Shown here piece by piece: positions 1-64,000 of a stretch of 64,000 nucleotides of DNA. The translations under genes and the position numbers were made by a program. Origin of the DNA: Candidatus Altiarchaeota archaeon (GTDB lineage Archaea > Altiarchaeota > Altiarchaeia > IMC4 > SCGC-AAA252-I15). The DNA lies in NCBI GenBank assembly GCA_043800705.1, contig JAZDMS010000001.1, forward strand, positions 1 through 64,000. The letters are read 5' to 3'. The first letter of the stretch is position 1; each line of letters opens with the position of its first letter. The notes below the pieces were generated by a model. That model made no database searches. It was given only the letters and a program-made list of their open reading frames with translations, and was not told where the DNA came from.

Positions 1-470
1 CGACTACTACTACGACTACTACTACTACGACGACTACTACTACGACTACTACTACTACTACTACTACTACTACGACTACTACGACTACTACTACTACGAC
101 TACGAGGACTACGACTACTACGACTACTACTACTACTACGACTACGACGACTACTACTACGACTACTAGGACTACTACGACTACGACTACTACGACGACG
201 ACTACTACTACGACGACTACTACTACGACGACTACTACTACGACTACTACTACGACTACTACTACGACTACGAGGACTACGACTACTACGACTACTACTA
301 CGACTACTAGGACTACGACTACTACGACTACTACTACGACTACTACTACTACGACTACTACTACGACTACGAGGACTACGACTACTACGACTACGACTAC
401 TACGACTACTACGACTACTACGACTACTACGACTACTACGACTACTACGACTACTACGACTACGACTACA
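1..470. repeat. (ACT/ACG)n trinucleotide array encoding poly-Thr
   Basis: Directly visible; becomes an ACTACTACG 9-mer array toward ~385-460. Confidence 0.95.
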
Positions 471-584
471 ACTCTCGATCCCCAGGCCGAATGTGAAGCC
501 TATTGTACTGCGGCATGCCAGGAAATTGGGCATGAATTTGCAGAAGGTTGTGACTGTGATAAAGACGCCTGCATGTGTGTTTGA
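3..584 (+). CDS. 3' part of a poly-Thr (mucin-like) protein with a 7-Cys C-terminal module; starts before the window
   Basis: Frame from position 3 reads ACT/ACG (Thr, occasional AGG Arg) for ~157 codons, then LDPQAECEAYCTAACQEIGHEFAEGCDCDKDACMCV-TGA (582-584). Missing from the ORF track because the start lies outside the window. Confidence 0.8.
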   Translation, partial: TTTTTTTTTTTTTTTTTTTTTTTTTTTTTTTTTTRTTTTTTTTTTTTTTTTTTTTRTTTTTTTTTTTTTTTTTTTTTTTTTTTTTTTTTTRTTTTTTTTTTTRTTTTTTTTTTTTTTTTTTTTRTTTTTTTTTTTTTTTTTTTTTTTTTTTTTTTTTLDPQAECEAYCTAACQEIGHEFAEGCDCDKDACMCV

Positions 585-940
585 TCCTAATAAGTCTCCC
601 TGTCCCTCAACATTATATGCCTATGGGGAAGCGCTCAAACCACATTAAACTGCAATATCTGCCTTATTCAGCTTTTGAACATCCTCCTAATAGCAATTCA
701 TTCTACTATGAGACTGCTGTCGTTTTTTTTCAGAAAGTTAAAATCCCCCATCTAGCCCGTAAAACCCCCCAATAATTCGTTTTTATGTTTATTCTCCCAA
801 AAAAATACCAATATCCACCACAAACTCATGATGTCGTTAATTGATGATAGAAACCCCCGATCATGGTCAGTGTATCCTCTAATTATGGGTCTTATTTTCC
901 CCCCTATGGATGATCTGTTTTTTGTTAAGGAGGGTAGTGA

Positions 941-3265
941 ATGCTAATATTTACCCCCTATGTGGGAAAAAAACCTGATTTAGCACTAAATTGGCTTATC
1001 GTGTCATTACTCCTTATCTACCTATTTGTTGGTACTGTCGATTCTCAGGGTTGTACAGTCTGTACTGGTAATGTCTTAGGTGAATGTGATTCGAGCATTC
1101 CTCCCGATTGTAACTCTGGAACCTGTAATACTGTTGTGTCTCCCCATTGCTGTGTCTACTATGGCTGTGTCTGTTTAGATACATCAAGTTCTAGTAGCAG
1201 TGCTAGTAGTGGGTCTTCGAGTTCGTCTGGTTCGTCTAGTGGGTCTAGTAGTTCGTCTGGTAGTTCTAGTGGTTCTAGTAGTAGTTTGAGTTCGAGTAGT
1301 GTTAGTAGTAGTAGTTCTTCGGGTACTAGTGGTACGTCTTCGGGTAGTAGTGGTTCGTCGAGTAGTGGTAGTTCGTCGAGTGGTAGTAGTGGTAGTTCTA
1401 GTTCGAGTAGTGGTACTTCTTCTGGTAGTAGTGGTTCGTCGAGTAGTCGTAGTTCGTCGAGTGGTAGTAGTGGTTTGTCGAGTAGTGGTAGTTCGAGTAG
1501 TAGTGGTAGTAGTTTGTGTGGTTGTGTTGGTGCTGAGGTTGCTTTGTGTGAGGGTGGGGGTGGTGTGGTTTCTTGTGATTTGTTGTGTGTTGGTGGGGTT
1601 AGTAATGATTTCTGTTATTATGGGGGTAATGGGTTTGATGCGTGTGTGGATGGCAGTTTATGTTGTTGTATGCCTGCTTTGAGCAGTAGTTCAAGTTCAA
1701 GCGGCACCTCCAGCGGCTCAAGCGGCACTTCCAGCTTGTCCAGCGGCACTTCCAGCGGTTCCAGCGGCACGTCCACCGGAACCTCAAGCGGCTCCAGCAG
1801 CTCATCCGCGAGCAGCTCAAAGACTTCAAGCAGCCGAAGCAGCTCAAGCAGAAGCTCAAGCTCTTCCAGCAGTGGAACATCCGTGTCAAGCTCGTCAAAG
1901 ACCAGCTCAAGCGTATCATCCTCTGTGATGTCTAGTGGCACTTCAAGCAGCAGCTCCTCAAGCAGTGGCACGAGCATGATATGCGAATGCGATCCGTTGT
2001 CAGTGTCCGTTGCAGAGGCGATAGGCAAATGCGTTTCCAACACGGCAGAATGCACAAACAACCTGTATTCCGATCATTTCCTCGTGGCATTGTGTGAAAA
2101 TGTGGTCACAGAGACGACATGTCTGGATCCGAACCATTGGCTCTGCACTTGCGATATGCCCCTGGGCAGTTCCAGTTCGTCATCGTCGTCGATGACCAGC
2201 GTTCCCACTTCATCTAGTTCAAGTGTAACGAGTTCCGCAACGAGCGGCACCTCATCAAGCTCTAGCGGTACAAGCTCCGGCATTAGCGGGACCTCATCGA
2301 GCAGCCGTACAAGCTCCGGCACGAGCGGGACCTCAACGAGCAGCGCGACCAGCTCCGTCACCAGCGGCACGTCATCGAGTTCCAGCGGCACGAGCTCCGC
2401 CACAAGCGCCACCTCTTCCGGCTCAAGTGGGACCAGTTCGGGGACCAGCGGCACTTCGTCGGGCACGAGCGGATCTAGCTCCTCGTCTTCGAGCAGCTTT
2501 ACAAGCTCTAGCTGGAGTTCGGCCTCCTCGTCTTCCTCAAGCAGCGGCCCGTTCCCGTGTGAATATTGCTTGGTTAACAACGTAACCTGCCCGAGTCTGC
2601 CGCAGGTGCTGGATGCCAGATTCAACCTCACCTACAATATGCGGACTACGACTGCCGAGTATCCGTTCGAGGTTAGGGGCTTTTTTGTCGGTTCAGAGTT
2701 GGATGAGTGTATTTTCAACGAGAGCGTCACTCCCTACTGCATGTCGGTCGAGAAATCGTGGGAGACCCAGTGTCCAACAGGTGCGGCAAGCTTCTGGTAT
2801 GGCAACGTGCCTGCCACGAATGTGACCTATACGGTGGGTTGCATAGGGTCCAGCACTGCCGACGAGGGTTTGTGCGTTGAACAGGATTCAGTACAGTCTT
2901 GCCGGGTAACCTGTCTGTACTGCAACGGACCACAGGATCTCGTCTTCAATGTGACGCTCTCGGAGCCTTATGACATAGCCCGGTGCGGGTTGTCGTTGGC
3001 ATATAACAGCAGCCTCGTACAGGGCAGCACGAATTGGGCCAATCTGTTCAGTAAGGGCTCGGACGTGTGTGCGGGCCTGGACCCATACTGCGACATCAGT
3101 GAGCAGAGCGGCCTGCCGCTGATAAACTTCAACGTGAGCGATTTGGGGACGTATCACATGGAGAATATGATCGGCCAGACCGTGTATAAATGGACTGTCG
3201 AGTGTACTGCACCTCTGGGTCTTGCGGAAGCCACTCCGGAATGGATGTTCCGGTATGGTTGCTGA
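941..3265 (+). CDS. Secreted/surface Ser-Gly-Thr-rich protein with interspersed Cys-rich modules
   Basis: AGGAGG upstream, N-terminal hydrophobic signal, three S/G/T linkers separating Cys-rich domains, many NxS/T sites in the C-terminal domain. Confidence 0.8.
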   Translation: MLIFTPYVGKKPDLALNWLIVSLLLIYLFVGTVDSQGCTVCTGNVLGECDSSIPPDCNSGTCNTVVSPHCCVYYGCVCLDTSSSSSSASSGSSSSSGSSSGSSSSSGSSSGSSSSLSSSSVSSSSSSGTSGTSSGSSGSSSSGSSSSGSSGSSSSSSGTSSGSSGSSSSRSSSSGSSGLSSSGSSSSSGSSLCGCVGAEVALCEGGGGVVSCDLLCVGGVSNDFCYYGGNGFDACVDGSLCCCMPALSSSSSSSGTSSGSSGTSSLSSGTSSGSSGTSTGTSSGSSSSSASSSKTSSSRSSSSRSSSSSSSGTSVSSSSKTSSSVSSSVMSSGTSSSSSSSSGTSMICECDPLSVSVAEAIGKCVSNTAECTNNLYSDHFLVALCENVVTETTCLDPNHWLCTCDMPLGSSSSSSSSMTSVPTSSSSSVTSSATSGTSSSSSGTSSGISGTSSSSRTSSGTSGTSTSSATSSVTSGTSSSSSGTSSATSATSSGSSGTSSGTSGTSSGTSGSSSSSSSSFTSSSWSSASSSSSSSGPFPCEYCLVNNVTCPSLPQVLDARFNLTYNMRTTTAEYPFEVRGFFVGSELDECIFNESVTPYCMSVEKSWETQCPTGAASFWYGNVPATNVTYTVGCIGSSTADEGLCVEQDSVQSCRVTCLYCNGPQDLVFNVTLSEPYDIARCGLSLAYNSSLVQGSTNWANLFSKGSDVCAGLDPYCDISEQSGLPLINFNVSDLGTYHMENMIGQTVYKWTVECTAPLGLAEATPEWMFRYGC

Positions 3266-3304
3266 CGTATATTGTGTGTTGAACGCCGAATGCGGTGTAA
3301 TGCA

Positions 3305-3769
3305 CTATATGACCAGCGTGAGCAATCCCAATATGAGTGCGTATTTTATTATCCTCGCCGCGGTTACAGTGATGATGAATTCTCTGAGGTTCATTTTGGC
3401 GGCTCCGCAAAGGACGGTAAGAGGATCTCCTGGAAGGGGGAGTATAAGCGCCCCGAACAGCCCTATCCAGCCGTATCTGTTCATGATTTTCCTTGCTTTG
3501 TCGATTTCTTTCACGTTGATGTAGTTATGTGCGAGCTTAAGCCCCCCCATTCCGATGTAATAGTTCATGAGGGAGCCGAATGAGGCTCCTGCGGTCGCCA
3601 CGAGGACGATTACGACCTTGTCGACTCTTGCCATGACCAGGACAGGAAACGTTATCTCCACCGACACCGGAACGAAGATCGAGGCGCTGGCGAGGGAGAA
3701 GAAAAAAAGGCCTATAAGTCCGTAGTCCAAGACGATTTGCGCACCGAGGGGGCCCATCATTTCGAGCAT
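3305..3769 (-). CDS. DedA/VTT (YqaA-like) membrane protein
   Basis: GASFGSLMNYYIG and LPLPGDPLTVLCG motifs, several TM helices. Confidence 0.85.
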   Translation of the reverse strand: MLEMMGPLGAQIVLDYGLIGLFFFSLASASIFVPVSVEITFPVLVMARVDKVVIVLVATAGASFGSLMNYYIGMGGLKLAHNYINVKEIDKARKIMNRYGWIGLFGALILPLPGDPLTVLCGAAKMNLREFIITVTAARIIKYALILGLLTLVI

Positions 3770-3798
3770 ATAATAGTAACCGCTTCCAACTATTAAAG

Positions 3799-4200
3799 AT
3801 GCCTTATAAACGCCTGAAGATGGTGAAGAGGCGTATTGATTTTTTGATCGGTCCGCTCCTGAGGCGTCTGTTCGTCATGGGTTTGAGGCCCGTCCATTTG
3901 ACTGTCCTTTCCCTTCCCTGCGGCCTTTTAGGTGTCTGGTTCCTGTTCACGAAGCCTTTTTTAAGTCCATTTTTTGTCTTCTCGTATCTTGTCCTTGATG
4001 TGTTGGATGGGACGTTGGCCCGCGCTTCGGGGACGGTGTCCGAGACGGGCAATAGGTTGGACTTTCTTGTGGACAAGGTCGTGGCCTCTTTTTTCCTCGT
4101 CATGCTTTATCTTTGGACTGGCGAGGTATTGCTTCCCGCGGTCGGTTTGTCTGCGGTGGTCCTCTTCACTCTGGAGGATTTTGGCTTAATTAAACGGTAG
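3799..4200 (+). CDS. CDP-alcohol phosphatidyltransferase family protein
   Basis: DVLDGTLAR..G..LD..VD signature. Confidence 0.85.
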   Translation: MPYKRLKMVKRRIDFLIGPLLRRLFVMGLRPVHLTVLSLPCGLLGVWFLFTKPFLSPFFVFSYLVLDVLDGTLARASGTVSETGNRLDFLVDKVVASFFLVMLYLWTGEVLLPAVGLSAVVLFTLEDFGLIKR

Positions 4201-4216
4201 TTTGTAATATTCTCTG

Positions 4217-4804
4217 ATGGTTGATCAATCAAGGCTTTATCATTGGGGCGGGCATTTCATCTCAGGCAACGGCGGGTCCTGCGTGGCGGCGGTGACTTTG
4301 AGCGAGGAGTTAGAGCTTCCCGCAGAAAAAGTCGCCCTTTATGGGAGTATGAAGACGGAGAATCTAGGCGTTGAAAAGGTCGTCGCCAACGTGATCTCGA
4401 ACCCTAACATCCGTTTTCTGATAGTGTGCGGTACGGATGTGAGGGGGCATTGCAGCGGCGATTCTCTCGTCTGCCTGCACCGGAACGGGCTGGATTCGAA
4501 CAACAAGGTCATAGGCGCGAAAAGCGCTATCCCATTTATCGAAAATCTGCCCCTGAAGGCGGTCGGCCGTTTCAGGAAGCAGGTGGAGATAATAGATCTG
4601 ATAGATGTCACAGACATGGATATGATCCTGAAGTCTATTAATTCATGCCTTGCCAGGAATCCGGGCTCGTTCGGGGAGCCTATGGTCGTCGAGCCTCTGC
4701 CCAAAGACAAGATCGTCGAGACGTTCCATTCGGAATTTGCCTTGCATTCGCGCCTGGATATGGACCTTTATGGTTTCGTGTCCTCGGCTCCGGAGGCCGG
4801 ATGA
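4217..4804 (+). CDS. mtrA: MtrA-like corrinoid protein, soluble (no C-terminal anchor)
   Basis: KTENLGVEKVVANVISNPNIRFLIVCG..VRGH motif with the cobalamin-ligand His; GAKSAIPFIENLP. Confidence 0.88.
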   Translation: MVDQSRLYHWGGHFISGNGGSCVAAVTLSEELELPAEKVALYGSMKTENLGVEKVVANVISNPNIRFLIVCGTDVRGHCSGDSLVCLHRNGLDSNNKVIGAKSAIPFIENLPLKAVGRFRKQVEIIDLIDVTDMDMILKSINSCLARNPGSFGEPMVVEPLPKDKIVETFHSEFALHSRLDMDLYGFVSSAPEAG

Positions 4805-5736
4805 TGTACTCATTCATGCGTGAGCAGTCGATCCTTGAGGTCGGTGGCGTGAGGTTCGGGGGGCAGCCGGGGGAGAATCCGACGGTCCTCATCGGGACAG
4901 TGTTCTACGGAAAGGACTATAAGGTCATGGATGATGCAGCCTTTGCAAAGGCGAAAGAATATACTCTCATGCAGGATGCGATCTCGGCTGAGACGGGAAT
5001 CCCCGGCATTTTGGACATATACATAAAGGATGAGAAGTACATAGAGACGGAGATAGATGTCGTGATCGGCTCCACCGACGGGCCCTTTAGCATCGACAGT
5101 TCGGACGCACACACGAGGGTGAAGACCCTCGAATACCTGGCGAAGGTAGGGGCGCTTCAGCGAACCATCTATAATTCCATAAATCTCGGCCTGACCGAGG
5201 AGGAGATCGGCGCCCTCGGAAGGTATACTCCCGAGGCTGTTTTGGTCCTCGCATACAATCCCCGTGACATGGGCGTTGACGGGAGGCTGGATATGCTAAA
5301 GACCGGCTCTGGGATGATCTGCGTCGCAGGAAAAGGCCTGCTAGGCGTGGCGTCCGATGCTGGCATCGAAAAGGTCCTTCTTGACACCGGGGCGACGCCG
5401 TTCGGGAGCATGAGTGCCGAGACCCTACGGGCGATACCCGTATTCAAGAACGAGTTCGGCCTCCCTGTTGGCTGTTCCATCCACAACACCCTTGAGAGTT
5501 GGGGTTGGATGAAGGACAGGCGGAAGACGGACCCGGAAGCATACAATTGCGCCGACGCGGCTGCTAACGCGATGGTCCCGCTTTCCGGCGGGGACTTCAT
5601 CGTCTATGGGCCTGTAAGCTCATGCGGGAGGATTTTCCCCTCTGTGGCATTCGCGGACAAGCTTTTGGCGGAGGGCGGAGTCGACTATTTCGGGCTGGTT
5701 GTCGGAAAGGAGCATCCCTACTTTAAGCTGAAATGA
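4801..5736 (+). CDS. mtrH: MtrH-like methyl-pterin:corrinoid methyltransferase
   Basis: GGQPGENPTVLIGTVFY, IYNSIN, GGDFIVYGP; ATGA overlap with the mtrA stop places the start at 4801. Confidence 0.9.
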   Translation: MMYSFMREQSILEVGGVRFGGQPGENPTVLIGTVFYGKDYKVMDDAAFAKAKEYTLMQDAISAETGIPGILDIYIKDEKYIETEIDVVIGSTDGPFSIDSSDAHTRVKTLEYLAKVGALQRTIYNSINLGLTEEEIGALGRYTPEAVLVLAYNPRDMGVDGRLDMLKTGSGMICVAGKGLLGVASDAGIEKVLLDTGATPFGSMSAETLRAIPVFKNEFGLPVGCSIHNTLESWGWMKDRRKTDPEAYNCADAAANAMVPLSGGDFIVYGPVSSCGRIFPSVAFADKLLAEGGVDYFGLVVGKEHPYFKLK

Positions 5737-6623
5737 TACCCACGACTGTCATCGGGAGCTACCCAGTCCGGCTTGACGGGGCAAAATACGCGAAGTCATA
5801 TTTCTTCGGCGAGGGATTCGACGCATCTTCCGAGTCCTTGGGGCAGGCGGTCGAGGCCCAGGTGGATGCGGGGATAGAAATAGTGTCCGATGGGCAGACC
5901 AGCGGTGACTTCATAAAGATCTTCGCAAAGAGGTTCCGGGGAGTCGTCATACAGTCCAGGCCAGTTGTCGTCGGTAGCGTCGAGTATGCCGGTTTTGCAT
6001 CCGTCGATGCGCAGAAGGCGGTCCGGCAACTTCTACCTGGGGGAAGGCAACTGAAGGGCATAATAACCGGTCCGTATACCCTGGCCAAAGGCAGCGAGAA
6101 CAGGCATTACAGGGGCGTCGAGGACCTGGCTTACGCTTATGCGGAAGGGCTGGCCAAGGAGGCCTCGGCATTGGATGATGTCGTGGATTTTGTGCAGATC
6201 GATGAGCCGTTTTTCTCCGTTGATTATCCGGAGTACGGCAGAAAGCTTATCGAGCAGGTTCTACGCGGCGTGTCGAAGCCCAGGATGCTCCACGTCTGCG
6301 GGGATGTGTCAACTATATTCGGGAAACTGGTAGAGTATAAGGTTGAATACTTGGAGCATGAGTTTGCTGCGAATCCTGGCCTTTGGGAGACCGTCAAAGA
6401 CGTGGACTTCGATCAGACTCTGGGGGTGGGCGTCGTCAGAAGCGACATCAACAAAGCCGAAACTGTCGATGTCATACTGGCGCGTATGAATGTCGCATTA
6501 GCCTTTCGGGAGCCGAACAGACTGATGTTCAACCCCGACTGCGGGATGAGGAACTTGGACCCGCAGGTGGCGAAAACCAAGCTGAAGAACATGGTGAAGG
6601 CCAGGGACAAGGCCGGTTATTAA
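5733..6623 (+). CDS. metE: Core (catalytic-domain-only) methionine synthase, methylcobamide:homocysteine methyltransferase type
   Basis: TTVIGSYP, SDGQ, ITGPYT, QIDEP, Zn ligands HVCG/E/NPDCG; only 296 aa, lacks the MetE N-terminal barrel; ATGA-coupled to mtrH. Confidence 0.88.
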   Translation: MIPTTVIGSYPVRLDGAKYAKSYFFGEGFDASSESLGQAVEAQVDAGIEIVSDGQTSGDFIKIFAKRFRGVVIQSRPVVVGSVEYAGFASVDAQKAVRQLLPGGRQLKGIITGPYTLAKGSENRHYRGVEDLAYAYAEGLAKEASALDDVVDFVQIDEPFFSVDYPEYGRKLIEQVLRGVSKPRMLHVCGDVSTIFGKLVEYKVEYLEHEFAANPGLWETVKDVDFDQTLGVGVVRSDINKAETVDVILARMNVALAFREPNRLMFNPDCGMRNLDPQVAKTKLKNMVKARDKAGY

Positions 6624-6670
6624 CTTCGTGTTCGCATGCCCGGCATTTTTTAAGCTATCCTTCTCTTTAG

Positions 6671-6768
6671 TTGATTGCATGTCCCATACCGCGACATTAA
6701 TGTCGCGGACGGTATGGGTATGTAAGTACATACTTTGGCCTTTTGGCTGCAGTATGTTTGATTGCATG
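6671..6768. repeat. Palindromic insert (perfect 20-bp CCGCGACATTAATGTCGCGG) flanked by 11-bp direct repeats TTGATTGCATG
   Basis: Palindrome 6689-6708 extended by CCCATA/TATGGG; direct repeats at 6671-6681 and 6758-6768. Confidence 0.75.
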
Positions 6769-7086
6769 GAAAAGAGGTATGTCGGTTTCGCAGAGGACCC
6801 TGCAGGTTTCTTTTACATATACTTGGACGGGACCCGGCGCAACATCGTCGTCGAGCATTATGAGGGTGTAGTCAAGGACGTCATAGGCGGCCGCAGGACG
6901 GTTTCCGGCAAGATGAGCCGCATATTCAAGGGTGCGAATGCCGAGGGCCTGTATCGCACAATCGTAGGCAACGGTCTTGTCACATTGCTGGACCATTCCG
7001 CCTACCTCGGCTATGAGCTCGGCAAGGCTGAGACTGCGCTGAAGAACAACGTCAAGTACGAGCAGGACAAGCCGTTGAAGGTATGA
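6766..7086 (+). CDS. DUF4346 domain protein
   Basis: DPAGFFYI and DHSAYLGYELGKAE..L...Y.QD motifs; start moved to ATG 6766. Confidence 0.8.
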   Translation: MEKRYVGFAEDPAGFFYIYLDGTRRNIVVEHYEGVVKDVIGGRRTVSGKMSRIFKGANAEGLYRTIVGNGLVTLLDHSAYLGYELGKAETALKNNVKYEQDKPLKV

Positions 7087-7220
7087 TGGGCTGCATATAA
7101 GCGTTAAATGCCCCCTCATTTTAGAATCGGCAAATAATCCATTATTCGGCTGAAAATGCATTTTAATTGTATTTTTAGCTATTCCATGCTTTTTATCTGG
7201 GTTCACCTCATATCCTACCA

Positions 7221-8510
7221 ATGGTCTCCACGTTGGAAAAAGCAATCCATGCCAAGTCTGCATCGGTCGAGATGGCGAAGGCCTCCACCGACCTGAAGGA
7301 CAGGGCCCTTGAGCGCATAGCGGAGGTCCTCCTTGAGCGCAAGGAGGAGATACTTGAAGCCAATGCGCAGGATTGCAGGGAGTCAAAGGATAAGATCGGC
7401 GATTCCCTCTATAAGCGGCTGGAATTGGATGAGGCCAAGATCGATTCGATCGTCGAAGGCGTCAAGAGCGTCGTAAGGCTCAAGGACCCGGTCGGTGAAA
7501 CCCTCTATGCGATGGAGCTGGAGAAGGACCTCGAAGTCTACAAGGTGACGGTGCCGATAGGCGTTATTGGTGTCGTATTCGAGTCGAGGCCCGATGCCCT
7601 CGTACAGATAAGCTGTCTCTGCCTGAAGAGCGGCAATGCCGCGATACTGAAGGGCGGCAGCGAGGCGAAACACACGAACCGGATGCTGTATGCGCTTATC
7701 AAAACCGTCACGGACGACGAAGGCGTTCCGGACGGCTGGGTGCAGCTTATCGAAAGCAGGGAGGAAGTCGCGCAGATGCTGAAGCTCGAAGACCAGATAA
7801 GCCTCATAATCCCCCGGGGTTCGAACGAATTCGTGAAACATATACGGGATAATACGAAGATCCCGGTCCTCGGCCACGCCGCTGGAATATGCCACGTATA
7901 CGTAGACCGCGAGGCGGACCTGGAGAAGGCGCTCAGGATAGCGTACGATTCGAAATGCCAGTATCCTGCGGTCTGCAACGCCATGGAGACCCTCCTTATC
8001 GACAGGAAGATCGCCAAAAAGTTCCTCCCCGTGGTATGGGGGGCCTACAAGGCAGCGGGCGTGTCTGCCAAAGGGGACGAGGAAGCCTGCAGGATAGTCG
8101 GAGACATTTCCGCGGCCTGCGAGTCGGACTGGGGGACGGAATATAACGATTTGATTCTGAACGTGAAAATCGTGGACGGTATCAAGGAGGCCGTCACCTG
8201 GATCAACAGATACGGCTCAGGCCACACCGACGCGATAGTCACCGAGGATGAGAAGACGGCGAAGTACTTCATAGGGACTGTTGACAGCTCGTCGGTCATG
8301 TGGAATGCGTCGACCAGGTTCGCAGACGGCTTCAGGTACGGCCTGGGAGCAGAAGTCGGGATCAGCACGAACAAGATTCACGCGAGGGGACCGGTGGGTG
8401 TGGATGGCCTAGTCTCGCACAAATGGGTGCTCAAGGGCAAAGGCCACGTTGTGGGGGACTTCGTGAAGCGGAAATATACTCATAAGCGGCTGAACAGGAA
8501 ATGGTCATAA
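7221..8510 (+). CDS. proA: Glutamate-5-semialdehyde dehydrogenase
   Basis: PIGVIGVVFESRP, CNAMETLL, NASTRFADG, EVGISTNKIHARGPVG. Confidence 0.97.
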   Translation: MVSTLEKAIHAKSASVEMAKASTDLKDRALERIAEVLLERKEEILEANAQDCRESKDKIGDSLYKRLELDEAKIDSIVEGVKSVVRLKDPVGETLYAMELEKDLEVYKVTVPIGVIGVVFESRPDALVQISCLCLKSGNAAILKGGSEAKHTNRMLYALIKTVTDDEGVPDGWVQLIESREEVAQMLKLEDQISLIIPRGSNEFVKHIRDNTKIPVLGHAAGICHVYVDREADLEKALRIAYDSKCQYPAVCNAMETLLIDRKIAKKFLPVVWGAYKAAGVSAKGDEEACRIVGDISAACESDWGTEYNDLILNVKIVDGIKEAVTWINRYGSGHTDAIVTEDEKTAKYFIGTVDSSSVMWNASTRFADGFRYGLGAEVGISTNKIHARGPVGVDGLVSHKWVLKGKGHVVGDFVKRKYTHKRLNRKWS

Positions 8511-8535
8511 TCGCAAGTTTTTATCCTGTGCGTAT

Positions 8536-9336
8536 ATGTTTTATCCTAAGATGGTGCGCGTAGGTTTCATCGGCGTCGGCAGGATGGGTTCAGCCCTGCT
8601 GTCCGGCTTCATTGGAAAGGGGCTCATCAGCGCCTCGGATGTCCGCGCATACGACAAGAACCTGTCATCCGTCAAGCGGATGAATGTAGGGTACGAGTAC
8701 TCCTCCTTCGAGGTGGTCGAAAAGTCGGAGGTCGTGTTCCTGTGCGTCAAGCCCAAGGACATGGACGACGTCCTGGACGAGATAAGGGACATCGCGGGAA
8801 GCAGGCTCATCGTTTCCATTGCAGCAGGCATATCCCTCAAGAGGATCGAATCGAAGCTCAAGGAGGCAAGGGTGATACGGGTGATGCCCAACACTCCGGC
8901 GATGATACAAGAGACGGCCGCTGCATACAGCCTCGGCACCCTCGCCAGGGAGGAGGATGCGATGTTCGTAGGTAGCCTCCTCAACTCGATAGGTGTCGCA
9001 TACCGGGTCGAAGAGAAGGACCTGGACGCTGTCACCGGGCTGTCCGGTTCGGGGCCTGCATACGTGTATCTCATGATCGATGCTCTTATGGAAGCGGGGA
9101 TAAAGGAAGGCTTGGACGAGGAAGTCGCCCTGAACCTAACATTACAGACAGTCCGCGGCGCGGCGGACATGGTTGCGGCGACGAATAAAAGCCCGATGGA
9201 GCTTATAGCTGAGGTCAAGAGCCCGAAAGGAACGACCGTCGAGGGGCTGAAGGTCCTGGAAAAATGCCGTGTTCGGAAGGCGTTCCAGGATGCCGTGAAA
9301 GCGGCGGCAAAGAGGTCTAGGGAGCTCGGGAAATAG
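8536..9336 (+). CDS. proC: Pyrroline-5-carboxylate reductase (start may be 8551)
   Basis: GFIGVGRMG, RVMPNTP, TGLSGSGPAY, SPKGTT. Confidence 0.96.
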   Translation: MFYPKMVRVGFIGVGRMGSALLSGFIGKGLISASDVRAYDKNLSSVKRMNVGYEYSSFEVVEKSEVVFLCVKPKDMDDVLDEIRDIAGSRLIVSIAAGISLKRIESKLKEARVIRVMPNTPAMIQETAAAYSLGTLAREEDAMFVGSLLNSIGVAYRVEEKDLDAVTGLSGSGPAYVYLMIDALMEAGIKEGLDEEVALNLTLQTVRGAADMVAATNKSPMELIAEVKSPKGTTVEGLKVLEKCRVRKAFQDAVKAAAKRSRELGK

Positions 9337-9340
9337 CACG

Positions 9341-9502
9341 ATGTTCGTCAGAAAGAAGGTCATCAACGGAAGAGGTTACTTCTACCTTGTCAGGAGCGTG
9401 AGAAAAGGCGACCGCATACGCCAGGAATGCCTGGAATACCTGGGTCCGAATCTGCCTGCGAAACGGAAGGTCGAAGAGCTCAAACGGAAGCACTCCAAGT
9501 GA
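9341..9502 (+). CDS. Small basic protein (53 aa) resembling the nucleic-acid-binding N-terminus of IS1634-type transposases
   Basis: MFVRKKVINGRGYFYLVRSVRKGDRIRQECLEYLGP..., below the ORF-track cutoff. Confidence 0.6.
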   Translation: MFVRKKVINGRGYFYLVRSVRKGDRIRQECLEYLGPNLPAKRKVEELKRKHSK

Positions 9503-9503
9503 C

Positions 9504-9656
9504 CTATTTCCTCATCTGGTCTTCCCGCATGGCCTTCATCTCCTGAAGCAGGGCAGCCAGGTTCCTGTTGATGTCTTTCAGGACCTCGTGCATGCCCTGG
9601 ATCTCGTTGTGTATGTAATTGGCCGTGTTGTACAGTTCACTGTCGTAGTCGCCCAT
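9504..9656 (-). CDS. Small coiled-coil protein (50 aa)
   Basis: MGDYDSELYNTANYIHNEIQGMHEVLKDINRNLAALLQEMKAMREDQMRK; codon usage like neighbouring genes; fits the gap. Confidence 0.6.
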   Translation of the reverse strand: MGDYDSELYNTANYIHNEIQGMHEVLKDINRNLAALLQEMKAMREDQMRK

Positions 9657-9833
9657 GTCATGTTATTCGAATATTCGCTAAAAAGCTCGTCTTAGGGCTG
9701 GTCCTGGGGGCCCTTGTCGCCGCCTAGGGGGTCGGGAATATTGGGCTCCCGTTTTTTTTACGTGATGAAGAGTCCGTATGCCCCCCTTTGCCCTCCTTTC
9801 TGTATTTAAATACCCTAATTTATATAATTAATC

Positions 9834-10250
9834 ATGTTAAATGTCAAAGGTTTTATCTGCGTATCTATGGTAATGCTGTTGTCTCTTGGATGTATTAACG
9901 CTTCCGAGCCTGTTACGCCCACAACAACGGTCAAACAGATAATCGTCCCGCAACCCACCACGACGCTCCTTCCGAAGGAGGTGGTCGAAGACCGTCAAAC
10001 AGCCGCAAATGCACAAAAGACCGGGACCGACGAGTCCGCATGCGACGTCGTAAAAGACCAGCGGATGAGGGACATCTGCATAAAGAACATAGCTGTCAAA
10101 GAGAATAACATCGGGCTTTGCACCAAGATATCCACTCCCGACCTCGTAGACAACTGCTATTATAGGATTGCGACGGCCACGAAAGACTTGGCCCTCTGTG
10201 ATCGCATATCCAATGCCCAGGTAAAATCAATATGCCAAAAGGGCACGTAA
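9834..10250 (+). CDS. Lipoprotein with Cys-containing helical repeats
   Basis: LSLGC lipobox, Thr-rich linker, three C-x2-(I/V)-x7-C repeats. Confidence 0.75.
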   Translation: MLNVKGFICVSMVMLLSLGCINASEPVTPTTTVKQIIVPQPTTTLLPKEVVEDRQTAANAQKTGTDESACDVVKDQRMRDICIKNIAVKENNIGLCTKISTPDLVDNCYYRIATATKDLALCDRISNAQVKSICQKGT

Positions 10251-10456
10251 GTGCCCAGGCCTTATTTCTGGGATCGGTGACGTCATGGGCCAAATGGCCC
10301 ATGCAAGCTTTTATCCAGATCTTGTATAATGGTGGCTGAACCTAACCCCAACACGGGGGTCGATCCCTGTTAGGCGGCGCATCATAGCATATGCCTTTTT
10401 TAATGCATATATGCATAAGTAACATGTAGGGGTTTGGTGGCTGTGAGGTCACCTGA

Positions 10457-11320
10457 ATGAGAGACAATCGCTCAAAATACAGCTGGAAAACAAGCGACCC
10501 GAGAGATATTTCAGACGGACTGAAATCCAGGAAATTATACAATGAGACCCGCGGAACGAAGTTCCAAACTGAGACCAAGATAGTGAGGAATGATTCATCC
10601 GGCGGCGACTGCGGCTGCCTCCCGTCATCGAACGATAGCCTGGGTAAAGCAATGTCCTCCGGCGATGGGAAACGGAACGCCCAGAGCACCATGGGCCTTT
10701 TCGGAAGCTCTTCGTCGAAAGGCAGCCGGGCGTTCGGCGGATCCGGGATATTCGAGAAGCTCATGCGCGAGGCCCAGACGGATCCTGGAAGCCAGGCAAC
10801 AAAAAGTAGCAATCCGGCCTCCTGGATGCGGGGAGTCAACAGCAACGTATCTGACGATAAGCGCGGAGCTCTGGAGCGTCAATTGAAGCGTGTTGCCCAG
10901 TTGGAGGCCGCCTCTAAGCAATCACATCTTTCTGCGATACCTCCGGCGCCGATGGTTTCTTCGGCGCCGGTTTCGCAGGAATCCAATCAGGCACCTGCCC
11001 AACCGATGTATCCGGCTCCCCCGTCCCCGGCGCCGATGCACCTGATACAGCTTGCGCAGTCTTCTGCAAATCCGCCCCAGCTCTTGCAGCCTATGGGTGA
11101 GATAGCGGCCTCGCTGGCGTCTGGCCTGCAACCGGCCTCCTCAGGGTTTAATCCCGTGGGTTCTATGCTATCCAAGGTGGAAAACAGGGAAATCTTCATG
11201 TCTATGAGGACGAGCCTTGGTGAAATCCTCCTTGCGCATGAGTTGCCTGGGGATGTGGCTGAAAAGCTGAGGAAGATGGCTAGAGACCTGTCCGAACTCG
11301 ACCGGCAGCTTGCTCCTTGA
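10457..11320 (+). CDS. Hypothetical protein, Pro/Ser-rich disordered with helical C-terminus
   Basis: Longest ORF in the gap; GAGGT upstream. Confidence 0.6.
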   Translation: MRDNRSKYSWKTSDPRDISDGLKSRKLYNETRGTKFQTETKIVRNDSSGGDCGCLPSSNDSLGKAMSSGDGKRNAQSTMGLFGSSSSKGSRAFGGSGIFEKLMREAQTDPGSQATKSSNPASWMRGVNSNVSDDKRGALERQLKRVAQLEAASKQSHLSAIPPAPMVSSAPVSQESNQAPAQPMYPAPPSPAPMHLIQLAQSSANPPQLLQPMGEIAASLASGLQPASSGFNPVGSMLSKVENREIFMSMRTSLGEILLAHELPGDVAEKLRKMARDLSELDRQLAP

Positions 11321-11321
11321 G

Positions 11322-11882
11322 TTATCTATGGATTACCTTGAGTAGGTCGGCCTTCGTTATGATGCCGACTGGCTTCCCATGCTCCTGCACGAGCACGGCG
11401 GAGTTGTGTTCAAGAAGGACCGATAGGACGGTCAGCGGCGTCTCAGGTTTAACGGTGGGGAACGCGTCTTCCATGTGCTCTGCAATCTCCTCCTTTGAAA
11501 GAGCCTTTGCGTCGAAGCCTTTGGTTATCAGCCCCATTATGGTCTTTTCCGTGAAGGAGCCGAGGATCTTGTCCCCGTCGAATACCGGCATCTGAGAAAC
11601 ATTGTGCTTTTTCATCTTCCCCGCCGCGTATTCGATGGAGGCAGTGTGTTGGATCCCCGTCACCTCCCTTGTCATTATCTCCTTGGCCTGGATCTCCTTG
11701 CTCCTCATCTCATCGAGGGCGGAGAATATCTGCGCGACCTTGCTGTATCTGGGGTCGACGGTGCCGGCCTCCAGCCTGGCGATGAGGCTCTGACTGACCT
11801 GTGATCTTTGTGCGAGATCGGTCTGGGTTAAACCAAGCCTCTTTCGAAGCTTGCCAATCTCCGTTATCGGCGGCAGCTGCAT
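11322..11882 (-). CDS. XRE-family HTH + CBS-pair transcriptional regulator
   Basis: LGLTQTDLAQRSQVSQSLIARLEAG..DPR HTH, two CBS domains; GGTGA SD before ATG 11882. Confidence 0.92.
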   Translation of the reverse strand: MQLPPITEIGKLRKRLGLTQTDLAQRSQVSQSLIARLEAGTVDPRYSKVAQIFSALDEMRSKEIQAKEIMTREVTGIQHTASIEYAAGKMKKHNVSQMPVFDGDKILGSFTEKTIMGLITKGFDAKALSKEEIAEHMEDAFPTVKPETPLTVLSVLLEHNSAVLVQEHGKPVGIITKADLLKVIHR

Positions 11883-11905
11883 CCAATCACCCCTAATTCT
11901 TTGTG

Positions 11906-12020
11906 GAATATGTGAGGTTGCATATTCTATGTAGCATATCCATATTCTATCCAGTATATAAACATTAATGTACATTGGCGATATGTGGGAATCATCGAGA
12001 ATATGCATTATGGCATAATT
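11906..12020. promoter_or_regulatory. Candidate operator GAATATG-N8-CATA(T/A)T(C/T), two copies in the divergent promoter region
   Basis: GAATATG tgaggttg CATATTC (11906-11927); GAATATG cattatgg CATAATT (11999-12020); extra half-site at 11941. Confidence 0.55.
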
Positions 12021-12061
12021 TTATTGTAAAGTATTTATATATGACTACAGAATGTCTATTT

Positions 12062-13561
12062 ATGGCAAAAACCCTAGCTGAAATCAACGAGAAGATAAGG
12101 AAAGGGGATGCCGTCGTAGTACGGGCCGACCAGATGCCTCGGATAGTCGCCGATAATGGCCCCAAGAAGGCTGCCCAAGAAGTAGACGTCGTCACCACGG
12201 GCACTTTCGGGGCTATGTGCAGCTCCGGTGCGATCCTTAACTTCGGCCACAGCAACCCGCCCATCAAGATGCAAAAAGTCTGGCTTAACGAAGTCGAAGC
12301 CTACGGCGGCCTTGCCGCCGTGGACGCATACATAGGGGCCACCGAACTGAGCTTGGATCGCGGGATGGAATACGGCGGAGGCCACGTAGTCGAGGACCTG
12401 ATTGCCGGCAGGCTGATTAGCCTGCGCACGAGCTCATATGGGACCGACTGTTATCCGACCCGGAAGATGGAGACGACCTTCACCCTCGAGGACCTCAACC
12501 AGGCCTACATGTTCAATCCCCGCAACGCCTATCAGCGATATAACGCTGCTGTAAACACAACCGACCGCAAGCTGCGGACCTATATGGGGACCCTTTTGCC
12601 CAGGGCAGGAAACATCAACTTCGCAGGAACGGGGGAGATCAGCCCCCTTTTGAACGACCCGAAGTACAGGAGCATAGGATTCGGGACGAAGATATTCCTT
12701 GGCGGGGCTGAGGGGAGGATAATAGGAGAAGGCACGCAGCATTCCCCCCAGACCGGTTTCGGAAACATCGCAGTCAAAGGCGAACTTAGGCAGATGGACA
12801 CCCAATACGTCAAGGGCGTGACGATACCGGACTATGGGACGAGCCTTATGCTCGGAATAGGCGTCCCTATCCCGATACTAGACGAGGAGATGGCGCAAAG
12901 CACCGCGATCACCAACGACCAGATCGAAACCAACCTTTTGGACTACGGCGTGGCAAGGACGGACCGGCCCACATTGAGGAAAGTCAGCTATAGCGAGCTG
13001 ATTTCCGGACGCGTTGAATTGATGGACAGAAGCGTAAAGTGCGCTCCGCTTTCGAGCTTCAAGATTGCGTATGAGATAATGGGCGAGCTTGCGCGCTGGA
13101 TAGATGAGAAACGGTTCTACTTCGCGGAGGGGGTCGAAAACCTGCCGGGTCAGAGGGTGTTCAAGCCGATGAAGGTGAAGAAGAAGATGCCTAACGTGGC
13201 TGAGGTGATGACTGCCAATGTGTTCACCGCCCGGGTTGACGATTCCCTCGAGGACGTGTCTTCGCTGATGGTGGGTAAGGGCGTGGACCAGATACCAGTC
13301 GTCGACGACCAGGGCATGGTTGCAGGCATCGTGACCTCCCTTGATTTCACAAAGGCAGTGGCCTCCAAGAAAAAGAGACTATCTGAGGTCATGACCCCCA
13401 AGGTCGTGACATCAAAGCCTTCAGAGCACATAGACGAGGTCTCTAGGCGGCTTGAGCGATATGGGTTCAATTCAACGCCGGTTGTCGACTCTGAGGGGAG
13501 GATCATCGGCATAATCACGGTCTCGGACATAAACAAGGCCTGGGGGAGGCTGGCAAAATGA
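12062..13561 (+). CDS. L-aspartate semialdehyde sulfurtransferase (DUF39+CBS, MA1821/MJ0100 family; homocysteine synthesis)
   Basis: VDVVTTGTFGAMCSSG, YGTDCYP, NPRNAYQRYN, C-terminal CBS pair. Confidence 0.93.
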   Translation: MAKTLAEINEKIRKGDAVVVRADQMPRIVADNGPKKAAQEVDVVTTGTFGAMCSSGAILNFGHSNPPIKMQKVWLNEVEAYGGLAAVDAYIGATELSLDRGMEYGGGHVVEDLIAGRLISLRTSSYGTDCYPTRKMETTFTLEDLNQAYMFNPRNAYQRYNAAVNTTDRKLRTYMGTLLPRAGNINFAGTGEISPLLNDPKYRSIGFGTKIFLGGAEGRIIGEGTQHSPQTGFGNIAVKGELRQMDTQYVKGVTIPDYGTSLMLGIGVPIPILDEEMAQSTAITNDQIETNLLDYGVARTDRPTLRKVSYSELISGRVELMDRSVKCAPLSSFKIAYEIMGELARWIDEKRFYFAEGVENLPGQRVFKPMKVKKKMPNVAEVMTANVFTARVDDSLEDVSSLMVGKGVDQIPVVDDQGMVAGIVTSLDFTKAVASKKKRLSEVMTPKVVTSKPSEHIDEVSRRLERYGFNSTPVVDSEGRIIGIITVSDINKAWGRLAK

Positions 13562-13953
13562 GGAAATACGTCATAAAATACCCTCCCGAGGCTGCGAATA
13601 AGCCCGTCTTGGCGGAGGCGATCCTCAAGACCGGAGTACTAGTCAACATCCTGATAACCGAGCCGGAGTACAAGACCGAAACACTCGTCATCTCCGTTGT
13701 CGGGGATGCGAAAGCCGAACGGAGATTCCTCGAACATCTCAGCAAGGAAGGCTTGGAGTCCGTGGAGCTGAAGGCCGAGGTATTGAGGGACAACGACCGG
13801 TGCGTCGACTGCTGCGCCTGCTTCGGCGTCTGCCCGACGAAGGCGATTTCTATAGTCGAGCGGAAGATGGTGCTCGACAACGACGAATGCATCAGATGCG
13901 GCGCCTGCGTCGAAGCGTGCCCGACCCGCGCCCTAAAACTGAAGGGTGGATAA
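13558..13953 (+). CDS. NIL-domain + 2x[4Fe-4S] ferredoxin (MA1822 family)
   Basis: VNILI segment and two CxxCxxCxxxCP motifs; ATGA-coupled. Confidence 0.9.
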   Translation: MRKYVIKYPPEAANKPVLAEAILKTGVLVNILITEPEYKTETLVISVVGDAKAERRFLEHLSKEGLESVELKAEVLRDNDRCVDCCACFGVCPTKAISIVERKMVLDNDECIRCGACVEACPTRALKLKGG

Positions 13954-13955
13954 AT

Positions 13956-14651
13956 GTGGCCCGTGTCGGCGGTTTAAAATTCAGGCTGGAGTACGGGCAT
14001 ACCCATTTGAACGTTAGCTCCGGCGTCGAATGCCGCGGATTGGCTTTGGAGGAACTCATCAAGCATTATTCCAGCCTCGTCGGGTACATTAACCTTGAAC
14101 CCGTATTCAAGGCCAGCTACGAGCCTGTGGCGGTATCAGAAGACGCTCCGGAGATTGTGCGGCTGATGGCGGGATGTGCGAAGGCCTGCGGGGTTGGGCC
14201 GATGGCCGCGGTTGCCGGCGCCTTCTCGGAGCTGGTTGGGGCGAGGATCGTCTCCGTCGGCGGGAAAGACGTCATAGTCGATAACGGGGGGGACATTTTC
14301 CTGAAGGCTGCGAAGAAGAAGGTCGTTGGCATACACTCCGGCCCGTCGGCGCTTTCGGACGAATTCGCCCTGGTCTTCGAGCCTAATGAAACCCCCTGTG
14401 GTGTCTGCACGAGTTCGGCGTCTGTCGGTCCTTCGATAAGCCTCGGAAAAGCCGATTCGGTGACCTGTGTCGCGGATTCCGCTGCGCTGGCCGATGCCGC
14501 AGCGTCTGCCGTGGGTAATCTTGTGTCCTCCGATGACCTAAAACCGGCATTCAAAAAGGCTGCAGTGATTCCCGGCCTACGCGGCGTCGTCGTAATAATG
14601 GGCGAGACTTTAGGCGCATGGGGGCGGCTTCCGAAGATCGTCCGCATTTGA
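13956..14651 (+). CDS. UPF0280/ApbE-like protein (COG2122, MA1715 family, sulfide assimilation)
   Basis: VGPMAAVAG, DNGGDI, CTSSASVGPSISLG.AD, ALADAAA; GTG start inferred. Confidence 0.88.
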   Translation: MARVGGLKFRLEYGHTHLNVSSGVECRGLALEELIKHYSSLVGYINLEPVFKASYEPVAVSEDAPEIVRLMAGCAKACGVGPMAAVAGAFSELVGARIVSVGGKDVIVDNGGDIFLKAAKKKVVGIHSGPSALSDEFALVFEPNETPCGVCTSSASVGPSISLGKADSVTCVADSAALADAAASAVGNLVSSDDLKPAFKKAAVIPGLRGVVVIMGETLGAWGRLPKIVRI

Positions 14652-14705
14652 GTGTTAATGGTCATTTTTAGCCTATTTAATTGATCAACTGCAAATAATT
14701 ATCGT

Positions 14706-17700
14706 ATGAGTCGCATCTTGTCAAAGAGTCTGTTCTTGCTATCTGTGGCTATTCTGGTACTGCTATTTTCCTCTGCTCTTTTCGTCTCCCCCGCGGATTC
14801 TCCGAAGATTTTTCCGACAGAGGATAAGGACAAGTATGCCGTGAACTTTTCAAGTTCATACGGCCAGAAACTGGTTAAAAACGTGGCTTCCGTTGATCTG
14901 GCGATGACCAACACAGTCAACCAGAACTTCGCCCAGTTCAGCGGGATTTTCATGTATTTTCTCCGATCAAGAGACCTTGACACCCACCACTACCTGATCC
15001 AGCTGATTGCACCCATCATATTCGAGGTCCTTCTCCCCCTCTATCTGCTTCTCATCATCCTGACTGCGATATACCTCACCTGGGGGGCCATCTCCCCGAA
15101 TATGCGCGCCCAAACGAAGGGTCAGCTCGAGAAGCTGATACTTGGAATGATCCTCTGCAGCATATCGCTGCCTATCTACGACATACTCATAGAGACGAAC
15201 AACTTCGTGGTCGATTCGGTCCTCAGCACGACGACGTCTGCCAGCGGCCCGCACTGGGAGGATCTGGTAGTTCCGGACTCGATCGTTGTAGCCCCCGCCC
15301 CTGATGAATGCCGTGAAAGCGCCTGGGAGGAACACGTACTCCATGATCCTTCTACGTGCGGTTTGTTGACGACTTGGGTCACGATGAATTCCGATCCATC
15401 CACCGGCCCAAAAAACAGGGACAACTACGGGGACACCTGGTCCCTTGCCATATTGAGCGACTCGAACGATATGTCTGTCAATAGACTCATATTCAAGCAG
15501 GTAGTGGACGGGCCCTATCCCTCCTTGCTCGTGCCCGCGAACTACGATCCGATAACAGGCCTCTTCTATTATCACAAGACCGGAGTCGCCCTGGGTGCGG
15601 GCATAATGGGGGCCTTTATGCTCCTTACAGGCGGGAAATTATCAGCCATCGCAGCACCCCTGTTTTGCATGCTGTTCACGATGATGATCATGCCCTATCT
15701 GGTGCTGGCGATTAGGTACGTCGTCGTCATAGCGTTCGGGATACTCTTCCCGTTCACGCTCTTCTGTATGTCTTTCGAGTTCACCAAATCGCTTGGCGAC
15801 AAGCTGCTCAAACAGACGCTCATGTGGATGTTCTTCCCAGCGGCAATGGCTTTGTTTACGGTCCTGTCCGTGGGGATCGCAAATGCCCCGGCGGGGGACT
15901 ATATGGTGAACGCGATAGCCGCCATAGCCGCATATTTCCTCATCGGCGCAGCACCGATGATGATAACCGGCATGATGGGGGTCGCCGGCGGCGTCATGCT
16001 GTATGCCGGACAGACGATGGCCAACCCCCGCCTTGTGTTCATGGCCAACATCCTCCAGGGCAACAGCGCGCAGTCCTTCACTCAGGCGGCCTATATGTCA
16101 AACCTCGCTCGCTCGAGGCTTGGCACGTCCGCCGATACAGCCAAGAAGTATCAGGACGGCATCTCCGATGGCATGCCTGCAAGCGCGGATGTGCAGCAGC
16201 CCCCTCCACCATATTCCGCAGCATACAAGGAGGCAATGGAATCAAGGAGCGGCGGCGGGGGGCAGTCCGGCTCAGGCGCATCACCCAGGGTCTATGGCGG
16301 GGAAACAAGGACTGTCGGCGAGTTGGGGGACGGGATCGGTTTCCTGGAGACTGCTAAGAGGGCTGCGTTTAGGGCGCCGGTCGCTGAAGGTACGACAAAA
16401 GACCAGATGACAGCCCAACAATGGTCTGGCGTCAGGTTCGCGGCTGCGGGAGGCTTCAAAAGCTTCGCAGGTGTGGGTTGGTACGCATACGGCATAGCAG
16501 GGAATCTATCGCCGAAGAAGCTGATGGCCCCGGCAGGATACATGCTCAGGGGACTGCTCAGGCAGAGCATAAGTGACTGGCCCATCGGAAAGACACTGTC
16601 AGGGATCGCAAACAAGATGACCGGGTACTGGCAAACAGATTCTGCAACCGGTGAAAATGTGTTTAACTATGGGTGGCAGAGCCAGGCGGGAATCATAAGG
16701 GACCTGTCAAAGAGCGCTGCAGACCTTTACAAGGGTAAAGAAGGCGGCGGCGCTCCCGGGTGGGCCAAGGCTGCGGCAACCGGCATAGGCCTGACGATGC
16801 CCCTGGCAGTCCTCGCCGCACCCGCGGCTCCCCTCTTAGGCTTGGCGATAGCCGGAGGCGCAGGTCTCGCGTTCTTGGGAGGCTCATTGGTGCTGAAGCC
16901 TGTCGGGGAGTGGCTGGCATCGACCAATGAGAAGGCGGCTGACGACAAGGCGGTCTCCGGCAGGATCCGTTCAGCTTCCAGGCTAAGGGGTGGAATAAGG
17001 TCGAAGCTTTCGAAGGAGGACGGATTGGACAAGGAAGGCGTATGGGGCAAGCTCAATGACGCCGAGAAGAAAACGTTCGGAGATGACGAGCCGACTGCGA
17101 TGGACCGGGCAAAGGCATTCTACGACGCCAAGACATCGCCCCTTCTGGACAAGGAAGACATATTCGGGATAGTGTCCTCTAATGACCCCGATGACGCGCG
17201 GAAGACGTCGTTCGGCTGGAGCGAAGGCATGGATCCGGCGGGACTGGAAGGCGTGAAGGACAAGGCAGGCAGGTACTACGCATCTGCAGTCACTGGGAGC
17301 CCCACAGAACTAAATGCGGACCTCTATACGCGGGATCCTGTTACTGGGCAGATCGGCCAGTCCGGCAGCAGGCAGGCCTACGACGAACGGCTCGGCGAGG
17401 CTGTGACGAAACTGCAGGCTGCTAGAGCGAACCCTGCCGATACGGCCGCGATCGAAGCCGCAGAACAGGGCGTTGAGGCCTCGAAGACGGAGCGCAGTAC
17501 AGCGTTCCAGGAGTCGGCAGGAAGGGAGTCGTCTGCTCGAAACAACTGGGACTATCTGGATTCAACAGGCAGGAAACGGCACAGGGACACCGCAAAGACA
17601 GAGCTTATGGCTGCGGGGCAACCGGTGACTGAAGCCAGCATCCAGGCACAGGCAAGGTATAATGCGTTCACCGAAGGCAAAGAGAACGTGTGGACGGCGG

Positions 17701-18983
17701 CCGGATCGGATGAACAGGTCAGAAAAGACGCGGTATGGGATTCGCTGACTCCTCAACAGAGGGATAGATATCTTTCCAGCGCGACCGGAACGGATGCGAC
17801 TGTGAAGGAGGCTGCAGCAAAGGATTCCGCATACTCAGATGTCAAAAATGATCCTTCAAAGCTTGATGGCGCAAAACAGATGCTTCTGGATGAACAGACG
17901 AAGGGCAAGTCAGAAGCCTTCGCCGCAGGTTTCTTCGGGACAAGGAGGGCGGGGAAAGCCAAGGAATTCTGGCAAGGTCCACAGTCAAGGCTGTCCAAGG
18001 AGAATAAGAACGATATGATCATCGCGGAATCGGAGGGGAAACACGATCTCGCCTCCCTGGCGTCGGCGCCCGCCGCGGAGCGGGAACCCCTTGAAAGGAG
18101 AGCGATGGAGAGGGCCTACCGCGAAGGACACGGCGTATGGGCGAGAATGAAAGGCAGCCCTGTAGGCAGGTTGATCAACTCAGCCAGGCCGAGTACCTAC
18201 GGCGAAAGGGATGCCGGGGCGGGTAAGGGCATTACAGAGTCAAGGGCTGGCAAGGTCGTCATGGCAGGCGGGATTGTGGGTTCCCTGATAGCCGGTCCGG
18301 CAGCCTTGTTGGTACCTCTCTCATATGACCGGGGGCGGGACAAGTATGAGCAGAAGGCACAGACGAGGGGGACTGTCGAATACGGCCGGGCGAGGAGGGC
18401 CGTCCGCCAGGAGCTGGACGGAGGATTCAAGATCAGCGCCGAACCGTCGGTCACCGGCGCCACTGAGATACGGAATAATGACGGCAAAACATATTCCCTC
18501 GAAGAGGATGGCATATACGTCTCAAATTCTCCCTGGGGCGGCGTAGGCAGAAGGAAGGCTACGGTGGCCGAAGGTGCTGCGGTCGGTCAGTGGTATCGCG
18601 AGAACAGGGGCTCGGGCGAGGCTATCGACTCGTTTGCCAGGGGCGATATAGGCATCGACGCAGCCAAAGAAGGCGGCATCCTTTCAGAGTTCGAAGGGGC
18701 CGGACTCGATGGATCTGGCTCTCCGACCGGTATGGTCGGCCTCAGGGCAGTCGATGAGCTGAGGGGGATCGTCCATGGGGGTAAGGCCCCGGACAAGCGT
18801 GCCGAAAAATTGCTTTTCTCTAATGGAACGGCATTGGGCAAACGGATATTGGGCAGGCTCGGTTCGGCTGACCGCAAGAAATTCGGTTATTCCAAAGGTT
18901 CATCCGCAGCGGAGAAGGATCGCGCACGGCTTAGGGCGGTTGAATACTTCATCAGAAAGATGAAGGGGGGCGGGACTCCATGA
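14706..18983 (+). CDS. Giant VirB6/TrbL-like polytopic membrane protein with long soluble tail (1425 aa)
   Basis: N-terminal ~450 aa multi-TM with ISP..R..K..L..L..GM and IRY......LFP......EFTKSLG; G/A-rich charged tail with Gly-rich hydrophobic hairpins. Confidence 0.65.
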   Translation: MSRILSKSLFLLSVAILVLLFSSALFVSPADSPKIFPTEDKDKYAVNFSSSYGQKLVKNVASVDLAMTNTVNQNFAQFSGIFMYFLRSRDLDTHHYLIQLIAPIIFEVLLPLYLLLIILTAIYLTWGAISPNMRAQTKGQLEKLILGMILCSISLPIYDILIETNNFVVDSVLSTTTSASGPHWEDLVVPDSIVVAPAPDECRESAWEEHVLHDPSTCGLLTTWVTMNSDPSTGPKNRDNYGDTWSLAILSDSNDMSVNRLIFKQVVDGPYPSLLVPANYDPITGLFYYHKTGVALGAGIMGAFMLLTGGKLSAIAAPLFCMLFTMMIMPYLVLAIRYVVVIAFGILFPFTLFCMSFEFTKSLGDKLLKQTLMWMFFPAAMALFTVLSVGIANAPAGDYMVNAIAAIAAYFLIGAAPMMITGMMGVAGGVMLYAGQTMANPRLVFMANILQGNSAQSFTQAAYMSNLARSRLGTSADTAKKYQDGISDGMPASADVQQPPPPYSAAYKEAMESRSGGGGQSGSGASPRVYGGETRTVGELGDGIGFLETAKRAAFRAPVAEGTTKDQMTAQQWSGVRFAAAGGFKSFAGVGWYAYGIAGNLSPKKLMAPAGYMLRGLLRQSISDWPIGKTLSGIANKMTGYWQTDSATGENVFNYGWQSQAGIIRDLSKSAADLYKGKEGGGAPGWAKAAATGIGLTMPLAVLAAPAAPLLGLAIAGGAGLAFLGGSLVLKPVGEWLASTNEKAADDKAVSGRIRSASRLRGGIRSKLSKEDGLDKEGVWGKLNDAEKKTFGDDEPTAMDRAKAFYDAKTSPLLDKEDIFGIVSSNDPDDARKTSFGWSEGMDPAGLEGVKDKAGRYYASAVTGSPTELNADLYTRDPVTGQIGQSGSRQAYDERLGEAVTKLQAARANPADTAAIEAAEQGVEASKTERSTAFQESAGRESSARNNWDYLDSTGRKRHRDTAKTELMAAGQPVTEASIQAQARYNAFTEGKENVWTAAGSDEQVRKDAVWDSLTPQQRDRYLSSATGTDATVKEAAAKDSAYSDVKNDPSKLDGAKQMLLDEQTKGKSEAFAAGFFGTRRAGKAKEFWQGPQSRLSKENKNDMIIAESEGKHDLASLASAPAAEREPLERRAMERAYREGHGVWARMKGSPVGRLINSARPSTYGERDAGAGKGITESRAGKVVMAGGIVGSLIAGPAALLVPLSYDRGRDKYEQKAQTRGTVEYGRARRAVRQELDGGFKISAEPSVTGATEIRNNDGKTYSLEEDGIYVSNSPWGGVGRRKATVAEGAAVGQWYRENRGSGEAIDSFARGDIGIDAAKEGGILSEFEGAGLDGSGSPTGMVGLRAVDELRGIVHGGKAPDKRAEKLLFSNGTALGKRILGRLGSADRKKFGYSKGSSAAEKDRARLRAVEYFIRKMKGGGTP

Positions 18984-21900
18984 GCTGCAAAAAGGCAAGA
19001 AATCTGAGGCTCGCATTTGCAGCGGTCGCGCTCTATCTAGCAATGACCGTCCTGCTTGCAGCCGTATCCGCCGACTCCAATGAGAATTGGATGATCGAGT
19101 GGACCGCCTGGCTACTTGAAGACGTCCTCCTCGCAGGCATCTTCCAGGCGATATATGAAAAAATGAGCATGGTCGTAATCTCGCCCATAATAGTGCTTAC
19201 CATGGCAAATCCGTGCGTATGGGCCCCCTCCGGTGCATGCGACTCATACGTGATCCATATCCCCTACGGGGACGTCACCTGGTCACAGCCCCTTGACCAG
19301 ACCATATCTATATTCAACGCCCGCCTGATAATGCTCTTGCAGATGATCTATGTTCTTGCGATCACCCTCGTCGGAATGTACCTGATCTTCATGGCGGGCT
19401 CTCCGCAGGGGAGAAATGTCGCAAAGGAGACGTTCATCCGCCTCATGATGGGGATGATACTGGTCTCTATGTCCCCTCTACTATTCCAGCTGTTCGGTGT
19501 AGATATCGTTCGGGGCGTCACAACAACCATCCTAAACGAAGCCTCGAGCAGGCCTGCGGGAATGGGGTTCATGGGGACCTTCTTCTCAGGCGTGAAATAC
19601 CTCTGCACTACGGCATGCTTCCTTTCCATCGGATTTTTCGTAGCCATCATCGTCGCATTCCGGTACTTCCTCGTATTCGTCGCGGCATGTTTCTTCCCCC
19701 TTACAATGTTCTTTTATTTCACTGACATACCCAATCCCCTGTTCTCGACAAGAGGCCTTGGGACCAGGATGCTCAGGGCCACGATACTGCTTTTCGTCGT
19801 CCAGCTCATACAGGTAATGTTCCTGGCAATGGGGTTGGGCATAGCATCCCACAGCGGCGGCAACATATTCGGCGAGTTCCTCCTTATGATTGCATGTTAC
19901 GCCGGAATTCTGGCATCGCCGTTGGTCGGCATGCAGCTCCTCGCCTGGGTAGGGACCGTCATCCACGTAGCCTCCGGAAGGCCAGGATCGCCTATGTCCC
20001 GGTTCATATCGACCTGGATGCGGACCGGCAGGATCTCATCCGCGCTTACGACGGCAAGCGGACAATACATGATCGGGCACAACCTGAACGTCGGCGGAGG
20101 AAGCCCGGGCTCGACTGCGAGCGAGGGATGGGGCACGTCATCGAGGGGTATTTTTTCGATGGGCGAAAGCGTCGACCAAAGATATCCGCACACAGGCCGC
20201 GTCGGGCCGGCAGGCATCAGGGACTCCAGCATGCTGTTCGGAGCTGCGGGAACGGCAGGCCAAGCATCGGCAGGTAAGCAACCGTCCGGGGGCGTACAAA
20301 CACCTTCGGGACCGGCAACAGGCGCCGGATTTGCCGCGGCCAGGGCGCAAAGGCCATCAGGCGCTTTCGCATCAGGCGGCCGCACGGGGTCCGCAGTCGC
20401 CGGACCGTCGGCATCGATGTCTCCCCAAGGTCCTGGGGAAGCTCATGGGCCGATGTCGCCGGGTACGAATGTGGTCCGTCAAGCGCCAAGATCCGGCACC
20501 CAAGTAATGGGAGACGATGGGATGGGAGGATCGAACCTGTCAATCTCGTCGAGTCAATCGTCCAGGGATGCGTCGAAGTCATCGACTACCCAGGGCGGCG
20601 GGCTCAGGAAGACTAAGGAACAAGGCAGGGCCGGGGCGCCGCTCTCGCCGCTTCGCACTGGTGCTGGGCCCCAGGCAATGGCAGGATCGAATGTTCCGGG
20701 AACTGCGTCTTCCGGGAAACCGTCCGCATCCGGTGTCAAGATGCAGACCCAGGGGTCAGGGAACTTGGGAGCTCCAAAACTGCCTCAAATGGGTCCAGGC
20801 GCCCCTGGCGGCAGGACCCCACAAGGGTCGGGAGTAATGGGGGGCCACGAACCGTCGCAGGCCTACTCCCAAACCGCCACACCCGCACAAACTCAGCAAG
20901 GCCAAGAAGACAGTATGGAGAAGCCGGAACAACCGAGTGCCTCTCCCCAGAAACAACAAGGCCAAGGAGGCAGTTTGGCTAGGCGGGAACAACCGAGCAC
21001 CCCTCCCCAGACACTACAAGGCCAGGGAAGCATTTTGACCCGACAGGAACGCGAAGCTAAGAGGTTCGGACAAGAACAGGCGCAGGCAGCGCAGCGTCAA
21101 GTCCAAAAAGAAGCGAGAGAGGACCAATTCCTGGAACAGAAGAGACAGAGATACGACCAGCTGCTTGAAGCCGATAACAAAACCGCAGCGGCTTCGGCCG
21201 CACGGAGCCTGGATAAACAGCTGGATTCCGCGAAGCAGACATTCGAAAAGAGAGGAATAAAATTCGACAAGGATGCCGCGAGGGACAGCCTTCTCAGCAT
21301 GGCGCCGCCCGGAAAAGTCGACGAGTTCCTGAAGACAGGCGCGGCGGAAGGACTAATAGACGGTGCGCTGTCGTCGAAGAATTTGATGACCAATGAAAGC
21401 AACGAGGACCCCAATGGATACATCCTTGAGCAGGCGCAGAAAAGAGGCTACAAACCTCCTACTGCCGCCCAAGGCGGTCCGGATGCTGCTGGTGGACGGT
21501 ACTCGTCTGCAGAAGCGAGGTTTGCCGCTGCGGGCGGTGCGAAGTATGCGCAGACCAGGAAGGCCGGCCAACTCACTCGCGCAGCCTCGATACGCGAACA
21601 GTCACCCGGCGCCGGTCGGGGCGGCGGCATCGGCCAGGGAGGACCAACGGAAGGCGCAGCAGCAACAGGGCCGTCATCGCATACTAACAGAGGCGACCTT
21701 GCGGAATGGCAGACGAAAAATAAGGCACTCACCGAAGACGGAGCCAAAAAAGTAATAGACGACCTCAAAGACAAAGGATACGCCAGCGGCGATCAGATCA
21801 AGGGCCTAGCCCTCGGCATACTCGGCGGCACCCTCGATCCCGAAACCTCCGAGGAAGGCCTCAAGGCGCTCAAGAAAGGCCTCGACGATCCCCACACAAG

Positions 21901-24900
21901 GGACGCCTCATCCATCGCATTAAGCTGGCTCGGACAAAACTCAACAGACCCTGAAATACAAAAGGCCGCAAGGCAGGCGATTTCAGGGGTAATGGTCGCT
22001 CCCTCGAGAACGACATTGGCTGAAGAAGCTGCCTGGGCCAGGCGAGGGGCAGATGCCGAAAGAACAACCGCTCCAGCAGCTAGCAGGGCACAGTATGCGG
22101 GTCCCGGACAGGTCGGACAGCTCACCCGCGCGGGTGAGATGCGGGAACAACGGCCAGGCACAGCATATGGAGGTGAAACGCGCGCCGCAAGAGGAAGAGG
22201 ATTAAAAGGGATAGGTTCACGGGTCACTGGAGCGTTCCTCCGCATCGGACGGGGCATAAGGAGCGCATACCTGCAGAGTACGAACATGTACTCCTGGTCA
22301 GACAGCGTCACCGCCCAATGGAATTCGCAATATCAGACACCCCGCCATGTAATAAAAGCCGATGATGTGATACTCAGATTGGACTCTCAAATGGACGTCC
22401 CTGAGAGCCAAATTAGCGCCTTCTCAGGCCTGATAGTGAACGGCCAATTGGATGACTTCGATACTGCAATGGGTATAAGGGCGTTGACACGCAACACCAG
22501 CGGTTATTCTCCGGTTTGGCCAAACCATATTCCCTCCGCTCTTGCACTCGGTCGGATAGCCCTTGAAGCAAACAATCCGGACGTAAAAAGAAATGCAATG
22601 AGCGTGCTCCTGGAAAAACCATACCTTCTCGATCAGATTGTGCAACATGGGTCGCCTCAACTGCGGGATGCGGCTATGGGGATAATACGGGATAATATCG
22701 GTCAAATGATGCAGACTGATGTGAGAAAATCAGGTTATCTGGACAAGGACTCGATATCCCTGGTCAAGGACCTGGCAATTTACGGCAAATCCCCGGAAGA
22801 AAAGGCATCCGCCATCGGAAAACTCGTGGAAGGGATGTACGACACCGCCCATGCTGACTCATATAAATCAAATTTTTATTCTTCCCATGCATTGGGCAAG
22901 GTAATCCTAAAGGGAGACGACAGCGTACGCAACGTGGCGTTAACCCACCTGTTAGATGCATCCAAGGACCATTCGCTCATCAAAATAGGGGATGACGCCT
23001 ACGCCTCCAGGAGCAGGTATGCATTCAACAGTCTGGCCGAAACCTACCTCGAAAGCCCGGAGGACGTCAAGGCTTTGATTCGTCCCGCCATTTCGGCGGT
23101 TATAACCCAATCCGGCTTGGACGTATCCGACACCCTCCTCGCATGGGATAAGAATGTCGGAATGGAAAGGAACGAGGATGGAAGCTTTAAAACCGCAGAT
23201 TTGGGATATGGCTCCTGTCTTAACGTCCTGTCCTCATTGAATGCCGAAAGGCCTGGGGCGGCGAAATATCTCCATGAGAAATACGGGCTCACGGTATTCG
23301 GCCGCTACACGTCCAAAACCCTCATGCACATCTACGATCAGGACCAGCGGATAGCAGCCGGCCAGGAAGCGCCTAAAAATTTGGGTCTTATCGTTTTGCC
23401 CCAATCGGACTGGAACGGAGCCTTTTTATCAGATGCCCACACCTTGGAAAAACTGGTGCTGGACGGGGGTGCAAGGATCGTGGAGGCGGAGACAGCGATG
23501 GATCTGGGCAGGGCTTTGATAACCCACACGAAGAAATTCGGGCCGATGCCTTTCTTCGTGGGGGGCGGCCATGGGACCCCCAACGGCGTGCAAATCGGCG
23601 AAAACACGGTTCTTGACATACTCAACATCGAGAATAGCCACAGCCTAGCAAGACCCGAAAAGCAGAGGCGTCTGTTCACGGACAATCCAACGATCATACT
23701 CGCATCATGCTCAACCGGGGCAGATGTGAAAACATCATCCGAAACCAGGCCTGGATTCGGGCAGACTCTATCTCAGAAACTCGAAGGAATAAACGCAAAG
23801 GTCATAGCTCCGGACAGGCCGACCGGTCTCCAGGATATCTCCTTTAGAAGAGAGGGCGATAGGCTCGAATTTGAGGTTAAGTACTCAACTGATGCTCGGA
23901 AGGAATTCGTCGGCGGAAAGGCCCTCCCCTCGAGCCCGGATGCCATCAAGAAATACCTGCTTTCGAATCCGAACGTCTCCGACTCGGCGCGGATAGGTCT
24001 AGGGGAACGTCTCCTCGGGAGGCGGCTTAACGAGAACGAGCGCACCGCCGTCCTCGAAGCGCACGAGTTGCCAGGAGCTATCGGCGAAATCCATGCAGGC
24101 GACGCCGAAGTCTACGGCAAAGGCCGGCGCCTTTTAAGTACGTTCAGGGAAGTGAACCTGGGGGCGGGTATGAGCCAAGAGGATGCCAGGGCTAAGGCCA
24201 GGCGGGAGGCTCAGCTGATTTTGGATGCGGGAATAGCTGGGAAGGCGGCAGCCGAGGGCATGCCACGGGCTATTGTGGACATTAACCAAAAGCTAGAACA
24301 TCTACGGAATTGGGACGATAAAAAAGCAACAGAAGCGGAAAAAGATTCAATCGGCTTTGGGAAAGGCTATTCCCCATTTATCGACGCCATGAGGGAAATC
24401 CACGGGGACAAAGCCGCTGGCCGGATCATCGAAATAGCGGAAAAAATTAGGGCTGAGGGAAGAAGGCTACAGGATATGGATGGGGAAGCAGGCCAAGGCG
24501 GTAATTTTAACGGTTATCTGAATTTGGCGATGAATACCGGTATAGATAAGTTTGACTTCAATGCAATAAGCGAAATAAAGGACCGACAGGAGAGGTCAAG
24601 GTATATCATCGAAAAGTCAAAAAACGTGAAAGACAATATACTAAGGCGTGACGAATGGGCTTCCATATTGATAAATGCAGGCGATGATATGCACCGGCAA
24701 ATTGAATTCTCCGAAAAATTGAATAGACAAGACCCGACGAAGAATGTGTTTATCTCTCGCGTTGATGCCATGGGCTCATCGTCTATCGTCCTGGAACACC
24801 TTTTCGGATACCAGCTGGAGCGTATCCCGAAAGTTGAGTCCCCGGACGGTAAGGCACGAACCACTTCACAGCCCGAACCAAAACCTGGGACTTATACCCC

Positions 24901-26008
24901 CCCTAACGGCGGCAGTCCCGGAAGGCCGTTTACTCAGGATATGCAGCCGGCACAAGTCTCAACCGGCGAAAGAAGACCTTCCGGGGCAGTTCTGCCAGGG
25001 CATTTGGCAGATATACAGTTGACTCCGGCTGATTATCCGGAAAGGGGGGGAATGGACGATCAAACGTACCGGCGGGCTGTGGAGAAAGATACTACTATAA
25101 AATTGTTGCGAATGGACATCGGCGCAAAATATGACCGCGAATTCAGGGAAAACTGGAATGCGTTCATGGACCAGTCGACGGTCGAAGACCTTTTGAAGGC
25201 CAGAAAAACCCTTATCCAAATTGCCGGGGAAAAATATCCCAACCCGGAAAAACTTGCGATTCTGAAGAGAATAATACCTGCGGCAAATAAAACCGCTGCG
25301 GCGCCAGTCCAGACCCGGCCAGTTTCCGTTTCGGAAACGATTGGCAAGCAGTCAGCGGAAACAGGGCCAATCGGAGCGAAGACTCCACCTATTCCAGCCT
25401 CTGAGCCTTCTCCGAACGCTGAAATCAAGCCCGCCGGACCAGTTCCTCTAATCGAAGAGCTGCCCGTGCGAGATGTATTAGCCTCAGCCAAGCCAGCCGC
25501 CTCCGACTCGTCAGTCTTCGCATCCCGCAGGCAGGAGGCCGCGAAAGACCTGATAGGCGCGGCAACTGTCAAGGGGACAATATCAGCCGTCCTGGAAGGC
25601 GGAAAGGTTGAACTGACAGACGAGAAAGGCTCAAAGAGGCTGGAAAGTGCAGACGGCCTCCGGCTGCTTAAAAGGGTACTCAGACCCGGCTCCGCAATGG
25701 ATGAGCCTGATGAGGAACTCGTCGAGGCGGAGATTGTCACATGCAAGCGTTGCGGCAGATTGTTCAAAAAAACAGGGGTCTTGGCTGACGCGAAGAAGAG
25801 ACTCGACAGGAAGAGGAAGCACGCCCAGAAGTTGGAGGCAAAGGGGGACTTGAAGGGCGATTCGATCAAGGACAAGGGCTCAGCAGGCAAGGGGGAAGGA
25901 ACCGGAGGTTCAGCGGCCTCTAAAGGCGACGGCCTCAAGGATGTGGGTGGTCCTTCGAAGGGAGTCGACGGATTGAAGGGCGCTGGAGGTAAGAAGGATG
26001 AGCGATGA
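18980..26008 (+). CDS. Giant VirB6/TrbL-like membrane protein with multidomain tail (HEAT-like repeats, caspase-fold peptidase-like domain, Zn half-site; 2342 aa)
   Basis: Paralogous TM region to the upstream gene, ATGA-coupled; GHG (23567-23575) and IILASCSTG (Cys 23708); CKRC at 25742. Confidence 0.65.
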   Translation: MSCKKARNLRLAFAAVALYLAMTVLLAAVSADSNENWMIEWTAWLLEDVLLAGIFQAIYEKMSMVVISPIIVLTMANPCVWAPSGACDSYVIHIPYGDVTWSQPLDQTISIFNARLIMLLQMIYVLAITLVGMYLIFMAGSPQGRNVAKETFIRLMMGMILVSMSPLLFQLFGVDIVRGVTTTILNEASSRPAGMGFMGTFFSGVKYLCTTACFLSIGFFVAIIVAFRYFLVFVAACFFPLTMFFYFTDIPNPLFSTRGLGTRMLRATILLFVVQLIQVMFLAMGLGIASHSGGNIFGEFLLMIACYAGILASPLVGMQLLAWVGTVIHVASGRPGSPMSRFISTWMRTGRISSALTTASGQYMIGHNLNVGGGSPGSTASEGWGTSSRGIFSMGESVDQRYPHTGRVGPAGIRDSSMLFGAAGTAGQASAGKQPSGGVQTPSGPATGAGFAAARAQRPSGAFASGGRTGSAVAGPSASMSPQGPGEAHGPMSPGTNVVRQAPRSGTQVMGDDGMGGSNLSISSSQSSRDASKSSTTQGGGLRKTKEQGRAGAPLSPLRTGAGPQAMAGSNVPGTASSGKPSASGVKMQTQGSGNLGAPKLPQMGPGAPGGRTPQGSGVMGGHEPSQAYSQTATPAQTQQGQEDSMEKPEQPSASPQKQQGQGGSLARREQPSTPPQTLQGQGSILTRQEREAKRFGQEQAQAAQRQVQKEAREDQFLEQKRQRYDQLLEADNKTAAASAARSLDKQLDSAKQTFEKRGIKFDKDAARDSLLSMAPPGKVDEFLKTGAAEGLIDGALSSKNLMTNESNEDPNGYILEQAQKRGYKPPTAAQGGPDAAGGRYSSAEARFAAAGGAKYAQTRKAGQLTRAASIREQSPGAGRGGGIGQGGPTEGAAATGPSSHTNRGDLAEWQTKNKALTEDGAKKVIDDLKDKGYASGDQIKGLALGILGGTLDPETSEEGLKALKKGLDDPHTRDASSIALSWLGQNSTDPEIQKAARQAISGVMVAPSRTTLAEEAAWARRGADAERTTAPAASRAQYAGPGQVGQLTRAGEMREQRPGTAYGGETRAARGRGLKGIGSRVTGAFLRIGRGIRSAYLQSTNMYSWSDSVTAQWNSQYQTPRHVIKADDVILRLDSQMDVPESQISAFSGLIVNGQLDDFDTAMGIRALTRNTSGYSPVWPNHIPSALALGRIALEANNPDVKRNAMSVLLEKPYLLDQIVQHGSPQLRDAAMGIIRDNIGQMMQTDVRKSGYLDKDSISLVKDLAIYGKSPEEKASAIGKLVEGMYDTAHADSYKSNFYSSHALGKVILKGDDSVRNVALTHLLDASKDHSLIKIGDDAYASRSRYAFNSLAETYLESPEDVKALIRPAISAVITQSGLDVSDTLLAWDKNVGMERNEDGSFKTADLGYGSCLNVLSSLNAERPGAAKYLHEKYGLTVFGRYTSKTLMHIYDQDQRIAAGQEAPKNLGLIVLPQSDWNGAFLSDAHTLEKLVLDGGARIVEAETAMDLGRALITHTKKFGPMPFFVGGGHGTPNGVQIGENTVLDILNIENSHSLARPEKQRRLFTDNPTIILASCSTGADVKTSSETRPGFGQTLSQKLEGINAKVIAPDRPTGLQDISFRREGDRLEFEVKYSTDARKEFVGGKALPSSPDAIKKYLLSNPNVSDSARIGLGERLLGRRLNENERTAVLEAHELPGAIGEIHAGDAEVYGKGRRLLSTFREVNLGAGMSQEDARAKARREAQLILDAGIAGKAAAEGMPRAIVDINQKLEHLRNWDDKKATEAEKDSIGFGKGYSPFIDAMREIHGDKAAGRIIEIAEKIRAEGRRLQDMDGEAGQGGNFNGYLNLAMNTGIDKFDFNAISEIKDRQERSRYIIEKSKNVKDNILRRDEWASILINAGDDMHRQIEFSEKLNRQDPTKNVFISRVDAMGSSSIVLEHLFGYQLERIPKVESPDGKARTTSQPEPKPGTYTPPNGGSPGRPFTQDMQPAQVSTGERRPSGAVLPGHLADIQLTPADYPERGGMDDQTYRRAVEKDTTIKLLRMDIGAKYDREFRENWNAFMDQSTVEDLLKARKTLIQIAGEKYPNPEKLAILKRIIPAANKTAAAPVQTRPVSVSETIGKQSAETGPIGAKTPPIPASEPSPNAEIKPAGPVPLIEELPVRDVLASAKPAASDSSVFASRRQEAAKDLIGAATVKGTISAVLEGGKVELTDEKGSKRLESADGLRLLKRVLRPGSAMDEPDEELVEAEIVTCKRCGRLFKKTGVLADAKKRLDRKRKHAQKLEAKGDLKGDSIKDKGSAGKGEGTGGSAASKGDGLKDVGGPSKGVDGLKGAGGKKDER
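20867..21046 (+). repeat. 60-bp in-frame tandem repeat (two good copies plus one degenerate)
   Basis: EQPSASPQKQQGQGGSLARR / EQPSTPPQTLQGQGSILTRQ starting at 20927 and 20987. Confidence 0.85.
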
Positions 26009-26561
26009 CCTGTGTCCGGAATGCGTGGAAGAGCTGAAGCAGATGGCCCTAGCCAAGGCGGCTGCAGCGGGCGGGGACAAGAACGCCCAGAAGGAGGTCG
26101 AGGCATTGTCTTCGGCGGGGGTCCCCGAGGACGTCGACGATGAGGTCAGATCCATGCTCAACTCTCTCATAAGTAAGAGGAACGATATCGCCGCCACCGG
26201 CAGATACAGGGACCTCTCCTACATAGACTCGATAATCGGGACTGCAAGGTCCCACTACCTTGGGAAGGAATACGACCTCGCCCTGGACAACATAAGCTCG
26301 GGAGTGCCAGAAGTCAACCACGCCTACAACGTCGCCATCTACCAGGTTCAGGCGGAGTCAAAGCTGAAGGAGGTCGAGGACCTCGCCCAGACGATGCGGG
26401 CGCAGCCGGCGGCAAAGACAGGGATGGGTGAGGGTGCCGAAGTAAAAAACGTGGAATCCCTTGTCGAGGACGCGAAGAAGCTCATCTCAGACGGCAAGTT
26501 CAAGGAAGCGTCGGAGAAACTCTCGTCAGCCGACACGCAGAAGACGGAAAAGAAGAAATGA
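25998..26561 (+). CDS. Helical protein with N-terminal CxxC; possibly the frameshifted continuation of the upstream giant protein
   Basis: MSDDLCPEC..., GGAGGT SD at 25985-25990, overlaps the upstream stop. Confidence 0.7.
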   Translation: MSDDLCPECVEELKQMALAKAAAAGGDKNAQKEVEALSSAGVPEDVDDEVRSMLNSLISKRNDIAATGRYRDLSYIDSIIGTARSHYLGKEYDLALDNISSGVPEVNHAYNVAIYQVQAESKLKEVEDLAQTMRAQPAAKTGMGEGAEVKNVESLVEDAKKLISDGKFKEASEKLSSADTQKTEKKK

Positions 26562-26568
26562 CGCCTTT

Positions 26569-28074
26569 TCAGGTCACTTCTTCAAGTATCAGCCCGCCTA
26601 CCCTCATCGGGGCAAGCTGCCCCGCGAGCTTGATGGCCTCTTCGAGCTTGCCGGCATTCTGGGCGTATATGGTGTATAGCTTCCCGCCCTTCTGGACTGT
26701 GTCGCCGACGCATGATTCGAGGTAGACCCCCGCGCCCAGGTCCCTCGGGGCTCCTGCGGCCCTAGCTACCTTAGATATGACTTTGCTGTCTATGCTGTTG
26801 ACCTTTCCTGCCCGGTCCGACAGGATGTCGAAGGTCTTGTCCCCCAATGGGATGGTCTCAGGCTTGATCTTGGCGTTGCCTCCCTGGGCCTCGATTATCT
26901 CCATCATCTTCTGCCTCGCCTTCCCGGAACTGAGCATCTTCTCAGCCAAAGCCCTGCCTTCGCCGGCCCTTGTCTTGCCGGAGAGCTCGAACAGCGCCGC
27001 CGCCAAGTCTATGCTCTTGTTGGTGAGGTCCAGCGGCCCCCTGCATTCGAGGCAGAGGAGGACGTCCCTGGCTTCAAGGGCCGGGCCTATCCCTCTTCCG
27101 ATGGGCGCGCTGCCGTCGGAGAGTACGCACTTCGTCTTGATCTCCAAACGGTTTCCGAGCTGTATGAACTTGCGGGCGAGGTCCTGTGCGGCGTTCATGT
27201 CTTCTATCTTGGCACCCTTTCCCACGGGTATGTCGATTACGAGGTATTTGGAGCCTACGCTCTTCTTCTTCGCCATGACGGAAGCCAGGACCTGGCCTTC
27301 CGGATCTATGGAGAGCGGGTATTCGACCCTGATGATCTTGTCGTCGGCGGGAGCCAGGTTCACCGACCCCCCCCAGACTATGAATCCGCCGGTCTTCTTC
27401 ACGATTTCCTTCAGCTCGGGAATGGTAAATTCGACCTTCGCAAGCACCTGCATCGTGTCCGCGGTGCCTGCGGGTGACGTGATCGCCCTGGAACTGGTCT
27501 TGGGCATCGTCATCCCTGCAGCGGCTACTATGGGCACGACGATCATCGTCGTCCTGTTGCCTGCGACGCCTCCTATGCAGTGCTTGTCGACGGTGTTGGG
27601 GCCGAAGTTTATCTGCTCCCCAGTTTCGACCATCGCCTGGGTCAGTGCCACCGTCTCGTCCATGTCGTATCCCTTGATGTAGGCTGCGACTATGAGTGCG
27701 GTCACTTCTATGTCGGAAAGGTTGTTCTCGACTATGTCCTGGACTATCGTCGTTATCTCATGCCCGTGCAGGTGCTGCCCCTGAAGCTTCTTCTTGATGA
27801 ATTCCGCGGATTTTGGCTTCGATGCCGGCTTGATGTCGACATCGTCTCCGCCGTTCAGATCGAGGGCTTCCTTAACGTCCTTGAATATGCCCATCTCCCC
27901 CGGCGGCACGAGGGATGTGGTGGCGTCGATTATGGCCGTGACTGCCATCTTGTCGCCCTTGGAGATCCTGATTCTGTCTCCGATGTGGACGCCCAGCTCC
28001 TTCATGTCCTCCTCGTTCAGGACGACTATCGGCTTCCCTGTCTCAATCTCGTAATAGTGGACTTTGACGTTCAT
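26569..28074 (-). CDS. AMP phosphorylase (archaeal NMP phosphorylase)
   Basis: DKHCIGGVAGN, PKTSSRAITSPAGTAD, GGSVNLAPADD; N-terminal extension typical of AMP phosphorylases. Confidence 0.93.
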   Translation of the reverse strand: MNVKVHYYEIETGKPIVVLNEEDMKELGVHIGDRIRISKGDKMAVTAIIDATTSLVPPGEMGIFKDVKEALDLNGGDDVDIKPASKPKSAEFIKKKLQGQHLHGHEITTIVQDIVENNLSDIEVTALIVAAYIKGYDMDETVALTQAMVETGEQINFGPNTVDKHCIGGVAGNRTTMIVVPIVAAAGMTMPKTSSRAITSPAGTADTMQVLAKVEFTIPELKEIVKKTGGFIVWGGSVNLAPADDKIIRVEYPLSIDPEGQVLASVMAKKKSVGSKYLVIDIPVGKGAKIEDMNAAQDLARKFIQLGNRLEIKTKCVLSDGSAPIGRGIGPALEARDVLLCLECRGPLDLTNKSIDLAAALFELSGKTRAGEGRALAEKMLSSGKARQKMMEIIEAQGGNAKIKPETIPLGDKTFDILSDRAGKVNSIDSKVISKVARAAGAPRDLGAGVYLESCVGDTVQKGGKLYTIYAQNAGKLEEAIKLAGQLAPMRVGGLILEEVT

Positions 28075-28099
28075 GTTGGAATGAAATTAGCCTTAGCGG

Positions 28100-28246
28100 A
28101 ATAAATAGCCGCGACCTGAAGGTCGCGGTATTGCGGCTGAGGCATTCGCCTCAGACACACGCCCGAGCCAAAAGGCTCGGCTGTGTTATCCATTAAGCGC
28201 GGCATTGTCCTCATTCATCCCACACCAAAAAACCGGGTTTCTTGCG
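28100..28246. mobile_element. Non-autonomous palindrome-rich element resembling IS200/IS605-family ends
   Basis: Hairpins CCGCGACC-tgaa-GGTCGCGG, CTGAGGC-attc-GCCTCAG, CCGAGCC-aaaa-GGCTCGG, ending TTCATCCC...GGGTTTCTTGCG. Confidence 0.5.
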
Positions 28247-28265
28247 TTTAATCGGATAAATACGC

Positions 28266-29267
28266 TCAGCCCTCCCTGAGCTCCCTGTGCTTGAGCGCCA
28301 GGCCGCGGACCCCGACGACCTCGTCCAGTATCCCCCCGGCCTTTATTTTTCGTGTCAGATAGTCCGCGATCCTCAGGGGATAAAGCTGCGGGTGCAGGAC
28401 GTCGTCCTCCCGGAGCCACATGCAGGCCAGGCGGCGTAGGTCGTCCTCGAATCCGCCATAGTTGAACTCCCACCTCACGGTGAGGGGCCTGCTTGTCCCC
28501 GCGGGCAGATGCGGAAGGGGTTTGCCTGGCAACTTCATGTGACAGATGTTTATGCCCTCTCTCCCGTCAACGAGGTATTCTCCGGGTTCCAGTGCGACAT
28601 CGAAGAGTAGCATGTTCGTGTAGTCGTATCCGAGCTCTCTTGAGAGGTCCGTGGCGTGGCTGTCCTCGACCATCCCCACGACCTTCCCAATGTCCAGGAC
28701 ACCCTTGTAGGCGGATATGGCGTCGGCGTTCTCCGGATATATGGGGTCAATCTTCCTTAGATTCATGAGGTTCGTATAGAGGCTGCCGTCTACCAGGACG
28801 ATGTCCGGTCTCTTCCCCTCGGAAACGGATTCGCGGTGTGCATTCAGCGTGGAAGAGGATTCGAACGCGACCCTGGCGCTGTTTCCGCGGACGTCGAGGT
28901 CCGCATATGGGATGAACTCCCCGGCCCCCACGTAACTCGAATGCTCCAAGTCGCCATAGGGGAGGGCCCCGTTGCCTACGAGGGTGTCAGGGTGCGGTTT
29001 CCCGTCGAATGTGCACGCTATCGCGACCGCATGCGCCGCCCAGATGGCGTGGTATCTCAGCTCCCTGTATGCTATGGCGCAATCCGCTGCGAGTATCCTG
29101 GCATTGGCCCCCTCTGGCTTCAGGGTCCTGAACCCATAGCCCCTATCTGACAGCCTACCCCTGATCTCGTCCTTCGAGACCGACTCATGCTCCCGGAACC
29201 TGAAACCGCCGATGATCGCATCAACCGCATCCGTGCTGAGGGCGGCCCCTGCGGAAAGGGGTTTCAT
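28266..29267 (-). CDS. nurA: NurA-family 5'-3' nuclease
   Basis: ILAADC, IVLVDGSL, YPLRIADYLTR motifs. Confidence 0.75.
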   Translation of the reverse strand: MKPLSAGAALSTDAVDAIIGGFRFREHESVSKDEIRGRLSDRGYGFRTLKPEGANARILAADCAIAYRELRYHAIWAAHAVAIACTFDGKPHPDTLVGNGALPYGDLEHSSYVGAGEFIPYADLDVRGNSARVAFESSSTLNAHRESVSEGKRPDIVLVDGSLYTNLMNLRKIDPIYPENADAISAYKGVLDIGKVVGMVEDSHATDLSRELGYDYTNMLLFDVALEPGEYLVDGREGINICHMKLPGKPLPHLPAGTSRPLTVRWEFNYGGFEDDLRRLACMWLREDDVLHPQLYPLRIADYLTRKIKAGGILDEVVGVRGLALKHRELREG

Positions 29268-30208
29268 TGTATCGTCTGGTTGAATTCCGTCAGCTCCCTG
29301 GAAAGAAGATGGTACTGCTGCTCCGTGATCGCAGACTGGTCGATGGTAACGATGAGCCTGGACTTGTTCTGGACGACGACGTCGTCAATTCCCTGGACGA
29401 ACCTCAACGCCTCGTCGAAGCTGTTATGCAGGATAAGGTACTCCAGGCCCTCCAACAGCACCACGGTGTCTCCTCCCTTGTTGATGAAAGCCTTTATTAT
29501 ATGGCTCAGCTCCGCTAGGTCCCCCGGCTGCACCGACTCGTTGAATCCCTTCTCCTGGGTAAGCCAGACCATCGGGGTCTTCATCAGTCCAGTCGCATCC
29601 CTGACCTTGGGCGGATACCTCCTCGTGGCCGCGAAACCCATCAGCCCGTGGGTGACAAGGTCCGTGAACAAGTCCGCTCCGGTGACAATGTGCCTGTCGG
29701 CGTGCATGTAATAGTCCTTCATCGAGTTCGGCTGACCCTCCTTGACGAGGTAGCTGAGGCCCGGCTTCAGGGCGTATTTGGGCTCGGAATCGCTCGGGGA
29801 CTCGGCCTGCGGCAGGACTGGGGTGCGGACGAACCTGGCGTCGCCGCCTGCCTTGATGGACTCTAAAAGCAGATACGCGCCTGCTGCAAGGGTCACCGCG
29901 AGTATCGTCCGGGTGGCTGTGGTGATGAAATCCAGGGCGTTGACGTCGACCAACATCACAGTATCCAATCCTGATGTGACCCTCTCGTTGGCGAGGACGA
30001 GCAGCATCGTTGAGACGTTCAGAAGGAGCGTCATGAGCACCGCGCCAAAGACCCACAGCCAGCCGCTGTCCTGCTTCCCTGCGAGCTGGATGTGCTTGAA
30101 GAGCCTGATCCAGAACACTACCGCGGCGAAGGAGACCATGATGGTCAGGACGTTCAAGGGCAGCTGGAGGCTGCCGTACCAGAGCATCGTCAAATCCATT
30201 GGGATCAT
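29264..30208 (-). CDS. Membrane protein with C-terminal DUF835 domain
   Basis: Three TM helices; TRRYP, VWLT, VVLLEGLEYLILHNSF. Confidence 0.85.
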   Translation of the reverse strand: MIPMDLTMLWYGSLQLPLNVLTIMVSFAAVVFWIRLFKHIQLAGKQDSGWLWVFGAVLMTLLLNVSTMLLVLANERVTSGLDTVMLVDVNALDFITTATRTILAVTLAAGAYLLLESIKAGGDARFVRTPVLPQAESPSDSEPKYALKPGLSYLVKEGQPNSMKDYYMHADRHIVTGADLFTDLVTHGLMGFAATRRYPPKVRDATGLMKTPMVWLTQEKGFNESVQPGDLAELSHIIKAFINKGGDTVVLLEGLEYLILHNSFDEALRFVQGIDDVVVQNKSRLIVTIDQSAITEQQYHLLSRELTEFNQTIQ

Positions 30209-30237
30209 ATTAATAGTGGCGGCGCATATTAAAGGGC

Positions 30238-30864
30238 ATGCTGAAGGCTGTAATCTTCGACTTCGACGGGACGCTGGTCGATACGATCGGCAGCATCTGG
30301 GCCGAGTACAGGCGGGTAATCTCCGTCATGGGGCTGCCTGCGGTCTCACACCGCGATTTCACCCGCAACATAGGCCGAGCATGGGACGAGATAATCGTGG
30401 GATTCTGGCCCGGGATCGATGCGAAGGATTTCACGCGACACTACCGCGTCGAGGCGGAGTCTGTTAAGCCGATACCGGGCGTCGAAGAGGCATTGGAAAG
30501 GCTTTCTGGGGACTATGGCCTTGCGATAATGACCTCAAGGGGTGAAAAGACGTTTATACCGCATATGAGGAAGGCCGGGATCGACCCGAAGCTTTTTAAG
30601 GCGGTCTTCCATAGGAACGACCTCGAATACAACAAGCCTGATCCGAGGGCGCTGTCCCCGGTCTTCAAGGCATTGAAGCTGAAGCCTTCCGAATCAATAT
30701 ACGTCGGCGACAGCATAATCGACGCGCAGTGCGCGCTGAAGGCTGGGGCCGGATTCGTCGCGGTCCTCACCGGAGGCGCCTATCCGGAAGATTTTAAGGA
30801 TATGGGTGTAAAGGACATAATACCCTCGGTCAAAGAGCTGCCGAAACTGCTGGAACGAGTGTGA
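30238..30864 (+). CDS. HAD-family hydrolase
   Basis: FDFDGTLVDT, KPDP, YVGDS..D. Confidence 0.95.
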   Translation: MLKAVIFDFDGTLVDTIGSIWAEYRRVISVMGLPAVSHRDFTRNIGRAWDEIIVGFWPGIDAKDFTRHYRVEAESVKPIPGVEEALERLSGDYGLAIMTSRGEKTFIPHMRKAGIDPKLFKAVFHRNDLEYNKPDPRALSPVFKALKLKPSESIYVGDSIIDAQCALKAGAGFVAVLTGGAYPEDFKDMGVKDIIPSVKELPKLLERV

Positions 30865-30871
30865 ACCATCG

Positions 30872-31447
30872 ATGGAAAAGGCCAAACCAAAGTCTTTGGG
30901 GAAAAAAGCGGAAGGCTGGATGTTCTGGGTCCCTGAGGAACGGCTTGCCCAAATGCCCAACCGCGCAGAATACTTGGTTGGCGGCAAAACCGTGGCGATA
31001 GAGCTCAGCGGCGTCGATCCGGGAGCAGGGAGGATATTCAAAGGGGTCCTAGAGGGAGGCGACGGATATTCGCCATCAAGCAACTATGGCGTGCATGTGT
31101 GCCATGGGGCTCCATCCAGATGCAAGATGCAAATACGCAGAAGGGGGCCCATTTTCCTGAAACTTGAGGTCCCAGCCACGCCAATAGGTGACCCGGATCT
31201 TGACCCAGCTTATGTCTTTGGTTCCGACAGCAAAAAACATGCCGCACGTATCCTGGACAAGGACATGCGCGGTCGTCTCGTAGAATTCAAAGACGTCATC
31301 ACCTCATGTTCCATAGACGCGAAGGAGGTGTGCATTTGGACCTCCGGCACCCTCAGCAGGACAAACATGGCCCACATGCAAAAGCTCGCCGACATTGTGA
31401 CTCTCGCATGCGATCTGGCTGACAGGGTATCTACTTCAAAATCCTGA
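30872..31447 (+). CDS. Hypothetical protein
   Basis: 191-aa ORF filling the gap; no recognised motif. Confidence 0.55.
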   Translation: MEKAKPKSLGKKAEGWMFWVPEERLAQMPNRAEYLVGGKTVAIELSGVDPGAGRIFKGVLEGGDGYSPSSNYGVHVCHGAPSRCKMQIRRRGPIFLKLEVPATPIGDPDLDPAYVFGSDSKKHAARILDKDMRGRLVEFKDVITSCSIDAKEVCIWTSGTLSRTNMAHMQKLADIVTLACDLADRVSTSKS

Positions 31448-32522
31448 CGAGCTCGTCGTGCGGCATGTCCGTCCTGAATCCGACGTCTTTGAAGTGGGTC
31501 CTTGCGAACCTGTAACCAGCGGACGATACCGCCTCAGCCAGCTTCTCGGTCCTCGGGATGTCCGAACCGGAACTGCTGCACAGCTTGTGCAGGTCATAAT
31601 ACGGCAAGGTCACCTCCTGCTCCTTAATTAGGAGGCCAAGCAGTTTGGCGGACTTCGCCTTCTCCTGGAATTCCCCCCCGAGGATCTCGTCATAGACGGC
31701 CTTGCAGATCTGCTCGTCTGCGAACCTGCCTGTCCACAGGGGCCCGGCGGTCTGGAATTTTCCGCCGCAGCTGCATTCCTCCTTTAGCTGACAGAGGCTC
31801 ATGTATTCCCTCCGCAGGCAGCTGAAGCAATACTGCATGTAACCCACGGACTTCATCGTCTCCTGGTGCCTGCTCCCGAGGCGAAACTGCACGCGCATGT
31901 AATGCCTCGTCGAATGGCACAGGAGCGGCTCGATTCCGCACTCGTGCCTCAAGGCGATCCTAGCCATGAAGCCGATGAGTACCCTAAGCCCGACTTCGTT
32001 GTAGCAGTCGCAGCGCAGGGGGACAGCATCGTATTTTCGCATGCACGCCTTCGGATACGAACCGCACAAGGCGCTCGTATCGGTCGCGCAAAGCCCGATA
32101 TAGTTTCCCCACCTAGCCTGGGATACGACTGCCTCGGCGTATGGCACCGGCGGGCCGAACGGATCCAGGTCGAAAAAATCGTATTTCCTCCCGGCGAGGA
32201 TCGCCCTCGCATCCTGGCGCTCGAGACTGACTTGGACGCCATTCAAGGCGGCGTTCTCGCCGATGAGTTCTAGGGCCTTCGGGTTCAGGTCGTTGAGTGT
32301 GACGTCGACCCCCGCCTCCTTGGCGACCCTGACCCCCCGCGCCCCGCTGCCTGCCATCAGGTCAATGAACGTCTTCGGCTTCAGGACCCGGCATAAGGCC
32401 ACCGTGATGTCCCTGTTTAGGCGCATATGGGGGTTGTAGAACACCTCCTCCCCCTTGGATATGCCTCCACCGACGGGGACTTTCAGCCTCGTGGAGCCTT
32501 CGACGATGTCCTCGTAATCCAT
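31431..32522 (-). CDS. trm1: tRNA (guanine26-N2)-dimethyltransferase
   Basis: VFYNP.M.LNRD, SGARGVR, DLDPFG.P, ATDTSALCG, GPLWTG. Confidence 0.95.
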   Translation of the reverse strand: MDYEDIVEGSTRLKVPVGGGISKGEEVFYNPHMRLNRDITVALCRVLKPKTFIDLMAGSGARGVRVAKEAGVDVTLNDLNPKALELIGENAALNGVQVSLERQDARAILAGRKYDFFDLDPFGPPVPYAEAVVSQARWGNYIGLCATDTSALCGSYPKACMRKYDAVPLRCDCYNEVGLRVLIGFMARIALRHECGIEPLLCHSTRHYMRVQFRLGSRHQETMKSVGYMQYCFSCLRREYMSLCQLKEECSCGGKFQTAGPLWTGRFADEQICKAVYDEILGGEFQEKAKSAKLLGLLIKEQEVTLPYYDLHKLCSSSGSDIPRTEKLAEAVSSAGYRFARTHFKDVGFRTDMPHDELVRILK

Positions 32523-32609
32523 GGAAGAATATGGCTGCTTCGGATAAAATACGGTTTGATCATCCGTATTTTAAGCCTCACTCCGAATTACTGTCTAGAG
32601 GTGGTTTTA

Positions 32610-33527
32610 ATGATTTTGGAGATTATCGGAATAGTGTGCGTACTGCTCGTTCTGATGAGTATAAAGATAATAAACCCGACCGAAAGGGGTCTGGTCGAGC
32701 GCTTCGGGAAATACAACCGCTTCGCCGAACCCGGCCTCAGCATAGTGATCCCAATGGTCGAAGGCATACGGAGGATCAACATAACGGAACAGATGATCGA
32801 CGCGGAGCCGCAGGAGGTCATCACCAAGGACAACCTCAACGCGCAGGTCGACGCGCAGATATACTTCAAGGTCTTAAACGACGAAGGCAGCGTCAAAAAA
32901 TCCCAGTATAACGTATACAACTACGAGGAGCAGATAGTCGCACTCGCAAGGACCACCCTACGTAACATCATCGGGCAGATGAACTTCGTCGAAGTCAACA
33001 GCCAACGGGACACGCTCAACAACGAGCTCGCGAAGGGCCTGAGGGGGCAGATACAGGCTTGGGGCATCGAGATCGTGCGCTCAGAGCTGAAGGAGATCCA
33101 GCCGCCACAGGACGTCCAGGAGACGATGAACAAGGTCCTCAAGGCCCAGAACGAGAAGACCGCCGCCATCGACTACGCGACCGCGACGGAGACCCAGGCA
33201 GACGGGAAGAGGAGGGCCCTCATAAAGGAGGCCGAAGGGTACAAGCAGTCCTCGATACTGAAGGCCGAGGGTGAGGCGAAGGCGATCGAGCTCGTCAACA
33301 TGGCGGCGAGGGAGTACTTCAAGGACGAGGCCCAGCTGATGAGAAAGCTGGAGGTCACGGAGAACTCACTCAGGAACAACACTAAGATAATCGTGCCCTC
33401 GTCGAGCAGCCTGGTGAACGTGATCGGGGAACTGGGCGGCATGCCTCTGGTCCTGCCGCAGAAGGCCGATCCGCCGAAGCAGGCCTACGATATGTCCCCC
33501 AAAAAACAGGGCAAACCCCAGGATTAG
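32610..33527 (+). CDS. SPFH/band 7 (stomatin-like) protein
   Basis: VERFGKY, QEVITKDN, TTLRNIIG; GAGGTG SD before ATG 32610. Confidence 0.93.
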   Translation: MILEIIGIVCVLLVLMSIKIINPTERGLVERFGKYNRFAEPGLSIVIPMVEGIRRINITEQMIDAEPQEVITKDNLNAQVDAQIYFKVLNDEGSVKKSQYNVYNYEEQIVALARTTLRNIIGQMNFVEVNSQRDTLNNELAKGLRGQIQAWGIEIVRSELKEIQPPQDVQETMNKVLKAQNEKTAAIDYATATETQADGKRRALIKEAEGYKQSSILKAEGEAKAIELVNMAAREYFKDEAQLMRKLEVTENSLRNNTKIIVPSSSSLVNVIGELGGMPLVLPQKADPPKQAYDMSPKKQGKPQD

Positions 33528-33581
33528 GCGAAAACTAACAGGGGATGTCTCTTTTAAACCCCCTGCGCTTATTATCCTACC

Positions 33582-34127
33582 GTGAAAATCGTCGTAGCCA
33601 TCACTGGAGCATCGGGTGTGGTCCTCGGAAAGCGCCTAATAGAGGAACTGCGGGGGCATGAGGTCCACGCCATAGTCAGCTCCTCGGCGAAGGAGGTAGC
33701 CAGGCATGAGAAGGTCGACCTCGAGCCCATGCAAAAGCTGGCGACCGTCCACGAAGAGGCGAACATGTGCTCGCCGCTGGCGTCAAGCTCTAACCTCGTC
33801 GATGCGATGGTCGTGGTCCCCTGCAGCATGAAGACCCTGTCCGCCATCGCCAACGGATACGACGACAATCTGATAACCCGCGCAGCGGAGAACATCCTGA
33901 AGATGGGTGGTAAACTCGTCGTCGTCCCGAGGGACACGCCTATCACGCTGGCCGCCATCGATAACATGCGCAACCTCAAGCTGGCGGGAGCGATCATACT
34001 CCCTCCGAACGTCGCCTATTACGGCGAGCCGAAGACCGTCGACGACGTCACGGACTTCCTCGTCGGGAAAATATTCGACTCCCTAAGGATCGATCATAGG
34101 CTGTATAAGCGCTGGCGCGGCCACTGA
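33582..34127 (+). CDS. ubiX: Flavin prenyltransferase
   Basis: VAITGASG, PCSMKTLSAIANG..DNLITRAA, VPRDTP. Confidence 0.93.
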   Translation: MKIVVAITGASGVVLGKRLIEELRGHEVHAIVSSSAKEVARHEKVDLEPMQKLATVHEEANMCSPLASSSNLVDAMVVVPCSMKTLSAIANGYDDNLITRAAENILKMGGKLVVVPRDTPITLAAIDNMRNLKLAGAIILPPNVAYYGEPKTVDDVTDFLVGKIFDSLRIDHRLYKRWRGH

Positions 34128-36137
34128 CTAGGTCTTTATGGGTAGTATGACGAACGGTATCCCGTGCCTGTTAAGCCTCCCCTGCAGGGCGAAGATCGTG
34201 TAGTTGTCCAAGAGCCTCGACATGAGGGAGTATTTTGGCGGTATTACCTGGCCTCCGAAGAATACGGAGTCCGGGAACCTCTCCCTGATCTGGGGGAGGA
34301 TCTTCGTCTCGATCTCCTCCGTCACGTCGGTTCCCAGGGTGTATATGCCCTCCGCATAGTACCCCTGGTGCCTAATCAGGCTGACATACTTGTCTACTTC
34401 GCCTTTGGTGTGTTCCTTGAGCCTGTCGATCTCGGACATCCCCTTGAAGTTGCCGGAATCCATTATCCCTATGTGGACAAACACGAAATTCCTGAAATTG
34501 CCGGGAAAAAGGCTTAGAATGCTGGCGACCATGTGCAAGCCCATGCCGTTGAAGTCCTTCACGAGCAGGATCGCCGTCTTTTTATCGGCTTCGAATTCCC
34601 TGCTCATGTCAAGTTTTTTTATCGCCTCATCGGGCTGTTCGGGAGCCTTGGGATCCAGCTGACTGATCTGGGTGTCCAGGCGCTCAAGAAGCCTGGCGAT
34701 GTAGTCGTAGTGCCGCCTTATCATCAGGCACACCGCAACCATGAATCCGGTTATGATGATCGTCATCCAGCCGCCCTCCTCGAACTTCAAAATAGTGACC
34801 GATAAAAGGAAGAAGCTCGTCACAAAGAGCCCGAGAAGGCAGACGCAGAACTTCCTAAGCCACTTCTCCATCTTCGAGCGCCTCATATGCCAGAAATATA
34901 TCTGGGTGCCTAGCATCGAGAGCGTGAATGTGATGAATACGTTGATGCTGTATAACACGACGAGGAACTGTACGGAGCCTTCCGCCAGGATCATCATCGC
35001 AAGCGCGGCGCCTCCGACTATGATGATACCGTTCTGGTTGACGAAACGGTCGCTAAGGAGGGAAAACCTCTTCGGCACCCAGCCGTCCAAGGCCATATTG
35101 GAAAGGATACGCGGCCCGTCGATGAATCCGGCCTGGGCTCCGACGAACAGCAAAGCTGCCTCGGATATCAGCGTCACGACGAGGAAATAGTGGCCCATGG
35201 CCCCCCAGCCCTCAGTAATCCCCCCCAGGAGGATGGCGTTGAACGTTTTATCCCCCTGTGAGCCGACGTTGTAGAATATGTATGCGAGCATGAGGCCGCC
35301 GGCTGTGAAGGCAAGGGAAAACATCATATACTCCATGGTCTTCTTGGCAGTCTTCACCTTCGGTTCCCTTAGGATCGGTATGCCGTTGCTGACCGCCTCA
35401 AGGCCCGTATACGTCCCAGCCCCCATGCTGAACGCCTTCAGCACCAGGATCACGGCTCCGAGGATGCCTATATCAGCTGAAGCCTTATGCATATCAGCCT
35501 CCACAGCCGCCGCAAATGCCGACGGGCTGACAGGATTCGCATATACTGCATAGAAGATGACTATAAGATGGGTTATCAAGAAGAGGATAAATATGGGGGC
35601 CAGTATGAGGACCGATTCCTTGACGCCCCTGAGGTTCAGGAGAATCATAATTAGGACCCCGGCGATCGCGAACTCAAGCCTGTACGGCGACCATGCCGCC
35701 GGGAGGAAGCTGAATATGGCTGCGGCACCGGCTGCTATGGATACTGTGATTGTAAGGATGTAGTCTATGAATAGGGCGCAGCCGGATACCATCCCCCCCT
35801 TCGGAGACAGGAACTTGCTGGCGACGATGTATCCCCCGCTGCCCGTACTCGACGGGAAGAGCTCGATGATCTGCGAATAATTCGCGCCGATTATGAATAC
35901 GGTCGCTGCCGTCGCCAAAGCCACGAAGATCCCGAGGTAGGGGTGGCCTTGGAGGACCCTGAACGCCTCCTCAGGGCCGTAGGACGACGAGGACAGTCCG
36001 TCGGCGCCCAACCCTATCCAGGCAAAAAACGCTATCAGAGAGATCTTATGGAACACCTTGGAGTCGACGATTATCGGGGGCCCGATGAAGATATCCTTGA
36101 CCTGCCTCATCAACGAGCTTTTCTTCTCTGTGTCCAT
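34128..36137 (-). CDS. APC-superfamily permease (KimA/YdaO-like)
   Basis: GADGLSSSSYGPEE, NLRGVKES, TGLEAVSNG, cytoplasmic C-terminal domain. Confidence 0.85.
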   Translation of the reverse strand: MDTEKKSSLMRQVKDIFIGPPIIVDSKVFHKISLIAFFAWIGLGADGLSSSSYGPEEAFRVLQGHPYLGIFVALATAATVFIIGANYSQIIELFPSSTGSGGYIVASKFLSPKGGMVSGCALFIDYILTITVSIAAGAAAIFSFLPAAWSPYRLEFAIAGVLIMILLNLRGVKESVLILAPIFILFLITHLIVIFYAVYANPVSPSAFAAAVEADMHKASADIGILGAVILVLKAFSMGAGTYTGLEAVSNGIPILREPKVKTAKKTMEYMMFSLAFTAGGLMLAYIFYNVGSQGDKTFNAILLGGITEGWGAMGHYFLVVTLISEAALLFVGAQAGFIDGPRILSNMALDGWVPKRFSLLSDRFVNQNGIIIVGGAALAMMILAEGSVQFLVVLYSINVFITFTLSMLGTQIYFWHMRRSKMEKWLRKFCVCLLGLFVTSFFLLSVTILKFEEGGWMTIIITGFMVAVCLMIRRHYDYIARLLERLDTQISQLDPKAPEQPDEAIKKLDMSREFEADKKTAILLVKDFNGMGLHMVASILSLFPGNFRNFVFVHIGIMDSGNFKGMSEIDRLKEHTKGEVDKYVSLIRHQGYYAEGIYTLGTDVTEEIETKILPQIRERFPDSVFFGGQVIPPKYSLMSRLLDNYTIFALQGRLNRHGIPFVILPIKT

Positions 36138-36149
36138 ACCTACCTGCGC

Positions 36150-37091
36150 CTAGAGGGCGTTCTTGGAGAGTACTCTACTGATAAACGTATTCGCCGCCTT
36201 CTGGAACTTTTCCGACGGCTCGTACTCCATCTCCCCCTTGAATACCTCGACTGCGGGGCCTGTAAGCAGCATCCTCCCTACCTTTCCGGAGGCTGATTCC
36301 AGTTTCACGTTCAGGTCCCCGCCCCTTGCATGGAACACGAACGTCCGGTCCATGTCGCTTCGGCCGTTCAGCACCGCGGCGACGGCACAGGCGCATGCTC
36401 CTGTCCCGCATGCCAATGTCTCGTTCTCGACCCCCCGCTCGTACGACCTTATCTTGTACTCCGAGCCGCCGGCCTTCTCTACGAAGTGGACGTTGATGCC
36501 TCTCGTGAACTCTTTCTTCATGTTCATTATCGCCTTTCCAATGCGCAAGACGTCGACCTTCTCCACGTCTTCGACGAACAGGACCGCGTGAGGATTGCCT
36601 GTGCCGACGCAGGTGACCTTGTATGTCTGCCCCAAGACCGTCAATTCCACTCCTATGTAGGTGTCGCCTGGCTTGCCTGCGATGCCTATCTGTTCCCGGC
36701 TCAGTTGCGGCGATCCCATGTCCACCCGGACCATCTCGACCTTGTCGTTGAAGAGGGTAAGGACGAGAGACTTCACTCCCGCAGCGGTCTCCACGCTAAT
36801 GTTCGTCCTGTCCACGTGTCCGTTGTCGTAGAGGTATTTTGCGAAGCAGCGTATGCCGTTGCCATCCATCTCGGCTACCGTCCCGTCGGGGTTGTAGAAC
36901 ACGAACTTGGCGTCGACGTTGTCGGACTTCTGGACGAAAATGACCCCCTCCGAGCCGATCCCGGTGTGCCTGTCCGCGGCAAAGACCGCGAAACCCGGCT
37001 TCTTGTCGCTTGGGACGATCTCCTGCTCCAATTCGTCCACCAGGATGAAGTCGTTCGACACGCCTTGCATCTTCGTAAAAGGGACTTTCAT
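36150..37091 (-). CDS. dapF: Diaminopimelate epimerase family protein with non-canonical active site
   Basis: FTKMQG..NDF, NPDG..AEMDGNG, GNPH, ERGVENETLACGTG. Confidence 0.85.
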   Translation of the reverse strand: MKVPFTKMQGVSNDFILVDELEQEIVPSDKKPGFAVFAADRHTGIGSEGVIFVQKSDNVDAKFVFYNPDGTVAEMDGNGIRCFAKYLYDNGHVDRTNISVETAAGVKSLVLTLFNDKVEMVRVDMGSPQLSREQIGIAGKPGDTYIGVELTVLGQTYKVTCVGTGNPHAVLFVEDVEKVDVLRIGKAIMNMKKEFTRGINVHFVEKAGGSEYKIRSYERGVENETLACGTGACACAVAAVLNGRSDMDRTFVFHARGGDLNVKLESASGKVGRMLLTGPAVEVFKGEMEYEPSEKFQKAANTFISRVLSKNAL

Positions 37092-37239
37092 GGGATTGTT
37101 TTCGGTTTTAGCGAAAAACCGGCTGTCCTATAAACATACGCCCGCAAGGTTATAAAACTTATCGGAGAACCGCGGCATTCGCGGTTTTACGCCTTCCTCC
37201 AGCGGTGGTTTGCGCTATCTAATTGGTTGTTCGCTGTTT

Positions 37240-37716
37240 ATGTCAATGGAGCCTGTCAATCCCCTTCAGGTGCTGCGGGATGCCATGCACATAGAGAAGG
37301 AAGGGATCAGGTTCTACCGGCTAGCCTCGAAGGCATCCAAAGATCGGAAGACCCAGGAACTCTTCATGCGCCTGGCCGGCGAGGAACATAACCCTCTTGA
37401 GAAGCTGGAACTAGTATACGACAATCTGGCGGAAAACAACGAGTGGCTCGTCGACAAAGACCTCCTGGAGGGGAAGAAAAAAGTTTTGAAGGATCTGGAC
37501 ATATTCAATCGCGACATCGGGCAAGAAGGGGACATGGATGCACTGGATCGAGGCATAAAGGTGGAGGATGACTCGATCATCCTATATCAGCGTGCGTTCG
37601 ATGGTTTCAAGGAATCGTCCAACGGGAGGCAGTCCGTCTTTTCCTGGCTCCTTGGCTTCGAAAAGGAGCATTTGAAGGCGCTCAAGGAAAGGCGCAGGGA
37701 AATCGTCGGCTCCTGA
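37240..37716 (+). CDS. Ferritin-like/rubrerythrin-family diiron protein
   Basis: EKEGIRFY, EDDSIILY, EKEH. Confidence 0.8.
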   Translation: MSMEPVNPLQVLRDAMHIEKEGIRFYRLASKASKDRKTQELFMRLAGEEHNPLEKLELVYDNLAENNEWLVDKDLLEGKKKVLKDLDIFNRDIGQEGDMDALDRGIKVEDDSIILYQRAFDGFKESSNGRQSVFSWLLGFEKEHLKALKERRREIVGS

Positions 37717-37720
37717 GCGT

Positions 37721-37972
37721 TCAGATCAGCCTGTGCACGAGCTGGAGCCTGTCGTGGTTGATTCTGTAGAGTATCCTTTTGCCGTCCCGGCGCCAGGTGA
37801 CTAGGCCGTGGTGTTCGAGCTTCTTCAGCTGAAGCGAAATGGTCGACTGGGCCCTCTTGCAGTGGATGGTGATCTCATGCACCGGCTTCTCGCCGGTCAA
37901 GAGATGCTCCATAATCCTGTACCTGGTCTCGTCTGCGAAGGCCTTGTAGATGTGCAGCTTCTCGACGTTCAT
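37721..37972 (-). CDS. ArsR/SmtB family regulator
   Basis: AFADETRYRI, QSTISLQLKKL..GLV..RRDG..ILY. Confidence 0.9.
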   Translation of the reverse strand: MNVEKLHIYKAFADETRYRIMEHLLTGEKPVHEITIHCKRAQSTISLQLKKLEHHGLVTWRRDGKRILYRINHDRLQLVHRLI

Positions 37973-38212
37973 GATAACCTATTGTCATTTACGTTTATAA
38001 ATTATTACCCTGTCTTTTTAACCCTTTCCGTCAAATAATGGGTATGGCCAAAGCACTTTTCGAATCTGCAGGATCGAGAAAGGCGAGAAGAGGGGACGGA
38101 CGGACGACCATGGACTCCGAGATGATGAAAGATCTTGCAGGATCTGGTGCCAATCAGCTTGAAAGAAATCCCTGGGAGAGGAAGTCTAAAACGGAACAGA
38201 GGAAATACTGAC

Positions 38213-38440
38213 TCAGACGCCCTTTTCACACACGATGTAGCCGTTTTCAAACCTGGGTGCCAATTTCCCGAATTTTTCCCTGAACCCTCCGGTATTTGCC
38301 GGCTCTCCGTCGGTCCTCCAGACATTCTTCATGTCTATGACGTAGTGGGTCTCCCCTGTCTCGGGAACGTCCTTCAGCTTTTGGCTGAACTCCTCCAACA
38401 GTTTGACCCCCTCATTCTGGATGTTTTCCGCGTCGACCAT
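38213..38440 (-). CDS. gatC: Asp-tRNA(Asn) amidotransferase subunit C (archaeal type)
   Basis: EEFS..L, ETHYV....NVWR.DG, AP....GYIVCEKG. Confidence 0.75.
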   Translation of the reverse strand: MVDAENIQNEGVKLLEEFSQKLKDVPETGETHYVIDMKNVWRTDGEPANTGGFREKFGKLAPRFENGYIVCEKGV

Positions 38441-38467
38441 TGTAATCTAAATGTCGTCCCATGTTAA

Positions 38468-38749
38468 TTAATCAAGGAGGGTCTCTGAGAGTGCCAGGTC
38501 CCTGCCGCCCGTCAATTCCAGTGTGGGTTTGGCCTTGGCCAGGGGCGTATCCTTCACTATGGAACCTCATGCGCTCGTCAGCTCCTTGGCGTCTGCTAAA
38601 AGGAAACTATCATCTTTCACCCTCAATCCCCTGACACCCCTTCCAGAGCTACTTCCCGCTTCCGCCTCGACCTTCATAAGGGGGCTCTCTGGGGCCTTTA
38701 ATCCGTGAATAATGGGTTTCTTACTTTGCCGTACTATTCTTTATCTCAT
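38468..38749 (-). pseudogene. Possible decayed ORF
   Basis: ATG at 38749 to TAA at 38468 in one frame with two internal stops; no recognisable family. Confidence 0.25.
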
Positions 38750-38788
38750 GGTTCAAGGTTTTTAAGCAAATACCTCCCGATATAGCAT

Positions 38789-39229
38789 ATGAGGGCTGAA
38801 TATGTCATTATTGGCATATTGACTGTTTTTTGGTCCTCCCAGACGGTATGTGCTGATACCGTCACCATGGAGGTCTATATCCCGATGCCGTCATCTAATT
38901 CGACCACTACAACTTCATCTACCACCCTGGAGGAGCCGTCTTTCATTGGCGACGCCGTGGCGTCGGGTCCGTCTACGACCCTTCCGCTGCTCATCGTCAG
39001 ATCCGTCGATGGTTCCCCTACTACGCTCCCGAAGGGGCGGGTTGTCGAAGTAGTCGATTCACCCATCGTGGTATCCCAGGAGGAAATCCCCAAGATAGTT
39101 GCCTCTGCGGTCCAGGACACATCCCCAGAACCCGCCCTGTCCATAATTGAGGGCGGAGAACTGTCTGTCGAAACGGAGCCCGAAGGATTATACGATTGGA
39201 TTGTCGGTCTTTTCACAGGATGGTTTTAA
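38789..39229 (+). CDS. Secreted hypothetical protein, Ser/Thr-rich with C-terminal amphipathic tail
   Basis: Signal peptide ending VCA; ends GLYDWIVGLFTGWF. Confidence 0.65.
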   Translation: MRAEYVIIGILTVFWSSQTVCADTVTMEVYIPMPSSNSTTTTSSTTLEEPSFIGDAVASGPSTTLPLLIVRSVDGSPTTLPKGRVVEVVDSPIVVSQEEIPKIVASAVQDTSPEPALSIIEGGELSVETEPEGLYDWIVGLFTGWF

Positions 39230-39306
39230 TGCGCTCAGCAAACTTCGGTTAGATGGCGTGTGTAGAGCGGCGACCACTCGTCCATGTCGGAAACTCTACT
39301 GTTAGC

Positions 39307-40404
39307 TCAGCCGCTCTTCACATCCTTGCGCTGTGACAGCCTGTATCCTATCACCACGCTGCGATAGCCTGAAAGCTCCCTGTCGAGGTCGCGGTCCGAT
39401 GTATCGACCAGGAGTTGAGGTGTGGTGTTGAGCTTCACGGGCGTCGCCACGTAGATGACATTCTTTGCCCCGACCATCCTTATCACATGCGGGCTTATCT
39501 GCTGGGTGCCGCGGCCGAAGACGAATCCCTGCGCCCCAATGGGGGAGACGATGATCTTGGCCTTGGACTCCTTCTTCAGGAGCTCAACCAGCTCCCTCTC
39601 GCTTGCGTCCTTTACCAGCAGTCTGCCTTTCTTCACAACGTCTACTCCAAGGAGGGTCTTTTCGATTCCAAGCTGTTTGGCTATCGCCGCCGTCGTGGAG
39701 CCGGCACCAAGGATGTATGCAGAACCGTCCCTCATGAACTCCGAGGCGAAGACTGCGATTGAATACTTGGACTCCTCGTCGTCGACGGATGAAAATACCC
39801 TCTTCCCTGCCTGGATCAGCTCCTGCCTGAAGGGAGTCTTCACGTATCCGAACAGCCTCGTCCGAAGCTCGCCTGCCCTGTAGGCCTCCTCGTCCACGTC
39901 GATGACTTCGGCATCCCTTAGGGGCGCGCTGCCGTTAGCGTAGTCCAATACCAATTTTCCGCTCGCATGGGGGTTGACTGCGAACGCTCCGGAGTGCATC
40001 TTCACACCGGCGGGGATCCCGACGACTGGCACCTTATCTCCGACTGCCGAAAACACGTCTCTCAGGGTGCCGTCTCCTCCGGCAAAAAGTATGAGTTCAA
40101 CACCCCTTTCTATGAACCTGACGCAGGCGTTTTTCGTGTCCTTAGAGGAGGTTGACTGCCCGGTATCCAAGACGACCTCATACCTGAATCCTTCGAGAAG
40201 ACCAGAACCCATGCTTCCGGAGCATGTCAGAAAATCTAACGAATCACCCGCATCCCTCAACCCTTCAAGGCATTCGGCCGCCCTTATTGGGGATACCGGC
40301 TCTGCACCCCTCAGTTTCGCCTCATTTGCCTTCCCGTCGGTGCCTTTGAGGCCGACTCTGCCGCCGAGGCCTGCTATGGGATTGACGAGGAATCCGATTT
40401 TCAT
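39307..40404 (-). CDS. ATP-NAD kinase family protein
   Basis: NPIAGLGGRVGLKGTDG, GGDGT.RD, GIPAGVKMHS, QGFVFGRG.QQ. Confidence 0.9.
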   Translation of the reverse strand: MKIGFLVNPIAGLGGRVGLKGTDGKANEAKLRGAEPVSPIRAAECLEGLRDAGDSLDFLTCSGSMGSGLLEGFRYEVVLDTGQSTSSKDTKNACVRFIERGVELILFAGGDGTLRDVFSAVGDKVPVVGIPAGVKMHSGAFAVNPHASGKLVLDYANGSAPLRDAEVIDVDEEAYRAGELRTRLFGYVKTPFRQELIQAGKRVFSSVDDEESKYSIAVFASEFMRDGSAYILGAGSTTAAIAKQLGIEKTLLGVDVVKKGRLLVKDASERELVELLKKESKAKIIVSPIGAQGFVFGRGTQQISPHVIRMVGAKNVIYVATPVKLNTTPQLLVDTSDRDLDRELSGYRSVVIGYRLSQRKDVKSG

Positions 40405-40469
40405 GGCTAATTAATCGCATCCGACGGTAAAAACTATCAAGGATTTTGGTTCGCTCGGCATTTCACCTG

Positions 40470-40724
40470 TTATTCCTATGGTCCCCTGATTCTGCCTTTT
40501 TCGGTGTATTGTGTGGTGAGTCCATCTATTGTGACGTTATAGGGGATTGTCAACTTCAAAATGTATGTGTCCCCCGCGTTCGCTGAATCGGATCCGCTGG
40601 CGTCTATTCTGAAGTTGTCTCCCTGCGCCACCTTGGTTGGGGGTTCGACTATGGCGGTAGAGCAGTTTTTACCCTCGTTTGGGCCATTAATATTCTCGAC
40701 GGCTATGTCTTCGCCTATGGGGGT
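40470..40724 (-). pseudogene. 5'-truncated remnant resembling the C-terminus of an archaeal type IV pilin
   Basis: Start-less frame ...VAQGDNFRIDASG...GDTYILKLTIPYNVTIDGLTTQYTEKGRIRGP*E*; preceded by TGA TAA. Confidence 0.5.
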
Positions 40725-40736
40725 TTATCAAAACCA

Positions 40737-41456
40737 CTATCCCTTCACCAGGGATACGCCATCGTTTTCAGAAATCCGTATCGCCATGGGCTTCAGGGTG
40801 TGCCTTGTGCCGCGCATCTTCGCAATCCTTATTATCCTCAAGTCCAGGGACTCGTTGACGCTGAGGGATATTATCCCGTCAACGGAGAAATTGACGAATC
40901 CGTAGGGGTCGGGGACCTCATCGGAGTCTTCGCTGAGGAAATAGGTCGTGAAGCCGTTCTTTTTCAGGATGACGAGTATGTTCGAAAGCGCCCTCCTCAG
41001 TGCGTCGGTGTCCTTCTTGTCCGAGAGCTCCGACAGGTCGAAGAATTCCGAGCTGAACGTCTGCAGTCCGTCCAATACCAGGCGCTTGATGCCCTGCGAT
41101 TTGAACTCGGGGATCATCTTCTCGATGTAGGATGTAGAATTCGCCCTCTCCTCCGACTTCCCCCGTGTATTGTGGGGGCTGAAGTCTATCACCTGGATCG
41201 TCCCCCCGTTGACGAAGGAATCGAGGTCAGGGAAGAATATCTTCCCGAAGAAGACCAGTTGGCCGCTTGACTCCTCAAAAGTTAGGAATGCGCCCTTCTC
41301 CCCCATGCGTGCGCCTTCCACGAGGAACTGGAGGGCTACCGTCGTCTTCCCCGTCCCGGCCTTGCCTTTGACGAGGACGTTGGTCCCCTCATAGAGGCCG
41401 CCGCCGAGCATGGCGTCGAAATCCCTGATCCCAGTGGAAACCTTCGGGTCCGCCAT
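40737..41456 (-). CDS. KaiC/RAD55-like RecA-family ATPase
   Basis: STGIRDFD.MLGGG, GKAGTGKT, LVLDG, KMRGT.H. Confidence 0.92.
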   Translation of the reverse strand: MADPKVSTGIRDFDAMLGGGLYEGTNVLVKGKAGTGKTTVALQFLVEGARMGEKGAFLTFEESSGQLVFFGKIFFPDLDSFVNGGTIQVIDFSPHNTRGKSEERANSTSYIEKMIPEFKSQGIKRLVLDGLQTFSSEFFDLSELSDKKDTDALRRALSNILVILKKNGFTTYFLSEDSDEVPDPYGFVNFSVDGIISLSVNESLDLRIIRIAKMRGTRHTLKPMAIRISENDGVSLVKG

Positions 41457-41507
41457 CGTCTAATGTATTTGTGCGACAGGTATAAAAGAGAAAGTGAGGC
41501 GTTGTCT

Positions 41508-42872
41508 CTACCTCACCTTTGGCAGCTTTTGCAGGCTCTGTCTCACAAGTTCAGCGGGATACTCGAAGTCGACGAGCTTGCCTTGTAGGTACTGGTCGTA
41601 GGCTGCCATGTCGAAGTTGCCGTGCCCGCTCAGGTTGAAGGCTATGACCTTCTCTTCCCCGGATTTCACGCACTTCCTCGCCTCGTCGATCGCGGCCTTC
41701 ACCGCGTGCGATGATTCGGGGGCTACGATTATCCCCTCCGTCTCTGCGAACATCATGGCTGCGACGAATACCTCCCTCTGGTGGTATGCCCTGGCTTCTA
41801 TGACCTTCTCGTTAGCGAGGAGGCTGACCTGCGGCGCCATGCCGTGGTACCTCAGTCCGCCGGCGTGTATGGCCTCGGGTATGAAGTCGTGGCCCAGCGT
41901 GTACATCCTCACGACCGGGGCCATCTTCGCAGTGTCTCCGAAGTCGTACTCGTACATGCCCTTCGTCAGGCTCGGGCACGCCATCGGCTCGACGGCTATC
42001 GCCCTCAGGTCCTTGTTCTTTCCGGTGAGCTTGTCCTGCAGGAACGGGAACGACATCCCCGCGAAGTTGCTGCCGCCGCCGACGCATCCGATGATTATGT
42101 CGGCCTTCTTCTCGCCCGCCTTCTTCAGCTGCTCCTTCGCTTCGATGCCTATCACGCTCTGGTGGAGGCAGACGTGGTTCAAGACGCTTCCAAGGCTGTA
42201 GTGCGTGTTCTCATGCTTCATCGCATCCTCGACGGCCTCGCTTATTGCGATTCCGAGGCTTCCCGAGCATTTCGGGTCCCTCTTCAATATGGTCTTTCCC
42301 GCGTCGGTTAGGGTGCTCGGGCTCGGCACAACCTTCGCTCCCCAGGTCTCCATCATGATCCTCCTGTAAGGCTTTGCTTCGAAGCTGCATTTGACCATAT
42401 ACACCATGCATTCCAGGTCGAAGAGCTTGCATGCGAAAGATAACGCAGAACCCCACTGGCCGGCTCCGGTTTCCGTCGCCAGCCGCTCGATGCCCTCCTT
42501 CATGTTGTAGTATGCTTGTGCTACGGCCGTGTTCGGCTTGTGGCTGCCTGCCGGGGAAACTCCTTCGTATTTGTAGTAGATGTGTGCCGGGGTCTTGAGC
42601 TTCTCCTCGAGCCTCCTTGCGCGATAAAGGGGGCTTGGCCTCCATAGCCTGTATATGTCCCTGACCTCGGAGGGTATGTCGATGTATCGGTCTGCGCTGA
42701 CCTCCTGCTTGATGAGCTCCATCGGGAACAAGGGCGCAAGGTCCTGCGGCCCGAGAGGCTTCATCGTGAGCGGGTGCAGCGGCGGGTCGAGGGGTCTTGG
42801 CAGGTCTGCGTTGATGTTGTACCACTTCTTCGGTATCTCGTTCTCGTCCAGCAGGAATTTGACTTGGTCCAT
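41508..42872 (-). CDS. trpB2: TrpB2-type tryptophan synthase beta subunit
   Basis: [42 protein letters not shown]. Confidence 0.95.
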
Positions 42873-42873
42873 G

Positions 42874-42927
42874 AGTACAAAAATGGGAAAAACACAATAA
42901 AAATGCAAAAATGCACAAAAATATACA
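42874..42927. promoter_or_regulatory. TRP-box-like operator upstream of trpB2
   Basis: TGCACA-aaaa-TATACA (42912-42927); AGTACA-aaaa at 42874. Confidence 0.55.
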
Positions 42928-42969
42928 TTGCGTTGCGGGGCTTTATTCTCCATCGTTTTAATTATTTTA

Positions 42970-43761
42970 ATGCTCTATTCCCATTCACGGATCGGCTGCT
43001 TCGAGGATTGTCCGCGCTGCTTCAGATACCGTTACATAGACAAGATCCCTATCGAGTACTTCGAGACCGTCGAGCAGTTCATGGGCTCCCGCGTGCACGA
43101 GTCGCTGGAGAAACTCTACAAGGATGTGATGTCCGGCGGGCAGCCGAAGAGGGACGAGCTCATAGGCCACTATACCGATCTCTGGTCCGCGCAGATGAAT
43201 GACGGGGTCTTCGTAAACTCGGAGGATCTCGTGCACCTGGACTATCAGCTGATCGGCCAACAGTGCCTCACCGGTTACTTCGAACGGCACCATCCGTTCG
43301 ATGCCGCGAAAGTCCTCGCATGCGAGCTGAGGGTCGAAGTCGACCTCAGGGACGACGGGAACTACCGGCTCATCGGCTACATCGACAGGGTCGACCGCCG
43401 CGACGGGACCTATGAGATACACGACTACAAGACCTCTTCGCGGCTCCCCGGCCAGGCGAGCGCCGACAGGGACAGGCAGCTTGCAATCTACGAGATGGGC
43501 CTCAGGCAGAAGTGCCCCTCTGCCTCCGGTTTCGAGTACTGCTGGCATTACCTGCGCCACGGAAAGGAGCTCCGATCAAAGAGGACCGAGGCCGACCTCG
43601 AGCGGCACAAGAAGGACATAATCAAGTCGATCCACAGGATAGAGGAGGCCATAGTCGAAGACTGGTTCCCCGCAGTCAGGACGCCGAAGTGCGCCTGGTG
43701 CGAATACCAGAATGTCTGCCCTGAGAAAGCCGCGACCAGGCAGACGAAGCTCCAGGGCTGA
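42970..43761 (+). CDS. PD-(D/E)XK nuclease, RecB/Cas4-like with 4-Cys Fe-S staple
   Basis: [40 protein letters not shown]. Confidence 0.9.
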
Positions 43762-43771
43762 CAGGCAACCG

Positions 43772-44533
43772 CTACCGTGTCGCATCCTTCAGAGCCCCGA
43801 TGTACTCGGACACGCACCGGCCCTCTCCGACGAGCCTTACGATCCCGCTGCCGACGATCGCGGCATCCGCGCCGAACGAGATGACCTGTCTGACATGTTC
43901 CGGTGTGCTGATTCCGAAGCCGACCCCTAGCGGCAGTTTCGTCTTCTTCCTTACTCTTGCGATGAGGCCCTTCAGCTTCGGGGAAAGCTCGTCCCTCGCC
44001 CCGGTAGTGCCTAAAAGCGCTACGATGTAGATGAATCCCGACGCGGCCTTCATGATGCGGGTGAGCCTCTTGTCGGGCGTCGTCTCGGCTACGAGGAAAA
44101 TGAGGTCCACATCGTTCCTCCTCAGATGGGTCAATAGCGGCTTCGCCTCCTCTAGGGGTAAGTCTGGGATTATGAGGCCGTCTATTCCCGATTCTGCGCA
44201 TGCCTTTGCGAACCTCTCGAGGCCGTACTGAAGGGCCAGGTTGTAATATGTGAGGCAGACGAGGGGGGTATCGTACCTCTCATCCACCCTCTTCGCCAGT
44301 TCGAAATACCTGTCTGTGTTCATCCCCGCATTCAGGGCCCTCATCCCCGCCTCCTGTATGGTCTTCCCGTCCGCGACCGGGTCGCTGAACGGGAGGCCCA
44401 GCTCCAGGACGTCGGCTCCAGCCTCTATGGCTTCGCAGGCGGTCTCGAACGACTCATCGAGTGTCGGGTCCCCTGCGACGATGAATGCGATCAGCTTTTT
44501 TCCGCCCGTCAGCCTTTTCTCAAGGGTGTTCAC
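43772..44533 (-). CDS. trpA: Tryptophan synthase alpha
   Basis: [26 protein letters not shown]. Confidence 0.97.
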
Positions 44534-45699
44534 AATTTCACCCCCAGGTAGTCTCCGATGGTGTGGACGTCCTTGTCCCCCCTGCCGGATATCGTGACTA
44601 CGATAATTCCCTTCCGCATACCCTTCGCCATCTTCAGAGCGTGTGCGACCGCATGCGCGCTCTCAAGCGCGGGAAGTATCCCCTCGGATTCGCACAGCTT
44701 CCTCACCGCATCCACCGCCTCCTTGTCCGTGGCGGACACGTTCTGAAGCCTTCCGGTCTCCTTCAGGTGCGCAAGCTGCGGACCGACTCCTGGATAGTCC
44801 AGCCCAGCGGATATGCTGTGGGAGACCTGTATCTGGCCGTATCTGTCCTGTAGGAGCTTCGTATGCATTCCGTGCAGTACGCCGTCGGAGCCCTTAGCCA
44901 AGGTGGCGCCGTGCTTCGGAGTGGACAAGCCCTCTCCAGCCGCCTCGACGCCCACAAGCATCGTCTTCGTCCCTATGAAGTCGTAGAATGAACCCATAGC
45001 GTTCGAGCCTCCCCCGACGCATGCGACGATCGCGTCCGGCAGCCTCCCCTCGTTTGCCATGATCTGCCTCTTCGTCTCCATGCCGATCACCCTCTGAAAA
45101 TCCCTGACGATCGTAGGATACGGGTGAGGCCCTACGACGGAACCTATGCAGTAGTATGTGTCTTCGACGTTCGTGAGCCAGTCCCTCATCGCCTCGTTCG
45201 TGGCGTCCTTCAGCGTCTTCGAACCCGACTCCGATGGTATGACTTTTGCGCCCATAAGCTCCATCCTGAAGACGTTGAGCCTCTGCCTCCTCATGTCCTC
45301 AGTCCCCATGTGGACCTCGCACTTGAGTCCCAAAGCCGCGCATGCGATCGCGGTGGCGACGCCGTGCTGGCCCGCTCCCGTCTCGGCGATGACCCTCCCC
45401 TTTCCCATCCTCTTCGCCAGGAGGACCTGGCCGAGGGTGTTGTTCAATTTATGCGCCCCGCCGTGGACGAGGTCTTCCCTCTTCAGGTAGAATTTCACGC
45501 CGTATTCCCTGCCGAGGTTGGCTGCAAGATAGAGGGGGGTCGGCCGGCCTGCGAACTCCCGAAGCAGGTATCGGAGCTCCTTCTTGAACTTCAGGTCTTT
45601 TCCGTATTTTCTGTAGGCCGCATCCAACTCCTCCAAGGCGGGCATGAGCGTCTCGGGCGAGAACTGCCCCCCGTACCTTCCGAACCTTCCTATAGGCAT
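44530..45699 (-). CDS. trpB: Tryptophan synthase beta
   Basis: [39 protein letters not shown]. Confidence 0.97.
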
Positions 45700-46331
45700 C
45701 GTGTCACCTCGATTAATTCTTTGACCTTCCGGGAGTCCTTCACGCCAGGGCTTGATTCCACACCTGATGAGACATCGACCGCATATGGGCGCACGAGCTT
45801 AGCCGCAGCCATTACATTGCCAGGATTGAGCCCTCCTGAGAGCATGATCCTCTTGCCTGTCCTGGCCTTTATCTCCAGGTCCGATTCGCGGTCGTGTGTC
45901 CTGCCAGTCCCTCCGACATTGGCTCCGACCTTGGTGTCCAGAAGTAGGATATCCGCGTACTCGGCAACGGACTCAACATATCCCATGTCGGTGCATCCGT
46001 CGATGTGTATCGCCTTTATTATCTGGCAGTCGACATTGTCCCTGAGTTCCGAGAGGAACTCCGGCGACTCGAAGCCGTGCAGCTGGATCCCGTCCGGCTC
46101 TAGCCTCCTGCAGATGTCCACGGCTTCGTCGACAGTCTTCGGCATCGTCACGGCGATGAATTCTCGGCCGAAACCGGCAATGGAGGCCTTGATATGCAGG
46201 GCCTTCTCGGCAGTTATTTTCCTCGGGCTCTCCACTGGAACGTCCACTATGACGCCTATTGAGTGCGCTCCTGATACCAGGCACAATATCGCATCCTTCG
46301 CGGATGTTATCCCGCAGATCTTTACTTTCAT
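45690..46331 (-). CDS. trpF: Phosphoribosylanthranilate isomerase
   Basis: [31 protein letters not shown]. Confidence 0.96.
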
Positions 46332-47083
46332 CGCATAAGCTCCCCCAGCTTTTCGGCGATATTGTGCGACCTCATCAGCGACGATCCGATGAGCACCGCA
46401 TCAGCCCCCGCATCCTCCATCCTCCTGACGTCATGCCTCGTCTTAATCCCGCTTTCCGCGACAAGGAGCATGTCTTTTGGGACCTTCGGCGCAATGGCCT
46501 CGAAAGTCCCGAGGTCGACATTAAGCGTCTTCAGGTCCCTGTTGTTGACGCCTAACAGGTTCGATCCCGACTCGAGGGCGTATTCCAGCTCCGAGCCGTC
46601 GTGAACCTCCACGAGGCACTCTAGGCCTAGATTCCTGGCGAAATCGACGAATTCCGGGGTCTTCTCCTTCAGGAGGGCGACTATCAGGAGGATCGCATCG
46701 GCGCCAAAGAAAATAGCCTCCTCGATTTGTCGTACGCTGACTATGAAATCCTTCCTCAGGACAGGTATGCCTGCAACGTCCTTCACAGCGGACAGATCCT
46801 CCAGGCTGCCTCCGAAATGAGGCCCCTCCGTGAGGACGGAGATTGCAGAAGCGCCGGCAGCCTCGTATTCCCTGGCGACACTGACGGAGTCGGCTTCGCT
46901 GAGGACACCCTCGGCGGGGCTCTTCCTCTTGAACTCGCATATGAACGACATTCCCGGCTTTCCGAGAGCCTCGGCAAGGCTCAATCTCCTCCTGAAAACC
47001 ATGGGTGATCCCCCGGCGCTCGAGGCTCGCGCGAACGAAGCCTCACGCGCCCCCGAAGATGCGATCTCTTGCAGGAAATCCAT
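46328..47083 (-). CDS. trpC: Indole-3-glycerol phosphate synthase
   Basis: EFKRKSP, ISVLTE, LRKDF, GVNNRDL, AESGI. Confidence 0.96.
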   Translation of the reverse strand: MDFLQEIASSGAREASFARASSAGGSPMVFRRRLSLAEALGKPGMSFICEFKRKSPAEGVLSEADSVSVAREYEAAGASAISVLTEGPHFGGSLEDLSAVKDVAGIPVLRKDFIVSVRQIEEAIFFGADAILLIVALLKEKTPEFVDFARNLGLECLVEVHDGSELEYALESGSNLLGVNNRDLKTLNVDLGTFEAIAPKVPKDMLLVAESGIKTRHDVRRMEDAGADAVLIGSSLMRSHNIAEKLGELMR

Positions 47084-47084
47084 G

Positions 47085-48098
47085 TCAACCCCTCGTATAT
47101 GCTATGAATTCGTCTAATTTGTCCGATGCACCACCCGAGTCTATCACCTTGCCCGCGATCTCGCAGGCGGATTGCAGGTCGTCGACCACGCCGCCGACGG
47201 CCAAGCCGGCAGCCGCATTCAAGACGACAATATCTCTCTTCGCCCCCTTGATCTCACCGCTGAAGACCCCCCTGATGATTTTCGCATTATCCCCCGCGTC
47301 GCCGCCTTTCAGGTCCTCGAGCCGTGCCTTGTCGAATCCGAGGGTCGCGGAGCCGAAGACATAATTCCTGACGGTGCCGCCGTTCAGTTCGCTGACTTTG
47401 GTGGGGCCGATCGTGGAGAACTCGTCGAGGCCTGGGTGTCCGTTGACGACGAACGCCCTCCTGAGCCCGAGGAGCCTGAAGACTTCCGCCAGCCTCTCCG
47501 TCAGCGACGGGTCATAGACCCCCATTATCTGCGCCTTCGCGCCTGCGGGATTCGTCAACGGGCCGAGGATGTTGAAGACAGTCCTGATGCCAAGCTGCTT
47601 CCTGACGGGCATCACATGCTTCATCGCAGGATGATGCGCCGGCGCGAACATGAAACCGATGCCGACCTCTTCGATGCATGATTCGATCCTCTCCGGCCTC
47701 AGGTCTATCCTGGCGCCGAGCGCCTCCAGGACATCCGCGCTCCCGCACTTTGAAGTGAAGCTCCTGTTGCCGTGTTTTGCCACCGGGACGCCTCCGGCCG
47801 CGACCACGAAGGATGCTGCAGTGGAGATGTTGAACGTCCCGCTCCCGTCCCCTCCCGTCCCGCACATGTCGACGAGTATCCCGCTGACCTTCGGGCGGAT
47901 CTTGACGGCGTACTCCCTCATGACCTTCGCCATCGCGGCGATCTCCCCCGGGCTTTCGCCCTTCATCTTCAATGCGACCAGGAACGCTGCGACGTCCACT
48001 TCCGCAGCCGTACCGCTCATCATCGCCTTCATCGCATCTTCGGCCTCATTCGGGCTCAGGTCGATCATCTCGGTAAGTTTCTGCAATCCGTCCATCAT
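47085..48098 (-). CDS. trpD: Anthranilate phosphoribosyltransferase
   Basis: CGTGGDG..TFNIST, KHGNR, GSADVLE, FNILGPL.NP. Confidence 0.97.
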   Translation of the reverse strand: MMDGLQKLTEMIDLSPNEAEDAMKAMMSGTAAEVDVAAFLVALKMKGESPGEIAAMAKVMREYAVKIRPKVSGILVDMCGTGGDGSGTFNISTAASFVVAAGGVPVAKHGNRSFTSKCGSADVLEALGARIDLRPERIESCIEEVGIGFMFAPAHHPAMKHVMPVRKQLGIRTVFNILGPLTNPAGAKAQIMGVYDPSLTERLAEVFRLLGLRRAFVVNGHPGLDEFSTIGPTKVSELNGGTVRNYVFGSATLGFDKARLEDLKGGDAGDNAKIIRGVFSGEIKGAKRDIVVLNAAAGLAVGGVVDDLQSACEIAGKVIDSGGASDKLDEFIAYTRG

Positions 48099-48676
48099 TT
48101 TTTCCCCTCCAGAAAATTTCCTATTATCCTCATCCCATCCCTCGTCAGAATGGATTCGGGATGGAACTGCACCCCGAACACCGGGTATTTCACATGCTCC
48201 AAGGCCATGATCTCCCTGTCGTCGTCCTGAGTCCTGGCAGTCACCCTGAGCTCATTCGGCAGCCCCTCGTCGAATACCGCAAGCGAATGGTATCGTGTGG
48301 CCTCAAAGGGATTTGGAAGACCCCTTAGGACTCCGGCCCCGTCATGTTCGATCCTGCTTGTCTTCCCGTGCATCTGCCTCTTCGCATGGCCGACCCTACC
48401 CCCGAAGACATACGCTATGCACTGGTGGCCGAGGCAGACGCCCAGTGTCGGGATGGACGGACCATATTCCCTGATCGCGTAATTGCTGACTCCTGCGTCC
48501 TGCGGCCTCTTCGGGCCCGGGGATATTATCATCCTGTCGGCGTCTGACGCCGCCCTGTCCAAATCGTCCTCCGATGCGGAGTTCATTATAACGGACGGAT
48601 TGCCGCCCAAAATCCCCACATACTGGACGAGGTTGTATGTGAAACTGTCGATGTTATCTACGACCAAAGTCCTCAT
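48095..48676 (-). CDS. trpG: Anthranilate synthase component II
   Basis: DNIDSFTYNL, ISPGP, GVCLGHQ, TRYHSL, QFHPES. Confidence 0.96.
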   Translation of the reverse strand: MRTLVVDNIDSFTYNLVQYVGILGGNPSVIMNSASEDDLDRAASDADRMIISPGPKRPQDAGVSNYAIREYGPSIPTLGVCLGHQCIAYVFGGRVGHAKRQMHGKTSRIEHDGAGVLRGLPNPFEATRYHSLAVFDEGLPNELRVTARTQDDDREIMALEHVKYPVFGVQFHPESILTRDGMRIIGNFLEGKK

Positions 48677-50070
48677 TTCCCCGCCTCCAAAGCCTTCAGC
48701 AGCGCCTTCCCCTTGTTCATGGTCTCCTTGTATTCAAGCTCCGGCTTCGAGTCTGCGACTATCCCGGCCCCGACCTGGACGTATCCCTCGTCTTTCTCGA
48801 AGACGACAGTCCTGATGGCGATAGCGGTGTCCATCGACCTGTTGAAGCTGAAATACCCTATTGCGCCGGCGTATATCCCCCTGCGCGTCGGCTCCAGTTC
48901 GTCGATTATCTCCATCGCCCTGATCTTGGGGGCGCCGGACACCGTACCAGCGGGGAAGATGCTTTTTAGCGCGTTAAATTCGGTGAGGCCCTCCTTCAGA
49001 GTGCCTGTCACCTCGGAGCTCAGGTGCATGACGTGGCTGTACCTTTCTACTTCCATGAACTTCGGCACCTTGACGCTGCCGTACTCCGCCACTTTGCCGA
49101 CGTCGTTGCGGCCGAGGTCTATGAGCATCAGGTGCTCGGCCTTCTCCTTCTCGTCCGCAAGGAGTTCCTTCTCCATTGCATCGTCCTCTTCCGAATCCTT
49201 CCCCCTCTTCCTCGTCCCGGCGATGGGATACGTCGATACTGTCCTCCCTTCGACGCGGGCCAGGGTCTCCGGGCTTGATCCGACAACCTCCCTTTCGCCG
49301 AAGTCGAGGAAGTACATGTACGGGCTCGGGTTTATCTGTCTAAGGCGCTGATAGACCCTGAATTTGTCCCCCTCGTACTTCCTAGTGAGCCTCTGCGAAA
49401 GCACGATTTGGAAGGCGTCCCCCTCCCTTATGTAGTCCTTCGCATCCGAGACCGCGGATTCGAACTCCTGCCTGCTCATGTTTGCAATCGGCTCGATCCT
49501 CTCCGTCGCATCCTCCGCCTCGGCGTCTTGATGCGAGACGATCCTGTGGGAGATGTCCTCCAGCCTTCGAAGCGATGCTTCCACGTCCACCTCACTGCCG
49601 CCGAGAAAATGGTTCTCGACGAGGTACGTCTCCCTCGTCTTGTGGTCGAAGATAATGTTGTTCTTCGTGAGGACGAACTCGCAGTCCGGCTGTTTCAGGT
49701 CGTCGACTGCGTGCCCCATGCTGACATAGCCTCTGACGACGTCGTATCCCATGTAGCCGACGAATCCTCCGCTGAACCTTGACAGCGACGGCCCTCTCGA
49801 CGGATACGGGCTAATCAGCGATTCCAGGACATCGAAGGCGTTCTCGCCCTTCGGCTCCGCTTTGAATTCAGGATCGAACGTCTCTAAATTTATCGACCCG
49901 TCCTTCATGGATAATTTTGCGGCAGGGTTGAATCCTATAAAACTGTACCTGGCCTTCTTCAGACTCCCCCCAATCGACTCCAACAGGTACGTGTTGGGGC
50001 CGCGGACCGCAGAATACGTGTATTCCGGGTCTGATTCGCGGACCTTGATGAACGTCTGATTGACTTCCAT
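48673..50070 (-). CDS. trpE: Anthranilate synthase component I
   Basis: LLES, NPSPYM, PIAGT, EHLMLIDLGRND, PAGTVSGAPK; start ATG 50070. Confidence 0.96.
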   Translation of the reverse strand: MEVNQTFIKVRESDPEYTYSAVRGPNTYLLESIGGSLKKARYSFIGFNPAAKLSMKDGSINLETFDPEFKAEPKGENAFDVLESLISPYPSRGPSLSRFSGGFVGYMGYDVVRGYVSMGHAVDDLKQPDCEFVLTKNNIIFDHKTRETYLVENHFLGGSEVDVEASLRRLEDISHRIVSHQDAEAEDATERIEPIANMSRQEFESAVSDAKDYIREGDAFQIVLSQRLTRKYEGDKFRVYQRLRQINPSPYMYFLDFGEREVVGSSPETLARVEGRTVSTYPIAGTRKRGKDSEEDDAMEKELLADEKEKAEHLMLIDLGRNDVGKVAEYGSVKVPKFMEVERYSHVMHLSSEVTGTLKEGLTEFNALKSIFPAGTVSGAPKIRAMEIIDELEPTRRGIYAGAIGYFSFNRSMDTAIAIRTVVFEKDEGYVQVGAGIVADSKPELEYKETMNKGKALLKALEAGK

Positions 50071-50092
50071 GATCCAATAATATGTAAAAAGC

Positions 50093-50115
50093 ATATAAAT
50101 ATACAAAAATGTACT
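50093..50115 (-). promoter_or_regulatory. TATA box with adjacent TRP-box-like operator for trpE
   Basis: Minus-strand TTTATAT (50093-50099) next to TATACA-aaaa-TGTACT (50100-50115). Confidence 0.55.
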
Positions 50116-50254
50116 GTTAAGGGCATTGTTGCAAAGACGGGGGAAGGTCAAAAGCGTTGCAACGCGGGGGATGAAGGCGGAAACAGAAATAGAGACGGTA
50201 TTCTATTGAAATCTAGCGTATAGTTTACCCTCTATCCTGCCGCTTACTTTGTCC

Positions 50255-50458
50255 CTAGAGCAGATGCACGAGTACAGCTAACACGTTCAAGCCAAGCCAC
50301 CCTGCTAATAGCAGGATACCTAGTTTTATGGCTGCTTCAGCCATTCTTGACAAGACATCTGCCATTCGCATGAACAGATATCCGCCAATGAACAGTGCTA
50401 GGATTCCTCCTACACCGTTGCCTAAGAGAAGTAAGCTCCAAAAAGAGCTTGCTTCCAT
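50255..50458 (-). CDS. Small two-TM membrane protein
   Basis: 67-aa hydrophobic ORF. Confidence 0.55.
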   Translation of the reverse strand: MEASSFWSLLLLGNGVGGILALFIGGYLFMRMADVLSRMAEAAIKLGILLLAGWLGLNVLAVLVHLL

Positions 50459-50566
50459 GTTGTTGCAATTTTTATACTGGTAATCGGAGAATATAAAGAC
50501 TCATGTTGTTGCAAACTGGGTTAATTGGGGGGTATTGTTCTACACAATACCTATACCCCCCTAATT

Positions 50567-51080
50567 TTATCCTATTACAGACTGTCTTAGTAGGCCCATC
50601 CATTTGTTCTGTCCGAGATTGAGAATTATTCCTGCTTTCTGTGCTGGTGTTTGTCCTTCTAGTGCTTGGTGTTCTCGTATGTAGTTGTAGTAGTCATTAA
50701 ACCCGTCTACTAGGACTTGGGCTGTTTTGTTGTTCTTGTAGCTCCGTATTACCTTATCCCGTTCTCGTACTGTGTTATGGTATCGTTCTATCGCATTGTT
50801 GTTTTCCCTGTGGCTTCTTATGGTCGGGCATCGGAAATGTTTTGTAATACCTAACTGGCTCTTACTGGCTTTATTGTAGGCTTGTAAGCCGTCCGTAAAC
50901 AGGTATTCGGGTGTGGTTCCTGCCTGTTTCCTTGCCTTACTTAGGTGCTTGCTGGCATCCTCAATGTATCGTTGGTCTGTGATGTGTGAGCCTAGTAGGA
51001 AACGGCTGTCTTTGTCCATGACATTCCATTGCCACTTCTTCTTGCCTGCTATGTTCACCATCATCTCGTCAGAGTGCCGC
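50567..51080 (-). pseudogene. N-terminally truncated IS6-family DDE transposase
   Basis: HSDEMMV..W.WNVMD..SRFLL, TDGLQAY, NNAIERYHNT, YNYIREH..L.G.TPA; homology stops at ~51080. Confidence 0.85.
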
Positions 51081-51267
51081 TAAATTCAGGCAGGAAATAG
51101 CAAAACGCCTTGGCATGAAAAAAGGGAACATATAAACGGCTATAGAAGAGGCTATAACAGACTGGATTACAAAAAAATGACTATATTAACCTATTTTTCC
51201 AGTAATAAGCAAGAGAAAAGCAACAAGTATTTAAATACATATACGTACTGTGCTGTGAGGTGAAAAA

Positions 51268-51471
51268 ATGTCAAAGGTTGTGAAGGTTTTATACAAACCA
51301 GTTTCATCCATACCTGATGAAATAAGAGAAGCAAACAATATCCCTAGCCGTGGCTATGTAGAACTAAAATGGACAAACTCACAACCGTCATTTACGATAA
51401 CCCCCATAGGATTACCGGGTAGTAGGGTAAAAGATGTTTTAAAAGAAGAGGGGATAAAATTTAATCTTTAA
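51268..51471 (+). CDS. AbrB/MazE-like small DNA-binding protein
   Basis: IP.EIRE..NI....YVEL.W......ITPI pattern; GAGGTGA SD and TATA-like box upstream. Confidence 0.55.
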   Translation: MSKVVKVLYKPVSSIPDEIREANNIPSRGYVELKWTNSQPSFTITPIGLPGSRVKDVLKEEGIKFNL

Positions 51472-51488
51472 TTTTTTGGTGATATTTT

Positions 51489-52025
51489 TTGGATTCTACT
51501 CCTGAGAGTAATCCTTTTCGAGGGGCTACTCTAATACTCACAAAAGAACATATTCGACCATTGTTGAATGATAGTACTGACGATTACCAAATCCAATATC
51601 TCCTAGCATATGCAAGTGACTATGGATGTGATGTCTATATAACGGGGAAAGTGTTTAAAGAAATTAAGGAAGTTGTAGGAGAAAATAATACTGCTCTTCA
51701 AGCGATTAAGGGTTGTTTCAAAGATGGTAGTGACGATGTTGGAGAAACAGATTTCGGCAGCGAAGAACAGGATATGACTTACCTCTATTGTTCCCTATAT
51801 ACACAGGATAAGAATAAAAAAATATGGCTGGTTTATGATGATTATGATAAGATTAAATGCACTAATCACGACCATATAAAGCCTTTGCAAGCTCAACTAA
51901 AATTATGTGGGATAGATAAGATTAACATAAAAGTAATAAGTTTAGAAAAATTCGTTACAGCAACCGGAGTTTTCGATGAGGAATTTAAGAAGAAAATAGA
52001 CTCCTATTCTACAGGAACTTACTAA
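51489..52025 (+). CDS. Hypothetical protein, possibly a divergent PIN-fold toxin
   Basis: VYIT..VFKEI, EQD..YL, LVYDD, VISLEKF spacing is PIN-like; GGTGA SD before TTG. Confidence 0.45.
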   Translation: MDSTPESNPFRGATLILTKEHIRPLLNDSTDDYQIQYLLAYASDYGCDVYITGKVFKEIKEVVGENNTALQAIKGCFKDGSDDVGETDFGSEEQDMTYLYCSLYTQDKNKKIWLVYDDYDKIKCTNHDHIKPLQAQLKLCGIDKINIKVISLEKFVTATGVFDEEFKKKIDSYSTGTY

Positions 52026-52174
52026 AACCCCTACTTTAACATCCCCCGCCCTACAACACCTTGTTTTATCCCCCGCATACGCAATAGTGTCCTTATATGT
52101 TCATTATAGTGTTGAATGTGTCGGTTAGGAAGTCATCGGTAAATGGCAGACTGACCCTCCTCAGATCCCAAGTT

Positions 52175-52435
52175 TCACGTTTTAGGCTTCCCTTTTCCGA
52201 GTATGGCGGCCTCGTACCTGGGTTTTAGGTTAAGTATCCGTTCGACCGTCTCGATCCTTATTATCCCGAGTTCGATCATGGACCTGAGGAAAACCAGCAC
52301 CGCCACCGACTCGTCGAGGTTGCCGATGAAGGGTATGTTGTCCGGGAGGAACTCTATTATACCCATCCCCGGATTGACGAGGTACAGCCCCGAACCCGCC
52401 AATAACGCCAACCACCACAGCCTCCGTCCAGCCAT
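52175..52435 (-). CDS. DUF1232/YkvA family membrane protein
   Basis: YLVNP....EFLPDNIPFIGNLDE. Confidence 0.85.
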   Translation of the reverse strand: MAGRRLWWLALLAGSGLYLVNPGMGIIEFLPDNIPFIGNLDESVAVLVFLRSMIELGIIRIETVERILNLKPRYEAAILGKGKPKT

Positions 52436-52541
52436 CAGTTTATACATGACGTCCGAGAATAAAATACCAAAAAGCTGGCGTGTCGTCGACCGTCCTACTT
52501 TGCTCAATGATTTATCTGCGATAAACGGATATATTCTAACG

Positions 52542-55058
52542 ATGTTTGTCTGCGGGTTTTTCCGTGTTATCGCTTCATCGGCCGTAATCCTGTCTCTGTT
52601 TTTCCCCTCGGTATCTGCCGACGCCGTCGACCCGAATTCGGTCTTCGGAAGGTGCATGACTAAGTATTGTTGGCCTGGGGGCGAAAGCTGCGACAAGATA
52701 CTCTGCCCAACAGTAGTCTATGGGTGCTCCATCCCCTGCAGCCCAATCTACACCAACTACGGCTCCTCCTGCGTCTCGATGTGCGGCGAGATAGGCGACA
52801 TGAGCGACCCGTGCCTCGTCCAGTACGCGGACAAGGCCTTCGCATGCTTCAGCGGATGCGTAAAGGACAAGAATCCGGGCGGCTGCTCAGGCCAATGCAA
52901 GACCGAAGCCTACAAGGGCGTTGCGGCATGCAAGGAGAAATCGAAACCGACGACGACCCTGAAGCCGAAGCCGACAACTACCACCACCCTGAAGCTCTGC
53001 GACGACGATGGCAGCTGCGAAACGGGGGAGAACTGCCGCATGTGCGAGCGGACCAATGACTGTCCGTGCGGTGGGCTAAGGTGCGCTCCGGGCGCTGCCG
53101 GTGCAAACGCCAACGGATGCGTCGACCCATGCGCGACGATAAAGCATTCCCAATATGACCTCGCATCCGACTCCTGCCTATGCGAAAAAGGATACGTGAT
53201 GAATGGCGGAAAGAACCGCTGCGACCCGATAGTCACGTTCAAGGGGAGGGTCACGGACGGCCACGGCCACCCGATGAGGTACATGGTCATCAGCCTTGAA
53301 ATCGACGCGAAGGAATATGACGGGGTGACGAACGACAACGGAGAATACGAGTTCAAGGACGTGAAAGGGCTAGAACCCGACGCGAAGAATCCGCCCACGG
53401 CCGTATTGAAGGCGGAGCTCTCCTACGTCCGTGGGGGAAAGAACTACATAGTACTGCCCGCCGGATCGGCTCCCATGGAACTTGACCTCAAGTTCAACCT
53501 GCGGTCGGCCGCGGACATGTCGAAGGACATGGACTTCAGGGTAATCACCCTCGGAAAGGCTGTGCAGAAAGCCAAGGTCGGAGACGACGAATACAGCTCC
53601 CCCAATTATTATGTGGACCAGATAGACCACTTCTCGGGGATATACTACTACCTCTCCGATTCCGTGGAGTTCGCGCTGACAAAGCTCAAAGCCAACATAG
53701 ACTATAAGCTCCCCGTAGAGGTGCTGATCGAGGGGAATTCCACCTTCTATGCGCCGGTCGATTCGCGCATCCAGATCGGCCTCCGGGACGCCTCGTACGA
53801 TTCGGGGAACAGGCCGAAGAACCGCGAATACCACGAGTTCGCCCACCACATCATGTACGCCCAGTATGGCGCCTGGCCGCCGGACAGGTTGATGCCGGGC
53901 ACGAACAACCACGACGGATTCATCAATCCGTCCACCGCAGACTCGTACATGGAGGGTTTCGCGGAATTCATGGCAGTTGCGATGGCGGAGGGCTCCAAAG
54001 ACCCGGACATAGCCCAACCTCCACAACAGTATATGTGGCTGTACAACCTCGACAACAAGTACAAGCCTTGGATGATCAAGGGCACGGTCGAGGAGTTGGC
54101 TGTAGCGGGGATTCTATGGGACCTGCACAAGAGCGGCGAGACGTCCTTTAGCATCGAGGAGATGTGGGGGATATTGAAGGTGAAAAGGAGGAACTTCTAC
54201 GATTATTATGACGCATTCAAGCGGTCGTATCCGAAGAAGGCGGACGCAATAGACCGGATATTCACCGCCCACGGGTTCTTCGCGGACAAGAACAAGGGTA
54301 ACGGGGTCCGCGACTTCAACGAGCCCTACAGGGACGCAGACGGGAACAGGGCATACGACAAGGGCGAATATTTCATCGACTACGGTTTGAATCTGACGAC
54401 AACTGCGGATAAAGCCTCTGCGGTCCTCCTTGGCGAGAAGATAGAGTACGAGAAAGGCGAGAAGATAGGGGCCGCATCCAACTACGAGCGCCCGAACAGG
54501 ACACAGGCTGTAGAGATACCGAACGCCTTTATCAAGGTACCGGACGGGAGAGTCAGGTTCTACACGGTATCGATCCGCTTCAACGATCCCTCGCAGGGCA
54601 AAGACTACGACTATACGACCGAGGCTAGGCAGGGACTCATCTGCCTCGCACCGCTTCCGGAGGACGTCGATGCGACATACGCCGTTTCGCCTAAGTCCCA
54701 GGATTACTCATCGGAGCGGCCCTACACGATAACCAGCCGGGAATACCTCGTAAAATACTATTCAGCACCGGAGAGTCAGGGATTCTTCGATCAGCATTCA
54801 TTCGACCTAAAGGCTACGGGCCAGCACAAGGACCCCGAATACCGGGCCTTGGATGGGGTTCAGCCAAGCTGGGGGACCGACGGAGGCCCAGACGTCCAGG
54901 ACCCGACGGCTGTCAAAATCAAGCCAAGGACGCCGGGGACGAAGCCTTTCTCGGACGATAATGGAGGTTCGCAGGGCTGCTCATGCGTGCCTGCCCTCAC
55001 GGCCATAATCGCCTTGATGGCCACGTCGGTAACCAAATGGATAACCGAACCTTTTTAA
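52542..55058 (+). CDS. Secreted Cys-rich zinc metallopeptidase-like surface protein
   Basis: Signal peptide, Cys-rich N-terminus, GRVTD..G.P carboxypeptidase-regulatory-like domain, HEFAH plus EGFAEF, Ca-binding-like D/N motifs, C-terminal GCSCVP-hydrophobic tail. Confidence 0.75.
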   Translation: MFVCGFFRVIASSAVILSLFFPSVSADAVDPNSVFGRCMTKYCWPGGESCDKILCPTVVYGCSIPCSPIYTNYGSSCVSMCGEIGDMSDPCLVQYADKAFACFSGCVKDKNPGGCSGQCKTEAYKGVAACKEKSKPTTTLKPKPTTTTTLKLCDDDGSCETGENCRMCERTNDCPCGGLRCAPGAAGANANGCVDPCATIKHSQYDLASDSCLCEKGYVMNGGKNRCDPIVTFKGRVTDGHGHPMRYMVISLEIDAKEYDGVTNDNGEYEFKDVKGLEPDAKNPPTAVLKAELSYVRGGKNYIVLPAGSAPMELDLKFNLRSAADMSKDMDFRVITLGKAVQKAKVGDDEYSSPNYYVDQIDHFSGIYYYLSDSVEFALTKLKANIDYKLPVEVLIEGNSTFYAPVDSRIQIGLRDASYDSGNRPKNREYHEFAHHIMYAQYGAWPPDRLMPGTNNHDGFINPSTADSYMEGFAEFMAVAMAEGSKDPDIAQPPQQYMWLYNLDNKYKPWMIKGTVEELAVAGILWDLHKSGETSFSIEEMWGILKVKRRNFYDYYDAFKRSYPKKADAIDRIFTAHGFFADKNKGNGVRDFNEPYRDADGNRAYDKGEYFIDYGLNLTTTADKASAVLLGEKIEYEKGEKIGAASNYERPNRTQAVEIPNAFIKVPDGRVRFYTVSIRFNDPSQGKDYDYTTEARQGLICLAPLPEDVDATYAVSPKSQDYSSERPYTITSREYLVKYYSAPESQGFFDQHSFDLKATGQHKDPEYRALDGVQPSWGTDGGPDVQDPTAVKIKPRTPGTKPFSDDNGGSQGCSCVPALTAIIALMATSVTKWITEPF

Positions 55059-55260
55059 CGGCAAACTCTAATAAGAGCATCGGGTGGTTTATTGTGGCTA
55101 ATCTGAATCCCTCACACGGCAGGAAAAACGCGAGTCATCAATCTGAGAAACCCGACCTCATCCACGAGTGCAAGGGCAAGGCGGAGTGGTCGAAGGTCCC
55201 CGGTTGTCTCGTGGACATGCCAAACTGGCGGGATCTTTTACCGAAGAAGGAGCGTCACCA

Positions 55261-55896
55261 TCACGCCAAATGAAGTTTGAGGACGACGGACGACTCGATC
55301 TGCCTGTCGGAGATTGTCCAATACTTCCTCAGGAGGATGTCCTTCTCTTCAGGGCCCACCAGCATGAAGCCGTTCTTCTCGTAGAACCCTATCGCCCAGG
55401 TGGCGGCAGCCCATGTGCCTACGAGGACCGTATCTGCATGTGCCTCTTTTAGAAGATGCCTTATCAGACCACTGCCTATACCTTTCCCCTGGCTTTCAGT
55501 CAGCACATACGAGTGCCGTATGAGCGAAACATCGCCGACCTCCTGCAAACCCATGACTCCGACGAGCTTGAGGTCTCCAGCCTTCGGTCTTCCGTCTTCG
55601 GCAGGACCGTGGACAGCAGACTGTTTTCGGTCTTCGGTCCTCTGTCTTCGGTCTTGGGTCTTCAGTCTGCGGTCTTCGGATGCCTTAAGTTTTCCGTCTT
55701 CAGTCTCCATGACCGTAGACTGGAAACTGCAATAAAAAACTACTCCCGACTCGATATCTCTCGCCAAAGCCTCTTTTGACATGTACGGCTCATGCCAGCA
55801 GTCGTCGGGTATACGGCTGCGGTAGGCTTCTGCGGCATCGTTGACCACCGCATATATGCCGCAGAAATCCTCCGGACCGCATTCCCTGATGGCCAT
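55261..55896 (-). CDS. GNAT N-acetyltransferase with in-frame repeat insertion
   Basis: IPDDCWHEPYM, LVGVMG, QGKGIGS, GTWAAA.WAIGFYEKNGF. Confidence 0.9.
   Translation of the reverse strand: MAIRECGPEDFCGIYAVVNDAAEAYRSRIPDDCWHEPYMSKEALARDIESGVVFYCSFQSTVMETEDGKLKASEDRRLKTQDRRQRTEDRKQSAVHGPAEDGRPKAGDLKLVGVMGLQEVGDVSLIRHSYVLTESQGKGIGSGLIRHLLKEAHADTVLVGTWAAATWAIGFYEKNGFMLVGPEEKDILLRKYWTISDRQIESSVVLKLHLA
55575..55730. repeat. Heptamer (CTTCGGT-like) tandem repeats in both orientations
   Basis: Eight contiguous units at 55625-55680 plus flanking units. Confidence 0.85.
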
Positions 55897-55900
55897 GCCC

Positions 55901-56479
55901 TCAATAGTTCTCGGCTAAAACCTCGAAGTAAGCATGCGGGTGTTTGCAAGCGGGGCATTGGCTCGGCGCCTCCGTGCCTTCATGGACGAAGCCGCAGTTT
56001 CTGCAGTGCCACCTCGTCTTCTCCTTCTTCCTGAAGACCTCGGCCTTCGTTAGGTTCTCTATGAGCTTCCTGTACCTAGCCTCATGGAACCTCTCCACCT
56101 TCGCGATCTGGTCGAACGTGTTCGCAACATCTGGGAAGCCCTCCTTCCTGGCAACCTTCGCGAAATCGGAATACAGCATGGTCCACTCCATCTTTTCGCC
56201 TTCCGCCGCCGCCTCGAGGTTAGATCTGGCGTCCTTGATCTGGCCTGCCGGATATGCGGCGACTATCTCAACTTCCCCTCCCTCCAGGTGCTTGAAGAAC
56301 AGCTTCGCGTGCTCCTTCTCGTTTTCGGCGGTCTCGGTGAATAGCGCCGAGATATGCTCAAAGCCTTCCTTCTTCGCAGCCGAAGCGAAATACGTGTACC
56401 TGTTCCTAGCCTGTGACTCGCCGGCGAAAGCAGCCAGCAAGTTCTTCTCCGTCCTTGTTCCCTTTATGGATTTAGCCAT
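55901..56479 (-). CDS. rbr: Rubrerythrin
   Basis: AFAGESQARNRY, EKEH, ERFH, CRNCG...CPAC. Confidence 0.96.
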   Translation of the reverse strand: MAKSIKGTRTEKNLLAAFAGESQARNRYTYFASAAKKEGFEHISALFTETAENEKEHAKLFFKHLEGGEVEIVAAYPAGQIKDARSNLEAAAEGEKMEWTMLYSDFAKVARKEGFPDVANTFDQIAKVERFHEARYRKLIENLTKAEVFRKKEKTRWHCRNCGFVHEGTEAPSQCPACKHPHAYFEVLAENY

Positions 56480-56501
56480 ACTATGCCTCTTTTAGAGTAA
56501 A

Positions 56502-57002
56502 TCAAATGAACCTTGAAAACCTATCCTTCTTCGCCTTGCATATCGGGCATTCGCCCGGCGGCCCGTCCCTGGCGCACAGGTAGCCGCATACGTCGCATCT
56601 CCACACCGGGTACGAAAGCGACTTCCCCGAGCCCTGGAATCCCTGCCTGAGCCGGTCCTCCCCCCTCGGAGGCCTTCTCTCCGGGATCGGCTGGGCACTT
56701 TCCCGCCCGTCCTTGATATCCTTGGATACGTATAGTGCGCAGTAGCATGAGCCGTATTCGGAGAGGTCGGGGTCGCGGTAGTCGCAGGGGCAGATGATGT
56801 CCCGGTCATGATCCTTCCTCCCGGATGCTAGCCTGCAGGGGCATGCCATGTAGCCGTAGCGGCCCTCGTTCACGAGGAGGCCTTTGACCAGGCTCCGCGT
56901 GAATCCCGGATCCGGGTTCAGGTGGTATCCGAATCCTTCAGCCTCCCTGTCGAGCCTCTTTCGCACCCTGTCTATCTCCTCTCCGGGGATTTCAACATTC
57001 AT
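56502..57002 (-). CDS. Ferredoxin:thioredoxin reductase catalytic subunit fused to rubredoxin-like domain
   Basis: CPCR, CPCD, CYC motifs; C-terminal CDVCG..CPIC. Confidence 0.9.
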
Positions 57003-57283
57003 CTTTTCAGTGCTTTCTTGATATCGTCCTCTTTGAACCCGACAATTATCTTACCATCTATCTTTATCGTTGGGAATGAACTGGAAGGGTTTATCCTTTC
57101 TACTTCCTTGCATATCTCGTCAGCCTCCTTGTCGGACGCAAGGTCGGCGTATACGTAATAGTATTCGACGCCAAGGGTGTCCAGAAGCTCCCTCGTCATC
57201 CTGCACCATCCGCATGTGCTCAAAGCGTAAAGCGTCACCTTCCCTGCCTTCTTCCCGGAGACGTGCTTCAATTTTATCGCCAT
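56999..57283 (-). CDS. Glutaredoxin family protein
   Basis: LSTCGWC, NP..SFPT, IVGF. Confidence 0.92.
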
Positions 57284-57369
57284 GCTATGCCTCGATACGA
57301 TATGGTCAACATTGGGCGGGCCTCTTTATATCCGCAACAGTAACCTGTTACTCATCGCATCTTTTAATA

Positions 57370-57948
57370 ATGCCGGGTAATTCATCAATCGTGAAAAGAC
57401 CGGATTGGCGCGTCTATGCGGCAGCCGCCGCCTTGTTGTTCATCGGCCTCGTCCTCCTGGCAGGCTGCATAAAAGGGCCCACGTACTCCTACGATATGTC
57501 CCTGTCAGACCCGTATAACGTCTCCGGCGTGGTGGAACTGAGGGTGAACGCTACCGCTAACGTACTCATAAACAACAGCGGACGCGACGAGCTCAGGTTC
57601 AAGGTCGAGCAGTCCGTATTGTCCGCCGCCTACCCGGACGGGAGGGTCGAAAAGGTGTATGGGAACGCCCCCGAAGGCAGTGTCCCCAAAGACGGCACAT
57701 ACCTCCTCAAACTCGAATTCGGGAATATCCCTGTCAAGTACGCCCTCGTCGACAATCCTCCGCGATTCCACCCCCTCATCGAATACTACGACGTCAACGT
57801 GACGTCATCGGGGTGGCAGAAGATTCTCTTCGTCTGGTCCCCTTCGCAGCGGTCGACGAAAAGCATCAGGATCCCGCTGAAGGACATGCCGCTTCAGGAT
57901 TACCTCAAAGATGTCAAAGAATCTTTGAGCCTGGAAGAGAACACCTAA
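57370..57948 (+). CDS. Lipoprotein with beta-sandwich domain
   Basis: Hydrophobic signal ending LAGC; start moved to ATG 57370 (or GTG 57391). Confidence 0.65.
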   Translation: MPGNSSIVKRPDWRVYAAAAALLFIGLVLLAGCIKGPTYSYDMSLSDPYNVSGVVELRVNATANVLINNSGRDELRFKVEQSVLSAAYPDGRVEKVYGNAPEGSVPKDGTYLLKLEFGNIPVKYALVDNPPRFHPLIEYYDVNVTSSGWQKILFVWSPSQRSTKSIRIPLKDMPLQDYLKDVKESLSLEENT

Positions 57949-57952
57949 TGGT

Positions 57953-59143
57953 TTAATCGCATTTTCTGACCTGCTTCAGGTAGACTGGCGAGAAAACCCC
58001 CGGCTTCGGCTGACCCCTGTCTCCGACCTTGAACCTGGTGAAGAAGACCTTCGAGGCGCCCGCCTTGAGCGCTCCGTCGACCGACGCGTCCACCTGGCTG
58101 TCCGACGAATACTCCGCCTCCGTCACCCATATCGTCTTGTTCAGTCCGTTTACTTCCAGAAGCTCCCTGTATTTGCCGACGTTGAGGTTCTGCAGGTCTC
58201 CGTAGTCTATGTAGTGGATGTTCCCTATGTCGAAGTACTGCCCTCCGCCGGCCTTGAATACCTGGTCCCAGTACGATGCGAACCGGGGGTCTATCCCCTC
58301 CATCCCTCCCTGGACTACCATGCAATCCGGGCAAGCGGCCTTTACCGATATATACGAGGCTTTGAGGATCTGCGCATATTCCTGCGGGCTGCCTTTGAAG
58401 AACGTAAGCTCATCGCTCCTTAGCACAGGCTCGTTTCCGATCTCCCAGTGGGTTATCGGTTGCGTCAAACCCGGCATGTCGTCGATACCGTCGCCGTCAT
58501 ACCGTTCCACGAGCCTCTGCACGAATGACGAATAGGCCTCCATGTCGCACGGCATGCACCTGGACCTCGGTATTCCCTCAAGCGCTCCACCTCTGGTCCT
58601 CGGGTAGAATATGTCCGTCTCGTCCACGCCGCAGCCGTCGTCGTGGCACATCCTCTGATCCCAGTCCGCGTAAGGCCAGATAGTGGCCAGAATCGCAACG
58701 TCCCTGGATTGCGCAGCCTTCGCCCATCCGTCTGACTGTGAGAAGTCATATGAGCCTTCGGATCTCTCGATCCATCCCCACGCGAAAGGGCCGGGGTGGG
58801 GTCTCGCCCATCCCGCACCTATCATCCTTATCTCGAATATCTCCCTCCAGTCCCCGGGGACGAATCCGACGCAGTTGGTGAGCGTCTCCGGCTTGATCTG
58901 GACCCCCCTGGGGGCCGTCGTGGTCGACGTCGTCGATGACGTGACTGTGCTAGATGACGGGGTGGTCGACGTTTCAGGGGGGGATGTCGCGGTCGTCGAC
59001 GTCTCTTCGGCGGAGACGATGGCATCTGACGTGGTCGTGGATTCCAAATCGACGGGTCCTATAACCCCCGCCTGTTCGAAGCATCCTGCCGCAAGAAGGG
59101 TTGCCAACAAGGCGGTAAAAACCACCCCCATCGTCTTATCCAC
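57953..59143 (-). CDS. Lipoprotein glycoside hydrolase, clan GH-A
   Basis: AAGC lipobox, Ser/Thr linker, WEIGNEP acid/base, NIHY, IWVTE nucleophile. Confidence 0.8.
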   Translation of the reverse strand: MDKTMGVVFTALLATLLAAGCFEQAGVIGPVDLESTTTSDAIVSAEETSTTATSPPETSTTPSSSTVTSSTTSTTTAPRGVQIKPETLTNCVGFVPGDWREIFEIRMIGAGWARPHPGPFAWGWIERSEGSYDFSQSDGWAKAAQSRDVAILATIWPYADWDQRMCHDDGCGVDETDIFYPRTRGGALEGIPRSRCMPCDMEAYSSFVQRLVERYDGDGIDDMPGLTQPITHWEIGNEPVLRSDELTFFKGSPQEYAQILKASYISVKAACPDCMVVQGGMEGIDPRFASYWDQVFKAGGGQYFDIGNIHYIDYGDLQNLNVGKYRELLEVNGLNKTIWVTEAEYSSDSQVDASVDGALKAGASKVFFTRFKVGDRGQPKPGVFSPVYLKQVRKCD

Positions 59144-59256
59144 TTTTTTTATATCCCCAAAACTGCCCCTCTATCGGGCATTCAGCAGTTTTGTCCATCA
59201 AAAACCATCGGCCTCAGCTGACCGTTTTTTATATTGGCCGTATCGAATATATACCC

Positions 59257-59628
59257 ATGGCATTGATCAAGCATTTTATGACTGCCGACCCGGTCGCGAT
59301 ACAAAAGGACAAGAGCGTCTTCGAAGCGGTGAAACTGATGAACGAGAAGGACATCGACTGCCTCATCGTGACAGACGACCACAAGCCTGTCGCCATTTTC
59401 ACCACGACGGACCTGCGGGTCAGGGTCGTCGGCGAAGGGAAGGACCCCAAGAAGACGGGCGTCTTGACCGCGGCGACGAAGGACATCAAGGTCCTCAAGG
59501 AGTCTGACGAGGCGATGCTTGCGAGGAACATCATGTCAAAATATCAAGTCAAGCACCTGCCGATAGTCGACGACGGAGACCTGCTTGTGGGGATGCTTTC
59601 CATCACTGACCTAATCGGCGAACACTAG
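59257..59628 (+). CDS. CBS-pair protein
   Basis: Two CBS domains (AVKLM..KDI, KHLPIVD..LVGMLS). Confidence 0.9.
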   Translation: MALIKHFMTADPVAIQKDKSVFEAVKLMNEKDIDCLIVTDDHKPVAIFTTTDLRVRVVGEGKDPKKTGVLTAATKDIKVLKESDEAMLARNIMSKYQVKHLPIVDDGDLLVGMLSITDLIGEH

Positions 59629-59656
59629 GGATATATCCTCACCTCTGATAGGTAAC

Positions 59657-61616
59657 TTGATGCTGCCACGTCTTTTGACCGTCGCGAAATACGAGCTCTA
59701 CCAGTACCGGCGGAGCTATTTCGAGCAGTTCTTCATAGCATGCGCCATCGTGCTGGTCTTCCTGATGGTGTCCGGGACGCGAGAGGGCGTGACCCTGGAC
59801 ACGCCAAGCTCATACGGCCTCTATAGGGTCGGATATGTCTCAGGGGGGGGGCCTGTCAAATGTAAGCCACTATTCGCTAAGAATGGCCCCGTTCGCCTCA
59901 CGGCAGGAGGCCATGGACGCTGTTGGATCCGGGCGGATCGACGTTTTCGCGGACGTCTCGGACGGTCTGGTCACATTTCAAGGCTCCAGCTCGATACGGT
60001 CCCTCGCATCGGTGAAGCGGCTGCGCCAGGTCCTGCTCGGCCAAAAGAGGGACCAGATATACCTGCTCGCCGAAGCGAACGCGAGCATGGACGGGATCCT
60101 ACTCCCGATCAAGGTTCGGACGGCCAGTTACTCGGTCGACTACTCGAAGGCCACGGACCCTTCGGTCCTGACGAGGCGGATCCGCCTTCTGAACCGCGAT
60201 TCCATGGACAATGGGATGGTCCTTTCGGGGGTGAACATACTCGACGCGGATGCCGTCCGACGGATGGATCTGGCCCTGTACCTGAACGAGTCTGACTCTC
60301 TCGCATCGAACGAAACACTGGACCTTGCGGGTTTCACGCTCCCCGAGGAATGGGAGGTCCCGTTCGTCTTCAAGAGCCTGTATAATAACATGGCAGTCGT
60401 ATCCGTCTCGATCCTCCTTTCGATAATGCTCACACTCTCCTTCGCCAGGGAAAAGGTGAACCGGACGATGGAAGTCCTTTTCATGTCCCCGACGACGCGC
60501 CTTGACATACTCGCGGGAAAGTCCCTCCCCTACGTGGCCCTCATGCTGGCTGTCAACATGGGCTACTGCCTGTCGACTTCTTCGGGGATGAATTCGCTGA
60601 AGATGTTCTACATCTTTTCAGTCCTGTCTTTCACTCTGGCGGCTTTTGCGACGTTCACGGTCCTTGCCTCGAGGAATTACAGGGAGGTGACCTTCATGAG
60701 CTCGCTCTGCCTTCTTTCCTTCCTCATATTCATCGTCTTCCCAAACGTGTTCTCCGGCGTCAACCTCCTCGCCTTCGTTTCTCCGCTTGACACCGTCACC
60801 AGCATACAGAACCAGGCAGGTGTCGGATTTGGCGACGTCTTCCTGTCACTGCTTCCCTACAAGTTCCTTTTCATGTTCTTCCTGTCGGCATCGATTGTCT
60901 GCTTCAGCCCCGAGACGTTCCAGAACACGCCCGGCCTGGCGGGTCTCATGAGAATGTTCTACCATAATCTCAGGAAATCCTTCAGAAGCGACATATTATT
61001 TGTAATAACTGGCATCTCTCTGCTAGTTCCATTCGTCTACATAGTGCAGACGCTCATAGCATATCTCATCATACCGCTCGGACTCTTTGCACCATATGCT
61101 GCAATAGTCCTCCTCGCCTTGGTCGAAGAACTCACCAAAATTATCCCCTTTTACTATACCCGCAGGAATATGGTCTCCGGCGCATTGGTAAAGACGGGGA
61201 TAATGCTCTTTTCCGTGGGCATATTGTTTGGGGGGCTTCTTACCCCCGACAGGATATTTATTGTAGCTGGGGTCGCATTGTTGGCATTAATCCTTGTTTC
61301 GATGGTCTTAAAACCTTCGTTTTGGCCCCCTCTATCATATGGCATACTCTCAGGATGTACGTTTTTTCTTACAGAGAAGGCATTCAATATATACCTGATA
61401 TCGAAGGTTTATTCATATCTGCCGGCACCATATACCCTCTTCATCGTCAAGGGCTTGGCGTATACGCTTCTTTTGCATATACTCGCAACAACTACGCTGG
61501 CATTCGTTATCAGCGGAAGTTCAGGGAAATATCGGCTATATTCCGGCCTGGTATTGACTACTGCGATCCATTACGGATACAACGTCTACATGATGGGCGG
61601 AGGCCTGATACGGTGA
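59657..61616 (+). pseudogene. ABC-2 type permease with PrsW-like C-terminal domain, frameshifted at a G9 tract
   Basis: ORF1 (VAKYE start) joins ORF2 at G9 59843-59851; REK...TMEVLFMSP....ILAGK; VEELTK and H..YN PrsW-like motifs. Confidence 0.7.
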
Positions 61617-62707
61617 GACGGACCTTCGCGATAGCTCGCCGGGAATTCAGGACGATGATGCGGGAAAAGAGCTTCATCCTCGTTTTGATATTCGAGATCC
61701 TGCTCGTCTCATCGTCCGCCTTCCTCAGCACAGGATACGGCGTGATGACCTCGCCGGAGTCGTCGGACCTGCTGAAAGGCTCGAGGAACATAATCTCAGT
61801 CGGCCTCGTGACGGACTCGAAACGTGAATTCGCGCAGCCCCTGCAGAAGGCCGGGATCGCCTACTACAACTACCTCAGCCTTTCGGCTGCGGAGGGGGAC
61901 TTCCAAAGCGGCCTGTTGGATGCTATAATAATCGGCAGCGTAGACCTCAGGAAGGACCCGTCGGTGATAACCGTCTACCTGCCGGATAACACCCCAAAGA
62001 TCGGCCTCATCCGTCTGTCCCTGAAGCGGTTCTTCCTCGACGTGGAGGAGCGGCTTCGGAACGTGAAGCTCCTCGTATACGCCCCGGACCTCAAGATCCT
62101 CGGCACCAGCGATTTTTCCGACTCCTCCCCGGCCCAGAACTTCGAGGTCTTCATGGTCTTCACCATACCTCTCCTGTTCTTCATGCCTGTCATAATGGGT
62201 GGCAGCCTGATAATCGACGGCCTCACGGAGGAATTGGAGTCGGGCAGGATACTCAATCTTCTTGCGGCCCCGCTCAGCGATGCATCCATAGTCGCTGGAA
62301 AATGCATCGGATGCCTCGCGGTCACGCTCCCCCACTGCCTGATATGGATTATCGTCCTTGCATTTACGCCATACGGCATACTGAATCCGCTAGGCATGTT
62401 CTTGGCATATTCGCTCTACTGCTCACTTTTCATACTTCTTGGCGCCGCCATCTCCATCTGGGTGAAGAGGAACAGGCCTGCGCAGATGGCATATACCCTC
62501 ATTGCGGTCGTGGCTATTTCCCTGATGTCCCCTTCGGCGAACGGCAGCCAGCTTTTGATCACGTCGTCTCCGTCGTACGTCTACACGAGCCTGGCGCTCG
62601 GTGCAGGCGTGGCGGAACACTGGATGCAATTGCTCCTGGCCGCCCTGGCGGAAGCCGGGCTCGCCATCCTGATAATGCGGCAGGCAAGGAGGATATCGGC
62701 GCCTTGA
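61613..62707 (+). CDS. ABC-2 type permease
   Basis: IARREF, EE.ESG...LLAAP....IVAGK; GTGA overlap with the previous stop. Confidence 0.85.
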   Translation: MRRTFAIARREFRTMMREKSFILVLIFEILLVSSSAFLSTGYGVMTSPESSDLLKGSRNIISVGLVTDSKREFAQPLQKAGIAYYNYLSLSAAEGDFQSGLLDAIIIGSVDLRKDPSVITVYLPDNTPKIGLIRLSLKRFFLDVEERLRNVKLLVYAPDLKILGTSDFSDSSPAQNFEVFMVFTIPLLFFMPVIMGGSLIIDGLTEELESGRILNLLAAPLSDASIVAGKCIGCLAVTLPHCLIWIIVLAFTPYGILNPLGMFLAYSLYCSLFILLGAAISIWVKRNRPAQMAYTLIAVVAISLMSPSANGSQLLITSSPSYVYTSLALGAGVAEHWMQLLLAALAEAGLAILIMRQARRISAP

Positions 62708-62806
62708 GGGATTCCTCATGCCGTCCTGTAATGGTCGATGCATCTGACGGCAGGAAGGCTCTCCGAAACCCGAAGACCTTTTAACCGTCGCTTGGAATAA
62801 TGTAAC

Positions 62807-63217
62807 ATGCGTACACTGGCCGTATTGCTCCTGGTCTCATTCGTCTGCGGCTGCTTCTGCTGCACGCCGGGCGGCGGGCCTGGCGGCCTGAAGACCACGT
62901 CGACAAACGGTGGCTCCACAGTGTCGATCCCCTCCGACCGGAACTTTTGCGAATCGCAAGGGGGAAGGTGGGGTGCAATCGGCCGCTTTCCGAAGGAAGT
63001 CTGCAATCTGCCGACTTCAGACGGCGGGAATGCATGTTCCGGTCAGGACGACTGCGTAGGCGCATGCCTCGCAGACCTCGACCAGAAAGAAATGGAGGCG
63101 GCAAGGAATGGGCAGACGATATCCGCAAGCGGAAGATGCACCCCCTGGAGGATGACCGTAGGCTGCCAGGCGAGGGTCGAAGACGGCAAGGTCCGAGGCA
63201 TCCTGTGCATGGACTGA
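62807..63217 (+). CDS. Cys-rich lipoprotein/secreted protein
   Basis: Signal ending CGCFCC; CESQGG.W, C...TSDGG..C....DC.G.C. Confidence 0.75.
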   Translation: MRTLAVLLLVSFVCGCFCCTPGGGPGGLKTTSTNGGSTVSIPSDRNFCESQGGRWGAIGRFPKEVCNLPTSDGGNACSGQDDCVGACLADLDQKEMEAARNGQTISASGRCTPWRMTVGCQARVEDGKVRGILCMD

Positions 63218-63221
63218 CAGC

Positions 63222-63644
63222 TCATGCCTTGTACTGGTTCACGAGCCTGATGGCGGGATTGATGAAGTTCAATGCTGCAAACAGATCGTCAATCCTCTTC
63301 ACATAATATGTCTTCTCACCCTCGCGAGTCCTTATCACCACCATTTTCCTGCCGACCCAGAATACCTTGGTCACGAGCCAGTCCATCTTCAACACTGCTA
63401 CCTCGGTGACGTCGCCGATCTTTATAACGTCCTGCCTCCTGTCGGGAGCGTCCTTCCGAGACCTGTTGTATTGGAAGATGAAGCCGGTTTGGTAGAGGAT
63501 CAGCGTCCCCCATTTCAGGGTCCACGCCCCCCCGTCGCAGACGTTTTCCTCCAAGAAAACGACGGTGTTCTGGTCCACGATAATATATTGGGCCGGATAA
63601 ATATACATGACTACGGCCGGAAATCCCCTCAATCCCATGGACAC
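63222..63644 (-). CDS. Hypothetical PH/GRAM-like domain protein (start uncertain)
   Basis: WGTLILY...FIF, I.I.DV..V beta pattern followed by a C-terminal helix. Confidence 0.5.
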   Translation of the reverse strand: MSMGLRGFPAVVMYIYPAQYIIVDQNTVVFLEENVCDGGAWTLKWGTLILYQTGFIFQYNRSRKDAPDRRQDVIKIGDVTEVAVLKMDWLVTKVFWVGRKMVVIRTREGEKTYYVKRIDDLFAALNFINPAIRLVNQYKA

Positions 63645-63711
63645 GACGGGATATATGCGCTAAAAGTGGCAAATAAGCTGTCTTTCGCGTTTCTTTGGAC
63701 TATGTACGGCG

Positions 63712-64000
63712 CTAATCCGTCAGCTCCTTCGACCATATCCTGCCGTCCGAATCGTCGAATAACATTTCCGCGACATATCCCGCCCTGAAGCCGTTTTTTT
63801 CCAGAAAGCCATCTTCCCGCCTCCAACTGCCGGGAATCACGGTCCAAAGTCTTTTTCTGCCGGCTTTGGCTGCGATTTCCTGCGCAGCGGAAATGAGCGC
63901 GTCAGCCTGCCGCATGTCATCGACTCCTGTGAAAGGCCCATGGACGTATGCACCGTCCTTCCCGTCGAGGATGACGCCCCCGTACCCCCTCAATGCCCCA
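63712..64000 (-). CDS. C-terminal part of a GNAT-like protein (begins beyond the window)
   Basis: ALISAAQEIA...G.K.LW, FLEKNGF. Confidence 0.55.
   Translation of the reverse strand, partial: GALRGYGGVILDGKDGAYVHGPFTGVDDMRQADALISAAQEIAAKAGRKRLWTVIPGSWRREDGFLEKNGFRAGYVAEMLFDDSDGRIWSKELTD

Follow-up and report, generated by a model that had tools for sequence, protein, structure and literature searches.

Tce1 (PA0256) and Tce2 belong to the H3-T6SS of Pseudomonas aeruginosa. Tce1 carries DUF4347 (PMC8262886); its His186 and Cys240 align with the TcdB dyad, and toxicity in yeast was lost with the C115S variant of Tce2, while Tce1 was non-toxic in that host (PMC13323088). Tce1 itself is without demonstrated protease activity (PMC13323088). 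Two other groups of caspase-fold enzymes are relevant here: CHAT proteases, such as SAVED-CHAT of CBASS (8tl0) and the Craspase partner (7zoq), which are cytoplasmic regulated proteases, and the C80 CPDs of MARTX RtxA and the large clostridial toxins, which are internal domains of giant multimodule proteins.

Among secretion proteins, VirB6-3 and VirB6-4 of Anaplasma and other Rickettsiales, together with TraG of the F plasmid and SXT, join a VirB6-type polytopic module to a hydrophilic tail of great length; each genome has several such paralogues, which frequently lie in tandem, and cleavage and release of the tails have been proposed (PMC7648143). The known tails are repeat-rich, and the accessible portion of that source reports no protease domain in them (PMC7648143). 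Our literature search, which covered journals outside subscription, found no description of the protease family presented below or of an archaeal extended VirB6 protein.

Organization of the giant gene and its neighbors

The window, i.e., the whole 64,000-nucleotide stretch of Altiarchaeota DNA that was analyzed, contains a gene for a giant protein, P0001, in which a VirB6-like membrane module is followed by a tail with a predicted caspase-fold domain (Table 1). The linker behind the module is of low complexity, with Gly, Ser, Pro, Gln, Ala, and Thr making up a fraction of 0.69 to 0.73 in each 100-aa segment of aa 401 to 700, and the whole tail after aa 370 contains just four Cys residues. Upstream, the gene for a second giant, P0003, overlaps the P0001 start by 4 nt; the membrane modules of the two giants are paralogous (25% identity over 176 aa, E 4e-8), and P0003 has no Pfam or NCBIfam match. 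Downstream, the P0157 ORF overlaps the P0001 end by 11 nt and encodes a hydrophilic protein with a CxxC near its N terminus and no significant match to protein families. The GC content across 14 to 26 kb (0.52 to 0.63) is like that of the flanks and gives no sign of recent transfer. P0001 and P0003 resemble the extended VirB6 proteins of Rickettsiales in their module-and-tail architecture, in being among several paralogues of one genome, and in their tandem arrangement, whereas P0001 differs from them in being archaeal and in carrying a predicted Cys protease.

Table 1. Features of the P0001 locus (window coordinates)
Feature	Coordinates	Strand	Details and basis
P0003, second giant with a VirB6-like module, upstream	14706..18983	+	1425 aa; coordinates, hydrophobic segments
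P0001 giant-protein gene	18980..26008	+	ORF, 2342 aa; VirB6-like membrane module, then 1972-aa tail
N-terminal polytopic membrane module, VirB6/TrbL-like	18980..20089	+	aa 1-370; hydropathy, AF2 model, fold search
Gly/Ser/Pro/Gln/Ala/Thr-rich low-complexity linker	20090..21079	+	about aa 371-700
Three-helix cap ahead of sheet, family-specific	23183..23359	+	aa ~1402-1460; model helices
Predicted caspase-hemoglobinase-fold (clan CD-like) His-Cys domain	23192..23929	+	aa ~1405-1650; AF2 and fold search
LIVLPQSDWNGAF	starts at 23387 (aa 1470)	+	motif search of translation
Asp1477 codon, invariant	23408..23410	+	SDWNGAF loop after strand 1
Glu1502 codon, invariant	23483..23485	+	end of strand 2
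FFVGGGHGTP	starts at aa 1525; His1531 codon 23570	+	motif search of translation
His1531-Gly1532 codons	23570..23575	+	directly after strand 3; proposed general base
TIILASCSTG	starts at aa 1571; Cys1577 codon 23708	+	motif search of translation
Cys1577 codon	23708..23710	+	directly after strand 4; proposed nucleophile
FGQTLSQ	starts at aa 1593	+	motif search of translation
KVIAP	starts at aa 1607	+	motif search of translation
70-aa module separate from protease domain	24047..24256	+	aa 1690-1759; sequence match to L081
P0157 ORF, downstream	25998..26561	+	187 aa

Predicted fold and catalytic residues of the domain

A preliminary description of this locus, made from the letters alone, had proposed a caspase-type His-Cys domain within the VirB6-like giant protein. 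All motifs that it quoted were found in the ORF, its residues were right, and the 46-residue spacing from His1531 to Cys1577 was as given; only its start at position 23230 had to be corrected, being one base out of the frame, which begins at 23231. An AlphaFold (AF2) model of aa 1400 to 1680 was obtained with a pLDDT of 88.8 and a pTM of 0.86, in which the elements follow the order b1-a-b2-a-b3(His)-hairpin-a-b4(Cys)-a-b5-b6. As had been claimed, a beta strand precedes each dyad residue, namely, strand 124-130 before H132 and strand 167-176 before C178 (model numbering).

The model was compared with 48,161 chains using VIA-align, and the best 50 rows were considered. The best match was Tce1 (9qpe_G; Z 10.0, rmsd 3.2, 156 residues aligned, 19% identity), and the second was SAVED-CHAT (8tl0_A; Z 9.7, rmsd 3.2, 153 aligned); these were the only two chains with a Z of ≥8, best Z values of 7 to 8 being common even for models without a true match. 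Next came C11 proteases, legumain, the RtxA CPD, caspases, and separase, and the Craspase partner 7zoq followed with a Z of 6.5. Judged by entry titles, rows 1 to 18 were all caspase-fold proteins (Z 10.0 to 6.8), as were about 36 of the best 50. Foldseek also ranked Tce1 first (E 2.3e-5), with caspase-1, the RtxA CPD, and CED-3 at about 1e-3, although its scores were weak (TM 0.3 to 0.55) and RecA-like folds were interleaved. The model and the first 18 fold matches bear out the caspase-type (clan CD) reading, and they support a clan CD caspase-hemoglobinase fold for the domain, predicted with high confidence. The MARTX-type CPDs are not the closest relatives, DUF4347/Tce1 and CHAT being nearer.

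The predictions likewise support His1531 and Cys1577 as the catalytic dyad. Their adjacency in space would follow from the strand order of the fold, and from fold topology and alignment ranges they may be equivalent to His186 and Cys240 of Tce1. In an HMM alignment of homologous domains, His1531, Cys1577, Asp1477, and Glu1502 were each present in 155/155 rows and Gly1532 in 154 of them (155 being the rows with a residue at the site; nine more, fragments with gaps, were left out), so the dyad came through the conservation check on homologues, and the His-Cys motif pattern exceeds chance. This strict invariance of four polar residues, at an overall identity of 30 to 42%, is an active-site pattern and weighs against a catalytically dead caspase-like scaffold that only binds proteins. 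Such a scaffold could be imagined from Raptor (Z 6.9) and c-FLIP (Z 5.7), which were among the fold matches, and from the lack of Tce1 toxicity in yeast (PMC13323088), and we consider it highly improbable.

The two motifs also resemble, in sequence, the HG oxyanion motif and the Sm-x-Nu-x-Sm nucleophile elbow (here A-S-C-S-T-G) of an alpha/beta-hydrolase-type thiol esterase. No alpha/beta hydrolase was found among the best 50 fold matches, and in the model a loop follows Cys178, the next helix coming only at residue 194, which does not fit a nucleophile elbow. We therefore rejected this reading, to which we attach next to no likelihood.

Ahead of the sheet, the model contains three cap helices (model residues 3-24, 28-36, and 46-60), a block predicted with pLDDT values of 94 to 98. 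Most PDB alignments begin only at model residue 67, past the cap. An FGRY motif in the cap includes Arg1442-Tyr1443 (nt 23303-23308), and these positions are nearly invariant, with R in 153/158 and Y in 152/156 of the rows that have a residue there.

A large family of mostly free-standing proteins

An exhaustive HMMER search of representative proteins recovered 1054 family members at E ≤ 0.001 and 462 at E ≤ 1e-10; word-indexed searches with the domain returned two proteins of near lengths and five of shorter lengths. Homology to family members covers about aa 1350/1411 to 1647 of P0001. The family is made up mostly of soluble proteins about 517 aa in length, encoded by CPR bacteria and Micrarchaeota: 150 of the 153 members examined (median length, 517 aa) have no hydrophobic segment, those of CPR/DPANN have no signal peptide, and two from Micrarchaeota carry ankyrin or HEAT repeats. 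At 15 family loci in CPR/DPANN genomes (72 ORFs), the neighbors were housekeeping genes; no partner was conserved, and secretion genes were absent. These neighborhoods lend no support to an effector role.

Database searches placed the domain outside named families. The query domain (aa 1378-1677) had no Pfam match at E ≤ 10, including DUF4347, CHAT (PF12770), C80, and C14, and no match to NCBIfam or to the PADLOC defense models. Against PDB, phmmer with the domain gave a chance match only (E 0.83), a profile search with the family alignment gave no match at E ≤ 10, and the family member P0029 gave only a chance match to TPR sequences. No match to the domain was detected by tblastn in 72,556 plasmids and 50,697 phages. 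The DUF4347 model (PF14252) matched 3 of 52 family members scanned at E ≤ 0.01, and one of the 52, P0029, passed its gathering score (25.0 versus 24.6 bits). The same profile found nothing at the P0001 locus when run on the genome of P0001, and it was not found in the three genomes holding L034, L011, and L032 or in 301 genomes of the class of G041. By these profile scores, the family is to be read as a neighbor of DUF4347 and not as a member. Among described groups, DUF4347/Tce1 and CHAT stand nearest to this large unnamed family, which has no Pfam model of its own.

Like Tce1, the query has no signal peptide, is putatively linked to a contact-dependent secretion machine, and is predicted to place a His...Cys dyad on the central sheet. 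The query family differs in adding the three-helix cap with its Arg-Tyr pair as well as the invariant Asp and Glu, and it occurs in CPR, DPANN, and an Altiarchaeota archaeon, not in Pseudomonas; moreover, the query domain is covalently part of a VirB6-like protein, whereas Tce1 is loaded into Hcp. CHAT proteases share the predicted dyad placement, but the query lacks a sensor domain and a defense gene neighborhood in addition to the CHAT and PADLOC matches. As for the C80 CPDs, the likeness lies in the fold and in the position as an internal domain of a giant protein; most relatives of the query, in contrast, are not in giants.

We lean, with moderate confidence, toward the reading that aa ~1405 to 1650 constitute an intact clan CD-type Cys peptidase of this unnamed family, present in P0001 as a swappable tail module, whose basic job is cutting proteins in trans. 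The last point is argued from the relatives, which with few exceptions are soluble, free-standing predicted enzymes. In the mechanism that we propose, strand 4 would present the nucleophile, Cys1577, at its C-terminal end and strand 3 would end in the general base, His1531-Gly1532, with Asp1477 and Glu1502 orienting the His and/or lining the S1 pocket. By comparison with the structures of caspase, metacaspase, and legumain, this pocket would favor a basic P1 residue, and the family-specific cap, which bears the Arg-Tyr pair, is likely to gate the substrate site or to complete it. Within the genome of P0001, the domain would be an exchangeable part of the variable tail that follows an extended VirB6-like membrane anchor. 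Its cutting in trans might make it an effector, tethered or delivered, or else let it regulate a secretion-type machine, cutting of its own tail being a secondary possibility.

Self-cutting is central to an alternative in which the domain is an autoprocessing domain like the CPDs of MARTX, TcdA, and TcdB, so that the C-terminal ~900 aa, protease included, would come off the VirB6-like anchor and be released or transferred. The domain does resemble the CPDs of V. cholerae RtxA (3fzy_A; Z 7.3) and TcdA (3ho6_A; Z 6.0), and its Asp...His...Cys spacing of 54/46 residues is reminiscent of TcdB, in which the arrangement is Asp587/His653/Cys698. In the same-genus orthologue P0002 (2410 aa), which has a module 44% identical over 379 aa and also a protease domain, aa 1304 to 1541 of P0001 correspond to the sole conserved stretch of the tail, and the cut would probably lie in its part just upstream of the domain, aa ~1304 to 1400. 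The cleavage and release proposed for extended VirB6 tails in Rickettsiales (PMC7648143) are in line with such a role. However, anchor release cannot be the conserved job of the family, because 150/153 members have no hydrophobic segment to be released from. The same count weakens, as a function of the whole family, the suggestion of the preliminary description that the domain may cleave itself to free C-terminal cargo or be an effector. Furthermore, the C80 model gives no match, the CPDs rank below Tce1, CHAT, C11, and legumain in the fold search, no cleavage site can be named, and activation of the InsP6 type would not be expected in archaea. We consider autoprocessing rather unlikely.

The family thus defined has a predicted caspase fold and four invariant polar residues, and its 1054 cluster representatives come mainly from CPR bacteria and DPANN archaea. 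For the little-understood dependence of these organisms on hosts, the family supplies a testable predicted enzyme. It also connects DUF4347/Tce1, for which a role as a T6SS cysteine protease was put forward only recently, with a far wider group.

VirB6-like module and variable tails

The N-terminal module of P0001 has six to seven hydrophobic segments by hydropathy, with a T4SS_pilin-like helical hairpin at aa 119 to 172. Its AF2 model (aa 1-370; pLDDT 75.4) gave as the two best folds TrwI/VirB6 of the R388 T4SS stalk (7o3v_F; Z 10.0, rmsd 4.7, 223 of 261 residues aligned) and DotA of Legionella Dot/Icm (9ngy; Z 8.5, 221 aligned), the next row scoring 5.4; for a helical bundle, a Z below about 13 may reflect a common arrangement. 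Identity to TrwI and DotA is about 10%. None of the TrbL/VirB6 Pfam models matches the module, PF19590 found nothing in the genome, and a word-indexed homologue search with the module returned no protein. PF18895 (T4SS_pilin) stayed under its cutoff on P0001 (E 0.006 to 0.008) and was passed by one orthologous module (28.9 versus 26.6 bits); the Atlas lead for the module was TrbL_3/T4SS_pilin, with high confidence. With TrwI/VirB6 as the best fold match, the label "VirB6-like" used earlier for the giant protein holds, and a VirB6 fold of the module is supported by the model.

In the window, no other T4SS part (VirB4, VirB2, or VirB3) lies at the P0001 locus. On contig C15, paralogous modules lie a few kilobases from a T4SS_pilin gene (E 1.2e-9), and a P-loop_TraG/AAA_10 ATPase gene (E 3e-25) and a PrgI-like gene (E 1.3e-7) are also near; the genome's T4SS_pilin gene adjoins VirB4- and PrgI-like genes. 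This gene and the pilin-like hairpin in P0001 could speak for a transpeptidase or ligase, like GPI transamidase or legumain/OaAEP1, that processes or joins pilin-like or surface proteins of a T4SS-like apparatus, and both OaAEP1 (Z 7.0) and GPI transamidase (Z 7.0 and 5.9) were among the fold matches. Nevertheless, they score no better than hydrolases, and the CPR/DPANN members, without signal peptides and amid housekeeping genes, show no link to pilin genes. We judge this activity very unlikely.

The charge distribution of P0001, together with the topology known for Agrobacterium tumefaciens VirB6, suggests that the tail may be cytoplasmic. This placement is contrary to the extended VirB6 tails of Anaplasma, which are surface exposed (PMC7648143).

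Of 41 related genomes, 39 encode the module, in proteins whose tails are nonhomologous, and 4 encode the protease domain. Likewise, 10 of 11 full-length VirB6-like giants of relatives share the module with P0001 but not the protease domain, and 9 of these 10 have no other tail match to P0001. Extended VirB6 proteins with variable tails, comparable to those of Rickettsiales, thus occur in archaea of this order, and P0001 offers a concrete predicted way for such a tail to be cut or to act. One could go further and regard the VirB6-like modules of the order as a polymorphic delivery platform, in which a conserved channel-forming anchor would bear swappable C-terminal cargo, the cut tail would pass through a T4SS-like machine into neighboring cells, and the caspase-like domain would, in the genus of P0001, be a built-in release protease or a delivered enzyme. 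We rate this proposal as distinctly unlikely; if it is true, the cleavage long proposed for extended VirB6 tails would gain its first intrinsic mechanism, and there would be a hint that the CPR/DPANN family consists of contact-delivered proteases of episymbionts.

The tail of P0001 shares one further module with a protein of another genus: aa 1690 to 1759 match residues 778 to 845 of L081 (genome G020) with 41% identity over 70 aa (E 2e-9), and L081 is itself a VirB6-like giant in which this module sits in the tail.

A predicted caspase-fold domain in the tail of P0001

The preliminary description had proposed a caspase-fold His-Cys domain inside P0001, a giant protein with a VirB6-like membrane module (residues 1-370) ahead of a 1972-residue tail. 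All five of its peptide strings were found at their positions in the P0001 ORF, with His1531 (codon 23570) and Cys1577 (codon 23708) 46 residues apart by motif position; the start coordinate 23230 was one base out of frame, which has no bearing on the claim, and the residues were correct. Searches of Pfam (E ≤ 10), NCBIfam, PADLOC and the PDB (sequence and profile) with residues 1378-1677 returned nothing useful. In an exhaustive HMMER search of 1.84 billion representative proteins with residues 1400-1680, a family of 1054 proteins was retrieved at E ≤ 0.001, of which 462 remained at E ≤ 1e-10.

The query and 51 of the 150 listed family proteins were aligned (alignment A1), and the AlphaFold2 model computed with A1 had a mean pLDDT of 88.8 and a pTM of 0.86. 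In this model a three-helix cap is followed by b1-a-b2-a-b3, a small hairpin, a-b4-a-b5 and antiparallel strands, an order of elements that corresponds, as predicted, to the caspase-hemoglobinase arrangement. His1531 (model His132) comes right after b3 and Cys1577 (model Cys178) right after b4, as anticipated from the hydrophobic stretches preceding them, and we infer from the predicted fold that the two residues are adjacent in space.

The model was compared all-against-all with 48,161 PDB chains. Its best match was Tce1 of the Pseudomonas aeruginosa H3-T6SS (9qpe_G; Z 10.0, rmsd 3.2 Å, 156 aligned residues), followed by the activated SAVED-CHAT protease (8tl0_A; Z 9.7, rmsd 3.2 Å, 153 aligned residues); clostripain and other C11 enzymes, legumain, the V. 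cholerae RtxA CPD (Z 7.3), caspase-4, Dronc, GPI transamidase, separase, Raptor and MALT1 were found lower. Classed by entry titles, rows 1-18 were all caspase-fold entries, as were about 36 of the best 50. Foldseek again ranked Tce1 first (E 2.3e-5), with caspases and RecA-like folds below it at weak scores. Top scores of Z 7-8 are often seen where a model has no true relative, and Z ≥ 8 was reached by two chains only; the caspase-fold assignment is carried by the coherence of the match list. The model and its top 18 matches thus support the structural part of the earlier interpretation. The motifs could also be read as those of an alpha/beta-hydrolase-type enzyme, which is very improbable, as no such fold occurred among the 50 best matches and Cys1577 is followed by a loop, not a helix.

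Invariant residues of the family

The collected family proteins were aligned to an HMM built from the query columns of A1. His1531 and Cys1577, whose conservation the earlier proposal had called for, were each present in all 155 rows bearing a residue there, and so were Asp1477, in the SDWNGAF loop after b1, and Glu1502, at the end of b2 (nine more rows were gapped split-hit fragments). Gly1532 was Gly in 154 of 155 rows, and in the FGRY motif of the cap Arg was kept at position 1442 in 153 of 158 occupied rows and Tyr at position 1443 in 152 of 156. Because these four residues are invariant in proteins that share no more than 30-42% of their residues overall with the query, the pattern appears to be the signature of an active site. 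Cys1577 would be the nucleophile and His1531 the base, and Asp1477 and Glu1502 would orient the His or make up an acidic S1 pocket. The tail of P0001 contains only four cysteines. That the domain works as a transpeptidase is improbable, and that it is a dead scaffold is likewise hard to credit.

Placement beside DUF4347

According to the available text of PMC8262886, Tce1 (PA0256) contains DUF4347. In that of PMC13323088, Tce1 His186/Cys240 are reported to align with the TcdB dyad, Tce1 itself showed no activity, and a C115S mutant of Tce2, its smaller relative, loses yeast toxicity. Among 52 family members scanned, three matched DUF4347 at E ≤ 0.01 and one, P0029, barely exceeded the gathering score (25.0 versus 24.6 bits); when a typical member was used as query in a language-model search, a DUF4347 cluster came up as a weak lead only (0.82). 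The P0001 domain did not match the DUF4347 model, and the 304 genomes searched contained no DUF4347 sequence with which a profile could be aligned residue by residue. On this fold and score evidence, and as the query lacks a DUF4347 match, we assign the domain to a new clan CD family neighbouring DUF4347; membership in DUF4347, C80, CHAT or C14 was rejected for lack of a sequence-model match. The literature searched, mostly outside subscription journals, gave no prior description of the family or of an archaeal extended VirB6-like protein. What is new is the family and its first sighting in such a protein, clan CD itself being already known.

Distribution and proposed activity

A scan of species-representative genomes with two peptide patterns, and therefore a sample rather than a census, returned 35 loci, which by record title were Micrarchaeota-type archaea (16), CPR/Patescibacteria lineages (11), "bacterium" (2) or Proteobacteria-like (6). 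Three MAGs titled Gammaproteobacteria, Pseudomonadota or Pseudomonadales (G042, G043, G041; loci L011, L032, L034) have genomes of 1.0-1.7 Mb, and class relatives of G041 have 0.7-1.8 Mb (20 listed of 301 searched); from these sizes we infer that the labels are doubtful and that the three are probably CPR bacteria. Around 15 family loci (72 ORFs scanned) the neighbours were housekeeping genes, with no conserved partner or secretion genes. Ankyrin or HEAT repeats are present in two Micrarchaeota members, and the domain had no match in plasmid and phage collections.

Among the family proteins examined, 153 in all, the median length is 517 aa and the domain is C-terminal. Autoprocessing is ruled out as their general role because nearly all are free soluble proteins, 150 of the 153 examined lacking a hydrophobic segment. 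Self-cleavage by the domain, the first idea of the preliminary description, fits the cleavage proposed for extended VirB6 tails in the available text of PMC7648143, as well as a conserved stretch immediately upstream of the domain; we consider it possible but doubtful. We lean, with modest confidence, towards a predicted active clan CD cysteine peptidase that would cut mainly in trans and be tethered here by the VirB6-like anchor. An Arg-rich stretch following the final hydrophobic segment, together with the A. tumefaciens VirB6 topology as quoted in the available text of PMC7648143, suggest a cytoplasmic tail; the same text describes Anaplasma extended VirB6 tails as surface exposed.

A variable tail on a VirB6-like module

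Residues 1-370 contain six to seven hydrophobic segments. For an AlphaFold model from 15 orthologous modules (pLDDT 75.4), the best match was TrwI/VirB6 from the stalk of the R388 T4SS (Z 10.0, with 223 of 261 residues aligned), followed by DotA (Z 8.5) and a third row at just 5.4. Of the sequence models, T4SS_pilin alone hit the P0001 module, below threshold, and one orthologous module passed it; a language-model search listed TrbL_3/T4SS_pilin clusters (0.91). Of 41 genomes sampled from the order, 39 have the module; many have several copies, a single genome up to 15 matches, and the frames range from about 300 to more than 2400 aa. Copies are often found in tandem arrays of genes of about 300-400 aa, and also in giants above 1500 aa; examples of this expansion are at G040:C3:18989-23665 and G026:C1:1246578-1249200. 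No ATPase gene adjoins P0001; two module copies on contig C15 of this genome are separated by a few kb from three genes of T4SS type. The VirB6-like designation is thus supported by fold match and paralogue context.

Coordinates of P0001, its paralogue, the other domain copies and the T4SS-like cluster
Feature	Location	Strand	Remarks
P0001 ORF	18980-26008	+	2342 codons
P0003, upstream gene	14706-18983		1425 aa; overlaps P0001 by 4 nt; paralogous module, E 4e-8
P0127, second domain copy	L048 8057-17872, contig C2	-	3271 aa; no hydrophobic segment
P0156, third domain copy	L049 6228-8315, contig C29	+	695 aa; domain C-terminal
T4SS-like gene cluster L075 (G000:C15:52000-71897)	~2228-17352	-	two VirB6-like module copies map here
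T4SS_pilin gene	L075 cluster, contig C15		E 1.2e-9
VirB4-type ATPase	L075 cluster, contig C15		P-loop_TraG E 3e-25; also AAA_10, DUF87
PrgI-like gene	L075 cluster, contig C15		E 1.3e-7
ORFs of 421, 700, 170, 247 aa	L075 cluster, contig C15		beyond PrgI-like gene
2025-aa giant	L075 cluster, contig C15		without family match

When P0001 was compared by BLASTP with 11 full-length VirB6-like giants of relatives and with P0003, the membrane module alone aligned, with two exceptions: the same-genus orthologue over residues 1304-1541, its Cys kept behind a longer insert, and a 70-aa module (residues 1690-1759, window 24047-24256) common to one giant of another genus. This module, directly behind the protease domain, is 41% identical to residues 778-845 of L081 (G020:C46), whose tail is otherwise unrelated. 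The protease domain was present in 4 of 41 related genomes and three times in this one, P0001 included; in P0156 His-Ser replaces His-Gly and FAKY replaces FGRY. Because the tails align little and the domain is in so few genomes, it is, judged by sequence comparison, one of several swappable tail modules.

Other features of the window

Near its C-terminal end P0001 has a single CxxC (CKRC, residues 2255-2258), and P0157, a 187-aa ORF overlapping the P0001 stop by 11 nt, has a CxxC (CPEC) at residues 6-9; both motifs lie in 25742-26050 of the window. The two may be halves of an inter-protein zinc site; NCBIfam gave a weak CxxC-family match only (E 0.024). Two large ORFs, 941-3265 (+) and 52203-55058 (+), of 774 and 951 aa, match no Pfam family at E ≤ 0.001. 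A row of MtrA-like, MtrH-like and cobalamin-independent methyltransferase-like genes at 4217-6623 (+) suggests methyl-transfer metabolism in this archaeon.
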